A stretch of DNA of 64,000 nucleotides. Origin: Trypanosoma brucei (lineage: Eukaryota). The position numbers and the translations under genes are program-made. The DNA is taken from the NCBI GenBank assembly GCA_000002445.1, contig CP000070.1, forward strand, positions 1,504,001-1,568,000, given 5' to 3'. Of the stretch, positions 1-64,000 are shown piece by piece; position 1 is the first letter of the stretch; every line of letters starts with the position of its first letter. The notes below the pieces were generated by a model. The model had not been told where the DNA came from. It saw nothing but the letters and a program-made list of their open reading frames with translations, and ran no database searches.

Positions 1-696
1 TGCGTGAATTGCTGGTAAACTTAATGGGTCAGCGCGCGAAGGAAAAGTTGGAGGTTCCGTAAACAATTTGTGTGCGCGCCCTTGTGTTGGTGATTTTATT
101 TCAATCTGCAGTGCTTCTCGAGTGCGCTCCGAAGGTTGTTTACATCATCGAAGAGGGTCTCTGTGTTTTCGTTCCCTGTATTTCATGTTTATTCTGTGGT
201 GATATAGGTTAAACATAGTGCTGGGCATTATTCTAAGAGGACGAGCTGTAGGTGACGTATATTGTAGCGGTTCCCGTGTGCTGTTTGGTGAGAAGGCAGT
301 TCCGATACATGCATACTATATGCATACATGTATTGGACTGCTGGCCGTCGTTGACGGGATCCGTACGGGTTCCTTGTAACGATTACTTGAAGTGACTTAA
401 ATTCTCGTTAACAATTGGCGTGTGTGGAGGAAGAGGGGGGAACGATGATATGCAGTGAGCCCGTGGCCCGTTCCGTTTGTGTGGTGGCAGGACCTGTGCG
501 TGTGCGTGTGTGTTGTATTCGGTGGACAGTAAAAAGATGTTTTGCAGGTGTTTAGGACGGCGTATTGCACCTCAGGCATGTTATTGTCTTCGCCGTATAC
601 TTCCCACCAACAGTGTGTCTTTTCTCCCTTTACTTTTTTTCTTTTCTTGAAAAAAAAAATTACAAAGTGCATTTGCCGGATTGGAGCACTGCCTGC

Positions 697-3600
697 ATGG
701 CTGATCATGAAGATGTAATTCGTCCCATCCGTATAGGACCCAATGTTTTATCGACCGAGGATATTGATAGCTACGTGAAGGAGCTACTGTATAGTGCAGG
801 GCGAAAAAGGAACGCTGGGCAAAACTCTTTTAAAGGGAATGTGCAGCAGAAATCCCTGACAGTTGAGTATATACTTGAGAAAGTTTACGGGAGATTTTTC
901 AATCAATCGGGGCAATCTCCTTTTCCTGATGGTTTACCCTTTGCTTTGAAGCAGATTCCATCAATTGCCAGAATTGCCGAACTACAACTGAGAGTTACAG
1001 CACTAGTTCAATCTGCAGTTGCCACACGGCCCGTCGTCACTCTTCATGAATTAGAGTTGGAGGTTTGCAGTGCTGAAGGTGTTTCAATTTTCGCGGAACT
1101 TGGTTTAGGTGATTCACTGACCGCGTTGCCGTTTGTGCAGCACGCGTTCAATCTGCGGAGCTCAACAGGAGTTGTGGCCCCTATTACCAGCGACGATTTT
1201 TTACAATTTTTGTTGTTTCATGCTGACGCTGAAATAATGTTGACAAGCGGTGGGGACGCGGGGGATGCTGTACGTGCCTTTGCACAGTTTTACAAAAATG
1301 GCTACTACACCCCTCTGCAGCTGGGGATACATATTCAACACTTTTCTTGGCTGCTTCGCCTGCTGCGCCAAGAGACTGGAAGAACGTCGGCTTTTATTTC
1401 GCAAATTGTTGCAGAGAACATAAGGGCAGCTGATGGGCGTGCACTGCTTTACACGCGGGTCGTGGAGGCCCTGCATGGTTCCATGATACTGCGTGAGAAG
1501 GAAACTTCCGTATCGCACAAACTGTTCGTCCCATTTTCTGTGCGGGCACCGATGCCGGAAGCAGAGTCGATGGGAGTTCCGTTGGCGTTGTGGAATAAAT
1601 CGGGTGAGGGACCGGCGGGTGGTGTTTGTCTATACGGTGTTCTGCAAACTGATCCGATTTCAGCGCAACCCGCCGTCCCCGTGATAGTGACAAACGCGGG
1701 CACAGAGCCGGAACGGTCAGCGCCACACGAGAGTAGTGCACCTCCCAGTAACGCGGTACCAAGTGCTTTTCACGGGGATTCAAGTAGAATTACAAACAAC
1801 AACGATGTTGGAACTGGTCTTGCCTGTTCATCTGCCTTTGCTTACGCTAGAAAGCGGCAACGTCGTGTGGTGGCGGATGACTCTACAACGATTGTGGAAA
1901 CACCATCTTTTCCCAAAATGCGGGTTCCTCTTGAGCCTCCACCTTTTGATGTCACAGCCTCTAAAGCGTCAACGGTCTCTCTTCCTACGCTGAGTCTCCA
2001 GGATGCAATGTCCGTTTTACGTTGCCTCGTTGTGATGCAGTCGGCGCATCATTTTTCGTACGTCCCAACGGTGCATGATTTTACTGTTTTCAAATCTGCC
2101 TCTAATGAAGTTGTCCCCCTTTTTCTGAACGGGAGCACATCTGGGATATCGAGTGTTAACAGCGAAGCATCAAACAGCGGCACGTTCCACGTCAGTTTGG
2201 AGAAGCTTCTTACACTTCTGGGGCGAACTGGCGCCCCCAACAAGCTGTATGACCTCTACCGCTCTTTTAAAAACACTCTTTATTTTTACAACACTAATGA
2301 CCGTGAGAGTAGCCGCGGTGTCGGTAACGATTGTGGAGAAAACGGGTCGCCAGCTTCACTGATGCTTCAGTGTGTTGAGCTTGGAATGAGCGACTTGCTT
2401 TTCGTACCAGTTGTGGGAACTGATTCTCTACTCCCACTTGCAGCCGCAAGGTCCGCCCTCAGTGGCCGTGTTCTGCTGTCAGGGTACCGTTTGGGGGCGG
2501 ATTTGCTTGACTTTCATCCCCTCCATATTATACTGAGTCCCGTTTTCGATAATGGGGGAACCACGTATACGTTTGCTGGAGACACAAAAAACCGTGGTAA
2601 TAGGAGGGGAAATAAAACCGCTATTGTTATCGTTGACTCCCTTTGTTTATTCGGTTGTAAAAGCTTCCCCCATTCCGGTCACCTCCCTGAACCGTGTGAA
2701 AAGGGGGAGCACGAGGTCCAGCAGTTAGCCCGTAAAACTCTGGAAGATTGTGGTGTGATTACACGTGTTCCTGAAGAATGGTTCGAAAACGACTTTCTGG
2801 CGGAGATGTTAAAGCGCCAGGTAGAGGATCACCACAACCAAGTATGCACAAGTACAATGGAGGACCTACACATGGCGCTGAGGATGCTAACGTTGTACTG
2901 GTGGTTGATGGGGTTGTGTTTTTCGAAAACGGAAAGACATTTGGAGAAAGTGACGGGACTCTTAAACTCTTTGAATGACACTCGCTGGATCCCATATATT
3001 ACTCCAGGGAAGGAAAGCAATCGCAATATGTTGCGAGAAGATGCTGTTCGTTGGTGCACGCCTCGTGAGCTGTTCCCTTCAATTCAGTGCTTTATTGCTA
3101 GTGCGGCCTCGGAGTTATTGAATTTTGCCCCGCGCACATGTGTAGATCTTATCGAGCTCTGGAAACAGTATGCAATGAACTACTATGGCGCAGAAACTAC
3201 GGCGCGGGCAGTGCGGGAAGGTCAGTTTGCACTTGAGTTTTTGAACAGATGGGTGCCTATCGTGAGGAATCTTGTAGGGACGTCACCGTCACTCTGTAAT
3301 GAATTACGAGCCGCACTTTTTGGGATGCCGCGGTCGTGGAATGCAGAAGTGGCACTGAGAGTTCTCCGCTCGCTGCGCATCGGCATGCACGTTTCGGTCG
3401 GGGGGATCCGTCACTTGGTGCACTGTATTGCTTCTGACGTCGGAAGCCGCCGTGAAGTCGCCCTTCGCAGCCTTAAAAAAGAGCCGTTGCTTCCTCTTCC
3501 ACCGCCGCACAGTGCAATCGCATCCAACGAGCCATTCATTATAGGGGAATTGGCTACATGCGACACTGTGCATTGGTTTTCACTGACTGAGTGCGCCAAA

Positions 3601-5634
3601 GCCCCTTCCTCATCTGACTGTAAAATGGGTGCGGGAGGTGAGCACTTTGACTTGGAGATATTCGACCGATCCATTTGCTTCCTTGGAGATGATCTTTGTG
3701 GTTTCTTCCGCGAACTTCTTGGCGTTTCCCCCGTTCCAACCGTTGCTTCATGGGTAGCCACAGCACAGTCTTACAGGCATCGCGTTTCTGCAGGCTCTAT
3801 TATCAACACGAGTCTGACCGAGTTGTTCCTGCACGCGCTCACCATTTGTTGCACACTGCAATACCGCGAGATTGTTAGTGTACTGGAGAAGCGTATGGGG
3901 TGCGGGAGCCAGGATAGAAAACACCGCTCTTCACCACAGGGTGTTGCGCAAAACGCCCTCCAGGAGCTTTTAGATCGTGTGCCTGCCAACAGTAAAGGTG
4001 CTTATATTTTCCCCCTGAATGGTAAGTGGCGATCGGGGGCCGAGGGTTTGTTTTTCTGTGGTTCCTACTACTGCGGATTTGACGAAGTTGCCCTGCAGGC
4101 CGTAGAAAATGGAGAAACTGAGGGAGGGAACTCTGTTGCCGCGCTTCCTGCACTGAAGTTCACACACGAACTATCGCACTATGCTGTTGCAACCGTGCTG
4201 CAGAAAATGGGTCTTACTGCACTGGAAGATTGCACGGAAAAGATTGTTACCTTTAGCAGCTTGAATACCGAAAGCAGCGCCGAGCTTCACCGTATGATCG
4301 GTGAGTGTGTGCCGCGTGTACAAGGGTTTATGCGTGCGCAGTACCCGCTTTACTATGAACTTGTTGATGAAGAAGTGCGACACCGCTTGGAAAACTTTGG
4401 TACCACATTGGCGAAGGACCCCGTATTGAAAGAAGTGCTGCGTTACCGAGGAAAAGTATACAGCATGGTGCGCACCGTTCGCTGCACATATATCCCACAA
4501 CACCATTGTATCTATGGCGTCGACGAGCAGTTTACATCTTCTGTTGGAGCTGAGGCTGTAGCAGATATTTTTGTGCCGCGGCCGGATGCGGAGGTGCGTC
4601 GCGGGTTGTTGAGTGCCCTGCAAGAATGGTTTAATTGCGGGAGTCTTCAGTTCTACGGTGAAGAATTCTCCTGCGAGACGTTATCGTCACAAGTTACCAC
4701 AGAAGCTCATGAAACGCGTGCTCCATCTGATGATCCGCAGTGGCATCTTTCCGCTGCTTCCGTGTCACGTTTCAGGGACCATTTTCCACTCGGGCATGAG
4801 GGGTTCTCCCTCATAGGGAAACCGTTGCTAACTGCAGGGAAGTCGTCCAATGGCGCACGTAGCGCAAACTTGAGGGTGTCCCTCTGGGGTGATGGTGACG
4901 GATATTCAGTCAGGTCGTTACCCAAATGGTCGTGCGAGTTTTTTTGCTCTGCACATGAGGTAATTCGTGCTGCGGTTAAACGCATTCGTAGGGGCGATGA
5001 TGAATCGAACACTGGAGAAAATCCGGATGTATCGGAAGAATTCGATGCGGACAACGACGGAAGTGCTATTCGCAATGCGGAGTTGGGAGTGTCAATTCAT
5101 ATGGGAGGGAAGCATCATCGAAGGCGTGCAAAGCGGAATCCTGGCCCGATGGTAATATACCGTCCAGAAGGTCCTCTGAAACGATACGACACTCACGACT
5201 ATTCTGTGGCAGCTGAGCGTTTCGTGTACGAAAAATTGTGTAATGAGACGCCCACCGATGTCGAGGTTGTCTGGGTGAATGAGCACTCCGAACTTGGCGT
5301 CCCTTATGATATTTTGCTGCTGCGGCGCATCGTGTCTTCCCCGACGAAGAAACGCAATATTGGAGAGTTAACTGGCAAGGAAGATGTTTTAGCCTTTATT
5401 GAGGTCAAAAGTACGTGCACCAATACCCGCCGGGACTTTGAGATGTCACTGCGCGAGGTTCTTTTTGCAGCTCGATTCGGCAGGGCGTACAAAGTGTATA
5501 GGGTATTCCGTGCCTCAACCAGTGCTATGCGGGAAATGCACGTGGAAGTATTGGAAGATATCATAACAATGTGGCATCAAGGGAAACTCACGCTGACAGG
5601 AGAAGTGAAGGTGATGCCGACGGGAAGCGGTTGA
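697..5634 (+). CDS. Large conserved hypothetical protein (~1645 aa) with a C-terminal DUF3883 / PD-(D/E)xK restriction-endonuclease-like module
   Basis: Uninterrupted ORF from 565. The track start at 565 is TTG and the translated N-terminus is a polypyrimidine tract, so the first ATG at 697 (MADHEDVIRP...) is taken as the start. The C-terminal ~145 aa (nt ~5194-5631) carry AERFVYEKL...VWVNE...GVPYDILLL...FIEVKST, matching the remembered DUF3883 pattern (G-E..V...L, W, GYDI, IEVKTT), i.e. a D...E-x-K nuclease-like core. No other recognisable domain in the upstream ~1500 aa. Confidence 0.6.
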   Translation: MADHEDVIRPIRIGPNVLSTEDIDSYVKELLYSAGRKRNAGQNSFKGNVQQKSLTVEYILEKVYGRFFNQSGQSPFPDGLPFALKQIPSIARIAELQLRVTALVQSAVATRPVVTLHELELEVCSAEGVSIFAELGLGDSLTALPFVQHAFNLRSSTGVVAPITSDDFLQFLLFHADAEIMLTSGGDAGDAVRAFAQFYKNGYYTPLQLGIHIQHFSWLLRLLRQETGRTSAFISQIVAENIRAADGRALLYTRVVEALHGSMILREKETSVSHKLFVPFSVRAPMPEAESMGVPLALWNKSGEGPAGGVCLYGVLQTDPISAQPAVPVIVTNAGTEPERSAPHESSAPPSNAVPSAFHGDSSRITNNNDVGTGLACSSAFAYARKRQRRVVADDSTTIVETPSFPKMRVPLEPPPFDVTASKASTVSLPTLSLQDAMSVLRCLVVMQSAHHFSYVPTVHDFTVFKSASNEVVPLFLNGSTSGISSVNSEASNSGTFHVSLEKLLTLLGRTGAPNKLYDLYRSFKNTLYFYNTNDRESSRGVGNDCGENGSPASLMLQCVELGMSDLLFVPVVGTDSLLPLAAARSALSGRVLLSGYRLGADLLDFHPLHIILSPVFDNGGTTYTFAGDTKNRGNRRGNKTAIVIVDSLCLFGCKSFPHSGHLPEPCEKGEHEVQQLARKTLEDCGVITRVPEEWFENDFLAEMLKRQVEDHHNQVCTSTMEDLHMALRMLTLYWWLMGLCFSKTERHLEKVTGLLNSLNDTRWIPYITPGKESNRNMLREDAVRWCTPRELFPSIQCFIASAASELLNFAPRTCVDLIELWKQYAMNYYGAETTARAVREGQFALEFLNRWVPIVRNLVGTSPSLCNELRAALFGMPRSWNAEVALRVLRSLRIGMHVSVGGIRHLVHCIASDVGSRREVALRSLKKEPLLPLPPPHSAIASNEPFIIGELATCDTVHWFSLTECAKAPSSSDCKMGAGGEHFDLEIFDRSICFLGDDLCGFFRELLGVSPVPTVASWVATAQSYRHRVSAGSIINTSLTELFLHALTICCTLQYREIVSVLEKRMGCGSQDRKHRSSPQGVAQNALQELLDRVPANSKGAYIFPLNGKWRSGAEGLFFCGSYYCGFDEVALQAVENGETEGGNSVAALPALKFTHELSHYAVATVLQKMGLTALEDCTEKIVTFSSLNTESSAELHRMIGECVPRVQGFMRAQYPLYYELVDEEVRHRLENFGTTLAKDPVLKEVLRYRGKVYSMVRTVRCTYIPQHHCIYGVDEQFTSSVGAEAVADIFVPRPDAEVRRGLLSALQEWFNCGSLQFYGEEFSCETLSSQVTTEAHETRAPSDDPQWHLSAASVSRFRDHFPLGHEGFSLIGKPLLTAGKSSNGARSANLRVSLWGDGDGYSVRSLPKWSCEFFCSAHEVIRAAVKRIRRGDDESNTGENPDVSEEFDADNDGSAIRNAELGVSIHMGGKHHRRRAKRNPGPMVIYRPEGPLKRYDTHDYSVAAERFVYEKLCNETPTDVEVVWVNEHSELGVPYDILLLRRIVSSPTKKRNIGELTGKEDVLAFIEVKSTCTNTRRDFEMSLREVLFAARFGRAYKVYRVFRASTSAMREMHVEVLEDIITMWHQGKLTLTGEVKVMPTGSG

Positions 5635-6943
5635 GTACTCATTTTCTTTTCTTTAGCCACTGTAGGTGTCTTCACTTGTGCATGTTCGCTTCATTCCCAG
5701 CCTATCTCCTTCCTGCTGTCCCACATTTAGTGCTCAATAATATGTTCTCTTATGGGCAATATGAGGGAACTTGGACGAATAGCGCAGCTCTGAAGTCGTA
5801 TGGCCGCGCGCTCATTGTGCGTTTGCTGACTTCTTTATCACATCAATACTTTGATTGAGTGGGTCAAGCTCAGCAGCAAGATTGTCGCCATGAATCGCAT
5901 TAGTTTTAACGTTTAAGTAGCCTATCTTCCCGTCATATTTGAGCGGATATCTGTTTAGTTGCACTTGACAATGTTTGTATTCCAATGTGTTGTCAAAGCA
6001 TTTACATACCTTATATAATTCTCCGCCCTTTTGTTGTTTTTCTTTCTTTGTTCATTGTGGTCTAGGGAAAGGTTTGCGGGAGGCCGCATATGTATTTATT
6101 AGAGTTGGACCTCAAGTGGTTCTGTCGATTTTCTTTATGTGATATCGTTGGGGTCCTGTCACACAGCATGTACTAATTCATTTCATAAACCAGTGGTGGA
6201 TGGGATGGGGGGAAATTAATGCTGTGGGTTTCCTTAAATGCCAGTGTAGCGTCCCGTCAGGGTTATCGAATTAGCTTCATATTATGTTAGATGTGTAGCG
6301 GTGCGAAGGACGGTCGACTTCCCTAGTGTAACATTCTCTCTTCCCAACCATTCATAGAGGCGCTTGACTCCCGTCAAATTATAAGTAATAATTGTAGTAA
6401 ACCCCCTTTATCGTAGTTTGGATAATTGCTATTATTATTGTGTGACACTACATGCACGCATGTTGCTTTCATTAATTCGCGGATTGCTGGAAATTTGTGA
6501 CTTCTCCACGCAGTTGCCCTATCGTTACTTTCTCCCTCCTGCGGGGAAGGGGGTTGCTGTGTTCAAATTTTACTATTTAATTCCCTGATTTTTTGTCCTT
6601 CCCTTTTTCTTTTTCTCCTCATGTGATTTCCCCTAAGTGCGGCTTAAGGTGAAGGTAGGGGAAACTGGTGGTGTTCATTCATCTTTCCTTCAGTTTTTCT
6701 GCCCTACAACCCTTTTGACCGTGTTTTTTATCAAAAAAAAATTTCATTAAAGAGTTTTTTACAAGTGTAGAAAGATATAATACGGAAAGTAAGGTGTGTG
6801 ACACAGAGGTAACTCAAAGGAAACAAGGGCCTGACGGGCTATATTTAAAGGAGAGGAAGAGATAGGATAGGGTAGGAGAAAATAATAAAAATAAGAAACA
6901 AAGTTTCTTGTGCGAACACTTCCCCTCTTGTCCCCGCTGTTAA

Positions 6944-9900
6944 ATGGGGTGTAACCTTTCCAGCTCTACAAAGAATGTGAACCCATTTGGTGTAAAAGGT
7001 GTTCATGTTGGTAGGGATGGTGATGTGGATCTCACATCGCGTAGCATAAGCTACTTCGGGTTGGATTTTGTTGGGCTCATAAATACGGGCGAGCTGCACA
7101 CACCGCGGAAGTTACATCTGACTGACAACAAACTCTATACACTGGGCAAGGAAATGACACTGCTACCAGACATTGAAGAAATTTACATCGATTGCAACAT
7201 TTTTGAGCGTCTTCCTGTCGTTTTGGGAGATATGCCACGACTTTGCGTAGTGGATGCGAGCTCAAACAATTTAGGTCATCACGTCCACGCTCTCGACGCG
7301 GTGTCACGCATCGCTAATCTTACACGACTCGTGCTGAGAAATTGTTCGCTGACCACCATACCGGCGTGTGTGCTCAGATGTCCCGTCCTGAAGGAACTTG
7401 ACGTATCGAACAACGGCAGCCTCAATTTTGGAGGTGTCCAGTTTTCGCAACTTCCAATGTTGGTCCGCCTGTTCATTGCAGACTGTGGTATAATCGGTGA
7501 ACTTCCAAATGGTGTTAGGAACCTCCAGTCGCTTGAGACGCTTGATGTATCGGGAAACGTCTTTGAGTTTGAGAATCCTGACTTCTTTGGCGAGTTCTTG
7601 TGTGCCTCACTAACGGAGTTGCATCTTAGAGATCTGTACCTTGCAGCGGTGCCGCGTGTTGTGATTAAACTGCGTAAGTTGGCTACTCTTGACCTTTCGC
7701 GGAACCCCTTGGAAACATTGGATGTGATAGCGGGACGCCTCGTAAGAGAGTTCACATCACGCGGCTCCATGAAAACAAGCATATCTTCTAACCTAATCAA
7801 TGAGCACAATGATGATGCAACTAGTGTGGGGTCGCAGAGTAGCGCTGCGAAGAGCTTTGGACAGAACAATCGCAAAGGGTGTATTGTTGCGGTTCCTCAG
7901 CCCATTCCCTTGAAGACGCTGTCACTACGTGCGTGTTCGCTGCGTACGCTACCAAAATATTTCCACCGCTTGACAAGTTTGGTAAAACTTGACTTGAGTG
8001 ACAACGATCAACTCGACGATCCCAACTTGACGTTTATCTCATTCAAGCACTTGCAGGAACTTAACATCGTCGGGTGTCCTTTCGCGGTAAATATCCGTGG
8101 GGCTAAGAACGAGTGGCTTGACATTGGAAGTCTTGGTTCGTTGCATACGCTTCATTGGGAATCATGGAAGGGAGGACGCAACATTAGCCCTTACCGCACA
8201 CGAGTGCCACTGGAGATTTGTGGTCTTAATCTGCAACGCATTAATTGTATCACGCTACGAAAGGGTTTGTTTGTGGGTGATACTGTTCAGACGATGGTTA
8301 ACTTACTCATGGATGGCTATTTCAAGGTAGATATTGCAATAGATGACGAACTTGTACCGAGTCATCTGGGGGCAGTGTGCACACTCCATCCGCTTGGGTG
8401 GTTTTTCTTCTCAAGTGGTGAGGCTGAGGAGGGGCCCACGGGGAATAATGACAAAAGCGGAAGGTGTGTTGGTAACGGTGGTGGGAAAGATGAAGAATGT
8501 AGCGCGAAGAAGCCTCAGGTGGCGGATCCGGGTGAGAACGTGGCACCTTTTTTTTCGGTGGGCAATCATCCCTCAGACGGTAAATTGCGGCGGGACGTGC
8601 TCCAAATTGTAATAAGCCGCTATATATTTTTTCTTGCGATGCAGGCTGCAAACTTCAAGGCTGTTATTGTGCCCCCTGTAGATGTTATGGCGATTCATTA
8701 CGCTCAAATGACCCAAGATCCCGTAGCGTACCGAAGAGACTGTGAAGCAGTGTGCCGCCAGGTGTTAAATTGCAACTACCGCATGCTCTTCCTTCAGAAA
8801 CACGAGGATCCGCAAGGGGTGAAGGAGACGTTGGCAGCCAGCAAACACGTTTGGGATAGAATGATTCGAACCGTACAGAAGGATCTTCATTGGTTACACT
8901 ACGACTTCTGGGAGCTGCGAGCCAAGCAGAATCCCTCCTCAAGAAACGCGTTGCAGGATGGTGATACGGTTTCTTCCATAGAGGATGAAGTTCGGGACAT
9001 TTTAGCTACCTTTGGTGTATCCGGATTTATAAATGGGAAACCCCTGGCCTCCTCCGTGGTGGGGAATCTTGACGGCCTACACAATGTTAATTCAGTAGCT
9101 GACCTTAGTGCCGTTTTGGACCCATTCATCACGGCACACTTTCAGAATCAGAGCATGGACCGTTTTGCCGTTTCATTACAGAGGTTTTTTAGTATGAATA
9201 ACCATTTCATTGAGCACGAGGAAAAACTAAAGGTACAGTTTATGGACTGGACCCGTTATGTAAAGTACCTTGCCCTCTACGCGCAAATTAATCGCCTGAA
9301 GGATCCAAAAATTGACACAGACGATGGGGATCAAGCGGCTACTGAACTGAAAAATCTGTCAATATTTTCTTCAGACTCGTACCTGCCGCGTCCCCAAAAG
9401 TCAATAGCACCCCTTCAGGCAGCTTTGCGCCGGAGTAGGCAAGCTGATAGCAGCAAACCCTCCTCGGTTCATGGGCATCAAAACGGTACGGACACCGGAA
9501 ACACATACCATGGCCACAATGGCCCTCCAAATAAGAAGGAGATGTTCAAGTCACAACCTCCCTCGAAGCGTCCTTCAGTGCTTTCGCGACGGAGTGATAC
9601 CGAATTTCATGGACACCGCCGCCAAAGGCAACTATCGACGACAGACCCCGTTCCAACAATCGGTATCACTCTGCTTCTGCACTGCCACCGTACTGATCAC
9701 GTAAAATACAAGGAGGTACTTCACCTTCTCGGAATTGACAATGTGGATGTTATGTGGGAGGAAACTACGGATGCGGTGGATGAAACGATGCGGTCATGGA
9801 ATACACTCTATGGTGAACACTATGTGGAGGACGTTAACATTGCATTTGTCTCATACGCCGCGAAGTACAAGGCAGGCGACAACACGCACGTGGACCCAAC

Positions 9901-10024
9901 TTCGCGTGACCACATTCAGACGTCGGCTGCTGTTTCACATAGGCGAACGAAGTCGAAACGCAGTGACAAGCCTTACCGGGAAGTCAGTTTCTGTTGTGCA
10001 GATAGTCAGAAGGGTATTTATTAG
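6944..10024 (+). CDS. Leucine-rich repeat protein (1026 aa) with an N-terminal MGCxxS dual-acylation (myristoyl/palmitoyl) signal
   Basis: ATG at 6944 preceded by a pyrimidine-rich stretch. N-terminus MGCNLSS is the classic Gly2-myristoylation plus Cys3-palmitoylation motif. Residues ~60-400 contain repeated LxxLxLxxNxL LRR units (LHLTDNKL, LDVSNNGSL, LDVSGNVF, LDLSRNPL, LDLSDNDQL). The C-terminal half is non-repetitive. Confidence 0.7.
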   Translation: MGCNLSSSTKNVNPFGVKGVHVGRDGDVDLTSRSISYFGLDFVGLINTGELHTPRKLHLTDNKLYTLGKEMTLLPDIEEIYIDCNIFERLPVVLGDMPRLCVVDASSNNLGHHVHALDAVSRIANLTRLVLRNCSLTTIPACVLRCPVLKELDVSNNGSLNFGGVQFSQLPMLVRLFIADCGIIGELPNGVRNLQSLETLDVSGNVFEFENPDFFGEFLCASLTELHLRDLYLAAVPRVVIKLRKLATLDLSRNPLETLDVIAGRLVREFTSRGSMKTSISSNLINEHNDDATSVGSQSSAAKSFGQNNRKGCIVAVPQPIPLKTLSLRACSLRTLPKYFHRLTSLVKLDLSDNDQLDDPNLTFISFKHLQELNIVGCPFAVNIRGAKNEWLDIGSLGSLHTLHWESWKGGRNISPYRTRVPLEICGLNLQRINCITLRKGLFVGDTVQTMVNLLMDGYFKVDIAIDDELVPSHLGAVCTLHPLGWFFFSSGEAEEGPTGNNDKSGRCVGNGGGKDEECSAKKPQVADPGENVAPFFSVGNHPSDGKLRRDVLQIVISRYIFFLAMQAANFKAVIVPPVDVMAIHYAQMTQDPVAYRRDCEAVCRQVLNCNYRMLFLQKHEDPQGVKETLAASKHVWDRMIRTVQKDLHWLHYDFWELRAKQNPSSRNALQDGDTVSSIEDEVRDILATFGVSGFINGKPLASSVVGNLDGLHNVNSVADLSAVLDPFITAHFQNQSMDRFAVSLQRFFSMNNHFIEHEEKLKVQFMDWTRYVKYLALYAQINRLKDPKIDTDDGDQAATELKNLSIFSSDSYLPRPQKSIAPLQAALRRSRQADSSKPSSVHGHQNGTDTGNTYHGHNGPPNKKEMFKSQPPSKRPSVLSRRSDTEFHGHRRQRQLSTTDPVPTIGITLLLHCHRTDHVKYKEVLHLLGIDNVDVMWEETTDAVDETMRSWNTLYGEHYVEDVNIAFVSYAAKYKAGDNTHVDPTSRDHIQTSAAVSHRRTKSKRSDKPYREVSFCCADSQKGIY

Positions 10025-10081
10025 CTTATGAGCGCAACCTGTTCTACGTGACCTCTGGCGTTGATGTTCACTTCTTTTTGG

Positions 10082-10109
<28 letters not shown>
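10082..10109. repeat. (AT)14 dinucleotide microsatellite
   Basis: Directly read, immediately 3' of the LRR gene stop. Confidence 0.9.
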
Positions 10110-10112
<3 letters not shown>

Positions 10113-10460
10113 TGTGTATGTGTCTATTTGTGAGGAGGAGAAGGTGCTCCTTCATTGTACCGATGCTCTTTCAACTCCTCTTCGCTAACTTTGTGCCCTT
10201 CAAAGCGTCTGCTTTGCAGTCAGATGCAGAAGAAGGATTGTAAAATACGGAGAGGAAGACACTGGAGTAACATGTGAATGTTAAAAAAGGAAAGGAAAAC
10301 GAGTACTGACCCGAATAGGTGTCGAAAAAATAATTTGAAAAATAGTATCAGAATCACGGAAGAATGGTAATAAGACAAGAAAGATAGCAAGAGAAAGAAG
10401 TTGCGCGTTTACAAGTTTGTATATATGTGTCTTTGTATTGAAGAGGAGAGGAAAGGAAGG

Positions 10461-10480
10461 GATTGGATTGGATTGGATTG
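10461..10480. repeat. (GATTG)4 pentanucleotide tandem repeat
   Basis: gattggattggattggattg directly read. Confidence 0.9.
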
Positions 10481-11602
10481 ACACTTTGTTGTGGGTTTTC
10501 TCCCCTTGTACAAAAAAAAGTTTACAACCTTTAGGATTGGCATATGTAAATTGTTCTTGTCAACTAATTAAATTATTTTTTCCGTTTTTTTCCTCGCGAT
10601 TTCATTACCCATTCCTTCCCTCTGTTCACTTTTGTGTCTTTGTGAGGTGGTTTTATTTTTACCTCACTCCACCTCTTTCTTCGTTTTTTTTTTCTGTAGA
10701 TGTTAACGAACCATCTGTTTTGTCTCTCCTCCACTTCGTGTTCACCTAAAGGTTTCCAATTTTTTTATTGTTGGTGTTGGCGTCGTGTTACTCGCCATGA
10801 AACGCATCCTTTTTTTTTCCTCCTTTTCCGCAAGTCCACACTTATATAAAAATATATATACATAGAAATTCTGAATATATATTATGTGTGTTTAACAAAT
10901 TGCATAAACTATATTTGTGTGCATTGATGCTCGCGTGTGTTATCGATGTTGTATTTTTATTTCTGCTGTTTGATTCCATTCAGGGGTGGGTGTGGGGCGT
11001 GGTCGTAACATTTCGTGCAAGCGGTCCAATTTTCTGTGGAAGATGGAAAATAAATGAAAGGTAAATGCTCGCATCTGAGAAGGTTTCTTTAAAGGAGGGA
11101 GGGGGGAATGCGAAGGGTAATATAAAAAGGGGAAAAAGAGATAAAAGTCATTACCCGCTGTCTAGTTTTTTTTCTTTTTTGTAGAGAGCGTTAAACATTC
11201 GCGTGCACATATATAAATGTTTGGAATAGAAAGAGCAACAGAGTGTTTGTAACCACAGAACCTCAACTTCTATCGAAGTTGGTGGAGTTCTTTAGCCTCC
11301 ACACCGCTTGTGCTTCATTATTTTGAACAGGCTCATGTGGTTTTTTTTTGTATGTGCAGATTGTGAATGTGGCGTTTCTCGACGCAGCATCAATTATTTG
11401 TTCGTCATTTTTCATGTTTTTTTTCCCCCTTACCTTCCTCTTTTTTTTTCCTTGTTTTCATTTTCTTCGACCCTTACGTGTGTTTGTGTTTTTCATGGAG
11501 TTTGGGCCTTTGGACCTGCGGTTGTCCTGCCGCTTAACGCAGAAGTGAAAGACGCATGTGTGTTTCTATTTATTTTCTATATTGTTCTGCACCTGGCACT
11601 TT

Positions 11603-11620
11603 CCCCCCCCCCCCCGCCCC
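11603..11620. repeat. Poly-C tract (C13 G C4), followed ~40 nt later by cccccacccacccccaccc
   Basis: Directly read in the 2.8-kb spacer between the LRR gene and the WD40/Sfi1-like gene. Confidence 0.9.
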
Positions 11621-12710
11621 TCCTCCCTCATCAGAGGTGCATTTACCACTTGTCTTACCCCCACCCACCCCCACCCTTTCGTTTTAATTTATTGATTTTG
11701 TTGCATGTTTTTTTTTGTGAGTTGTCGCCAATGTAACTTTCGGCACCCGGTCGTGAGTTGTGCAATTTAATTTAAGTAATAATAAAAACAAAGCGAGAAA
11801 ATATATAGGATAAAAAAGAAAGGAAAACAGTCAAAGACAAAGTAAAATTCATTCGTGTGAATCGCGCTGATATGAAATGTGGCTGCAAGTTCACTGGATG
11901 TTGCAATCCCGTTTGGTTATGGTAGCGTAACGGTAGAATATTCTGAGCGGATGAAATAAGGGGGAGAAAGCGTTTCTTCCCTTTTTTTTTCTGTCAGCAC
12001 GTTTTTTTTTCATTTTTTTTAAATATATTTTTTAATTATCTTGCTTCCTCACGTGCTTCCATACTTTTCCTTCTTCGTTCCTGCCTCTATTATTTTTGGC
12101 TGTTCCTTTTTTCACTGTTCGTTCCCCTTCTCTTTTCACCGAAAGAGTATTGTGCAGGTTACTGCTGCCCGTGAGGCGCACGCTTTTCTCTCTTATTTAT
12201 CTTTTTTTTTTTACTTTTCGTTAATGCAAGTTTTTGTTCTCCTCTTCCTCTTACCCTTCCTCTTTCTTTCTTTCAAAACTTCTCTCCTCTTCCAAACCAA
12301 TTTTATACACCAAGTCAACGAAAGAAGTTTTTCCGAAACCGGCCTACGTGTGGGGTACGGAGAAGGGACAAAGTAATAGGGAGTAGTAGACTCACAGTTT
12401 GGTTAATATATATATATATATATTTTTTGAAAAAATAAAAGGGAGTTAAGAGCAGGTCAAAGTGACTGTTTTACCACTGCATCACAAAGAGGGCACTACG
12501 TCGCACGGAAAGAAACAAATATAAGAAATACAAAAGGAAACAAAACCAAAAATAATCATCGTCTGGCACGTCGCAGCGTAGCTTTCATAGGAACTCCAAA
12601 CGCGGAGTCGGATTAATTAAGAGGGGTCCCGTTGTCGGAAGAAGACTAAAAAGAGAGGTTTGGAAACGGGGCTGACATATCGGACTGACTTGTTGTGGAG
12701 GCCCGGAGAG

Positions 12711-12782
12711 GTTTTCTCCTTTCTTCTTTTCTTTTTTTGTGTGTGTGTGCGCGAGTGTGCGTATCTTCTTTTTTTTTTCTAG
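12711..12782 (+). promoter_or_regulatory. Polypyrimidine tract plus AG: candidate spliced-leader trans-splice acceptor for the downstream gene
   Basis: ttttctcctttcttcttttctttttttgtgtgtgtgtgcgcgagtgtgcgtatcttcttttttttttctAG lies ~65 nt upstream of ATG 12847. This is the canonical kinetoplastid arrangement (polyY then first AG). Inferred from sequence only. Confidence 0.4.
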
Positions 12783-12846
12783 ATTTGACGTGTCTGGTGC
12801 TCCCCAAAAACACCAATTCTGATACTTTACGCACACATCGCACCGT

Positions 12847-15800
12847 ATGAAGTCAGGAATATCTAGTCGGTCGTACTACCGAGATGTAAGAGGTCCAGTT
12901 CCGGTATCGGAACGCGGCAGCCGTGTCTCGTTAACACCGAAGGCGGCAACGGAGGAGAAAAGAAGCCGTGTGGTGAGACGCCCAAGCGCAGCAGCAGCTA
13001 TCGCACCTGCTCGTGCTGCGGGCACTTCTGGATCACTTCGCACAACAACACCCGTCTCAGCAACCACGTCTCGCAACCGAACAGTGGTCACCCCTTATCG
13101 CGGAACACGTGCTTCTCAGAAGGCTTCCACGTTGCAGTCTCCAAAGACACTTTCACCAGCAGAATCAACACACTCCGTCCCGTGCATTCAAAGAAGGGCA
13201 TCCGTACCAGTACCCGTATCAGGGCGCCGTTCCTCCTTCAGGAATCCGTCATCTGTTAGTGCACGACGAAGCACCATTGGCCCAATGCCGAGTCGTGCTT
13301 CAATTGCCATGACTTCTATTTCGGGGGCTGGAGGTGCGTCAACGGCGGCGTCGAGTGCACAGACACCCACTAGAAAGAGGCACCCAACTGCGGTGATGCC
13401 AATAGCCGAAACAAAGGAGCAGGTAAAGAGCGACGTTGGCCGAAATAGCATTCCCTTCACCTTATCAGGGCACTATTCATGTGCTGTGGTGGTGAAATCA
13501 AGTGCTGCGGTATGGGCTGCTAATGAGGAAACTGGTGCTGTCGATATTTTTAGTAGTGTTTCAGGCGATTTTTTGGGGCGAGTGCCTCCGCGGCCCCCTA
13601 TGAAGTCTGCGGCTGGGCCGACGCAAGGGTGTTTTTCTCTCATTGGAACTCTTAAAGCGTTTGAGCATCATGTGTGGGCAGGGTACGATGATGGAACCGT
13701 CGTTGTGTACGACCACCTCTGCGTTAATGCCGTGACAACTGGATGCTTCCACTCAGCACCGGTTGTGTCGTTCTGCGGGATGTCCGATGGTATCACTGTC
13801 AGTGCGTCCACCGACATGACCCTTGTGCGGTGGGATAAGGAGGAAAAGAATTTTGAAGCCATTACCCGTATTGTTGGAGTACCCGAAGCGCATCAGATGC
13901 TAACGTGCACCACCTCATTTGGTGACAAGTATGTTCTCTGCGGGATGACAACGGGAAATATTATAGTGATCGACTGTTCCACAGGCATGCAGGCTGCCAC
14001 ACTACGAAAACACACCAGTTGCGTGAATGCACTTGTTGTGATGGAAGGTTTGCTCTTTACCTCAGCGGAGGAGGGTTGCGTGAATGTGTGGAGCCTGCGC
14101 GCTGACACTCCTAGCGCTGGCACAACGTTTCAGAGTTGTTGCAGGCTACTTCGATCGATTTCCGTACAAATGGCGGTTCGGGATATGGTTCCTCATGATG
14201 CTTCTCGTAGTTTGTGGGTGGCGTATGTAGATGGATTGGTTGAGCGCTGGAGCGCCAATCCTGACGATGACTTCGGTGTTGAACAAGTGTTGAGGGAAGG
14301 AGTTGTTGACGCAGAAGGGGTACCTAGGCGAGTTGAGGCGGTTGCACTTCAGTGTATGGGAACGGTGGAGACAATGCGTGTACTTGCACTGGGAAGCAAT
14401 GGCATCAGTAAGGTCTGGTGCGGTCACCGTAATGAAGTGGAGGAATCTTTGCAGCAGTCCATTCAGTCGCTGAATGCCATAATTTCTCAAGACGCAGCAG
14501 AGGCAGCTCTGTGGGAGAAAAAGGCTCTGCTACTGAAGCAGAAAGAGATGAAGCGTAAACAAAAGTACAGTTTGTTGCTACTCAGCATCTATGAACGTCA
14601 ACTCCTGTATAGCTACTACGCCAGATGGAGAAAGTTCTCCACTAAGAATACCAATCAGGGGCGTCAACATAAGGAAATTTGCTTCGATCTGGAGGACCGT
14701 CATCGATTCCGTATTCTTCGTCGTTATTTTACGATGTGGTGTTCCCTGTATGAAAAAGAACAACGGCGGCTGCGGCAGAAGCTTCTCTCCACAACATTCC
14801 AGAAGGTATCACGCCGCATGTGGTTGTCACGGTTGTTTTCCACATGGAGAAGGTCCGCAACCGAACGCAGAATGGCGCGACATCGGTGGCAAATAGCGGT
14901 TGCGTTGGAAAAAGTGTCCAAAGGAACCCTGTTGGAGAAATTCTTTACCAAATGGCGGTACCTTCGCTGTAAGTCGCGCAAAACTGTGGGAGAGGACAAG
15001 ATCAACATATTAGCTGCAAGGGCACGGAAGTCTTTACAACGGCGGGCCTATGATGAATGGAGGCTACACCATTCGTGTCACGGAAATAAGAATTCTCCCA
15101 TTGCTTGTGCTCCTTCAAGGGGTAACGCTGCAAAGATAGCTGAATCGTACGAAAAGGTAGTAATCGAACGCCACCGCCGCAGTGTGTTTAACATGTGGCG
15201 TAATATGACGAAGAGACGTCGTACTTTGTCTCGACTAACGAAGCTTGCCAGGTCCAAGGAGTCGCAACGCAATAGGCACATCTTATTCAAAGGGTTCATA
15301 CAATGGCAGTTGTTCGTGCAGCAGCAACATCTTAATGCCATGAGCCGAGAAGTGCAGTTAGTGGAGAGGCGGCTGCGCCATGCTGAGGAAACTAACGCAG
15401 ACATTTTTGACAAGTTACAGTTACAAAAGCGTCTGGACCAGCTTCGGAGGCAACACGACAACGAAACTCGGCAGCTGCAGGAGGAGCTTGCGCGCGCCCA
15501 GGAACTTATAAACGAGCGAGATGCTCTTCAGTCAGTTGATCACGTAGTAAATAAAAACGGTGCTGATGATGAAGAGGGAACTCCTGTGAGTACCTTTGGC
15601 ACTCCAGCACGCTCATATGCGCCACAGGCGCTATTCTCACCAATTGTACTGCAGAAGATGCCTACTTCAGAGGCGATGGAGTTTATTATGAGCCGATTGA
15701 AGGGTATTGTATTGAATCTTTACACAGACATGGGGCTTTTCCGTCAAGTTCGAGAGCGCCTGCGTTGTGGTACAACGGCGGCGGTCATCTTCCTTGAAGG

Positions 15801-16119
15801 CTTTCATGAGGTGAAACGCCTCATCGTGTCACTCAGCAAAAAACGTGTGGGTGCCTCCACACGGCGCGGTGCTGAACGTTGGGCGGTGGCACCCGAATCG
15901 TTTGATGGTGTGGGAGCTCTCCCGTGTTCAGGTGTTGTACAGGGTATAAAAGCGATGGTTCTCGCATATGATATGGTGAGTAACTCTGACATGGAAGGTT
16001 TAGCGGCAACGCGGGAGGAAATAATCGAAAACGTAGATTTACTGTTTGCGCTATGGAAAGCTTGTTATGCTGCCAGGAAACCAGTGTTGCCGGTGAACAA
16101 TAGGGTTTCTACACGGTAA
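12847..16119 (+). CDS. WD40 beta-propeller protein with a C-terminal Sfi1-like (centrin-binding type) Trp-periodic repeat array and coiled coil (1090 aa)
   Basis: ATG at 12847. Residues 1-190 are Ser/Thr/Arg/Pro-rich low complexity with RRAS/RRSS basophilic kinase-site-like motifs. Residues ~200-525 have WD-like units (HHVWAGYDDGTVVVYD, CVNVWSL, SKVWCG). Residues ~575-830 have conserved Trp at residues 594, 631, 667, 703, 738, 784 and 820 (~36-aa period) in the context [FY]xxW[RK], resembling the Sfi1 repeat consensus. Residues ~835-870 are predicted coiled coil. Confidence 0.7.
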   Translation: MKSGISSRSYYRDVRGPVPVSERGSRVSLTPKAATEEKRSRVVRRPSAAAAIAPARAAGTSGSLRTTTPVSATTSRNRTVVTPYRGTRASQKASTLQSPKTLSPAESTHSVPCIQRRASVPVPVSGRRSSFRNPSSVSARRSTIGPMPSRASIAMTSISGAGGASTAASSAQTPTRKRHPTAVMPIAETKEQVKSDVGRNSIPFTLSGHYSCAVVVKSSAAVWAANEETGAVDIFSSVSGDFLGRVPPRPPMKSAAGPTQGCFSLIGTLKAFEHHVWAGYDDGTVVVYDHLCVNAVTTGCFHSAPVVSFCGMSDGITVSASTDMTLVRWDKEEKNFEAITRIVGVPEAHQMLTCTTSFGDKYVLCGMTTGNIIVIDCSTGMQAATLRKHTSCVNALVVMEGLLFTSAEEGCVNVWSLRADTPSAGTTFQSCCRLLRSISVQMAVRDMVPHDASRSLWVAYVDGLVERWSANPDDDFGVEQVLREGVVDAEGVPRRVEAVALQCMGTVETMRVLALGSNGISKVWCGHRNEVEESLQQSIQSLNAIISQDAAEAALWEKKALLLKQKEMKRKQKYSLLLLSIYERQLLYSYYARWRKFSTKNTNQGRQHKEICFDLEDRHRFRILRRYFTMWCSLYEKEQRRLRQKLLSTTFQKVSRRMWLSRLFSTWRRSATERRMARHRWQIAVALEKVSKGTLLEKFFTKWRYLRCKSRKTVGEDKINILAARARKSLQRRAYDEWRLHHSCHGNKNSPIACAPSRGNAAKIAESYEKVVIERHRRSVFNMWRNMTKRRRTLSRLTKLARSKESQRNRHILFKGFIQWQLFVQQQHLNAMSREVQLVERRLRHAEETNADIFDKLQLQKRLDQLRRQHDNETRQLQEELARAQELINERDALQSVDHVVNKNGADDEEGTPVSTFGTPARSYAPQALFSPIVLQKMPTSEAMEFIMSRLKGIVLNLYTDMGLFRQVRERLRCGTTAAVIFLEGFHEVKRLIVSLSKKRVGASTRRGAERWAVAPESFDGVGALPCSGVVQGIKAMVLAYDMVSNSDMEGLAATREEIIENVDLLFALWKACYAARKPVLPVNNRVSTR

Positions 16120-16538
16120 AATGGAGTGCTAGTAGGGGAACATTCCCGGTGCATTTTGTCATTTTTTTAAAATATATATATATATATATTTTTTCATATC
16201 CCCAGTGGTCGTATCATGTGTGCATTGTCCATTTCTTTGGTTGTGTGAACAAAAAACGTACATAAATATTTAGATGAGCTTCTTGTGCCACGTGTGTCCA
16301 TTTCTTACCTTTGTCGCTTCCAACGCTTCTTCATTCGGCTCCCTATGACAGTTGGAACCTCAGCGGTACTGTTGGGTGTTGCTCATCTCACGGTTGTCGT
16401 AGCTGACATGTGATTTCCTTTTTTTTTTTCTGTACTTTTTATTGGGAGCCTGAAGTTTACTGGGGTCATTTATCACGTGCCTCGCGGTAGGTTAGGTCGC
16501 GGTATAGCCACTTCTGTGCACTCCAGGAGGGTTGCTCT

Positions 16539-16925
16539 ATGTTTCTACATAATCGCGGCCTTGCTGTGGATCGAGCGGTGCTGCGGCTCAATCCGCTTAT
16601 TGTTTATGTTATTATACCATTTCTTTTGCCGTTGCTTTCCATGTGTATATTACGCTGGAAGTTGGAATATGCCTGGGCCGAGCTTTTTGTTCTAAATGCA
16701 CTCGTGTCAGCCTTTACCGGTTTGGTGATGTGGCTACATTCTGAGCGAGTGGCAAATATGTTCCTCCAATACTCGGGTCACTCATATGGGAAGGCAAACG
16801 AGGGCGCAGCAGCTTTATTAGGGGTGCACCGCATTTCACCCGTGCTTCCCGCTTGTGTCTCTCTCTTTTTGATGCTGATCAGCTTTTGGCACGTTGTAGT
16901 CATGATTCTTTTAGCGGTCATGTGA
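16539..16925 (+). CDS. Putative small multi-pass membrane protein (128 aa); speculative
   Basis: ATG-initiated ORF in the 1.2-kb spacer between two genes, downstream of a polyY tract (16420-16440). It has three strongly hydrophobic segments (LIVYVIIPFLLPLLSMCIL, LFVLNALVSAFTGLVMWL, VLPACVSLFLMLISFWHVVVMILLAV). No homology recognised, so it could be UTR. Confidence 0.25.
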   Translation: MFLHNRGLAVDRAVLRLNPLIVYVIIPFLLPLLSMCILRWKLEYAWAELFVLNALVSAFTGLVMWLHSERVANMFLQYSGHSYGKANEGAAALLGVHRISPVLPACVSLFLMLISFWHVVVMILLAVM

Positions 16926-17380
16926 AGTGAGTCTCCGCATATGGCACATTGGTTTCCCGATTGCCTGTTGTCCTATGACTCTTTTCCTTGTCGTTTCACA
17001 ATACACAAACACGTTTGCATACGTGCTAAATAGTGGTGGTTGCGCGTATCTAATATTTTGCTTGGTGCCGCAGTTATTACTGCTAACCCTTTTCTGCATG
17101 TGTGTGTGTGTTTGTGTATGTATTGGTTATGGGCGTTAGCTTTGATATCTGTACCGACTGCTTTGGACAAGCCAATATGTGAGAGCGGTGGTCATCTTAT
17201 GGTGTCGTTTCACAACCTTCTTTGGCCTCGAAGCACCTTTCCTTTTTCTTTTTTTGCCACTGCGCGATTTATTTCTCCTCGTTTGCTGCTGTTTATGTTG
17301 TTTCATATTCAACATTGCTTTGTCGAGTACATTTTACATCTCTCTGCGTCCATTCAGGCGAAGGGTCGGTTAGCCCTTGC

Positions 17381-18670
17381 ATGGTGAGGCTTCGCTCGGC
17401 CTGGGTTGCACAGCAATCGTCCAGAGAACTTAACACATACTTGCGGCAACGCGCATGGCATTTTGCCTCATGTGGGAACCATGCTATTGCGGCAGATTAC
17501 GTCATCCGGTTACTCAATCGTCACCCGCGCGATGCGACAATGTTGTTGCTCGGTGAAGTTACAGCCCGCCGCACACGCCAGAAGCAACTTGAGGCAAAGT
17601 GCCGTCAGTCTCATGAAAGGCTATGCACTTGCATGAACGTCAACAACGCCCTTTCCCTAGTAGAGGATGAGCGGAAGCGGGAGACGCTCAAAGAATGGTT
17701 GCAGGAGCCACCACCTGCTGACGATGTGGAACTGGAGGAGCACATTATCGTCAGTGAACAGGAGCCTTTGCCAGAAACACAGACTGCGGTAGAAGTCATG
17801 GCGCAGCGAGTGAGTGCAAAGCCGCTCGTGGGTTTGCAGTTTCCAAAGCAAAGCATCTACGGTCGTGGTATATATGCTCTTACTCGAGTGCCTTCAGGTA
17901 CTGCTGTGTTGGCCGACCAACCTTTTGTTGTGCAGCGAATGAACAGCACGACATGCGCGCACTGTCTATCGTCTATCACCAGTGCCAGTAGCACGTCGTC
18001 AGCAGCGGGTGTTGTGTGTCCACACTGCGGTCAGGAAAGTTATTGTAGCATTTCTTGCCGCGATGCTGCATGGCGTGAATACCACAGCTGTTGCTGCCAT
18101 GCCACGAACAAAATGTACGCGAGTTGGGAATCAAGCATGCAAGAGCTTTTCTCAACTGATGTGCCAGAGGAGTCGCGAGCTGCCTTGTGTTGCTTGGCAG
18201 TGGCGAAGATTTGTGCTATGGCGACGGTGCAACAGCAACATCCGCTCTCTCTACCACGTCTTCGGTCCCTACGCGGCCGTGCAACCTACGATGCAGCAAC
18301 AGCATTGAGCGAGGTCGGTGCGCTCGCTGTGACACTTGCCCAGTCACTACACCAACAGCACCTTTACATGGAGGAAATACTCTCACTTTTTGCGCTTGTG
18401 CAGACCAATGAGTTCCTTCTTTCCGGTGGCATGGCTCTCTACCACGGTTACTCATTTCTTAACCATAGTTGCGAACCAAACTGTGGATTCGTTGGTACTA
18501 ATGCAATGAACCGCCGGTTGGTGGTATTGCGGGATATACGGGAGGGAGAGCAGTTGTTGATTAACTACAACGCAGACTTAACAACATGTGTCTCTTACGA
18601 GGACAGGCGGGCACTTTGCAAACAACGTTACTTTGAGTGCTTCTGCCCAAAATGTATTCGAAGGGAGTAA
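17381..18670 (+). CDS. SET and MYND domain (SMYD-like) protein lysine methyltransferase candidate
   Basis: The track ORF starts at 17222 within a polyY tract, so the first plausible ATG is 17381 (MVRLRSAW). A MYND zinc finger is present (CAHCLSS...CPHCGQESYCSISCRDAAWREYHSCCCH). The C-terminal SET core has NHSCEPNC and a post-SET Cys cluster (CKQRYFECFCPKC). Confidence 0.75.
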   Translation: MVRLRSAWVAQQSSRELNTYLRQRAWHFASCGNHAIAADYVIRLLNRHPRDATMLLLGEVTARRTRQKQLEAKCRQSHERLCTCMNVNNALSLVEDERKRETLKEWLQEPPPADDVELEEHIIVSEQEPLPETQTAVEVMAQRVSAKPLVGLQFPKQSIYGRGIYALTRVPSGTAVLADQPFVVQRMNSTTCAHCLSSITSASSTSSAAGVVCPHCGQESYCSISCRDAAWREYHSCCCHATNKMYASWESSMQELFSTDVPEESRAALCCLAVAKICAMATVQQQHPLSLPRLRSLRGRATYDAATALSEVGALAVTLAQSLHQQHLYMEEILSLFALVQTNEFLLSGGMALYHGYSFLNHSCEPNCGFVGTNAMNRRLVVLRDIREGEQLLINYNADLTTCVSYEDRRALCKQRYFECFCPKCIRRE

Positions 18671-19101
18671 ATTTGATTTGTCACCAGTCTGTTAGCGGTT
18701 GCCGTAAGCGGTTAAGGGAAACTGTATTAAAAGATGTGAAACACTACTGAAACACAAGCTCGCACCGACCCACTTACATATATTTGTTTATGGAAGGAGA
18801 GACGATGTCTTTAGTATGCTTGTACATCATATCGCATTAATCTTTCTTTTTTGGGGTCTGCGTGTTTTGCTGTTCTCTTCATTGGAAGTGAGTGTCGGTG
18901 CCTCTCCTGAAGCCTAACTCTTGTTAATGGTGCAGGTACAAATCTTTTCTTCTACACCCCTCTTTTATTTTCATACACCTGTATTATCGATCTTTCTAAA
19001 GGGGAAAGAGGGGAAAGGGAGCCCGATAAGGTGGTAGTGTGTTCTCCCTAACAGTACCCCAATAAGACGGTCGGATCCTTTTGTGAGAATCGTGTTACAC
19101 T

Positions 19102-21102
19102 ATGCGGGCATCTGCAGCTGTGCGATGTATTTTATCCAGCACAACGCTCACAAGTCAGATAACTCAATTAGTTCAGCGGGCGGAACAACATCTGAAGGTT
19201 AAGCCCGCTAATCCCTGTTCCTTGGACACCAGTTCCACGCCTGTCGCGGACAATCTGTGGGAACAAGTGATGGCCGTCGCTCCGTCTGCTCGTGCTTTAA
19301 AGGAGACGGACACGCTGCTGGCACTTGTCTTTCGATTACTTCGGAGTGGGCTGCAGCCTCCCAGTGGTGAGGCTGCTACCGAAACATGGTCAGCTCTCAT
19401 TCGCGACTTAGCTCCCTACAGTGATGTTGAGGCCAATTCAGTTCTTTCATACCCAGGAACCCCTGAGTGTGCCGAGGAGCTTGGGGGGGCCATGGCCAAT
19501 GCTTTATGTGCTGCTGAGGGCCGCAACAATTCTAATTGTGACTTGGATGATCGCCCACTGTTGCGCCTCACCCGAGAGACGCTATTGCTAACGGGTGGAG
19601 TAGTGCCTCTTAGCGCACGGGTTCCTTGTAGTGACGGCGGGGCCATCGGTCAGCTGTTGGATGCATTTTGTGTTTGTTGCGAAGCGAGTGGCAATGCCAT
19701 GATGTCTAGCGCGTCCCTGGAAGAGATGTCGAAAGCGGTACTTAGCGCCTTGCATGTTATTGCAGAAACGGTGGACGTAAGGGAAACGAGTCCATTGGTT
19801 TTGTCCCTTTTGCGATTTATGCGTTTGCTAGGTGTTCGCGAAAAGGGACAGTATAAACAAAACGATGAATCTATGGGATCTGTTGCGTCCTTTGCGGAGG
19901 AGCTCACATCTGTTCTAGCCAATAACGGCCTCGGTGCCCGCATTGTACTCTTCTTTGTGCATGAGCATTGTGAGGCAACTCCCGAGGAAATGGTACCCCT
20001 ACCCCTTGTGTGTCTTGCGGCCCGAGGCATATGGAGGCACTACCGCACAGCAGACACCACGTTCCCCTGCTTAGAGCACCTTAAATACGTGAATGGTGCC
20101 GTGGATGTTACGCTGCAGCGAAATGCAAATAGCAACAATATTCTAGGACTGCAAGAAAATGAAGAGGGTGACTTGCGGCTACAGGTTTCTTTGGCTTTAC
20201 TAAGGGGGATGCGGCTGCACGCAGATTCTCCGGACGTGTTTCTCCGAAGTGCTATTGATGTCGTGGACAGCTGCCCCGCGAGTCTTTCACTTGAGTATGA
20301 AGTGTTGGTGGCAAAAACTAATTTGTTGGATATGTTTGCTGATGACGAGGCAAGTTGCAGTGCTATTTACGATGATCTTTTGCAATCACTAAGGGCACTT
20401 GTGGAATTGCGGCCACGGGATGCCGAAAACGATGTTTCATCTATGAATACGCATGAAGGAGGGGAAGGGGATGCTGCAAGTGATGGCAAAGTGACTAGAA
20501 AGAAAAAGCTGCAAATTAAGCACATGGAAGAAGATAGACAGCTTTTGCGTGAGCAGTTTCAGGAGGCACACCGTATTGTTGTGGAGGCTTTTGTACGTTC
20601 TCGCATTCAAGAGCGACTAAATCAGGCTTACACCATACTCGTGACCCACAAGTATCACGGACTTGTCATCACTCAGGAGGTTGCATACCCGCTTTTAGAT
20701 GTGTTGAGTCGTCGTGGTGACTGCCGTGTCTTTAATATTATTGATCTCTGTGTGCTATACAGTGGATGCACCATTGACTATGATGCACTTACATGCCTTT
20801 TTAGGGCTTGCCGCGTTGCTGGTGACTTTTACAGGGCACGTACACTTTATCAGTTGCTTAAGGAAATGATTCCGGGCTTTCTGCTTAGAGCCCCGACCAC
20901 CATCAGGGAAATGCTACGCGAGTTGAAAGTAGTGGACCCCGAACCGACGCATCTGTTTGCTGACACGCTTTTGGGGAATGGAACCATGGGTGGCGCCGAG
21001 TGTCCTGCTAATATTTTGCCCGTGGAGTTAATTGATGAAGACGATCCCTCGAATCGTCGGCGAGGCCCCCTCCGAGAACTCCCTAGTGCAAAGGCTGAGT
21101 AA
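19102..21102 (+). CDS. Hypothetical protein with a mitochondrial-type presequence and C-terminal PPR-like helical repeats (666 aa)
   Basis: ATG at 19102. N-terminus MRASAAVRCILSSTTL is Arg/Ser-rich and amphipathic, like a presequence. C-terminal segments (AYTILVTHKYHGLVITQEVAYPLLDVL, DALTCLFRACRVAGDFYRARTLYQLLKEM) resemble 35-aa pentatricopeptide repeats. Confidence 0.55.
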   Translation: MRASAAVRCILSSTTLTSQITQLVQRAEQHLKVKPANPCSLDTSSTPVADNLWEQVMAVAPSARALKETDTLLALVFRLLRSGLQPPSGEAATETWSALIRDLAPYSDVEANSVLSYPGTPECAEELGGAMANALCAAEGRNNSNCDLDDRPLLRLTRETLLLTGGVVPLSARVPCSDGGAIGQLLDAFCVCCEASGNAMMSSASLEEMSKAVLSALHVIAETVDVRETSPLVLSLLRFMRLLGVREKGQYKQNDESMGSVASFAEELTSVLANNGLGARIVLFFVHEHCEATPEEMVPLPLVCLAARGIWRHYRTADTTFPCLEHLKYVNGAVDVTLQRNANSNNILGLQENEEGDLRLQVSLALLRGMRLHADSPDVFLRSAIDVVDSCPASLSLEYEVLVAKTNLLDMFADDEASCSAIYDDLLQSLRALVELRPRDAENDVSSMNTHEGGEGDAASDGKVTRKKKLQIKHMEEDRQLLREQFQEAHRIVVEAFVRSRIQERLNQAYTILVTHKYHGLVITQEVAYPLLDVLSRRGDCRVFNIIDLCVLYSGCTIDYDALTCLFRACRVAGDFYRARTLYQLLKEMIPGFLLRAPTTIREMLRELKVVDPEPTHLFADTLLGNGTMGGAECPANILPVELIDEDDPSNRRRGPLRELPSAKAE

Positions 21103-21780
21103 CAGATGGAAAACGGGTGGATTCTAAGGGAAGTTATTCGGTGCCTCAAGTCAGACTAAACGAGACTGTGCGGATAGCGGGATGGGGAAGAGATTGTATC
21201 GGTATTCATATTTCGTTGATTACCGTCATCGTGGCGCAAGGTTGTTGAAAACCAAGTTGTGGAGGCCATTGGTTGCGTGGCGCGGGTGCTACAAAGGTTT
21301 ATAGTTGTGCACTGTCCTCCATGGAGTGGGTGCGGCAGTATCGTATTCTTAGTTAATGGTTGCTGTGTCTTCTCTTCCTGTTGTGCATAATGCTACAGGT
21401 TGTTCTCTGCTTATTTTGTTTTTTTTTCAATTTTTTCTCTATCCTTTTTTTTTTTACATTTTGCGTTGAAGTCTCGCAAATTCTACGCGTGCCCTCAATT
21501 TCAATACAGTGAGGATCGAGAGGTCCCACAGGGTAAAAGAATTTTAAAAGGTGCGGAATTTGGAGGCAAAAGCGCACTGACACCTGAAAAATAATAAACG
21601 AAAGGTAAAGGAAGTGCTCAAAAGAAAAGTTGGTGTGTGATCCTTTGTTTCCTTGAACTTGTCCCGTGTCTTCACCGCGAGCACCAGTGAAAGGATTCAC
21701 TACCAACAAGTTACCGTGTAATATATTAAAGTACGCTCAACTTTTTTTGATACGCCTCCTCTCACCAGCCAATTTGCAGG

Positions 21781-22596
21781 ATGAGCGAAGACCCAAACGG
21801 CACGCGCTGGTTGAAATCCGAAAATAACGTGGGCCGCTCACTTCTCCTTCGGGGTGGTTGGACGGAAGGCTCTGGACTTGGCAAAGAAAAGGACGGCGTC
21901 ACCACACATGTGAAGGTGCGGCAAAAAGACGGCACGATGGGAATCGGCTACGCGGGAACTGTGCATGAGACGTGGAGTACGCAGTCGGTGGCCTTCGCAG
22001 ATGTTTTAGAAAAGATCAAAGCCGCCGTTTCTGTAAATGATGATAGCGATGCGGAAGGAGGGGGATCCTCAAGCCAAGCGAAGAATGAAGAAAGGAGTGA
22101 TGCTGGTGGATGCGGAAAGGCAGCGAAACCGAGTGGGGGTCGCCACGTCGGAATGTACGCCAAGCGCCATGCCCTCAAAACAGAGTTTCTTCGAGCAAAG
22201 GACGGAAAATATTCCGAAGAGATTCTCGGTTCTGCTAGCTTCTCGCGCAAACAAGGGCGGGTCAAGGATAATACCGTGACTGCTGATGATGGTGACGATG
22301 TTGACAATGCTGAAAGTAAATCGGCTGATAGCGAGAGCTCTCGCGCTAAGCGGAAGCGGCGGCCCGCGCAAGACGAGAAAACGGAAGAGATTGCGTCAAC
22401 ATTACGGTCTGCAGTGTTGCAACGGCTAATGGTACGCACACCAAAGCACGAGCCGCGGCAGGTATCAAAGGGGAAGGCCGAAGATGGGGATGGAAGCGTT
22501 GATGATGACAGCGACAGTGGTGATGGGAATATCGTCCGTATTGTCAAGCCGTACCCACGACCGCCAAAATGCACCGATACGCCTTTCATCGAGTGA
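21781..22596 (+). CDS. G-patch domain protein (271 aa)
   Basis: ATG at 21781. Residues ~8-55 read RWLKSENNVGRSLLLRGGWTEGSGLGKEKDGVTTHVKVRQKDGTMGIGY, matching the G-patch consensus (GxxLLxxMGWxxGxGLGxxxxGxxxP). The remainder is acidic/Ser-rich and Lys/Arg-rich, typical of RNA-processing G-patch factors. Confidence 0.7.
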   Translation: MSEDPNGTRWLKSENNVGRSLLLRGGWTEGSGLGKEKDGVTTHVKVRQKDGTMGIGYAGTVHETWSTQSVAFADVLEKIKAAVSVNDDSDAEGGGSSSQAKNEERSDAGGCGKAAKPSGGRHVGMYAKRHALKTEFLRAKDGKYSEEILGSASFSRKQGRVKDNTVTADDGDDVDNAESKSADSESSRAKRKRRPAQDEKTEEIASTLRSAVLQRLMVRTPKHEPRQVSKGKAEDGDGSVDDDSDSGDGNIVRIVKPYPRPPKCTDTPFIE

Positions 22597-23713
22597 GGGC
22601 AAAGCTACTACTGGTGGAATTTACATCAAGTGGGGCTTTAGCCGTCTCCACGTGAGGAGACGGGGGAACAACAAAAGATGTTGCGTGAAAAGGTGGCCAC
22701 GTGAAGTTATATGCTTGTGAATGTCGGTGCATGCACAGCTGCATACATGCATTCTCTCTTTCGTAGCTGAGGCACTTGCATTAACTACTGCGAATAGCTA
22801 TAAACCGTCGTCTAAATCTCCGATACTTGCATTTACACGCTAACTACATATGTGTCATCTCTAGCTGTCAATCACTACGTTGCAAAATAAATTGCTGATT
22901 CTACCCTTTCGTCTTTACCAACTTATTCATTATTTTTTTTTTGCTTTCAACCGTCGCTTATGTAACCATTGTTTTGGTTTAGTAAAGACAAAGGTCAGAA
23001 ATCATAAAAAGGGGAAGCGCCAGAGCGTTAAATAGTGTTTGTCATCATCGGTATTCGAAGTGATTCTTCATATTTTGTTTCTAGTGTTGTTTTTTCACTA
23101 AACGGTTGGCTGGGTGTGAATCTTCCAGGCATTCATTCGTACCAACGCAAATAATACCCAATTTGGGGGCGCAAGTGACCGTTACGACCCTTCATTTGGG
23201 TTGTTTTTGTGTGTAACATAGTTGTGTGTAAGGTTGTTTTCGTGCCGAGGAATCTGGCTCGTGCGCACACAATTCCATAGAGAGAGAAATAAAAAGAAAA
23301 GAAAGTACAAATACAGCAGCATACTTGGGACAAAGTTAGACAAAGCAACATACACTACCAAACTAACGGTTAAGTATTAGTTATCCATAGATACAAAAGA
23401 GAAGAGAAAGAGAAAGATACTGAGATAAGACGTAGTCAGGAGGGAGTGGAGTTGTCACTTCATCAGTGTGGAAACGCGTTTTTTTTTATTTATTCGTGAG
23501 CAGCTTCAGGTGGATTAAAGGATAAACACATCGAAAATTTGAAAAAGGTGCACTGGAATCATTGCATTTGTTACTCGGAATCCTCCCCACCGACGTGGTC
23601 TTGTTCCTGAAGCAGCCTGTACAATTTCATTTTGGGGGGTTTCTGCTTCAATCTTGGGCACTGGTGAGTAAACAATATATTTGTATATATAATACGCGTG
23701 ATATATCTGCGCA

Positions 23714-25630
23714 ATGGCTGAAAAAGTACAGGTGGTGTCACGCCTGCGTCCACCCTTACGCCCCAACAGTCCTCTTTCTGTGGTGCCAGTGGACGAGCAA
23801 CGCTTGTGCGTGGCTAATCGTAGGGTGTACGACGTGGATCGTGTGTATGGTACCAATGATTCTACGGAGTATATCTTTTATGATCGTGTGGCTGCCCTTG
23901 TAGACCGCTTCCTCACTGGTTATAACGCCACGGTGCTCGCCTACGGGCAAACCGGAAGCGGCAAAACTTTCACAATGAGTGGCCTCATGCCGTTGATCTT
24001 ACGGTACACTGTGGAGCGTATGGGCGGTCACACAAAGAATTTGAGTTTTCAGTGTGTGGAGGTATACGGTGAGGTATTGAGAGATTTACTTACGAGCGAT
24101 CCAGCTGGATCGGCAAAACACCTCCATATACATGAAGTGGACAGCAGTGCTAACAATAGAAATGGCACGGCAAACAATCTCAATGCTAACAACTGCGGTG
24201 CATCCGTGGTTGTTGTCGGTGCTGCGCGCGTAAAGGCGCGAAACTTTGAGGAAATACAAGAAATTATAGACTACAGCAGCAAAATGCGCGCGACAGGGGC
24301 AACACAGATGAACGAGCACTCATCCCGAAGTCATAGCATCTTCACAATATTTAACCATGAACAACAGTCCAAACTCAACCTTGTTGATCTTGCGGGTTCG
24401 GAGCGTAACAAAAAAACACACAATGTGGGTCAGAGGTTTAGGGAGAGCTGTGCTATCAATGGGGGATTGCTAGCCCTCGGCAATGTTATTCGTGCCCTTA
24501 GTCGAAATAGCTTTAGCCATCCTGAGGCTCCTCAGCATGTTCCGTATCGCAGCAGCAAGCTGACGCGGCTGCTACAGGACTCACTTGGAGGTAATAGCAC
24601 AACGCTTCTCATTGCATGTGTGTCCGCAGATGCCGACAACACGGGTGAGACGGTACGCACAATGCAGTACAGTGCTCTTGCCGCAAGGATTTTGAACGAA
24701 CCGTTTTTACGTTTTGAAGGTCCCGCAGCAGCGTCTTTGGTGGAAGTGGAGGACGACGAAAAACGGCAGGATGAGCACGAGTGTCAACGGAATGATAATA
24801 GTGCTGCCGCCGGTGGATCCACGGAGGTAATACGACTAAGGAAGCGTGTGGCCGGTTTAGAGGAGCACCTGCAGCGCTGTCGTGAGGAGCTCAAAAATGA
24901 CGAGGTGGCCTTCGCCCAACAGATCAAATACACCAAAATGCTGCTTCAGGAGAATGAGCAACTGAAGCAACGCATATCGTCCCTTGAGGGGTTCGTACCC
25001 TCCCCTTCTATGACACCACCGGCGACCGCAGCGGCGGCAGCAGCAGCTAGAGAGATGGAGATAAATAGTGCCCGGCTTCGAGAGAGAACGGCACTGTGGC
25101 AACAACTACATAAACACCGGCGGGGGAGTCCAGAGGCTGTTCAGCAGAAATTGTCCGGGCAGGAGCCATTGGCCTCCCATCGCCTGCGATCCCCGCTAAT
25201 GGACGCGTGTGGGTTTGCTCCAATTAATGAATACAGTGGTCAGGAGTATTCATGGGAAGGAGAAAAGACGGTTATAAGTACACAATCTCAGCAACAGCAG
25301 CACTTGTTCGGCACAAACCCAGCTTTGCACAGCACAGCATGGAATGAGCCAGCCAAAGTTGTAGAATTACCCGAGAACATCAGTAATATCAATCATATAA
25401 ATGATAGCGGATCCTTGTACTACGAGTCTGAAAAGCATGTAACCGGAAGGGAAGAACAGCTCAACTTGCTGGCAAAGGAGGCGTTATATTACCAAAACAG
25501 TAACAGTGAGTTGCGGCGGCGTCTTCGCGCAGTGATGGCTTTATATGAAGCACAGCAACAAGAGGCCGCAATGCTGCGGCACGAAGTGGAGCAGATTCGT
25601 GAACTCATCGACGGGAGGTGTCAAGTATAA
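23714..25630 (+). CDS. Kinesin-like protein with an N-terminal motor domain (638 aa)
   Basis: The P-loop GQTGSGKTFTM is present, as are switch I NEHSSRSHSIF, switch II DLAGSE, and SSKLTRLLQDSLGGNSTTLLIACVS. The motor spans ~nt 23714-24730. A coiled-coil stalk follows (EHLQRCREELKNDE..., LKQRISSLEG). An Asn-rich insert sits in a motor loop (SSANNRNGTANNLNANN). Confidence 0.85.
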   Translation: MAEKVQVVSRLRPPLRPNSPLSVVPVDEQRLCVANRRVYDVDRVYGTNDSTEYIFYDRVAALVDRFLTGYNATVLAYGQTGSGKTFTMSGLMPLILRYTVERMGGHTKNLSFQCVEVYGEVLRDLLTSDPAGSAKHLHIHEVDSSANNRNGTANNLNANNCGASVVVVGAARVKARNFEEIQEIIDYSSKMRATGATQMNEHSSRSHSIFTIFNHEQQSKLNLVDLAGSERNKKTHNVGQRFRESCAINGGLLALGNVIRALSRNSFSHPEAPQHVPYRSSKLTRLLQDSLGGNSTTLLIACVSADADNTGETVRTMQYSALAARILNEPFLRFEGPAAASLVEVEDDEKRQDEHECQRNDNSAAAGGSTEVIRLRKRVAGLEEHLQRCREELKNDEVAFAQQIKYTKMLLQENEQLKQRISSLEGFVPSPSMTPPATAAAAAAAREMEINSARLRERTALWQQLHKHRRGSPEAVQQKLSGQEPLASHRLRSPLMDACGFAPINEYSGQEYSWEGEKTVISTQSQQQQHLFGTNPALHSTAWNEPAKVVELPENISNINHINDSGSLYYESEKHVTGREEQLNLLAKEALYYQNSNSELRRRLRAVMALYEAQQQEAAMLRHEVEQIRELIDGRCQV

Positions 25631-26316
25631 TATTTCCTACTGTGTTCAGCATGTCGGTCTGTTCTCTCAGTTTCTTCCTTGTTTAAAACAAGAAAAAAGG
25701 AAAAAAAAGAAACACTGAGTGGTTATTTGTATGTGTTGGGTAGCGTCTGCTCGTGCCTATTGATCGCTTCGTACTCCCACGTCAACCGGGGGATATAAGT
25801 GCTCAATTTTTAGAGTGCGTTTCGATTCCTTTTTGTTCCCCAGTTTGTGCTCACCGTGCAGACGCGGGGTAGCCGCAAGCTCAAAATGATGCTCTTTAAT
25901 GACAATAGTTGTTTGTGTGGACACGAAGGAGGTTTATGCACCCGTTCTTTTTTTTTTGGTTTCGCGCTTGTTTGGGGTTTTGCATTGTTGACAGGATTTT
26001 CATTACTACCGTCATGCTTACCTCCCTGTCGCTATATCTGTTTATTCTACAGAATTTTTTTTTTCGAAACTATCTTTGCACACTTTCCTGTCGTGTGTTC
26101 TTCAGCTCTCACTCGTTTCCTCTTCGTCATTTGGGTTTACTTGAGGTGTCGTCCGACCACCTTTACCACCTCGTATACCAGCGAATACCTGTATCTTTTT
26201 TCTCTTAGCTCTACTGAAGAACTTTTTTTTTTTGCTACCTTTACTTCCCTATTTTCGAGAGCTATTTCCAAGGTAGAGGAAACAAAAAAAAAACGCAAGT
26301 GCACAGAGAAAACCCA

Positions 26317-28044
26317 ATGCAAGCAAAGGGAGATGGGAGTGGCAGCTTTACGCAGCGTAGCCCTCGTATCATTAATGGGGAAGGCAATGAAAATGTTGCG
26401 GACACCTTAAGGCGTCGCTACGTGCAGGCCGAGCTCCAATTGCGGGAGTGTGAAGACCGTTTTCGTCGGGATTGTGCCCGTCAGGAACAGGAGTTGGAGC
26501 TCATCCAATTTGAGAATAATAAACTAAAGGTGAGGATAGAAGAGATGCGTATGGCAGAGAATGCGGTAGATAAGGAATCGTCCTCACGGTCGCCTGGTGG
26601 CGCTTGTGTCGCAGCAGAACATGACTCCAAGTTACTGAAGGCTTCCTCGCAGAAATATCGATCTGCCCGTGAGGCTGTGGAACGCGCGCGCAATGAGCTT
26701 GTTGATTTGGAGGCTCAACTGTCAGCGGCCCGTGTTCGCTTCAACGAACTGCGTTGTAGACACGGCAGTACGAGTAGCGCAGCGAATGCCAGTTCTCTCC
26801 AAACTTACCGCAACAGACGAGAAGAAGAAGAGCAAATTGAGGCTTCTCGGGCTCGGTTGCGAGGGCTTGAGTCGCATGTAGAGACCGAGTCAGATCGCCT
26901 CTCCACTCTGATTGAAGAGGGGAAGGCGATGCGATTGGAAATTGACTTGCAAATCACCATGCAGAACCAAGTAGATGCTCTGAGACAGGATCGTGAAGGG
27001 GAGATGGTGGAGATTATGAAAGAAACCTCCTTTCTTATTGAAGTGTGCAACCTGCTTGTTGAGGAACGCAGTGAGTGCGAGCATCAGCTGGCAGAATTAC
27101 GAAAGGCGGCAGAGGCAGACGCCGAAGCGTATGAAAAAGCCTTTTACGAGCTTGTTGCCGTAGAGGACCGTAATAAAATCCAGGCGCAGAATGTAAGGGA
27201 GGGCATTGACAAGCTGACAGATGAATTAGCTGAAGTTGTCAAGGAGCGCACCGCCGCGGAGCACGATCTTGTAAACAAGCACAACGAGACCGGTGCTGCT
27301 GCCCAGGATGATATGGATGAAGACGGTGATGGTCTCGAGAGTCAGCTAAAAGAGTTTGAAGTCTACCTCAACCGTCTAGGGAAAATTGTCGGCACTTGCG
27401 ATCTTGCTGAGGTCGAGAGTTACGTCTGCGATGAAAATGGGGAGCGGTTCCAGTTGTATAATGTCATACAAAGCAAACAAAGCGCCGCGCGGGAACTTGA
27501 GGAGGAGAGAAATGAGCTAATGAAGAAACTCAATACTCTTGTTGACGGTACTGAAAAGCAGCGTCAGGAGCGCGAGGAGGTGAAAAGGTTGCAAAGTCAT
27601 CTGAAGGACCTGCAAGAAGAAACTGAGGCAATCGAAAAGCGGTCAGAGAAGACACGAGCAGTGCTAGCTGAATCAGTTCTTCACCTGCAGAAAACATACA
27701 CTTCTATTGGTTGTGTTGCGCCGAAGCTTGTTCTCACGAAGGAAGGCTCCACACCCTCGCTACATTCTGTGCATGAACTGTTCGCAGCCATTGAACGTCG
27801 TACGGAGGACTACTTAGCCGTTTGGTCGCATGACCGCAATGGTAACCAAGCAAAGCTAATGGGGGGGCGAACTGGACCTTTCACTGCACACTTGCTTGAC
27901 CCAATGCCAAAGTTTATAAAGGAAGAAACTGACACTTCAAAACCAGCGGGTCTGACAAAGCCCCGTCATGAACAGATCGGTATTGAACTAGACGAAGGCT
28001 ACGGCAGCGGGTTGTCGAGCCCCGCAACGGCTAGAGGAGAGTAA
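26317..28044 (+). CDS. Coiled-coil protein (~575 aa)
   Basis: The track start 26299 is GTG, so the first ATG at 26317 is taken. Heptad-rich Glu/Arg/Leu sequence throughout (ELQLRECEDRFRRDCARQEQELELIQFENNKLKVRIEEMR...), with no enzymatic motif. Confidence 0.55.
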   Translation: MQAKGDGSGSFTQRSPRIINGEGNENVADTLRRRYVQAELQLRECEDRFRRDCARQEQELELIQFENNKLKVRIEEMRMAENAVDKESSSRSPGGACVAAEHDSKLLKASSQKYRSAREAVERARNELVDLEAQLSAARVRFNELRCRHGSTSSAANASSLQTYRNRREEEEQIEASRARLRGLESHVETESDRLSTLIEEGKAMRLEIDLQITMQNQVDALRQDREGEMVEIMKETSFLIEVCNLLVEERSECEHQLAELRKAAEADAEAYEKAFYELVAVEDRNKIQAQNVREGIDKLTDELAEVVKERTAAEHDLVNKHNETGAAAQDDMDEDGDGLESQLKEFEVYLNRLGKIVGTCDLAEVESYVCDENGERFQLYNVIQSKQSAARELEEERNELMKKLNTLVDGTEKQRQEREEVKRLQSHLKDLQEETEAIEKRSEKTRAVLAESVLHLQKTYTSIGCVAPKLVLTKEGSTPSLHSVHELFAAIERRTEDYLAVWSHDRNGNQAKLMGGRTGPFTAHLLDPMPKFIKEETDTSKPAGLTKPRHEQIGIELDEGYGSGLSSPATARGE

Positions 28045-29676
28045 ACACGCGGACCACTTACTGGAAAACAAATGGAAAGCTACAACAAGGGTTGTAGCTC
28101 AATTCTAACGTGGGTGCGTAGTTGCAGCGAGAGGATGTGGGCGGGGAATAATAACCATTAGAGGCCCCTTTACTCCTTTTTTTTAGATTTGTATCTTCCC
28201 TCGTTCCTTAGCGTTTGCGCCGGACGTTCCAGGAAGCGTACAGCAACGGAAGGGGCACGCCCCGGGCTATACTCGTTTTGGTAAGGGGACAAGGAGGGGG
28301 AATGACACAATTAGAAACGGTAAAAAGTTAATGCGGTGCGAAAGGGCGGAAGGCGCTGCGATTTAGAGTGGCACGTTATGCACTGACTTGTGCACTTGAC
28401 GTTATTTTTTTTTTGTTTAGTATTCTGTTTCTTTTCTCGTGAGGAAAACTTTCCGCCGCTATGTACTTTTTCGTTTTGTCTTTCTCGGCACGAGCCCATT
28501 CCTTCCCACTCCCGCAGCTTTATTGTGTTGTGCGAAGTGTCCCCCCCCCCCTCCGTTAGTGCCCTCACGTTACATCTCTCACATGTCGTTGTTTTATTCT
28601 TCAGTTATACACACAATGTGGGTCGAGTAGTTATACATCTCATTTTTCCGTTCCTCTTGTCTACTTACTCTCGCTCTGTGTCAAGTGCGTTGTGAATGGA
28701 CGCCGTAACATTTTCGCTCACTGGGATCTCACTCACCATCCCAGTGAGAAATTAGATGCGGCCGCGTTAGTAGGGGAGGGCGATCCTCAGTTGTTGTTAT
28801 TGTTGTTTTTGTCCGTATGTGTATGTGTGTGTCCTTGTTTGGGATGAAACGTTGCCTCACGTTTCCAATGTTTCCTATAGATGCTCTTGTTTCATTACAC
28901 TATGTTGATTTCTGTGTTTTGGCTTTTCGCTGTGACACTCATGGCTATCCCTGGGCTGGTGTGCCTCGGTGTTATGTACATAATTTACCGCCACAAGCCG
29001 AAAAAGCAGGGTTAAGACATTAAAGACACCCCGTCCCTTCGTGGTGGCAGCCATTTTTCTTTTTTCTTTGTAAATTTTATGTTTGTTCCCTCGGTTCTGC
29101 CTAAACGAGAAGGCTACCGGTAGTAGCAGTGGAAGCGGTTAAGGGAGGTAAGTGGTTACTTCCCATCCCATGTTTTCCACTATCGTTATTCTCTGCATCA
29201 CCCCGGGGTGACTCTGTGGCACCTCGATTTTTATGGCAGTGGAACAGCAGCGAAGGAAAACACATGTAGAAAGTGGGGCCAATGGTTTCGGGTGGAGGCA
29301 ATGGCAACGGTCGCACCTATTGATGGGGGAAAAGAAAGAATGTTGTAGCGGAGTAGAAATATTCATCCAGTTAATGAGAATCTATCGACTCCTGCGGTTT
29401 CGTACTTCCTCGTCATCAATATATCTGTGGGTGTGTCATGCCGTTTGTTTGTGTTGGTCAGTTTACTTCTGGAAGGACCATACACATTGTCCTTGCTTGT
29501 ACTCGTCCCTTCTCCTCCTTCTTCTTACGCCGCTCGTCACCAGGTATATATCACCGACGCGGGTGTAGCTGTTTAAGCATCACGCCGCGGATAAGGAAGC
29601 TATAGATACTACAGGCATATAATCATATATAGTTTCATATATATATATATATTAGGTATTCATTACATCTAGCGGC

Positions 29677-30600
29677 ATGGCTACTAACGTTGCTTCCGTG
29701 AGTGACAAACAACAATTGTGGCATTCTACCCTGTTGCTGGAGCGACTCTCTACGCGTCGTGTCTTCCAAAATGAAGGCCTTCAGTGCGCCGCTTCTGTAA
29801 TGCGCTCTGAAGCAGCGAGAGCCGATGGGCGGCTGTGCGACGATTTCGAGGCGGTTCTGCGTGGGAATGCCTTGTATATTCGCCGCTTTGCCTGTGATGA
29901 AGACGATATGGCGCTTTACAATAGACTAAAGGGAGAACTCATTGCCGCAACTGGGGCAGAGATGTCAAAGGACGGTGGTTTGATTGAGTGGAGCCGACAC
30001 CAAATTTTCGAGAATCCAACAGACATCAGTGAGACTTTCAACGCAGTTGTGGAGATGCTGGCGGAGTACTTTGATGTGGATGTATACGCCACGCGGCTGA
30101 ATTACTATCGTGATGGCCAGCAGTGGAAACCGCAGCATCATGATAGTCATGCGTACGGCACAGTTAAAACCAGTAACAACGGAGAGGAGCCGCAGCGGGA
30201 GGATTTTACTGTTGGGATAACACTTGGGGCTACACGGAGCCTGCTTTTCGTTCACGAGGCTTCCGGCTACCAGTTTGAGTTTCCACAGCGTAATGGTGAC
30301 TGTTTCGCATTCACAAGTGAGGTGAACAACACGTTTACACATGGTGTTCCCCGTGTCAATACACCCATTGGCGATCGCTTTAGCATTATAGCGTGGGGAC
30401 GACGTCGCTCCTTAAATGAACGTAATGGCGGATCTGTTGTTGGAGGCGCGAAGCTTCAAGGGAAGGAGCCACAAACGGTAGAGGAGGCCATTGAAATGGC
30501 GCATCAACTTGTGTCACGTGGGCCAGCACCAACTCAAACTACTGAGAAAAGGACAGAGAAGGCTGCAACCAAAAACAAGAAAAAAAATCGATTGCAGTGA
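29677..30600 (+). CDS. AlkB-like 2-oxoglutarate/Fe(II)-dependent dioxygenase (alkylation-damage repair family)
   Basis: ATG at 29677. Motifs match AlkB in order: RLNYYRDGQQWKPQHHDSH (N-Y-G...HxD), VGITLGATRSLLFVH (SLG...F), NGDCFAFTSEVNNTFTHGVPR (GD...HGV, distal His) and GDRFSIIAWGRR (RxS/RxNxTxR). A basic Lys-rich C-terminal tail follows. Confidence 0.75.
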   Translation: MATNVASVSDKQQLWHSTLLLERLSTRRVFQNEGLQCAASVMRSEAARADGRLCDDFEAVLRGNALYIRRFACDEDDMALYNRLKGELIAATGAEMSKDGGLIEWSRHQIFENPTDISETFNAVVEMLAEYFDVDVYATRLNYYRDGQQWKPQHHDSHAYGTVKTSNNGEEPQREDFTVGITLGATRSLLFVHEASGYQFEFPQRNGDCFAFTSEVNNTFTHGVPRVNTPIGDRFSIIAWGRRRSLNERNGGSVVGGAKLQGKEPQTVEEAIEMAHQLVSRGPAPTQTTEKRTEKAATKNKKKNRLQ

Positions 30601-31178
30601 TTTTGTGGAAGTGACATCTACGCCTATACGCATGATACGAGTATATGTGCAAGACACGGTTATATGTTTGGTATCACACACACAATAAAAAAAAAAAGGA
30701 GAAGCGGGGCGGGGAATTTGTGGGCTGAAATATGATGATGATCAAACATGAAATACAATACGGCGACGCATCACGTAGCAGCATGCTGAAACTAAATAGT
30801 GCCGTGCGGTGAGTATTTCTACTGGCATTTTAGAAGAGTTTAGCTGTCAAAACCAAAAAAAAAGACACTGTGTTGTTAGTCTGTTTTCTGTTTGCGCGTG
30901 TGGGGCGTACTCGCATACCTACCGTGTCACCCCACAAATCTGTTCGCTATTCTATTCCATTGGTTACTGTGCCATTTTTTCTTTAATGCTTTGGTCTCTT
31001 CCCGTTCTTTCTTCCCCTTTCGTTTTGCTATTGGGGGTGACGGTCCTCTTATTGGAGTGCTGAAAGTTTGAAGTCATATTTTATCTGTTTTTCTCTGTTA
31101 TTTTCCCTGTAACCTGTAATAAGTGTTTGTGTCCTGAAACCGCGGGTTATAATACACATTACTTATCAACTATCGATT

Positions 31179-32021
31179 ATGACCGACCTTCACATGAGAG
31201 AGCGGCAGGGTTTCACAGGAAAGCTGAACGATGCTCTTCTCGAAAGAGTTCATTTCGTTTCTCGGCGGCTCAACCTTCCACAAATTGAATCAAAGTTTCC
31301 ACATCTCAGCGTAAGTGACGGTTCGTGGCGTAAATCCCCTCCAGGTGACGATGTGAATCTCGCAACTTTCATTGATCACACGTTACTAAAACCTGAGGCA
31401 ACCCAAGCGCTTATAATGAAGTTGTGTAAGGAGGCGCGCGATCACAGATTTCACGCCGTCTGCGTAAATGGCAGCCGGGTACGCTGTTGTGTGAAGGCGC
31501 TGAAGGGCAGTGGTGTACGCGTTGCCGCATGTTGTGGTTTTCCACTTGGGGCTGGTAGCACTGAGGCAAAAGTGGCGGAAGCGGTTGCGGCAGTACGAGA
31601 TGGTGCCGCCGATATCGATATGGTCATTAATGTTGGTGCCGTGAAGGAGCGAAACTACTGCCTCGTGTACAGCGACATAAAAGCGGTGGTGGATGCGTGT
31701 GGCCATAATGTGACCACAAAAGTTATTTTTGAAACATGTCTTCTCACACCCGAGGAAATCATTGACTGCTGTATCCTGTCAGTCGCTGCTGGTGCATCAT
31801 TTGTGAAAACCTCCACAGGATTCAACATTGGTGGTGCCACGCCCGAAGCTGTTGATATGATGTTGGCGACTGTTGGAAACGAAGCGAAAGTAAAGGTAAG
31901 TGGTGGTGTGCGTGATCGCGAAACGGCTCTGCAATATGTGAAGGTTGGTGTATCACGCATTGGCACAAGCAGCGGTATTGCCATCATAACACATACCGAC
32001 CGCTCCCGCAGTAAATACTAA
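31179..32021 (+). CDS. DERA: Deoxyribose-phosphate aldolase (DeoC/DERA family)
   Basis: IDHTLLKPEAT, CVNGSRV, GFPLGAGSTEAKVAEAVAAVRDGAADIDMVINVG, KVIFETCLL, and FVKTSTGF (Schiff-base Lys) followed by KVSGGVRD. All the hallmark DERA motifs appear in the canonical order. Confidence 0.9.
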   Translation: MTDLHMRERQGFTGKLNDALLERVHFVSRRLNLPQIESKFPHLSVSDGSWRKSPPGDDVNLATFIDHTLLKPEATQALIMKLCKEARDHRFHAVCVNGSRVRCCVKALKGSGVRVAACCGFPLGAGSTEAKVAEAVAAVRDGAADIDMVINVGAVKERNYCLVYSDIKAVVDACGHNVTTKVIFETCLLTPEEIIDCCILSVAAGASFVKTSTGFNIGGATPEAVDMMLATVGNEAKVKVSGGVRDRETALQYVKVGVSRIGTSSGIAIITHTDRSRSKY

Positions 32022-32929
32022 CGGATGTTTGTTGCTGAGTATGTGAAGGCTGTGACATATTTGATTTTGAATACAATAGTGGTTACAGGTGCGCGAATTG
32101 GGGTGAGTGGGCGTCCGGGAGTGGTTTCAAGTTAATATTTATGTTTCCTTCTTTTTTTTTTCACTTTGGTGGTGTCAGGCCATTGTTATCACCTACACGC
32201 CGTGTTCTGGTGGAACAGTAATGGTGGTGTTTGGGAGTGTTGTTTCCTATTTTTTTAATTCTGTTTTGATCATTCTGTGTAACCATTCACGGAGGTTCTG
32301 GTGCTCTGTTTGATCTATTTTTTTTGTTTCGTTTTTATGTGATAACCATCAGGACTGTGTGCAGCGGTTACTCGGTTCTAACCTTTTATGTCACCTATTA
32401 TTTTTGTTATTTATTTAAGTGGGGGGAAAACGTTCTAACTGAAGGAATGGCAAATGTTGGGAACAATCAGGCACTGGTAAATTTACGTTTCTGAATTTCC
32501 ATATTTCTTTGAAATAAATAATGTATTCTGCGTACCTGCTTTTTGGTTATGTGGCTGTTGAATTTTTTTTTCCTTGTAAAGACGGTCATTTCACTTGTAT
32601 GAATCACTTTCGCCTTTTGTGCAGCCTCGTAGAAAAGTTAAGAAAAAAAACGCTTATCTCTATACGGATACGCCGTTGGACGTCACGGAACTGTGCTTGG
32701 CGCAATGCAGCTATGGTTATAGGAAAGATACATTTTGTTTAAGAAGAATTATGAATATGTGTCATGGCTGTGGACAAAAGAGAAAAAGAAGGGCATCTCC
32801 GGTGACCGGAGGTGACGGATGGCCTACCGCCGCGGTTTAAAACTTCAAATTTGAAGTATTTCTTCAGTCTGAATATTTCGCCACCCAGGACCACTTAGAC
32901 TAGTTACTCTACCCAATATTCATGGGTAT

Positions 32930-33022
32930 TCTGTGAATGATGAACTTAAACATACTTTTTTCCTAACAAAACGCCTGAATGTGTTGAATGATGCACAACC
33001 AATACGTGTGTTCTGATAATTG
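32930..33022 (+). ncRNA. Candidate C/D-box snoRNA (C, D', C', D boxes in canonical order)
   Basis: Located in the spacer between DERA and the next gene. C box AUGAUGA is at 32937-32943, D' CUGA at 32975-32978, C' UGAUGC at 32989-32994 and D CUGA at 33013-33016. Spacings C-D' ~32 nt and C'-D ~19 nt give a total of ~90 nt. Strand assumed + (same as the PTU). Not verified by any fold or target search. Confidence 0.35.
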
Positions 33023-33589
33023 GTATTTACCACCACCACCACCCTTAGTTAAACATATAAAAACATCATCCGCCGTAACGAACAGTTTTGGGACTTCACA
33101 TTTAGTTGGAGTTGCCCCAGCACTCTCGTGACACAAAATGTTAATACATCATTTCCCCCTAACTTGCAATCAATCCCCTATTTGTTTCGAAAGAGTATAA
33201 ATATTTTTTGAATGTCTGCGACGAGTGTATTAAATTTTTATTTATTTGCTCTCATGCGTTACGTATAGTACTTCGGCGATCGTCTTTTTGTTGCAATAAA
33301 TCATCCTCTTTGGGGGTGCTCTCCGCGTGCCTTGGAGATACCATGCAAATCATCCATTTTTGACTACCAGCCGTCACAGTCTCTTCACTTTTTTCATTTT
33401 CTTTTAAAACAGTGCAGCAGAGAGAGGGCAACGCATTCCGTTAAGAAGCTGTCAAGATATTTTTTGTCTCTTTGCCCTCCGGCAGGTTGCAGTTGTTCTT
33501 ACTCCGTTCAAGACAAGGCACGGGGGCGTGTAAGAGAAACAAAAGAAAATAAGTAAAAAAATAATAGCAAAGTAGGCAAGGTTGGCGTG

Positions 33590-35416
33590 ATGCCGACAAC
33601 GGCGGATATTGCGCAAAGCACAACCGAGCCACTGAGAGAACGACTACGCCGTACAACTGTACCTTCTTCCGTTACAACAACTTCGTCAACTGCGGAGGAC
33701 ACGGGAAGTGGTACAGAAGAAAGCTGCACTACACTCCTGCGAGGGGATCCGCAACTCGCTGCGGTGCTCGGTACGCTGCCAAGTTCATCGCGCGAGCTTC
33801 TGAGGCGCATTGAGCAACAGAAGGATGAAATTACCGTCTTAAAGGAGGAAAACACACGGCTACGGGCCCGGGAGGTTGAGGTATCGGCTTTAACACTTCG
33901 GCTGCAGCAGCAGTTCTCAGCAACGCAACTTCAAGTGGATCGCTTGAAATCACAAATACGTATGGAACTTATCAACCCCGTGACGGAAGATGAGTATAGG
34001 GCAATTGAGGCACTTGAAGAAAGCAAGAGGGATTTACTGGATACGGTGAAATGTGGTATTTTTCAACAACTTGGTTCCATGAGGGCTTCTAGGGATACTG
34101 CGGTCAGACGGGCAAGCGAGTTGGCAACTGAAGTCGCACGGCTCACTGATGAGAACAAAGAGCTTCAGCAGCGGATTAAAGAAACTGAAACAGTATTGGA
34201 TGTGGAGAGGCAGTCATTCCGAAGACAACTGCAGGAAGCAGAGCAAAGAGGTAGCTTAGTAACTGAATTAGAGGGGAAACTACGGGATGTGGAAACTCGA
34301 CTTAAAAATGCTTATATTGATCAAGAGCAGTTTCTCACAGCGAAACTGAATGCATCTGTGAAGACGGAGGATGCAACTAGACTTACACTGCGGGTACGTG
34401 AGGCAGAGATGGATGTTGAACGCTACAAAACCGCGGCAGAGTGTTCTGAGCAGAAACTTGATATACTGAAGGGAGAGTACTATGAACTGAAGCTGAAGAA
34501 CACCCAACGTATCATGGAACTGGAGGCATGCCTGAGAGCAGCGGAAGAAAAACTGAAAACCCTGTCAGACTTGGAACTTGAATCTGAGCTGTTCATATCG
34601 AATCTCGCTCAACAAGCGGACGGTCAACTAACCTTCTCCAGTATGTCTGCACCATCCGCTGGTGGGGGCGTTGTAGGAGACAAGGCTGCGCCTACATCAA
34701 CAAACGCATTGAGTAGCTATGAAAGTTGGTTGGCACTTCCACGCTCGCGTAAGTTGGCTCACACATTAACTGTGACGAAGCGTTGCTTGAATTTGGAAAA
34801 CCGCCTTACTGCGCTACAACATGACATTGAGTTTAAAGACAAACAACTCGCGCGACTCCAGACGTCGTTAGAAATGGCCCGGGAGGCTCTTAACAACACA
34901 AATAGCCCCTTTGCTATGGTGGAACGCACCGTCGAGAAGCTAACCGCTGATAATGAAGAGCTGCATAACAAAGTGATGAATCTTTCGGAAGAAAACGCAC
35001 TGCTTCGCCAGCGACTGGAGCAGAGAACCACCGATGTTCAAGTATTGTGCAATCACCGTAAGGAACTCCTTCGCATTCAGCGCATTCTTCGACGCCTCGG
35101 TCTTGAAAACCAAGTAGCTGATTCGGCCTCGCTGCCGTGTGGGACAAATAGAAAAGTGCAACGACCTCATGACCAAGGTGAAGTCGATGCCACTGGGGAA
35201 CTTGGAGGGAGCGGATACCGGCTAACGACAGCACATTTCGAATCACCAACTGATCCCTCAAAACAATACTCACGGTACCCAACTGATGATTCTCTGCGAA
35301 CCACTGCTGAAACAAAGATGTCAGCAACGGAGTGCAATATGCAGCAGACAATTGGTACGGAGGGGAACAGCTTCAATGCAGTAGTAACCCCAGGCGTTAT
35401 ACAGTTTTCCTCCTGA
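33590..35416 (+). CDS. Coiled-coil protein (~608 aa)
   Basis: The track start 33587 is GTG, and ATG follows immediately at 33590 (MPTTADIAQ). Extensive heptad-like Glu/Leu/Lys/Arg sequence (ITVLKEENTRLRAREVEVSALTLRLQQQ..., LTDENKELQQRIKETE...). The C-terminal ~90 aa are non-coiled. Confidence 0.55.
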   Translation: MPTTADIAQSTTEPLRERLRRTTVPSSVTTTSSTAEDTGSGTEESCTTLLRGDPQLAAVLGTLPSSSRELLRRIEQQKDEITVLKEENTRLRAREVEVSALTLRLQQQFSATQLQVDRLKSQIRMELINPVTEDEYRAIEALEESKRDLLDTVKCGIFQQLGSMRASRDTAVRRASELATEVARLTDENKELQQRIKETETVLDVERQSFRRQLQEAEQRGSLVTELEGKLRDVETRLKNAYIDQEQFLTAKLNASVKTEDATRLTLRVREAEMDVERYKTAAECSEQKLDILKGEYYELKLKNTQRIMELEACLRAAEEKLKTLSDLELESELFISNLAQQADGQLTFSSMSAPSAGGGVVGDKAAPTSTNALSSYESWLALPRSRKLAHTLTVTKRCLNLENRLTALQHDIEFKDKQLARLQTSLEMAREALNNTNSPFAMVERTVEKLTADNEELHNKVMNLSEENALLRQRLEQRTTDVQVLCNHRKELLRIQRILRRLGLENQVADSASLPCGTNRKVQRPHDQGEVDATGELGGSGYRLTTAHFESPTDPSKQYSRYPTDDSLRTTAETKMSATECNMQQTIGTEGNSFNAVVTPGVIQFSS

Positions 35417-35701
35417 GGTGATATTATTTTTTCTTTTTCCTTCTTGCAAGCAAATGAGTTGGACGAAAAGTGTTTCTGCGCGTCCGACTGCCTCTTCTGG
35501 CGGCTCTTTCGCTACGTGTGTAACTCCTCCTCTTCGTTTGGGGCACATCAGTTGGATGAGAACCTCCTTCACTATTTCCACAAAAGATGAAGAAATTTTA
35601 ATGGTTTGCTTACTGGTTCACCCTCGTAGATTTTTTGTCTTTTGCCTTTGGGCAGTGAATTGGTTCAATGTGGCTGACCGGTGTTGTGAGAGGAGGAAGG
35701 T

Positions 35702-35716
35702 GGGGGGGGGGGGGGG
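35702..35716. repeat. Homopolymer G15 (C15 on the other strand)
   Basis: Uninterrupted run gggggggggggggg in an intergenic spacer. A likely polymerase-slippage / sequencing hotspot. Confidence 0.9.
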
Positions 35717-36475
35717 AATCCCAGTGATAGTTAATTGAAGTGGCACTCAACAGGTTATGGGTGTCAAAATGGTGACATTAAAGCCGCTGGTTTGTGTCTA
35801 CCGATCTTGGCGACGAGATTCTTCCGTGGAAGCAGGCGGGAAAGTTAACATTGTGGAGCGTTTTTTTTATTGTTTACAAAACCCCCAATGACAACAACAA
35901 CAACAAGCGTCGGTAGTGCTGCAAGGAATGCAGGCGGCTATAGGAACAGCGGGTATTTCAGGGTGGGAAACACATTTTACCAGCAAGGCGTCACACATTT
36001 TTGTTGCGTCGGTATACTTGAGATGAGTTCCTGTCCTGCCATATATGTGACAATAGGCGTGTTTCGCAGGCTGATGCAACTTTATGAGGGAAGGGGAAAT
36101 TTGGGAATCAAAATTTAAGGTTTACTTCCCTGCTGCTCGTATTGCAAATTTGCAGTCCTGTGCTTTGTGTCTGTACACACATGCGCGCATACACACACTC
36201 ATAAATATTGCACGGCACTAATGTGCATTTCGTTAGTTTTCTTTTTGTTTGTTTGTTTGTTTGTGTTTCGAACCTTTATGCAACCTCATCCCATTGGTTG
36301 TTTCTTTAAACTCTCTTTTCCCTTCTATTTTTCTTTTTGGGGTCCTCCATCTTCTCACGAAAACTACCTTGGCACGTATACTATTCTCAGTTCACCTCAC
36401 TGTGGCTCGTTGTTGTCTTCGGAACTACTGCTTTACTTGCACGGTGACAGAAAGGGAAAAGAAAAAAGGGGGAAA

Positions 36476-37438
36476 ATGTCATCAACACTCCTTGCAACAG
36501 CTAACCAGTTCTATTTACTGCAACAAAAAAAAGGCCGTTCTTTCCCGCACCATGGATTCACACCACGAGCCATCGCTGCCAAGCGATTTGCAGAGAACAC
36601 CACAACGCTATCGCTTTCCGTTGGGTTTTTCCTTCCCACAATGACTCAAGTGCACCAGCAGCTCGAGCAATTGACGGTTGAGAGAGATGATATACCAATG
36701 GAAAAGGTGGTAACTACAGTAGTGGAAGCTATCAAAGATAATTTGGTTTTATTTGGTGACAAACTAGCACGACTGGCAGTGCAAACAGTAATTGCCTGTG
36801 GACTGGCTAAGAAGAATAAACCCTACATGAATAGTGTGGTGTACCTATGGAACGTATATCCGGGTCTCCACGATCACTACGTGGGGGAGACGCTCAGATA
36901 CTTGAGGCTTCCACGATTCCTTTCCTCTCTCTTTGGCCCACACGCTTTGAAGAGTGATGTTGATGTTTTCATGCAAGATATTTCCGCTGCCGCGGCAGCG
37001 GAAGACTCAATGAAACGTGCGGTTTTGGACATGGTAGCTGATAGTGTTGTTGACATGGTACGCGTATTGCTACCACCGTGGTTACTAAGGGGTCCCGCGC
37101 TGTCGTTTAAGCGGCGGTTGAAGCTGTTTGGACATGATATTCTCATGCGTTTCACAGTTGCTGTAACGAAAGTTACGGGTGCGGGAGTGGGTCGGGCCAT
37201 TGCCGGCCATCGTGGAGAGTACTGGGGTGAAATTATAGGCGTAGCAACCGCTTCATTTTTGTTCGAGCGAATTTCTGCCATGTTTCTGGATTACAAGCGG
37301 GCGGGGAGAATAGGCAGCAAGTCGGAGGTTGAGCGGGGGCGCAGCCGAAGCCACAGTCATGGTAAAGACGATGTGAAAGGGCTCACCTCCAAGCCGCAGA
37401 AGACGGGAGAAAGGGGGCGCAGGGAGGGGCGTCGATGA
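36476..37438 (+). CDS. Hypothetical protein (~320 aa), possible mitochondrial presequence
   Basis: The track ORF starts at GTG 36167 and translates low-complexity UTR-like sequence (HTHTH, FLFVCLFVF), so the first convincing ATG is 36476 (MSSTLLATANQFY). The N-terminus is basic and hydroxylated. The C-terminus is Arg/Gly/Ser-rich. No recognisable domain. Confidence 0.45.
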   Translation: MSSTLLATANQFYLLQQKKGRSFPHHGFTPRAIAAKRFAENTTTLSLSVGFFLPTMTQVHQQLEQLTVERDDIPMEKVVTTVVEAIKDNLVLFGDKLARLAVQTVIACGLAKKNKPYMNSVVYLWNVYPGLHDHYVGETLRYLRLPRFLSSLFGPHALKSDVDVFMQDISAAAAAEDSMKRAVLDMVADSVVDMVRVLLPPWLLRGPALSFKRRLKLFGHDILMRFTVAVTKVTGAGVGRAIAGHRGEYWGEIIGVATASFLFERISAMFLDYKRAGRIGSKSEVERGRSRSHSHGKDDVKGLTSKPQKTGERGRREGRR

Positions 37439-38175
37439 TTTCACCATCACAGAGGGAAAACTAAAGAAACGATGCAAAAGAAAACGAAATGAAATGAAAT
37501 GAAAAATGGAGAATAAGATAGTGGTACTGAGGGAAATGGAATGGTGACTGGGTGCGTGCAAAAGATGGTATGTCTCCTTCCCGTTGTCATAAGTCACTCT
37601 TGAATTCCCCCGTAGTGTTTTGCACCAACGTGTTGTTGACTCTGAGGGTCCACAAATCTTTTCTGTTTTAAATTACTATTATTTCTGTTATTGTGATTAT
37701 TCGTTTTCCATTTGTGTGTCTTTCTCTTCGGATTTTCCCTTGAAAGGGGGGTTACAGCATTTCTTTTTATAATGGCGGCGGTGGTGCCACACACTTTTGT
37801 TGTTGTGTTGTGTATGGGTTTGGTAATATTTTTCGGTACTGATGTTCCTCCGCCACTGGCAGTACATAGACTGCGTCGAATTGGTGCAATTCGTGTGTTT
37901 ATCCACTGCCTATGCTTAATGACTTCCCCCCTTTTTTTGCTGCTGTTGACTACATCTGCCTCCATATGAAAGCAGCAAGCGATAGAAATGATGAATTTGC
38001 TGTTGTAGTTTCGCCTCGTGATCCTGTAATCTTGTGTTGCTGTGTTTCTTTTTCACACGTGGTCTCAATGATTCGCTCGCATATTGGTTCTCTCATTCTG
38101 TTTTAAGATATGAAGTAAAGAATTGGGACCACGCAGTTTTAGCTCCTTTTTTGTTCCGCATTGTTCCAAGCACTT

Positions 38176-39072
38176 ATGTTTACCTCAACTGCTGCGTACT
38201 GCGGCTCTGCAGGGTCCCGGTTATTTGTTGTGGCGCTGTTGCTCGCATTTTGTGTTGTCACCGGTACAACTGTATCAGATGAAAGAGAAACAGTGAATTC
38301 ATCATGTGAAAATCCCTCCCTTCATGACACACATCACTGGGGATTTCTGGGCGGCGGGTATCACATGCAGTTGGAGGTCGAGTTCCCGCTTATTTTCAAT
38401 TCCGTAGACATTTCGCTTGACCTCCCGCGGACCTTCTTTTTTGATGCGGCAGAGCTTGAGCAGTTGTACAGCATCAAACTGCAGGGTAGTAAAGAAGACA
38501 TCACCTGGGCTTACCAACCACTCAGGATTTCCTCTGATTACTTCTTTGACATCGAGGCGCCAGTGTTTCATGTGGGGTATGAAGTGAATCGAGTGAACAT
38601 CACGTTTGAGCGCCTGCCGTCCGCTTCTCGAAGATATTCCAACGGAAGCGCTGCAGCTATTGATATTTTTGCATCGGCTGATGATGCAAGGGGAAGGCTG
38701 TTGGTACCAATACATGCGCGATACGAGGAGGTGGACTCAACCACACCCTTCTCTCTTCAGGCATTCTTTAGCCGCAATACTTCTGTGCGGCGGTGCATTC
38801 CTTCGATTACTGTTCGCGGTGTTGTTGTGGACCGAGGCGGGCGCTGCGTAAAGTTCGTCTCGGCTTTAATGAAGCGATATGATGACGCATTAACCTCATC
38901 ATTAACATCTCCTCCCGTATCGGTTTTGGATGGCAACATCCCGGAGACATCGCCGGGGTGCAGAAATGTACCCGTTGGCCTTTTGTCATCGCTGAGAGTT
39001 GTGTACACAACCGTGGTGGCGCTGCAGTGCATTGGAGCCGCTATTGTTATTTTGTCGCTGTTATTGTTGTAA
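38176..39072 (+). CDS. Predicted secretory/membrane protein with an N-terminal signal peptide and a C-terminal hydrophobic anchor (TM or GPI-type signal)
   Basis: The track start 38161 is TTG, and ATG is at 38176 (MFTSTAAYCGSAGSRLFVVALLLAFCVVTGTT has an h-region with a small-residue cleavage context). The C-terminus VVALQCIGAAIVILSLLLL is hydrophobic to the last residue. Several N-x-S/T sequons (NSS, NIT, NGS, NTS). Confidence 0.5.
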   Translation: MFTSTAAYCGSAGSRLFVVALLLAFCVVTGTTVSDERETVNSSCENPSLHDTHHWGFLGGGYHMQLEVEFPLIFNSVDISLDLPRTFFFDAAELEQLYSIKLQGSKEDITWAYQPLRISSDYFFDIEAPVFHVGYEVNRVNITFERLPSASRRYSNGSAAAIDIFASADDARGRLLVPIHARYEEVDSTTPFSLQAFFSRNTSVRRCIPSITVRGVVVDRGGRCVKFVSALMKRYDDALTSSLTSPPVSVLDGNIPETSPGCRNVPVGLLSSLRVVYTTVVALQCIGAAIVILSLLLL

Positions 39073-39729
39073 GCAGAGAGGACTAGGGGATGCAAACAGA
39101 TAATTGAATACGGGCTGTCGGTTGGTTTACATTCGTGCATATATATATATATATATGCGTTGTAAGGGAGAGGAATTAGTGTACAATTCGTGGGAATCCG
39201 CAAGCTGGTCGGATGTGTGTACAATTAATTGTTGTTGTCCTCTCGCTGGAAGTGGCCTCAGGACGCAGCGGGTTTTTTTGTTGTGGCGGGAATTTACTTT
39301 TCTTTGGGCGAGTGTGTAGGGGGGGGGAGGTGAGACATCCACAATTACTCTTTTCGACTGTTTAATGGTGTACGCACGTATCCTCGACGAGTGTGCTTCA
39401 CAGTTTGTCGGTGTAGTATCTGCTGCGTTTTCTTCTGTATACGCGCTGTGGAGGTGCTTCTTTTTTTTTCAGCTGAAGGACCGCCTCGGTTGTTGTGTTT
39501 CCCTTAATAACTCCCTTATTATTGTTATTATTTTCTTCTTACTGTGTTTATTGCCTTTTGCATCACGACGTCTCGATGCGTCAGCTGCAGCGTGGCATTA
39601 AATTTCCTTCTTTATCGTCAAAGCTCGCAGGAAAAGCGGAGAGAGTGGGGGTGGGGGTATAGTTTGACGTGTGTTATCCAAACTGTGAACAGTAGAAGCG
39701 ATAACAACATCGAAGCAAGTAGACCAATC

Positions 39730-40779
39730 ATGGTCCGCGCCCTACGCTCTGTCACAACACACCGGCATCCCACCGTTCGTGCACCGGCCTCACTGCTTTA
39801 TAACAATCTTTCGTTTGTTGAGGAGCACTCCTTGCTGGTTTACACATCTCGCAGGGACTGTGTCATTGTGAACACCGAAACAAATCAGGCACATCTGCTC
39901 CCCATTGGATCAATGGAAAATGAAATGATTCTCCAATGTAGTGCCATTCATGCACCTGGTGCCGAGGACGGTATGGAACCGCAAGTACTTATCCTCATCA
40001 CCATGCACAAAACAACACAATTGTGGACGGCCAATAAACCCATTAGCCTTGTATCACATGGTGGTGTGCATGGGGAAGGTTCGTGCGGTGGTCTTGCCGC
40101 TTCCGCTGGGGGAGGGGCACACGTCATCATGGGCACAAGTAAAGGTGTGGTGATGTTTGCCGAATATTGTGGGGGGGCTGCACCAATGAAGGACGAGGCA
40201 GATCAAGATGCGGCAACATCGTCTTCAATCTTTCGTGTAGCTTCCGCAGTGAAGGGGCACAAGGAGCGGGCGGTCACGGCAGCGCAAATAAGTAGGTTTC
40301 CGGACTCCGAACTCCTTGCGGTAAGTGGTGACGCAGCCGGTCAGCTGCTCCTCTGGAGTCGAGACCAGCAGCCGCTCGTTTCCATCTCCACTTTGGAGTG
40401 TGTGACGGCGGTCCAAATTGTTAGTGGCGGTGACTTCGTAGTTGCAGCGAGTGGCGCCGGTCGTTTGCTGGTATTAGACTCCCATACTGGCAGCACATGC
40501 ATTGACGTATGTGCTCATTCAAGGTGGATACACAATTTGTCCTTCAACGCAGCATGTAACATGATTTTGTCTGCAGCGGAAGATGGCTATGTGACGGTGT
40601 GGGCACTTCCCAGCGATAAGAAACAAAGCATTGTGGACTTTAGACCTGCTGTGATGCATCACACTCCGCATTCATTGCCTACCGGTGCAGCAATATCTGC
40701 CGATGGGTCAACGGTTTTCGTAACTATTTATGATGTGGATGGTGTGAATCAGTACACGGTTACTGCGGACAGAGAGTGA
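39730..40779 (+). CDS. WD40-like repeat protein (~349 aa)
   Basis: The track ORF begins at 39544 inside a polyY tract, so the first ATG after it is 39730 (MVRALRSV). WD-like units are visible (GTSKGVVMFAEY, SGDAAGQLLLWS, AASGAGRLLVLDSHTGS, SAAEDGYVTVWALP). Confidence 0.55.
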   Translation: MVRALRSVTTHRHPTVRAPASLLYNNLSFVEEHSLLVYTSRRDCVIVNTETNQAHLLPIGSMENEMILQCSAIHAPGAEDGMEPQVLILITMHKTTQLWTANKPISLVSHGGVHGEGSCGGLAASAGGGAHVIMGTSKGVVMFAEYCGGAAPMKDEADQDAATSSSIFRVASAVKGHKERAVTAAQISRFPDSELLAVSGDAAGQLLLWSRDQQPLVSISTLECVTAVQIVSGGDFVVAASGAGRLLVLDSHTGSTCIDVCAHSRWIHNLSFNAACNMILSAAEDGYVTVWALPSDKKQSIVDFRPAVMHHTPHSLPTGAAISADGSTVFVTIYDVDGVNQYTVTADRE

Positions 40780-41249
40780 CAAGAGGGGACAAGCAGAAAT
40801 TTAACGGAATTGATGATATGACTTTCGTGCTGCGGTACAAAAGCAACAAAATGATAGAACACATGTGAATAGGCGGCGATACAGGCGTGTAATGAACTGA
40901 ATGAACCGTTTGCGGTGAGGTGCACCTTTTCTGCTCTCTTTGCATCCTGAGCACGGGGAGGGGCCGGAGTATTTCCCCCTGGTGTAGCGATCTCTCCGTC
41001 TGGCTTACTTTAATTGAATGTTATTCTGGTTCCCAACATTTAATGGTAGCTCTCATTGCAAAAGATCTTGGTTGTTTGCAATGTCTTTTTTTTCTATGTT
41101 GTGCGTGCAGATTCCTCTTTCTGTTACCACTGTATTTCGTTTCTGCGCTGATCTGCGGCATTACTCAAATAAATAAAGCAGCGATAGCAATAGCTATAGA
41201 TAGTGTGAAATAGAAGCCAAGGGAATCAATAATTCGAAGAAGCAAACGG

Positions 41250-43457
41250 ATGATGGAGGGAGCAACGCAGTCCTCACTGAGCCAAATACCCGTTCATGAC
41301 AGGGTTCTGTTGAGCGGTAACATGGACAGCGTAGATGATGATTTAGAAACTGTGATCTTTAGTGATGGGGAGGACAATCTTGAAACTTGTACAGTAGTGA
41401 CAGAAACGGATTCAGATGGAGACGCGGGGCAGCACCTTCGGGGGGCAACTAACGGCGGTGCAGCCAACCGCTTACACTCGCAACACACGTTAGGGGATTA
41501 CTCGGATCATACAGTACAGCGCACAAATAATATTCCCCCCACTCCCGCTCCGGCTATGGCCCCGGTCTCAGCTTCGTCCCTCGTTACTTCAATTGTTCCC
41601 GAACCTCAGCTACCCGTCTCCTTTTCTTCGCAAGCTTTTCCGGTTATCTTACCGGTTATGCAAATGACATGGGAACTGCTCGCACCAGTAGCCGCTGAGG
41701 AAGGGGTGGAGAGAGAAGGGGAAGTTGGGAAGCAACAGTCGGGTGGAAAATTTTGTGTGCGTTATTGTTTGGCATCAAAATATGGTGAACCCCTACGACC
41801 TACGGATATCAACGAATCGGCGCTACCGGAGAGACTTACCTGTGCGTGCAGAATGGGTCGGGATGACATTCCTCAGCCGATGAAGGCCCTGCGGACAAAT
41901 GGAAGAAATCAACAGACCTTACTATACAAGCACACAATTTCTCGCGAGCACTGTGTCGTGCGGTTTCATTTCAAATTGCAATGTGCCCCTCAAGGATCTG
42001 CTGCGGCGGCTCCTTCGGGACAGAAACCGTTCTACAAGTGGACATCCTTTGACGTCACGGATTTGTCATCCAGCAACGGTACATACTGCCGTACAGTAAG
42101 ATTGTTTCCTTCGCACCGCTACAGCTTCCCTTTAACGAGGACAAACGCTGCTCAGTGCGTGGAGTTGCAGCTTGGGACCCACTATCAATGCACCATACGT
42201 GTATTGGGTGGCAATTCTATTGCTAATTGTAGTCGCCTGGTCAGCTCATCGGATGCATCGTCCACAGCAGTGGCGGCAGTCGATGCTTCCGTGCAGTTCT
42301 CCCCTTCACCTGAAGTTGTGCTGACCAATTTTCCACCACCTAAGAAGGTGCCTAGGATTTACAACGGATGTTCCCCCTTTTACGTGGAAGATGAATATGA
42401 CAATGACAACAGCAATAATAATAATAATATTGATGGTGTTTCCTCTTCTCTGGCCACTAAACCTGGTTACACCCAGCAGGAGCCGAAGGAGAAGTTGGGT
42501 TGTGCAACAGTTGAGGAGTCCCCGATGCCTCGTCCAGTCAGACAAAGCTGTGAAGAGGTCAGTAATACTGCGCCGTCGACTCTTCCAAAGCAAACAACTG
42601 TGGAAGCGGAGGGGACGAGCGGAAATGCACACAGAACAAGTACTAACCAAACTGACAGTCGGCGCGGGACAGTGACACCCTCCGTCGAGGTGCTGTCAAG
42701 TAAGGTGAAGGAACCCAAGTGTTCATTAACTGTTGTCACCACTGGCATCCACTGCAAACAGGGTGTTATGCAAAGCTTGTTGCACATGAATATTTACATG
42801 AATCCTGACATTTCGAACTATAAGAAGGTAACGCATCTTGTTATTAAAGGCCCACTCGTGCGCAGCATCAAGCTTTTAACAGTGTTGCCATACGTGCATC
42901 ACCTTGTGAACGTTGAATGGTTTGAGGGTATCCTCTCGTGCATCCCAAAAGACCCCATGAAGCGGCCACCAAACCTAGCGGCAGTGCTCGAAAAGTTTAA
43001 TCCCAGTGACTTCACTTACAGTGAAGAGCCCAGCGCTGACAGTATTGAGGTTCTTAACGATTTTTCCCTGAAAGCGCTGATGGACACACCGCCAGAGAAG
43101 CGTCAGGCGCTCTTCGAGGGGCTTGTCTTTTATCTCCATCCCGCTGCGAAGCCGCAGAGTGACGCTGATAATAATCTTCGCCGTGTCATTGTTGCTTCTG
43201 GTGGTACCGTCACGCGAAGAGCCGCGTTGGCATCTGTTGCCATCCTACCGGAAGCTAACATGTGCGGCACCGGGGTGGCCTGGGAAGGGGTGGCGAAGTG
43301 CCGAAAGGAGCCCCTGTGCATTTTTGTTACAACTGAAGATTTATTTCGAAGCGTGCTTCAGCAGCGGCGGTTGACTGCAACGACAGTGCAACGTCCACCG
43401 GGTTGCACGGCATTACCACCTTCCCCGCAATCTAGACAAAAACGGAAAAGGAGTTGA
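41250..43457 (+). CDS. FHA domain plus tandem BRCT domain protein (735 aa); candidate phospho-dependent DNA-damage/checkpoint scaffold
   Basis: The N-terminal 150 aa are acidic and disordered. The FHA core is at residues ~165-300 (GKFCVRYCL...RMGRD...ISREHCVVRF...DLSSSNGTYCRTV, i.e. G-R...SR.H...S.NGT). BRCT-like 1 is at residues ~488-565 (LTVVTTGIH...VTHLVIKGP...VNVEWFEGIL). BRCT-like 2 is at residues ~612-705 (LFEGLVFYLHP...RRVIVASGGTV...CIFVTTEDLF). The C-terminal KRKRS is a basic NLS-like tail. Confidence 0.75.
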   Translation: MMEGATQSSLSQIPVHDRVLLSGNMDSVDDDLETVIFSDGEDNLETCTVVTETDSDGDAGQHLRGATNGGAANRLHSQHTLGDYSDHTVQRTNNIPPTPAPAMAPVSASSLVTSIVPEPQLPVSFSSQAFPVILPVMQMTWELLAPVAAEEGVEREGEVGKQQSGGKFCVRYCLASKYGEPLRPTDINESALPERLTCACRMGRDDIPQPMKALRTNGRNQQTLLYKHTISREHCVVRFHFKLQCAPQGSAAAAPSGQKPFYKWTSFDVTDLSSSNGTYCRTVRLFPSHRYSFPLTRTNAAQCVELQLGTHYQCTIRVLGGNSIANCSRLVSSSDASSTAVAAVDASVQFSPSPEVVLTNFPPPKKVPRIYNGCSPFYVEDEYDNDNSNNNNNIDGVSSSLATKPGYTQQEPKEKLGCATVEESPMPRPVRQSCEEVSNTAPSTLPKQTTVEAEGTSGNAHRTSTNQTDSRRGTVTPSVEVLSSKVKEPKCSLTVVTTGIHCKQGVMQSLLHMNIYMNPDISNYKKVTHLVIKGPLVRSIKLLTVLPYVHHLVNVEWFEGILSCIPKDPMKRPPNLAAVLEKFNPSDFTYSEEPSADSIEVLNDFSLKALMDTPPEKRQALFEGLVFYLHPAAKPQSDADNNLRRVIVASGGTVTRRAALASVAILPEANMCGTGVAWEGVAKCRKEPLCIFVTTEDLFRSVLQQRRLTATTVQRPPGCTALPPSPQSRQKRKRS

Positions 43458-43530
43458 ATGTTTTCTTTTTTTATTTTTCAGTTTTATTTTATTTTGTTTC
43501 TGTGTTGTTCCGGCTGTTTTGCGCTTATGC

Positions 43531-43549
43531 CACACACACACACACACAC
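43531..43549. repeat. (CA)n dinucleotide microsatellite
   Basis: cacacacacacacacacac in the 3' spacer after the FHA-BRCT gene. Confidence 0.9.
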
Positions 43550-44340
43550 TAGAAAACATGAAGGACTTTATATGTTTGCTTAAGCCGGTGTACGATTATA
43601 CATATATATGCAATTATTATCTTTATTGTCATTACTATATGAATGCAACGTATATGTCGACCTGTGCGTCTGGAGGCCAAAGTAAAGAAATATATACCTA
43701 CATTTATATACATAAATGCAAATATAATAATATATATATGCATCTACCAACATCTTATTTATAGACGCATTCCTTTATATACCGTCGTATTTTGCCCGTA
43801 CCCCCATCCCATTCTTGTGCGTACTCCTCGTTTTTAAAAATATTTTCTCTTTTTTAACTCTATTTGACCGATTCCTTTTCTGTGTCCACATTTATGTTTT
43901 TGTACGTTGGTTGCGGAGAAGCATGATGATGCGTCGCTGTTTTCAACTTTAAATGCATTTAGCATTCACGTATGCGTGTATGTTTCGACGTTTGTGCGCA
44001 CGTGAACCTTTCTTGTATCTGTAGCTGCTGCTTTTCAAGCGTTGACACGTTAGCGTCCCCGGGCTATTGCTGGTTAGGGGGTGGCCCAGATATTTGCTCC
44101 CATTCATAAGTAAATAAACACAAGTATGTGTATATGTATGTGAAGCTGCAGACTCGTTGCATTCCTTCTCTCTTTCTTCCCTGTCATATTAATTTTGATT
44201 GCGTCGTGTGCGGAGGCGAAGGAGAACAGGCACAAGGTAAAAAAGACACCGACGCGCATATTTTGGTTGTCTGTGTACTTCAACAATATAGCGTAGTGAC
44301 TAACTCGAGACGAGGTAATCGATCTTCGTGCTCAAGGATC

Positions 44341-45840
44341 ATGCTACGGTCCTTTAGAAGTAATGCTTTTGGCCTATTAATACCCGGAGCTTGTACCATT
44401 CGTGGTCGGCATTTGCCTGTCTCTTCGTTGGAGGGCACTGTAGGTTTTACTCGTTTAACCTCCGCACGGGCTTTGTTTTCAGCCACACATTTACTCTGGC
44501 GGAGGCAGCATGGACCCACCAACGTCCTCTTCCAACTTGATGCGCTGCCACCAAACTTGCAGCGGGAATTTCACAAGGATGAAAATGCAGTGAACTTGAC
44601 ATATCTAGTCGACCTCCCTTCCTCCAAAATAGCATCGTCTCATGAGGACAGTAGTGACGGCACTACTAAGAGTGATACCAAGAGCCCGGTTATTAAGGTG
44701 CTTCCCACATGGGCCCACATTGTAACATGGTGTTGTGCCACTTGTGGATGCCAGTGGTCGGCTCGTCCAGTGGACCGTACAGATCCACAGGTGGCTGCAT
44801 TTTACAGTTGTCCGAGATGCGCGGCCCGCACGGCGAAAAAACACTGTTCAGACACCCCGCTGGCGGTCTCGCCCAGTACTCCTTCGTTCCCTCCGGGGAG
44901 ACGGTTTGCGGAGGCATTTCCCCTGCTTGCAGCACAGTGGGATGCATGTCGTAACAGTGTAATTCACAACAAGGTACTTTTTGAGTCCGTCGCCGATGTG
45001 CCACTGCCTTGCGCCACCATCGTGTGGTGGTCGTGTCCCCATTGCGGGGAGCCGTGGAGGGAGTCAGTAAACTCGCGCGTTCAGCGGTTAGTGCAACAAC
45101 AACAGAAACACTCGTCGAACGGGAATGTGAAAAGCAATAACACATGTATCCCGCTGTGCCCCTCATGCGAAGACCGTGGTTTGTCACTAACAGTTCCCAA
45201 AGATGGTAACGAGGGGTCAAAGGAGAAATCATCTAGTGAGCGGCGAAGCAAAAAGAAAGGTAACCAGAATAGTGAATTGAAACGCTTCTTGAAGGACAGT
45301 CCCCTGCTTCTCGCCGAGGCCCAGTTGCAACCACATGAAGATCCTGGAACCATTGCACTGCGTAGCAACAAGTTGGTTTGCTGGAAGTGCCGCAGGTGCA
45401 CCTATGAATTTGTTGCCTCAGTTGCCGACCGCTTCCTTCGTTACAAACGGTGTCCGCAGTGCACCGGGGAAAAACGCACACCACTTAACCTTCTTTCCAT
45501 CCAGCGTCCCGATGTCCTTCGTGAGATTGCACGAACAGTGGTCAGAGGAAAACTGTTGAAGATGACCGTCCACGATGACACAGTCGTCCCATTCGTTTGT
45601 CGCAGCTGTTTGTCCATCTACCGCATGCCCATTCGCCTCCGCTGCCTACTGCCTGAAGGGGCAACAGCTTGTTCAAAGTGTATGTGGAGTCGATCAAAGT
45701 TTACAAGAGAGGTCGTTTCCGTTGGTAAAGGACAAAAGGGTGCTCCCTTCCGTTCACCACCAAAGAAGAAAAGGGGGAGGGATTCGTATGCCGTAGTGGA
45801 TAATGAGTTGCACTTACGCGATACTGATCTCATGAATTGA
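44341..45840 (+). CDS. Protein with a mitochondrial-type presequence and four tandem Cys4 zinc-ribbon-like modules (~499 aa)
   Basis: The track ORF from 44128 starts in UTR-like sequence, so the ATG at 44341 is taken. It gives MLRSFRSNAFGLLIPGACTIRGRHLP, which is Arg-rich, amphipathic and has no acidic residues. Four modules repeat the pattern W-x-C-x2-C-G-x-W ... C-P-x-C: WCCATCGCQW...CPRCA, WWSCPHCGEPW...CPSCE, CWKCRRCTYEF...CPQCTG and CRSCLSIY...CSKC. Confidence 0.6.
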   Translation: MLRSFRSNAFGLLIPGACTIRGRHLPVSSLEGTVGFTRLTSARALFSATHLLWRRQHGPTNVLFQLDALPPNLQREFHKDENAVNLTYLVDLPSSKIASSHEDSSDGTTKSDTKSPVIKVLPTWAHIVTWCCATCGCQWSARPVDRTDPQVAAFYSCPRCAARTAKKHCSDTPLAVSPSTPSFPPGRRFAEAFPLLAAQWDACRNSVIHNKVLFESVADVPLPCATIVWWSCPHCGEPWRESVNSRVQRLVQQQQKHSSNGNVKSNNTCIPLCPSCEDRGLSLTVPKDGNEGSKEKSSSERRSKKKGNQNSELKRFLKDSPLLLAEAQLQPHEDPGTIALRSNKLVCWKCRRCTYEFVASVADRFLRYKRCPQCTGEKRTPLNLLSIQRPDVLREIARTVVRGKLLKMTVHDDTVVPFVCRSCLSIYRMPIRLRCLLPEGATACSKCMWSRSKFTREVVSVGKGQKGAPFRSPPKKKRGRDSYAVVDNELHLRDTDLMN

Positions 45841-45951
45841 CATTATTTGCTCAATAAACGTTGGGAAGGGGACATACACGGCTGTGAAGGAAAAGTTATG
45901 TACGTCTATGACACTCTGTGTTGGTGGTGTTGTGTGCAGTCAGTACCTTTT

Positions 45952-45975
45952 TGTATCTGTATCTGTATCTGTATC
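45952..45975. repeat. (TGTATC)4 hexanucleotide tandem repeat
   Basis: tgtatctgtatctgtatctgtatc directly read in the 3' spacer. Confidence 0.9.
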
Positions 45976-46414
45976 AGTGTTTGTTTTGTGTATTTTCGAA
46001 GCTAGGGATAACTCAGCGTAATGTCCCCCTTGACTGTTTCGCTGTTTTAGGTGTGGGATAGGGCTTTCTACCTAAAGAATGTTCGTAATCTGTGATTGCC
46101 TTGCTCCAACTGCAAATGGTTCGCGTTTCTCTTGACCTCGACCTTTACCTTTACCTCTACCCTTCGGTCCCGCAGCCTCTACTCTCAAAGCAGCGGACGT
46201 GCTTGAGGAAAGGTATTTGATAATATCATCAAAGGGGAAAAAGGGTCGACAGACCTCATCCGACAGCAAAGGCAATAGCAGGGGTTCACCAGACAGCGGG
46301 AGCCTTCGCCTCTGGGCACGAGAAGTAATAGTAGTGTATAATTCAAAGGTGGGAAATACACGAGCGCACACGCGATACGCACACGCATCTCAATAAAGTT
46401 TAACCTTTTAAAGG

Positions 46415-49400
46415 ATGGTTTCACGTGCACCGTCTTTCAGCGTGCCTAACGCAGTAGGAGTTCCGCAGGTTGACGATATCGCCCTGTTTTTATGTGGCCG
46501 CGCGATTGCGGCGGAGTGGCCCAAAGTATCTGCTGCAAATGCATCGGCAGCGGAGGCACTGGCTGCATGGTACCTCACGAAGGTGGCGCAGATGCATGAG
46601 CGTCCAACCACAGACACCAAAGGGGCATCGAACCTCGGCATGGAAGAACGGTCACCCGTAAGGGAGGCGGAATACTACCAAACTAACGAAGCGAATTTTT
46701 CCGATGCGTTCGAAGCTCTGTCACGCCCTGCTGGTGAGATCGACGCACTCGTAACACAAAAACTAGACAGGGAAGATCATCAACGCGGGTGGGGTCTTTC
46801 AAAGAATCTTTTAGATGGTTTTGCAAAGACATCGGGTCTCTTATTAACTGAGAAAGATATCATGGCCATTGATGATGAAATGAAAAGGAGCTTCAGGTGC
46901 TTTGAAGAGTTACTTGACATTTGCCTCCACTTTGGAGAAACGACCCATTGCAACAATTTTATATACCATATCATCTGTTTCAACATCGATAACACAGCGC
47001 TGTCTAGCCACACCACCCAAATGCTTTGGAACGAAATGGGCATTGATGATCGCGCTGCCGTTATACTCCCTGTGCTGTCAAGACTTTTTAGTGTGTGCGA
47101 CGAATTAGGTTCTCAGCATGCTGCAGGAAGTATCACACATTCCTTTATTGTGTGGTTAGGCGTGAGTTGGAACTGTGCATCATTTAGTTGGCAGACCCAT
47201 GTTTCCCGGGTGACTGGCTGTCTACTCGCAGAGCTGGAAAAGAAATTAATACTTGTGAGAAAAGATCCTGCTGCGCTAACGGCTGGTTTGCGTGACGACT
47301 CCACACCGCATGCACGTAGAGGCTCGAGGGCGAAGCCATCGCAGAAGGCTTTTGGAGTATCTGGAAGCAATCGACAGTTAAATATCGTCAGCATGCACAA
47401 GGCAATGCGTCGCATCTGTGAGGGGCGTACTCTAGATTCAAAGGGTTTGCTCGAGGCACTTGTGGAGAGCGGATCTGGCGCTGCACTACCTTTGCGTGAC
47501 TACAACAATGTTTTAGAATATATTTTTAGTGAACAGGCTCATGGTGGAGCCGTGGGCACTCAGGAATCGCAACAACAGCAGTGGCACCACTCGATTCTTT
47601 CTAATATAATGAATGGTGTGCTCCTATACTCACAGTTTTACCTCTCTGTGAGGTCGCTCGAGGCCTCACTACGTTGCGCACAGATGGGAGTTCTAGTGGG
47701 TCATCAGTGGCGTTCCAGCGAGCTTCTCACCATAGCGCATTACAACAGTTTTCTTGTGCATGTTGCATGCCAAGACACTCCGGCCGCTGCTGGTGACATC
47801 GCTATTATGCTCCAACTTGCTGATGCAGCCACGCGGAGAGACGGGAATGCGGAAACAGACGTCAATGCTCCGCGATTCCGCGCTGGGTGCTTAGGTTACA
47901 TGGGTGCGGCTCTGTTACTTCTGATATCCCCTGGAACTGTAGACACATCACTTCGGTCCATTATAATCACTGGCATCGTGGCAGGGGTTCGCCCAACGTC
48001 AGAAACTGCAGGTGGTGCTGGAAACATGCGTTGTGGAGGCAGTGGTAGCGTTAGTAGTAATGCAAACGCCTTGCTTTGCACAGCCGCGGAGGCTGCGACA
48101 GGTGGTGGTTCTGTTGTGGTTCAGACAACAGCACAGACAGTACGCCACGCCTTATGGCTATCCGAAATGGAGGCCTTCCTTGATCCTTCGTCGACCGTTT
48201 CGACAGAGGTTATTACATCTGTTGCAAGGGCGACATTGATGCTGATTGCCGGTCACTACGGCGTTTGCACGTGCACGAAACCAATAGACAGCGACTCCCT
48301 CGCCCAGCAGTTGAGTCTAATCGAGGAATCCACACTTGACTCTACTAACAATGTACCCGAGCCCTCAGAGCTCCTCCTCCGTGAGACCATGCGACTGACG
48401 GCGCACCACGCTCTAGCCGTTCAAGTTGGCACAGCAGAGGCGCCATCCGGCGCCGGTCCCTTTAGGATCCTGCACACGTATTTAACAGCCGTGGAGAAAC
48501 ACTACGGCGCGAGCGGGCTGGCCGCAGTGGAGCAGAACTTCTTTTTTGTCTCTACTTACCGTTTCTTATGTGCCATGTGGTTACGCACGTGTGGTTACTT
48601 GAAGTCGGCTTATCAAGAGCTCACTCGGCTGGTAGAAAGCATGCTCTTCTACAGTCGCTGTGGATCCGATTCTCACAACGAAAATGTGTCAACACCGGCA
48701 CCAACTACCAGGAAGGCGTCCACGCAGCCAAACTTGCATACAAACGCAGACCTGCTTGGAGTTGACGAGCATTTGTTGGGCGAAAGTCCAGTGAAAATGG
48801 CTGGTTCCACCGTCAAGGAGGAGGAAACGCTGCAGTTTTGGCCGCCAGATCATCTCCTCCTTTGGCAACATGTGCAGTTTGAACGAGCGCAACTGGCTCA
48901 CTATCTTGGGTACTCTTGTGTGATTCTTGAAATAAGTGAAACGCTACGGCGTGTTAGTGCGGCGAGTCACTTCGTTATGGGTGTATTGTATGCCGACTTA
49001 ATTGCCGCAATGACATGGACGCAGCGGAAGAATTACTTTGGTGCTCTCCAGGCGCTAGAAAAGATAGAAAGCAACGCCGAGAGTATCGGACTGACGCTCG
49101 TGCAAACCCATGCTCGAGTGCGACGGGTTTCCATTCTTCTTGCCTGTAGCCGTTGGCAGGAAGCACTCGATACGCTTCGTGTCATGCAACCCATTCCTTC
49201 CCTGCTGGAGCATTGGTACCTCCTCACTCACTTGCACGCACAAAGTGAAGTGTTGATGGCGTGTCCCGACGCAACGGAGGGAGATCTTGCAACTGTTGTG
49301 GACCGGCATATACAAGAGATGGAGATGTGTGGATCTTTTGTGGACGTAACGGGAAAAGAGGATTCTGTAGGTATTACATTGCTCGATAAAATGTGCCTTT

Positions 49401-49606
49401 ATGCTTGCATCGATCGACACTCTGCGGCACTCCCCGGGCGGGGGCGGCAATCTTGGGATGAATGTTTAAATGTACTGGCACGGGAACTGCAGCAACGTCA
49501 GTTGCAAGAGGGGAAGTGGCAAGTGCTGTGGAACATGCCCATGCGGAATGTCTGCAATGAGGTGCTTTCGAATGCATTACTTAAGAGGGTGCTGAAAACA
49601 TCCTAA
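46415..49606 (+). CDS. Large conserved hypothetical protein (1063 aa), predominantly alpha-helical, no recognisable catalytic motif
   Basis: ATG at 46415. Long uninterrupted ORF whose composition matches neighbouring genes. Leu/Ala-rich helical-repeat-like sequence (possibly TPR/HEAT-like solenoid, inferred only from composition). No family assignable by eye. Confidence 0.6.
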   Translation: MVSRAPSFSVPNAVGVPQVDDIALFLCGRAIAAEWPKVSAANASAAEALAAWYLTKVAQMHERPTTDTKGASNLGMEERSPVREAEYYQTNEANFSDAFEALSRPAGEIDALVTQKLDREDHQRGWGLSKNLLDGFAKTSGLLLTEKDIMAIDDEMKRSFRCFEELLDICLHFGETTHCNNFIYHIICFNIDNTALSSHTTQMLWNEMGIDDRAAVILPVLSRLFSVCDELGSQHAAGSITHSFIVWLGVSWNCASFSWQTHVSRVTGCLLAELEKKLILVRKDPAALTAGLRDDSTPHARRGSRAKPSQKAFGVSGSNRQLNIVSMHKAMRRICEGRTLDSKGLLEALVESGSGAALPLRDYNNVLEYIFSEQAHGGAVGTQESQQQQWHHSILSNIMNGVLLYSQFYLSVRSLEASLRCAQMGVLVGHQWRSSELLTIAHYNSFLVHVACQDTPAAAGDIAIMLQLADAATRRDGNAETDVNAPRFRAGCLGYMGAALLLLISPGTVDTSLRSIIITGIVAGVRPTSETAGGAGNMRCGGSGSVSSNANALLCTAAEAATGGGSVVVQTTAQTVRHALWLSEMEAFLDPSSTVSTEVITSVARATLMLIAGHYGVCTCTKPIDSDSLAQQLSLIEESTLDSTNNVPEPSELLLRETMRLTAHHALAVQVGTAEAPSGAGPFRILHTYLTAVEKHYGASGLAAVEQNFFFVSTYRFLCAMWLRTCGYLKSAYQELTRLVESMLFYSRCGSDSHNENVSTPAPTTRKASTQPNLHTNADLLGVDEHLLGESPVKMAGSTVKEEETLQFWPPDHLLLWQHVQFERAQLAHYLGYSCVILEISETLRRVSAASHFVMGVLYADLIAAMTWTQRKNYFGALQALEKIESNAESIGLTLVQTHARVRRVSILLACSRWQEALDTLRVMQPIPSLLEHWYLLTHLHAQSEVLMACPDATEGDLATVVDRHIQEMEMCGSFVDVTGKEDSVGITLLDKMCLYACIDRHSAALPGRGRQSWDECLNVLARELQQRQLQEGKWQVLWNMPMRNVCNEVLSNALLKRVLKTS

Positions 49607-50225
49607 AATGCAGCGTGTAGGGTACTGTAAAAGAGGTGTGGATTGCGGAAACTCGGTGAGAGCAATAACTGGTATATTTTTTGAGGGAGTGGACGTTCTT
49701 TTTTTTTTTTTAAATAACGATTACCCAATAGTTTTGGTATTCGGGGAAGAACAGTAAATTCCTATTGTGGCATATGATGATAGAGGGAGAGGGAAGCGAT
49801 AGTTTCATGGAAATTTGCTGTTAGCAACTCGAACAGCTGCAACAAAAATACCATTGGACGTTTACACGCACACAAACAAACGCAAACTACATTCCCCTTT
49901 TCCCTGTGTACGGAACTTGGCTCACTCATTTAACCATCGCTTTCTTCACGCTCGCTTCCATATGGAGAACTGTATTGTTGTCTTTCCAAATGGTGTATCA
50001 TGCACCGGATACAATAAAATTCGTCTTTAACGCTTCCTGTTTCTATGTTTTTTTGATATGTCCCTACACCGCCCCCCCCCCTTCTCTTTCCCCTTCACCT
50101 CTTTATTTCATTGATGTATGCAACCCAAAGCTCCGCAGCAGTAGCAGTAAAGATATAAAAAGAAATATATTACATATATATATCAAGTGAAGGAACAGCT
50201 CTAACGACTCTCATCACTTATTACC

Positions 50226-50633
50226 ATGTCGGAATACGCAGATTGCACGGAAGTGGCTAAGAAGGCGCTTGAGTTTCGCCAGCAGTTTTACCAACTGTTA
50301 GATAACCCAGAGAGGCGGGGTGATATTGTTGCCTTGTATGCTCCAAACACACCTCTCCTTTGCGAATGGAATGGACATGCCCTCCCAGACACCGCTTCCA
50401 TCGCTGCATATCTCGGCGGATTACCCCGTACAAATCACAAAGTTGATTGTGTGGATGCGCAACCGCTTCCGGGTAATGAACGGGCGGACTCATTTCTCAT
50501 GACAGTCCATGGCGTAGTCACATATGATGATGAACATAAGAGGGAATTCTTTCAGAGGTTTGTTATTAGAAAGGTAGAAGAGCGGTATTACATAATGAAT
50601 GATTATTATCGCTGGTTAAGTGAAAAGGAGTAA
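50226..50633 (+). CDS. NTF2: Nuclear transport factor 2 (NTF2)-like protein (135 aa)
   Basis: EFRQQFYQLLDNPERRGDIVALYAPNTPLLCEWNGHALPDTASIAAYL...VDCVDAQPLPGNE...FLMTVHGVV...FFQRFVIRKVEERYYIMNDYYRW follows the NTF2 fold signature (FxxxYYxxFD..R..L..LY...S.L.WEG...G...I...L..LP...H.I...D.QP......I.V.G.L......F.Q.F.L......Y.I.ND.FR). Confidence 0.8.
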   Translation: MSEYADCTEVAKKALEFRQQFYQLLDNPERRGDIVALYAPNTPLLCEWNGHALPDTASIAAYLGGLPRTNHKVDCVDAQPLPGNERADSFLMTVHGVVTYDDEHKREFFQRFVIRKVEERYYIMNDYYRWLSEKE

Positions 50634-52267
50634 AGACTGCAACGTTCATCTATTTGGTGGTGTAAGTGGCAAATCGCGGCCATCTGGCTCCTCAATTTCT
50701 TTTTGTGTCCATATTATAAAAGGAGGTTTCACTCAGCTCTCTTTTTTTTTCTTTTGTTACGCCCCATTTTTTGACAAGTGGGATACAAAAATACTAAAGA
50801 ATGATGCAAAAAAAAAAAATGACGAGGAGGAAGTTAAAGAAAAGAGTGAGGGAGGGGAGTATATATATATATATATATAATATGATAAGACGGACGAATC
50901 TTTTACAAAGGGGACCAATAGTGGTAAATAGGATGTATTTCTGCTTGTCGTGACGTCAGAAATATTGAAGGAAGTAGTTGGAGGGGAGAGCAATTGTACG
51001 ATTGGGGGTTTGTGGATAAATGAGTGTGTGTGTGGGGGAAAAAGATGTTTGTTTGTTTGTTTGTTTTCTTCAGTTGGTGCTATTATTTCCTTCAGGAAAA
51101 GGAAGGGACAGGCATGGTGTGGTGTGGTGTGATATCTAAAAAAAAAAAAGAAAGGAAGGAAGAAACAACTTATGTGTTTCGTTGGTGATGAAATTTAATC
51201 GGATAATATCGTCTCATCTTTGTCTCTCTGTCACTCTTCTTTTTCAAGTAGTGGTGAACTGAGAGCAGTGATGAAACGTAAGTTAGTGGTGAGTGTTGTG
51301 TGAACGCTTATATGTTGCTAAAAATAAATTAATAAATAGCACTAACGATAAACAAACTGTCAGTGTTTATTCGTATTATTATTCCCCTTTTTTATATATC
51401 TTTAAAGGGAAAACTCCTCTCTTTTTTTTTATATCTTTGATTCACTTCTCCTGTCTCCTCCACTTTTCTTCTTTTTTTATTCTCGTGGTTGCCATTGTCG
51501 CTGATTCTTATCCTCATCACCTCTTCAAAGCATAAATGCTGACAAGAGCATGAGATATATGGAGAGAGATATTAAAAAGAAGGACATAAAACTTATATTT
51601 GCAGTTTGTCTTATAACAAACTGATGATTAGAATGTAAAGAATAGTTAGAATGAATGCTTTTTAAAAAAAAAGAAAGAAAGGAAGGAAGGGAATGAAATA
51701 GCGAGCGGAAAAGGCAAGAGCAGGGATAAATGTCATCCCTTCTTGGAAAGGGGTGGGACTCACAAATATAAGTGCACAAAATAAGTAAACAAATGCAATT
51801 CTGGCCCGATTTCAAATTCCCCGTCTGTCGCCTTTTCCACATGCGTAATAAGCGCGGAAACGAACCGCGGTGGAGATTGGCACGTGGCGACGCGGTAATA
51901 ATAATAATAACTGACAGGAATTGTGAAAAGTGGGAATTAGCAGCTAAATGGTGACAAACTCACTGAAAGGGTTATGGAGGGAAATAACATCGGCTTCAGC
52001 AATAATAGAGGTAATTTTTTTTTCAACTTTTGCGTTTCGTGATATATTACCATCTAGTAATGGTTTGTGGCAAAAATATGAACGCACCCACTTTTTAGGT
52101 TTCCACATACACACACTTCCGCCACACGGAAAAGCACACGAGCCTGGTTCTTCTTTTAATGTTATTCGGTTAGTTCAAATATAGGTAGTAGAAAGCGAAG
52201 AGAAAGATCAAGAGAAGTATAGTAAAAAAAAAGAAGAAAAGAAAGATATACAAGGACAGTAGTTGAG

Positions 52268-53662
52268 ATGTCCACGCGGAAAGAGCCACCGAAGGTTCTT
52301 AAAGGCGCCGCCTATACGGAGTGCAGTCCCATATCTGATGTTTCTCATCACAAGGCTTCCGCAAGCAAGGCATTTCTGGAAAATCATTACCGTGGGATGT
52401 TGCGTGACACCCGAAGTGGAAACACCGCGCGCCCCGTTGGCCCTCGCCCGAGGGAACCATGTGTGGACGACTTTGTGCTCGTCAAACGCATCGGGAAGGG
52501 TGCTTTTGGTGAGGTGTACCTTTGCTATAAAAAATATGACAACGACAAACAGTTATATGCACTAAAGCGAATGCGCAAGACGGATATGATACGCAAGAAG
52601 CAGATTTCGCACGTTCGTTCGGAGAAGGATGTGATGGCCGAAGCGGCGTCCACAAATCCGTGGGTGGTGAAACTGTACCTCAGTTTCCAGGATGAACAAT
52701 ACTTATATATGGTGATGGAGTACATGCCAGGTGGTGATATGATCTCATGGTTGTGCATCAAACAGCGGTTTGACGTAGAGAGCACACGGTTTTATATTGC
52801 TGAGCTGTGCGCTGCGGTTGCAAGTGTTCATGACATGTTCTTCGTTCATCGTGATATCAAACCCGATAACATTCTTTTGGACGCCAAAGGGCACATCAAG
52901 CTAACTGACTTCGGGCTTTCCAAGCGTTTCGCAAAGGTAGGAGAGGAACTTCTTGACTTAGAGGAGGGCAACGACGCCTTGTGTAGTAGCAATAGCAGTG
53001 CAAACCTGTCAAATACCTGCGGTTCCACCTGCCAAGGGCCAAATTCCGTACCAGTCGTATCCCCCCACAACCCCCACTCACCCACTGCAAACTACAATAG
53101 TTTGACACCTGCCGGGTCTCATGCCTCCGCACATCCCCAGGCTCGTCGCATCTTTGAATCTATTGTTGGTAGTCCGGGTTACATCGCACCAGAGATTCTT
53201 CTGCGACAGCGATATGGTGTGAACTGTGATTGGTGGTCTGTTGGTGTTATCATGTATGAAATGCTTTACGGGATCCCACCCTTCTTTTCCAGTGACACGA
53301 GCTCCACCTGTCACAAAATAACACACTGGCGGGAGTACCTCACTTATCCATCAGATCGTGGCGTCCCACCGGAGGCGACAGATCTTTTGCGTCGCCTCAT
53401 GTGTGATCAGCGGGATCGTCTTGACTTTCAGGGCGTGAAGGAACATCCTTTCTTTAATGATATTGATTGGGAGCGATTGCGAGAGACTCCTCCGGCATTT
53501 GTTCCTGAATTATCAGACCCACTCGACACGCATTATTTCCCTGAAGTAGAAGATAATACACCGCAGCAACATCATCAGCGACCGGAGGAACGCAACGCCG
53601 TCAGGGAAGTGGATCCGCGGGGCGTGATATTTGCAGACTACAAATTCAACCTCAAACGGTAA
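52268..53662 (+). CDS. NDR/LATS-family AGC serine/threonine protein kinase
   Basis: Gly-loop GKGAFGEV, VAIK-like YALKRM, HRDIKPDNILLD, DFGLS, then a long insert between subdomains VII and VIII (characteristic of NDR kinases) before GSPGYIAPE. An AGC C-terminal extension follows (HPFFNDIDWERL, FxxY hydrophobic-motif-like FADYKF). Confidence 0.9.
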   Translation: MSTRKEPPKVLKGAAYTECSPISDVSHHKASASKAFLENHYRGMLRDTRSGNTARPVGPRPREPCVDDFVLVKRIGKGAFGEVYLCYKKYDNDKQLYALKRMRKTDMIRKKQISHVRSEKDVMAEAASTNPWVVKLYLSFQDEQYLYMVMEYMPGGDMISWLCIKQRFDVESTRFYIAELCAAVASVHDMFFVHRDIKPDNILLDAKGHIKLTDFGLSKRFAKVGEELLDLEEGNDALCSSNSSANLSNTCGSTCQGPNSVPVVSPHNPHSPTANYNSLTPAGSHASAHPQARRIFESIVGSPGYIAPEILLRQRYGVNCDWWSVGVIMYEMLYGIPPFFSSDTSSTCHKITHWREYLTYPSDRGVPPEATDLLRRLMCDQRDRLDFQGVKEHPFFNDIDWERLRETPPAFVPELSDPLDTHYFPEVEDNTPQQHHQRPEERNAVREVDPRGVIFADYKFNLKR

Positions 53663-53777
53663 CTGCTGTTTTTTTTTTAAGAAAAAGAAAGATAAGAAAA
53701 AAGAGAGGAAATAAATCAAGAGAAAAGTACAACGGCCCACGCTGCGCGTACATTTCGCATATGCATATGAAAGATGC

Positions 53778-53778
<1 letters not shown>

Positions 53779-53823
<45 letters not shown>
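53779..53823. repeat. Compound microsatellite (TA)n(TG)n
   Basis: tatatatatatatatatatatatgtgtgtgtgtgtgtgtgtgtg immediately downstream of the NDR kinase gene. Confidence 0.9.
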
Positions 53824-56631
53824 TACATCTGCTCATGGGCGTGATCACAGTAAAATGGGGGCAAAAATGTTAAAAGATGAATTAGAAACGAACCTTGTGA
53901 TACATGTTTATGATATTCATCATCATCTCCTTCTTCCCAGTGTGCGAAATCGATACTCCTTCGCGTTCCCTGTTTCATTTCTCCTCGTCACTCCCTTTTG
54001 ATTTTTTTTCGATTGTTTGTTTTTTGTTTGCTCTTTTTTTTTCCTTTTTGATGCGGTATGCACACACACACACACACGTACAAATGCTTGTAAATAAACT
54101 GAAAAAGAGAGAGAGATTTCATTTTTTTTTGTTTTATTATATCCTCTTCTTATTTCTCTTCCTTTTCTTTTTTCGCATTAAAGTCGTTGACAATATTATA
54201 ATGTGGCGGCAGAATGATGGCGATATTTAAATTGGTGAGAAGAAGCAGAAGGAAGTTGAGGTTGAGGTCATGTGGTACCGTTTCGATGTTCTCATTACTG
54301 TTTCTCTTATTTTTCCTTTTGCTTTTGTTTCAGCTTTAACTTCTTTTCGTTTTTGTTTTTGCATTTTAGTTTTCACGGGGATTTGGTTCGTTACAGCGTG
54401 TGTGAAAGGGGAGTGGGGGAAGTTGGAGGAGAAGCAATGCAGAGGAAAAAAAAAACTGAGAAGAGAGAAGAGAAACTGTTATTTGTGTTTTTTTTCCCAT
54501 CAACTGATCTCGTCTTATTTTTTTTAAATATTTTCCGTTGGTTTTTTTTGTTTTGTTTTTATTGAGGGAGGGAGCGAGAGAAGAGGGAAGTGCGGCGTTT
54601 GGGTACTTGCGTGTAGAGTTTTAGTGTGGTATAACCGAAGGGAGGGGGAAGGGAGAAGAAAAATCACAGTGGAACTTTTTTAGTGACGGAGAGCATTTTT
54701 CCAGGTATAAATATATATTAAAATATATTGAAATATATTTTTTTTAAAATATATATATAATAAATCAAATGTCCTCCTTTTAGTTTATTGATTTCCCCCC
54801 CCCTCCCTCTTCTGCATTACATTACACTACACTACGCTGCGCTGTCTCGCTTCATTTCCTTTGATGTGTTGTGTTGTGTTATGTTTTTTTTTAATCTTAT
54901 TAGTTTTTGTTTTTGTTACTTTAAACACCGATAAAAATATGTTTGGTGTTGGATGATGAGCTGCAAGAAGAGAGAGAGAGTAGCGATTACCGCCACCTCA
55001 ATTTTCTCCCTTGCGTAATGTATTAGAGACATAAGTTCATGGACTTTTATATTTTGTTACGTGTAAATAGGTTTCGCTTTATGTGTTGGTTTTTTTTTGT
55101 TTTTCTTGCTTTTTTTCTTTTTTTCTTTTTTTTCCCCTCTTGATTTGCATGTCCCATGTGATATGGCGGGAAGGGAAGGGTAGCAACGTTATTAAATTAA
55201 AATAAGTGAACAAATGAATGTATAAGCGGAGAGTAAAAGCAAAAAAGAGAAAAAAAAGAAAAATAGTAATGAGTACAAAAGAGATGCAGGGAAAAGAAAC
55301 AGGGGCGGATGATAATAATAATAATAATAAAGGTTGTTTTAATGTTGTGGGTGTGTTGTTACTGTTGTTTCACTTTCCTTTTCTGTATTTTCCTTTCAGA
55401 GATTCTCCCCTTCAACCCGTCGCTCATTCAGTTATGATTCGCGGTTTGGTTTTAGCGCGTGTGTTTATTTTCATCACATCTGAATGTTTCTCTTTTTTTT
55501 CCTTTTCTTTTTCCTTTTCTTTTTTTTGTGCTGATTAGCTGTTGCTGACGCGGTTGATGAAAGATACGAGGTTTCGTTGGGTTTTTTTTGTGATCCGGTT
55601 TCAAAGCGGGGTCTTTACAGTGTTTAAAGGCTGTTGTTTTATTGTCTTCAGTCTCTTCTTTTCAACCAAAACAAAAAAAAGAAATTATATTTGGAAAATG
55701 AAAGGAAAGAAAAGGAAGAAAGAAATTATTTGATGATGGTGTAATAACAATTACAGTAATAATAAATCGAAAGTAAAGGAACCTCCCTTCTTTTTCGTAT
55801 TGTTGTTGTTGTCGTCGTTGTTTCTTGCTGTTGTTCCCTTCCAATTTCCTTTTTTTTTTTTGTTTTCTATTTGTTCTTTTTTTTAAAAAAAAAAAAAGAA
55901 AAAAAACTTGTGCTCTACTCTCAGAATGTCCAGTTACTTGTCCCTTCACCCCCACTTTTCTCTATTTTAAACCGGGGGGATTCTCATCGGCGTCTATTTC
56001 TTATTGTTGTTGTTGTTATTGTTGGTGTTTGTTTGTTTGTTTTTTCTTGTTTCTTCCTCCCTCTTTTACTGATAGGCGTTCCATTATTACATCACTTCTA
56101 CTTTGTTTCATTATTAAAACGACGCAACATGAAGTAACAAAAAGTTAAGTTGAGAAAAATTTGGTGCTTATTATCATTATTATTATTATTATTTTCCTGT
56201 TCATGTCTCTCAAAATACAATATGAACTTGCAACACTTTTTTTTTAATTTATTTCTCTCTTCTTTCTTTTTGTTGTTTTTGTTTGTTTGTTTGTTTGTTT
56301 TTGGTGGCGGTGGTGGGGCGGGATTGTGACTCGCCGAAAGACTTGTCACAAATTCCAAAAACAATTCGGAAGCTTTAGGTTTTTGTGCAATAGTTACATA
56401 ACCGCAAAACACTCAGCCATTTATTTATTTATTTCTTGTATTGAAAGTTGTATCATCATTGGTAGACGAGACGAGTTGAGTGTTATTACAATTAAGGACC
56501 GTAAAGAAAAAAAAAAGAAGAAAATAAATTTCAAAAGCAACACTTGGCGAGAAGAAGCATTTAAACCTTAGGAAATTTTATACCTTCGGACGAATCTTTT
56601 TTTTTAAATAAAAAAGAAGAAAACAGAGAAT

Positions 56632-57087
56632 ATGATATCACTACATTTGTCCTCGCACTCACTAATGCATGTGCTACTTTCATTCCTGCTGTTATGTTCT
56701 GGAGTTGTTATGGGATATTATGCAGATGTGGATTATGAAGTGCCATCACGTGTTGTGCAGCTCACTGATGCGACATTTGACACAATTGTGATGGATCCCA
56801 CAAAAGATGTATTTGTTTTGTATTGCGTGACGTGGTCCCGTCATTGCCGCTCTGCTGTAAAATTATGGGCGGATCTTTCCATAAGTCAATTTAAACGACC
56901 CACCGCTGATACATTTGTGGCTGCATTAATTGACGCGGAGGCATTTCCCGAAACGGCGAAGCGTATGGGCGTAAAAAGTTACCCAACAATGTTATTTTAT
57001 ACCCGTTTAGAAAAGGCAACACCACTGGAGTATAATGGACAGGGCCTCCTTCCATTACTGGACAGTTTTGTCTTTCAAAACTCATAA
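56632..57087 (+). CDS. Secretory thioredoxin-fold protein with a degenerate active site (WSRHC instead of WCGHC); 151 aa
   Basis: ATG at 56632. The N-terminal signal peptide is [28 protein letters not shown]. The thioredoxin-like core is [20 protein letters not shown] with the cis-Pro motif KSYPTMLFY. The first active-site Cys is replaced by Ser. Confidence 0.6.
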
Positions 57088-57543
57088 AATTGTAAGAGGG
57101 GATGGAGGAGGAAAAGAGTTACCATTTGAAATCAATGAATCAGTTAAAGTTAGCGAAGGTAAGAGAAGGACTGTGAAGAATTTCAAAAAAACACACACAC
57201 ACATAACTATAAATAAATAAAATAATAATAATAATAAGCTTTACGGAAGTACCGAGTGAGCATCGTAAGTTGAGGAAACCGTAAAACACTCCTACGTAAT
57301 CAAACTCTTATATATATATATATATATGTGGGTGGGTCCGTCCGTTTTTCATAGTGTGTACCGTATGAGTGCCCTTTTTGTGTTTAGTTGATCAATTTTT
57401 TTATTTTTTATTTTGATTCCATGCAAAACTGTATGCGGAGCAATTTCATCGTTAAAATATTCACCACGGAGCAAACAAACGGATTTATACTTATGTACAT
57501 GTTAGTGTTCTTAATTCGTATTTGTATTACGTGCTTCACCGTG

Positions 57544-57575
57544 TTTATTTCTTTATTTCTTTATTTCTTTATTTC
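57544..57575. repeat. (TTTATTTC)4 octanucleotide tandem repeat
   Basis: Four exact units read directly from the sequence. Confidence 0.9.
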
Positions 57576-58539
57576 TTTTACTCTTTTGGGGCGGCATTCA
57601 ACACTTCTTCCTTTCTTATGTTCCTTTAACTCCTTTCCGAATATTAACGTCTGAAAGTGTGGAAGTGGAAGGAGGGACAATGACATCAAAAATACATGAA
57701 AATAAACAATATATTTATATTTATTTACAAGTGGGGAAGCGTCTATTGCGAAGGGGAAAAAATAAATAAATAAAATAAATTGCTTCATTTGAAGCAACGG
57801 GGGGGGGAAAAAAACGATAAAAATGTGTTAGTGCCGTCACCCGGACGGTTTCACTATTTTTTTTTGTTATGTGCTTCTGTTTCGGTAATAATGAGTTGTA
57901 TATTTTATTTTAAATTTTATTCTTGCAAAGAGAAGGAAGGTTTTCAAAATAACAGATAAAATATTTAAATTTATTTGTTTCATGTTTGCTTATTTGTGTT
58001 TTCCTCTCGTAAAGTTGAAGCTTTTGTGTCCTCACTGGCTTGAGGCGCTTCAACGCAAAGTATTAGTCATTTTTTTTACCCCCCTCTTTCATTGTTAAGT
58101 TGCTTAGGTTTCTTTTTTTTTTTTGTATATATATATATATATATATACATTTCAGAAAATTGTAAGTTACGTTGAGTCTTCACTTAAACTATTTCTTTTT
58201 CTTCCTTTCCTTTCCTTTCCTTTTGCGGATATTTTTCCACTTGTATTTTATATTGGTGGTTATTGTATGTGAAATCAAAAGTGAAGTTTATCAATCAGCT
58301 ACACTACACAGAAAATATCAACAGCAACATTCAAACAGGCTAAAAGGGCAGAAAGAAAATAAAAAAGGCATTACTTGAAAAAGTTCTAAATACAGAAAAA
58401 AGAAAAGGGTAATAATAATAATAATAGTAATAGTAATAATAATAGTAATACTATTACAACTAATAGTAACAATAACATCCACAAGAGCCCGATTTTTATT
58501 TGAAGGGAAGGCAAAAAACAAAAACAAAAACAAAAAAAG

Positions 58540-58947
58540 ATGAGGAACTCATTTGCACTTCTGCTTTTATCTGTTGCCATCGCTTTTGTTACTGTTGGCT
58601 CATTTGCTGATGAGGCGAAGGATTCCGTGGAGTTAACTCCTGATAATTTTGATAAGGTGGCGTTGGATACGGAGAAACATGTGTTTGTAATGTTTTATGC
58701 GCCATGGTGTGGACATTGCAAACGTCTTAAACCCAAATGGGAGGAACTCGCTAAAGAAATGAAAGATGAGACATCGGTGGTTATTGCTCGATTGGATGCT
58801 GACAAGCACCGCAATGTGGCGGAGCGTTTTGATGTTCGCGGGTACCCGACACTTCTGCTTTTTGCTCGAAGTAAAAAAGAAGGCCTCCGCTACGAAGGAG
58901 CCCGTGATGTGGCAGCACTGAAGGAATTTGTTAAAAGCAACATGTGA
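58540..58947 (+). CDS. Secretory thioredoxin / protein-disulfide-isomerase-like single-domain protein (135 aa) with canonical CGHC active site
   Basis: The signal peptide is MRNSFALLLLSVAIAFVTVGSFA. PDI a-domain motifs are LTPDNFDKVALDTEKHVFVMFYAPWCGHCKRLKPKWEELA and the cis-Pro motif RGYPTLLLF. Confidence 0.8.
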   Translation: MRNSFALLLLSVAIAFVTVGSFADEAKDSVELTPDNFDKVALDTEKHVFVMFYAPWCGHCKRLKPKWEELAKEMKDETSVVIARLDADKHRNVAERFDVRGYPTLLLFARSKKEGLRYEGARDVAALKEFVKSNM

Positions 58948-59580
58948 TGAAAATGAGCCTCATGATTTTTGATAGATAGGAGGCAAGTCTTATTTTATTT
59001 ATTTATTTATTTTCTTTCCTTGTTATTATTACTATCATTATTATTATTATTACTATTACTATTACTATTAAAGGAAACAGAAATAAAAAAGGAGTGAAAT
59101 AGAAAAAAAAAAAGGCGTAAGAAGATGAAGAGGATGAAGGGGGCAAGGGGAGGTTTTGAGGGGGGGAGGAAATAAACAAATAAATAAATTAAGGCGAATT
59201 TGAGATGAAAATGGTGGAATATGGAGGGTTATGCGTCCGCGAATGGGTGAATATGAGCAAATGAGGCAAAAGAAAAGAAAAGAAACAGATGGATAAATAA
59301 ATGAAAGAGGTAGATTCCTTTTTTTTAATATATATATATATATATATGTATGTTGTGTTTCCCTCTTTTTTTCAGTGTTTATGTTCTTTTTTTTTTTTTC
59401 CTTCGCTGTTGTGTTTGCTTCGGTGATTGGTTTTATTTTTCGTTTTGTTTTTGTTTTTATTTTTATTTTATACCACACACTCATACAACTTTTTTTTTTG
59501 TTTTTGCCGTTCATTCGTTTCTTTGTTCCCTTTTTTTTTTTTTGGTACTTCTCCGTTTGGTTGCGTGTGGGTGTGTGTGT

Positions 59581-59592
59581 GGGGGGGGGGGG
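59581..59592. repeat. Homopolymer G12
   Basis: gggggggggggg directly read, flanked by (TG)n-like gtgtgtgtgtgt. Confidence 0.9.
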
Positions 59593-60370
59593 CGTCTCAT
59601 TTATATTTTATTTTTTAGTTTCATGCGCTTTTTTTTCTTTTTTTTTTCATTATTATTTCGCCATTTTGCATTTGCTTTCGTTTTTTTTTTATGTTTTGCT
59701 TCTCATTTTTTTGTTTATGTTTTTTATTAATTTTTTTTTATGAAAGGAAGGAAAGTGAGGGGGGATGTAAACAGAAACAAGTAATGCATATGGTAAAAGT
59801 AATGAAATTAAGAGGGAAAAAAAATAAATAAATAACGGAAGGAGCAAAAAAAAAAAGAGGGGAGGATGAAACAATGATGACATGAATGAGAAGAGTGATT
59901 ATGTGGGAAAATAAGAATCAAAAACGAAAAAAAAATTTTAAGAAAAAAAAAGAAGGTGAAAAGAAAAAGGACTAAATTGAATTGAACTGAATTGGATGGA
60001 AGGGTGGAGTTTAATATTGTTTTCACGCAAACGTGCTGGAAAACCTCATCTAAAAGGGAAGCTTCCAAACCTAATATATAAATATATATAAAGAAAGAGG
60101 CGAAAAGTCAAAATGGTGTGTGTTCGGAAGAGGAAAAAGAAAAAAAAACAGAATTAAAAAATTGCGTTTTTGCCGCCCATCCGTCTCCTTTTATATCCCC
60201 TCTTTTTATTTTTCCTCTTCCTCATATTCCTCACTTCGTTTGCCAAATTGCGAGAATTTTTTTTTTGAAAAAAAAAAGAAAGAGAATGAGTGCGGTAATT
60301 TATATATTTCATCATGATTCTCTCGTAACATGATGTTGATATTGATTCCTATAATTAGGGTATGTCGGCA

Positions 60371-60373
<3 letters not shown>

Positions 60374-60401
<28 letters not shown>
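60374..60401. repeat. (AT)n dinucleotide microsatellite (~14 units)
   Basis: atatatatatatatatatatatatatat. This is one of more than 12 (TA)n tracts in the window (others at ~10082-10109, 12406-12423, 16172-16189, 29637-29652, 39139-39156, 50860-50879, 57309-57326, 58126-58147, 59329-59347, 61363-61382). Confidence 0.9.
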
Positions 60402-60404
<3 letters not shown>

Positions 60405-60802
60405 CTATGTATAAATATATTCTTATTTCTTCTTATTCCCCTTATTATCACCATTGTTATTATTACAACATATGATCTCACAAACGTAGTGAAGTGTGGC
60501 AGCGGGGGGAGCACCAACTTAAAAGAAAAAAACAAAAAAGGGAAGAAAAAAAACAGCAACAACAACAGCATTAGTACGGAAGGACAGCAAATTTCTTATT
60601 ATTTTTTTTTAAAAAAAGGGACAAGAATAGGTGACCATCATACCAAAAGTATATACGCGAAGGGAAACATTTAAGGGGAGAGCAGAAAACCACGCAAACA
60701 AGTAAATTAAAAAATAAAACAGACAAACAAACAAACAAAAAAAGAAAACGACAAGAAAAGTTGTGGTAAAAAACAAAAAAAACAAGAAGTAAAGAGGAGG
60801 AA

Positions 60803-61315
60803 ATGGCATATAGCGACTATAACAAACAGGAAGCATCGACGGAAACATCTCATAACGATTATTATGAACAATGTTATGGAGATGCGGCATTTGATTATCA
60901 TGAAGAAGTTGGTGAGGCGATAGCGGAGGAGATTCGAATTAATATGGGTCGCCGTAATGTTAAGGCATATGTAGTTCATAATGATGATCAATATAATGTC
61001 TATCGCACCCAACCGGAACGTTCACACATGCGAAGTACCATTTGTATGGATCATCACATTCAAGCTCGTGAGGAGAGCGCCTTGCCAGCAGTTAATCATC
61101 GCTTAGCGACAGATGTTTTGGGACGTGGGGCCCATCGCAGCTTAATTTGTCGTCCATTGGACCGTCACGGCTTCCAAACAGCAGTTTCCTCTCCAACATG
61201 TCTCATATTACCAAATATCGGCGCATGCAACCGAAGCCCGACATATCCACAAAATTATCAACATAACGGAAGGGACAACTTCATGCTTCCAGTCATTACA
61301 ATGCGAAAAAGATGA
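60803..61315 (+). CDS. Hypothetical protein (170 aa); weakly supported
   Basis: ATG-initiated ORF with a non-repetitive, non-low-complexity translation inside an otherwise AT-rich repeat-dense tract. No recognisable motif. Confidence 0.3.
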   Translation: MAYSDYNKQEASTETSHNDYYEQCYGDAAFDYHEEVGEAIAEEIRINMGRRNVKAYVVHNDDQYNVYRTQPERSHMRSTICMDHHIQAREESALPAVNHRLATDVLGRGAHRSLICRPLDRHGFQTAVSSPTCLILPNIGACNRSPTYPQNYQHNGRDNFMLPVITMRKR

Positions 61316-61508
61316 TGCATAATGATGGAAGAATAGTAGACAAAAAATAATAGTATACCTCATATATATATATATATATATATTTATTTATATTTATATA
61401 TTTTTATATATTAATAAGGGAGTTTCATTATTTATTGTTGTTTTATTTGTTATTGTTGTTGTTGTTTTATGCGGAGGTGGAGGAAGGGAAATTTTTCCAT
61501 TTAATAAA

Positions 61509-61531
61509 ACACACACACACACACACACACA
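61509..61531. repeat. (AC)n dinucleotide microsatellite
   Basis: acacacacacacacacacacac directly read. Confidence 0.9.
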
Positions 61532-64000
61532 AAGGAAATGGGAATAAAACAAATCAAAACAAACAAACAAATTGGTTGTGGATGCAGCGATCAGTGAGTT
61601 GGTTTGTGGAATATATGGAAATGTGTAAGGAGAGGAATCCAAGGGAAATTTATAAACTCGTATAAATCGCATGTGTCCGCTTATTTATATATTTATGAAC
61701 TCGTATTTATATTTGTGTTTTTATTCCTCTCTTTTTTAAACAGAACTTCCACATCTGCTCGTAACTTCTCGGGAAAAAATCTAAAAAAAAAAGTAAAAAA
61801 AGTAGAAGGGGCTCTTTTGTTTTTTTTTGTTTGACTTAACACCTTCTGTTCCTCACTACCTTTATTTTTGTTTGATCAGTTTTTGACGGAGTAAAAAAAA
61901 AAAGAAAAAGAAAACAAATGGAAGAAATTTTTTTCGTGTTCACGTTCGTTAAATAGTTTGTTATGTGTGTGTGTGTGTGTGTTGATGTTGTGTTTTCCAT
62001 CTAACTTCCATCTTGCGCTCCAAAATCAATTTTTATTATTATCATGCTGCAATCAAAAGAAAGAAAAAGAGGAGGAAATGCTTTTGTTTTGTTGTAATTA
62101 TCATAATTATTACCATTATTATCAGTATTTTTCGTTGTTGCTGTTGCCAGAAGTTGGTTGTGGATTTGTTGTTACGTTATTATTTGATTTAACGTAAAAA
62201 AAAAAAAATCCCGCTTACACAAACACACAAAATATACGGGTGTTTAATCTCCTCATTTTTTTTTCTGAGGGAGTTGTTTTTGCACAACCCCTCTTTTACG
62301 CTTCCACCGTATTAAAAAAAGAAAAAGAAAAAATTAAAGTTGAAGTTAATGCTAAAGTTGAAAAGGAGCCAATTGTTATTATATTTAAAAAATACATATT
62401 ACTAGTATTATTATTATTATTAAAAGCAGGAAGTCACACACGTGTTTTATTGCGTGGGGAAAGTCATGAAGGAAGATAGGACGGTGTGTTTGTGTGTGTG
62501 TTTTTTTTTGGGGGGGGGGAGGGAGAAGGGTGTATTTTAGACATGTGCATTTGTGATTTATATATAAACGAATTAATAGGCAAGAACTACTGACAACTCA
62601 AAATAAATTGAAGAATAATTAAGTATAAATAATATATATATATATGTTTATATTTCTTAATATTTGGGTAGTGGCAATACACACGCCTTAAAGGAATAAA
62701 GCAGAAAACAAAAAAAAGACATTTAACTCCACCTTTTTTTTCTTTTTTCTTTTTTCTTTTCCTTTCTTCCTTCTCTCTCTTTCGCTCCGTGATGGCCTAC
62801 TCTCCCCGTAATTTGTGTATGTGCCTCTATAATAAATAAATGCAAATATATTTCCATTATTTCTGTTTCTCTCCACGCGTATGTTTGGCTATTTCATAAA
62901 CTTCATACCTTTCTCTCTTAATTATCAGCAGGGCGCAACCTTCAGGATTGGTTTCGTTGTATGTTTTTTTTTTGTTATGTGGTTTTCCTTTTCATAACTT
63001 TGTTGTACATGTTGTAGATGAGATGCAAATGTGATTGAAGGATGTGAAGAAACACAGCGTTTGAACACACTTTCAAGTTTCTTTGTAATTCCATTTCCAT
63101 TCTGCTTTTTAATAATTATTGTTATTCTAATAATTACTATTATTATCATTATCTGTGTATGTGTTTTTGCATGTTTTTTGTTCGGGCATTTTCATACGGT
63201 TTCTTTTCTTTTTTTTTTCTGATTTTAATTTATATATTTTTGATCCCCTTTTCTATACCGCTGATCTTTACGAGTGTCATCAGCGCCGCTGCATTGTTTT
63301 TTCCTATGCTTTTTCCTTTGTCAATGTGACCTTACGAATATAATAATAATAACAATATTAAAAATAATGATAAATTAAGTACATAACTTTGTTGTCACTT
63401 CTCTCGTTTTGCCTCTCCCCTCCCCTTTTGCGCTTCATTACCATGTTGCGTCAGTTTAATTTATTATATCATTTCTTTTTCGTTTTGCTTAATTTTTATT
63501 ATGAAAAAAGGAAAAATTTTCCTGATTTTGTAATGGCTTCTCCTCCCCTCTCTTCTTTTAACATCCGTCCAATCAATGCGAGGGGGAAAAAAGTATAAGC
63601 AAATATATAATGTATGCTTGTACACGAAAGGAAAAGAAAACACAATACCGCAGTTTTCAACATAATCCTCCACTTGTCTACATAAAACACAAGCACACAC
63701 GTGCCGTTTCTCTCTATTTCTTTTTTTTCTTATTTATTTATATTATATTTTGTATCTTTATTGTACCCGAACCTTTACTTATTTCTGGCTTTAACTCATT
63801 TGTTTCATTATTCCTTTCTGTTTCTTTCTATCTTTCTTTTTTCCCCCTTTCAACTCCTCCTCCTACTCCTCCTGTTCTTCTTCATTTTCACCTTTATTTA
63901 TCTATACCAAAACGGAGGCGGTTAATCAACTTTTTTTACACGTTTCATGTCATAAATATTTTTTAAAATATATATATATTTATTTTTGGGAGGGTGCAAC

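What the first reader, a model, noticed from the sequence alone, without database searches (positions are those of the whole stretch)
12847..16119. WD40 propeller fused to a Sfi1-like, Trp-periodic centrin-binding-type repeat array
The C-terminal third (nt ~14569-15337) has Trp at residues 594, 631, 667, 703, 738, 784 and 820. That is a ~36-aa period, each in a [FY]-x-x-W-[RK] context preceded by Leu-rich positions (LLLLSIYERQLLYSYYARWRKF, FRILRRYFTMWCSLY, LSRLFSTWRRS, LLEKFFTKWRYLR, RRAYDEWRLHH, RSVFNMWRNMTKRR, LFKGFIQWQLFVQ). This is the architecture of Sfi1/Poc5-type centrin-binding repeats (consensus Ax7LLx3[F/L]x2W[K/R]). The repeats are attached to an N-terminal WD40 propeller and an RS-like phospho-regulatable tail, followed by a coiled coil. 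A WD40-plus-Sfi1-repeat fusion is not a standard described architecture. In a trypanosome it would be a candidate basal-body / bilobe / flagellum-attachment scaffold that recruits multiple centrins.
Basis: partly seen in the sequence, partly recalled or inferred. Interest (0 to 1): 0.7.

Follow-up and report, generated by a model that had tools for sequence, protein, structure and literature searches.

The report
WD40 protein with Sfi1-like centrin-binding repeats
This uncharacterised Trypanosoma brucei gene (Tb927.7.5610) encodes a WD40 protein with seven evenly spaced tryptophan motifs that closely resemble known centrin-docking sites, and published proximity data place it at the parasite's centrin-containing hook complex, so it is a testable candidate for the scaffold that organises centrins there.

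Summary
The ORF at 12847-16119 (+), 1090 aa, is T. brucei Tb927.7.5610 (UniProt Q582H6). Trp sits at 594/631/667/703/738/784/820, each in a [LIVM][LIVM]x3[FY]x2W[RK] context. That gives 6 core matches against 0.13 expected by chance.

All seven Trp are invariant or nearly invariant across orthologues. A strict 36-residue lattice holds in 38 family members from kinetoplastids, diplonemids and euglenids, and these share one architecture:
- a disordered N-terminus
- a WD40 propeller
- the repeat helix
- a coiled coil
- a C-terminal helical domain with no PDB relative

Pfam's Sfi1 model does not hit. However, a position-specific profile of these repeats picks out eight experimentally validated Sfi1-orientation centrin-binding peptides (SFI1, POC5, GANP, Sac3; combined P 4e-10). 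It does not pick out three reverse-orientation controls.

The array is predicted helical, has no proline outside one insert, and carries a net charge of +44.

Published data list the protein as "Hypo. 5, hook complex", a strong hit in BioID of the centrin-arm protein WDR2. TrypTag also places it in a mid-dorsal cortical sub-domain. pS931 rises about 11-fold through the cell cycle.

Verdict: a plausible, untested centrin-docking scaffold. It is a new variant of the Sfi1-repeat kind, not an Sfi1 or POC5 orthologue. Centrin binding itself is inferred.

The parts
12847..16119 (+). Complete ORF of Tb927.7.5610 (1090 aa plus stop), UniProt Q582H6 / XP_846184.1
   Evidence: ORF listing. Exact-sequence match to the T. 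b. brucei TREU927 protein. The gene ID is confirmed by the phosphopeptide TFGTPARSYAPQALFSPIVLQKMPTSEAMEF, listed under Tb927.7.5610 / Q582H6 in PMC6907760.
12847..13461 (+). N-terminal disordered, basic, Ser/Thr/Arg/Pro-rich segment (res 1-205)
   Evidence: AF2 pLDDT 21-26 with no secondary structure. S 17.6%, R 12.7%, net charge +26, 9 RS/SR dipeptides and 6 [ST]P sites. Poorly conserved in the orthologue alignment.
13462..14436 (+). WD40-type beta-propeller (res 206-530)
   Evidence: Weak Pfam beta-propeller/WD40 hits at 266-466, all below gathering thresholds. AF2 places four-stranded blades at 210-504 with pLDDT 70-86 over 210-430. Foldseek matches WD40 propellers in the PDB at E about 1e-12. 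31-36 of 51 relatives hit WD40/propeller Pfam models.
14437..14565 (+). Start of the long helix, with conserved W556 lying 38 residues before repeat 1 (res 531-573); not a motif copy
   Evidence: AF2 helix 531-602. W556 is at least 90% conserved, but its context does not match the repeat profile (z -0.5). A 38-residue distance recurs across the family.
14566..14640 (+). Repeat 1 (res 574-598; LLYSYYARW594RK)
   Evidence: Motif match, leave-one-out z 4.7, W594 invariant, helical in AF2.
14677..14751 (+). Repeat 2 (res 611-635; ILRRYFTMW631C)
   Evidence: Motif match, z 4.6, W631 invariant.
14785..14859 (+). Repeat 3 (res 647-671; WLSRLFSTW667RR)
   Evidence: Motif match, z 2.7 core and 3.8 full, W667 at least 90% conserved.
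14893..14967 (+). Repeat 4 (res 683-707; LLEKFFTKW703RY), the best match to the Sfi1/POC5 core
   Evidence: Strict motif match, z 3.9 core and 4.6 full, W703 invariant. Compare hPOC5 KIELMRTFFHWRIGHVRA.
14998..15072 (+). Repeat 5 (res 718-742; LQRRAYDEW738RL)
   Evidence: Motif match, z 2.9, W738 invariant.
15073..15126 (+). Variable non-helical insert splitting the array (res 743-760)
   Evidence: AF2 coil with pLDDT below 50. Its length varies widely among orthologues. It contains the only prolines in the array.
15136..15210 (+). Repeat 6 (res 764-788; HRRSVFNMW784RN)
   Evidence: [FLY]xxW[KR] match, z 2.5, W784 invariant.
15244..15318 (+). Repeat 7 (res 800-824; ILFKGFIQW820QL)
   Evidence: Motif match, z 3.1, W820 at least 90% conserved.
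15349..15561 (+). Coiled coil (res 835-905)
   Evidence: AF2 helices 761-848 and 853-903 with pLDDT about 80. Hydrophobic periodicity peaks at 3.4-3.5 here but not in the repeat array. Net charge -3.
15562..15639 (+). Flexible linker (res 906-931) ending in the cell-cycle-regulated phosphosite S931 (codon 15637-15639; LFS*PIV)
   Evidence: AF2 pLDDT below 50 for 895-929. pS931 log2 profile is 0 / 1.04 / 2.87 / 3.02 / 3.50 / 3.44 from early G1 to late G2/M, in cluster Phos-02, which is enriched for CDK motifs (PMC6907760).
15640..16086 (+). Conserved C-terminal all-helical domain (res 932-1080) with no recognisable relative

Best explanation
Tb927.7.5610 is a cytoskeletal scaffold conserved across Euglenozoa. 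Its central rod is about 256 residues long (roughly 38 nm if fully helical), highly basic and free of proline. The rod presents seven docking sites at a fixed 36-residue (ten-turn) spacing. Each site has the reversed hydrophobic triad L(-7)-F/Y(-3)-W(0) followed by a basic residue, which is the signature Sfi1, POC5, GANP and Sac3 use to insert a Trp into the C-lobe pocket of centrin. The proposed mechanism is that each repeat binds one centrin-family EF-hand protein. At the hook complex the likely partners are TbCentrin2 and/or TbCentrin4. The adjacent coiled coil would pair two rods. The WD40 propeller and the C-terminal domain would tether the centrin-loaded rod to other hook-complex or cortical-microtubule components. 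CDK-type phosphorylation of the linker (pS931) would couple assembly to the cell cycle. Shown here or in published data: the motif array and its conservation, the helical prediction, the family architecture, the statistical resemblance to validated centrin-binding peptides, the hook-complex proximity labelling, and the phospho-regulation. Inferred: centrin binding, one-per-repeat stoichiometry, dimerisation, and the roles of the propeller and C-terminal domain.
For: Motif count is far above chance. The seven repeats recognise one another and no other Trp in the protein. The Trp are invariant or nearly so in orthologues. The 36-residue lattice is conserved in 38 members, including 20 distant ones. 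A profile built only from distant members keeps the triad: -3 is 93% hydrophobic, and -7/-8, -16 and -20 are hydrophobic. Eight validated Sfi1-orientation centrin-binding peptines taken from PMC8622359 score in the top 0-4% of T. brucei Trp windows, with Fisher-combined own-shuffle P of 4.4e-10 (trypanosomatid profile) and 3.2e-6 (distant-member profile). Three reverse-orientation controls give 0.67 and 0.87. AF2 predicts long helices with modest confidence, as expected for a partner-dependent helix. There is no heptad signal in the array, no Pro outside the insert, no conserved Gly/Pro turn position, and net charge is +44. Phe at triad position 4 is an accepted centrin-binding variant in Toxoplasma SFI1 (PMC9406199). 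Tb927.7.5610 is listed as 'Hypo. 5, hook complex', with Mascot score 558 in BioID of centrin-arm protein WDR2; TbCentrin2 and TbCentrin4 appear in the same table (PMC12239596 Table S1).
Against: No direct evidence of centrin binding exists. Pfam Sfi1 gives no hit for the protein or any relative. Neither the sequence nor its profile matches Sfi1 chains in the PDB. An exhaustive profile search did not reach canonical Sfi1 proteins. The upstream half of the repeat differs from the Sfi1 consensus, with Leu rather than Ala at -16 and Ala at -19/-17. There are only seven repeats, against about 20-32 in Sfi1 proteins. The period is 36 rather than 33. The protein was not detected in KIN-G BioID. TrypTag also assigns it to a mid-dorsal cortical-cytoskeleton sub-domain, where no centrin is known to me. 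hPOC5 CBR1 and CBR2 are not significant on the distant-member profile. The null set is small, at about 100 Trp windows.
Confidence: 0.55

Rival explanations
1. The basic 36-residue repeats bind microtubules or another acidic cytoskeletal polymer directly, like the repeat-type microtubule-associated proteins of the trypanosome cortex. On this view the protein is a MAP of the microtubule quartet or subpellicular array, and the Trp motif is structural rather than a centrin dock.
For: [quoted passage not shown] The array has net charge +44. The WDR2 BioID that detects it also labels many cortical cytoskeleton proteins. The protein is absent from the KIN-G BioID.
Against: An invariant Trp with hydrophobic residues fixed at -3 and -7/-8 is not a known requirement for binding tubulin tails, but it is the defining feature of centrin docking. 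The profile distinguishes Sfi1-orientation peptides from reverse-orientation peptides of similar composition, so charge alone does not explain the signal. The protein does not appear in the supplements held for the subpellicular-array sub-domain study.
Confidence: 0.17
2. The repeats dock an EF-hand protein other than the five centrins, such as calmodulin or a calmodulin-like or other light-chain-type protein. The protein would then be a Ca2+-responsive scaffold that does not organise centrin.
For: Centrin and calmodulin targets are both basic amphipathic helices with bulky hydrophobic anchors (established knowledge; describes centrins as calmodulin-like). The cortical localisation label has no known centrin counterpart. 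The upstream half of the repeat differs from Sfi1.
Against: The 8-4-1 Trp-anchored triad and its orientation match centrin targets specifically. The proximity data place the protein beside TbCentrin2 and TbCentrin4.
Confidence: 0.15
3. The 36-residue units are a self-folding alpha-solenoid (TPR-, HAT- or HEAT-like helical hairpins), with the Trp buried in the repeat core and no bound light chain.
For: A strict 36-residue period with two hydrophobic clusters per unit (-20..-16 and -8..+4) is also typical of helical-hairpin repeats. Ser/Thr/Asn/Gly enrichment at -12..-9 could mark a turn.
Against: AF2 gives uninterrupted helices of 72-93 residues with low-to-moderate confidence, not a packed solenoid. 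There are no TPR, HAT or HEAT Pfam hits, even at E<=10. Gly/Pro is at most 13% at every position and the array has no Pro outside the insert. A net charge of +44 is unusual for a compact fold.
Confidence: 0.08

Closest known systems
Sfi1 / SFI1 (yeast Sfi1p, human SFI1, Toxoplasma TgSFI1): centrin-binding repeat scaffolds of the spindle-pole-body half-bridge and centriole
   Same: A tandem array of Trp-anchored motifs with the reversed hydrophobic triad (LLx3[F/L]x2W[K/R]) on a long basic alpha-helix. The spacing is regular and within the 23-36-residue range that allows one centrin per repeat. Validated SFI1 peptides R17, R18 and ScSfi1 R19 score significantly on this family's repeat profile.
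   Different: No detectable sequence homology: Pfam Sfi1, PDB and exhaustive profile searches are all negative. Seven repeats rather than about 20-32. Period 36 rather than 33. Leu rather than Ala at -16. Flanked by a WD40 propeller, a coiled coil and a separate C-terminal domain, none of which Sfi1 has. Reported at the hook complex or cortex, not at a centrosome or basal body.
POC5 (human hPOC5, Tetrahymena Poc5): a short array of Sfi1-like centrin-binding repeats next to a coiled coil, in the centriole inner scaffold
   Same: A small number of Sfi1-like repeats adjacent to a coiled coil. hPOC5 CBR2 KIELMRTFFHWR and CBR3 KKVWKVWR closely resemble LLEKFFTKWR here, and CBR3 is significant on both profiles.
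   Different: T. brucei has a separate gene annotated 'protein POC5, putative' with a basal-body GO term (UniProt Q38AK4), so this is not the POC5 orthologue. POC5 has no WD40 domain, and its WD40 partner POC1 is a separate polypeptide (PMC11564547 abstract). Here a propeller and the repeats lie on one chain.
Ciliate cortical Sfi1-family proteins (Tetrahymena Sfr proteins; Stentor and Spirostomum centrin-Sfi1 myoneme scaffolds)
   Same: These set a precedent for Sfi1-repeat scaffolds that organise centrin away from the centriole in cortical cytoskeletal structures (titles and abstracts). That would reconcile the hook-complex and cortical labels reported for this protein.
   Different: Those proteins are very long arrays that form Ca2+-contractile networks. 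No contractility is known for the trypanosome hook complex. No homology was tested or found here, and they carry no WD40 fusion that I know of.
WDR2 (Tb927.7.4700) and WDR1 (Tb927.10.15080): characterised WD40 proteins of the T. brucei centrin arm
   Same: WD40-containing, kinetoplastid cytoskeletal proteins in the same BioID neighbourhood.
   Different: WDR2 has a C-terminal WD40 domain, N-terminal DUF domains and a coiled-coil/PB1 middle domain, and it acts by recruiting the kinesin KIN-G. WDR1 is a CRL4 substrate receptor. Neither is described as having Trp-periodic repeats, so Tb927.7.5610 is a distinct protein.

Membership tests
Sfi1 family (Pfam PF08457; orthologues of yeast Sfi1p / human SFI1) | Significant sequence or profile similarity to the Sfi1 family model | tested here: not met
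   No Pfam Sfi1 hit at E<=10 for the full protein, for the repeat region alone, or for any of 51+9 relatives. Sequence and profile searches of the PDB are negative. The profile search of 1.84 billion proteins returned only WD40-bearing relatives.
Sfi1 family | Tandem repeats matching AX7LLX3[F/L]X2W[K/R] | tested here: inconclusive
   The core LLx3[F/Y/L]x2W[K/R] is met: 6 of 7 repeats match the core, F/Y/L/I at -3 is 100%, and +1 is 60% basic. The Ala at -16 is replaced by Leu (63%), with Ala at -19 and -17 instead.
Sfi1 family | Long array (about 20 or more repeats) forming most of the protein, with a period of 23-36 residues (33 in human) | tested here: not met
   Seven repeats occupy 256 of 1090 residues. 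The period of 36 lies within the permitted range but differs from 33. The Sfi1 figures come from PMC8622359 and PMC9406199.
Sfi1 family | Repeats lie on a continuous alpha-helix | tested here: met
   AF2 helices 531-602, 617-709, 716-742 and 761-848 cover the -20..+4 window of six of the seven repeats; only W631 falls partly outside. Confidence is modest, with pLDDT 40-70.
Sfi1 family | Binds one centrin per repeat | not testable with these tools
   No complex prediction or binding assay is available. The only support is indirect: the peptide-profile test and BioID proximity to TbCentrin2/4.
Sfi1 family | Localises to a centrin-containing microtubule-organising structure (SPB half-bridge, centriole or basal body) | tested here: inconclusive
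   Published labels are 'hook complex' (a centrin-containing structure, not an MTOC) and 'middle dorsal' cortical cytoskeleton. No basal-body annotation was found.
POC5 orthologue | Being the organism's POC5 gene (three centrin-binding repeats plus coiled coil, basal-body localisation) | tested here: not met
   A different T. brucei protein (UniProt Q38AK4) is annotated 'protein POC5, putative' with a basal-body GO term. The architecture here also includes a WD40 propeller and seven repeats.
Functional class: Sfi1-type ('8-4-1') centrin-binding motif | Reversed hydrophobic triad L8-x3-L/F4-x2-W1 on a basic helix, distinguishable from the 1-4-8 orientation | tested here: met
   The triad is conserved in trypanosomatid and distant-member profiles. 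Eight validated Sfi1-orientation peptides give combined P of 4.4e-10 and 3.2e-6, while three 1-4-8 controls give 0.67 and 0.87.
WD40 beta-propeller proteins | A propeller of four-stranded blades detectable by sequence and by fold | tested here: met
   Pfam propeller models hit at E of 8e-8 to 1e-3, below their whole-domain gathering scores. PF00400 or propeller models hit in 31-36 of 51 relatives. AF2 predicts the blades. Foldseek E is about 1e-12 against WD40 structures.

The most novel reading that the evidence does not exclude
Tb927.7.5610 is the missing structural template of the trypanosome centrin arm. In this reading it is a lineage-specific analogue of Sfi1, evolved independently or diverged beyond recognition, that lines up TbCentrin2/TbCentrin4 on a ten-turn (36-residue) lattice. 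It would dimerise through its coiled coil, anchor through a WD40 propeller and a previously unseen C-terminal fold, and be switched by CDK-type phosphorylation each cell cycle. Because the family is present in kinetoplastids, diplonemids and euglenids, such a centrin-organising module would be an ancestral feature of the euglenozoan flagellar-pocket and cortical cytoskeleton.
Probability: 0.3. Interest if true: 0.75.

Novelty: new variant of a known kind. Interest (0 to 1): 0.6.

Why it matters
The centrin arm (formerly the bilobe) of T. brucei is defined only by the centrins that mark it. It is needed for hook-complex, Golgi and flagellum-attachment-zone biogenesis, and so for cell division (PMC12239596). 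The centrin-arm papers in the searched library describe regulators (TbPLK, WDR1, KIN-G, WDR2) and never mention Sfi1 or centrin-binding repeats. A hook-complex protein with seven conserved Sfi1-type docking sites gives a concrete candidate with clean predictions: peptide binding, Trp-to-Ala alleles, and centrin-arm length after depletion. It would also show that Sfi1-style centrin scaffolding can be built into a different domain architecture in a deep-branching eukaryotic lineage, and that profile libraries miss such arrays. If centrin binding fails, the protein is still a conserved euglenozoan cytoskeletal component with a domain of unknown fold and strong cell-cycle phospho-regulation.

Tried and rejected
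- Pfam scans of the whole protein, of three sub-regions and of about 60 relatives found no Sfi1, TPR, HAT or IQ family, only WD40/propeller models.
- PDB sequence searches with the repeat region and with its profile found nothing.
- I tried to fetch authentic SFI1 proteins for a profile-profile comparison. The duplicated verified R17 peptide found no candidate, which wasted one search. I replaced this test with scoring of published validated peptides.
- WDR2 (Tb927.7.4700) was considered as the identity of the ORF and rejected because its architecture differs.
- An exact-sequence contig look-up of the window protein found nothing, but the T. b. gambiense allele was located.
- Searches for accession numbers and for neighbouring gene IDs in paper main texts returned nothing for this gene.
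- Supplements of the subpellicular-array study and the TbPLK proteomics study gave nothing.
- Toxoplasma SFI1 peptide sequences are only in a figure and could not be retrieved.
- A profile search with the C-terminal domain found one unnamed fragment.
- A chance or low-complexity origin for the Trp pattern was rejected on shuffles and conservation.
- A coiled-coil explanation for the repeat array was rejected because it has no heptad periodicity.

Full report
**Identity and observation**

The ORF at window 12847-16119 (+) encodes 1090 residues. It is identical to T. brucei brucei TREU927 XP_846184.1 / UniProt Q582H6, annotated 'hypothetical protein, conserved'.

I first inferred its systematic name from gene order. 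The kinesin four genes downstream fits Tb927.7.5650, and the ODAD1-like gene after that fits Tb927.7.5660. I then confirmed the name directly. A phosphoproteomics supplement lists 'Tb927.7.5610 S931 ... TFGTPARSYAPQALFSPIVLQKMPTSEAMEF ... Q582H6', which matches residues 916-946 exactly.

The spacings are 37, 36, 36, 35, 46 and 36. Six sites match [LIVMFW][LIVMQ]x3[FLY]x2W, against 0.13 expected in 20,000 shuffles of the region, with none reaching six. In a leave-one-repeat-out test all seven sites score z 2.5-4.7 against the profile of the others. The remaining twelve Trp of the protein, including conserved W556, do not.

**Conservation and family**

Eleven kinetoplastid orthologues, down to 24% identity, keep W594/631/703/738/784 invariant and W667/W820 at 90% or more.

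A profile of the repeat region alone was searched against 1.84 billion representative proteins and found 54 proteins at E<1e-3. Of 51 scanned, 31-36 carry WD40/propeller Pfam domains. My own HMMs show that 38 have the propeller, the middle region and the C-terminal domain in the same order. The WD40-plus-repeat combination is therefore an old, conserved architecture and not a T. brucei gene-model accident.

Named members come from four species:
- Bodo saltans
- the prokinetoplastid Papus ankaliazontas
- the diplonemid Lacrimia lanifica
- the euglenids Ploeotia vitrea and Chasmostoma nieuportense

All three euglenozoan classes are represented, and nothing outside Euglenozoa could be identified.

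Across the 38 members the Trp-Trp distance spectrum peaks at 36 (114 pairs), 72, 108, 144 and 180. Only 23 pairs sit at 33, the human SFI1 period. The 46-residue gap in T. brucei comes from a variable, non-helical insert at 743-760.

**Anatomy**

AlphaFold2 on the orthologue alignment gave a mean pLDDT of 55. It shows the following regions:
- Residues 1-205 are disordered: Ser/Thr/Arg/Pro-rich, net charge +26.
- Residues 210-504 form a beta-propeller, which Foldseek matches to WD40 structures at E about 1e-12.
- Long helices run 531-602, 617-709, 716-742, 761-848 and 853-903.
- Residues 895-929 form a flexible linker.
- Residues 932-1076 form a helical C-terminal domain.

The repeat array (575-830) has 62 K+R against 18 D+E, giving net charge +44, and no proline outside the insert. 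Gly/Pro never exceeds 13% at any repeat position. The array shows no 3.5-residue hydrophobic periodicity, whereas 835-905 does, so the latter is a genuine coiled coil.

**Is it Sfi1-like?**

By family-level homology it is not. Pfam Sfi1 is silent at E<=10 for this protein and all relatives. PDB sequence and profile searches are empty. The exhaustive profile search never reached a canonical Sfi1.

At the level of the motif the answer is yes. The Trp-anchored profile from 75 trypanosomatid repeat units has these features:
- W at 0
- F/Y/L/I at -3 (100%)
- hydrophobic residues at -4, -7 and -8
- K/R at +1 (60%)
- Leu at -16, and Ala at -19 and -17

This reproduces the core LLx3[F/L]x2W[K/R] of the published consensus AX7LLX3F/LX2W[K/R], and the reversed '8-4-1' triad (PMC8622359, PMC9406199). 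It does not reproduce the Ala at -16.

I took eight experimentally validated Sfi1-orientation centrin-binding peptides from the review's Table 2: hSFI1 R17 and R18, ScSfi1 R19, hPOC5 CBR1-3, GANP and ScSac3. My recalled R17 sequence was verified as PDB 2K2I chain B. I scored them on this profile with two controls: position-matched Trp windows from 17 other T. brucei proteins in this window, and within-peptide shuffles.
- All eight fall in the top 0-4% of the T. brucei null.
- Own-shuffle P values combine to 4.4e-10.
- The reverse-orientation XPC, Kar1 and AtRad4 peptides are unremarkable, with combined P of 0.67.

I repeated the test with a profile built only from 20 distant members (107 units). 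Six of the eight remained significant, with combined P of 3.2e-6, and the controls gave 0.87. The resemblance is therefore position-specific, orientation-specific and not a composition effect. The null set is small.

**Published experimental context**

No paper in the searchable library discusses this gene in its main text. Three supplements mention it.

1. Zhou, Hu and Li 2025 (PMC12239596, Table S1) list Tb927.7.5610 as 'Hypo. 5', localisation 'hook complex'. Their localisations come from TrypTag. Its Mascot score is 558 in BioID of the centrin-arm protein WDR2. That is comparable to TbSmee1 (624) and WDR1 (434), and far above TbCentrin2 (21). It is absent from the KIN-G BioID.
2. The TrypTag source data for Extended Data Fig. 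[quoted passage not shown]
3. Benz and Urbaniak 2019 (PMC6907760) report that pS931, an S-P site in the linker before the C-terminal domain, rises about 11-fold from early G1 to G2/M. It belongs to cluster Phos-02, which is enriched for CDK motifs and contains CYC6/CRK3 sites.

WDR2 itself (Tb927.7.4700) is a different protein. A separate T. brucei gene is annotated as POC5. None of the recent centrin-arm papers mentions Sfi1 or centrin-binding repeats.

**Interpretation**

The best-supported reading is a scaffold that presents seven Sfi1/POC5-type docking sites for centrin-family EF-hand proteins on a basic helix about 38 nm long. The helix is joined to a dimerising coiled coil and is flanked by a WD40 propeller and a C-terminal domain that presumably provide attachment. 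The protein sits at or beside the centrin arm of the hook complex, and its linker is phosphorylated in a cell-cycle-dependent way.

The 36-residue period equals ten turns of an alpha-helix. Successive sites would therefore face the same side, unlike the 33-residue SFI1 lattice. That is an inference and its consequences are unknown.

Centrin binding, stoichiometry, dimerisation and the roles of the flanking domains are all inferred. I put this reading at about 0.55. The rivals are:
- a direct microtubule- or polymer-binding basic repeat (0.17; supported by the cortical label and the charge)
- docking of a non-centrin EF-hand protein (0.15)
- a self-folding solenoid (0.08; disfavoured by the AF2 model, the lack of turn residues and the charge)

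**Classification and novelty**

The protein fails the membership tests for the Sfi1 family and for POC5 orthology. It passes the test for carrying Sfi1-type '8-4-1' motifs. I therefore file it as a new variant of a known kind: Sfi1-style centrin-docking repeats embedded in a Euglenozoa-specific WD40 / coiled-coil / novel-domain architecture.

It matters because it offers a specific, easily testable candidate for what organises centrins in the trypanosome centrin arm. Interest is 0.6. It is higher (0.75) if the protein proves to be the centrin-arm template, which I rate at about 0.3.

Noticed in passing
window 54000-64000: About 10 kb at 31-34% GC, following an all-plus-strand run of genes. It has no ORF above 170 aa and no Rfam family, and contains only short T-rich / AT low-complexity repeats. 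It may be the end of a polycistronic unit or another non-coding region of chromosome 7.
   Followed up: partly
window 26299-28044 (+): An ORF with an ODAD1 central coiled-coil domain. By gene order it is Tb927.7.5660, which TrypTag lists as a 'Proximal' axoneme sub-domain protein. That is consistent with a proximal outer-dynein-arm docking-complex component.
   Followed up: partly
window 15637-15639 (Ser931 codon): pS931 (LFS*PIV) is among the most strongly cell-cycle-regulated phosphosites in PMC6907760. It rises about 11-fold from early G1 to G2/M and sits in a CDK-motif-enriched cluster. It lies in the flexible linker just before the C-terminal domain.
   Followed up: yes
[not shown]
   Followed up: yes
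P0029, P0043, P0052, P0064 (metagenomic proteins, 1060-1239 aa): These distant hits have an N-terminal WD40 domain and three to five separate matches to the repeat profile, but lack the C-terminal domain. They may form a second sub-family with longer Trp-repeat arrays. Their organisms are unknown.
   Followed up: partly
window 16539-16925 (+): A 128-aa hydrophobic ORF immediately downstream of the finding is called as a gene in the T. b. gambiense chromosome 7 record. It was not examined further.
   Followed up: no
window 565-5634 (+) and 23714-25630 (+): A 1689-aa ORF with a NO VEIN C-terminal (NOV_C) domain, and a 638-aa N-terminal-motor kinesin that by gene order is Tb927.7.5650.
   Followed up: no
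tools: The word-indexed homology search did not retrieve human SFI1 from its own verified R17 peptide. It also found only one hit for a C-terminal-domain profile whose family has more than 40 members in the representative library. Negative results from that tool should be treated as weak.
   Followed up: no
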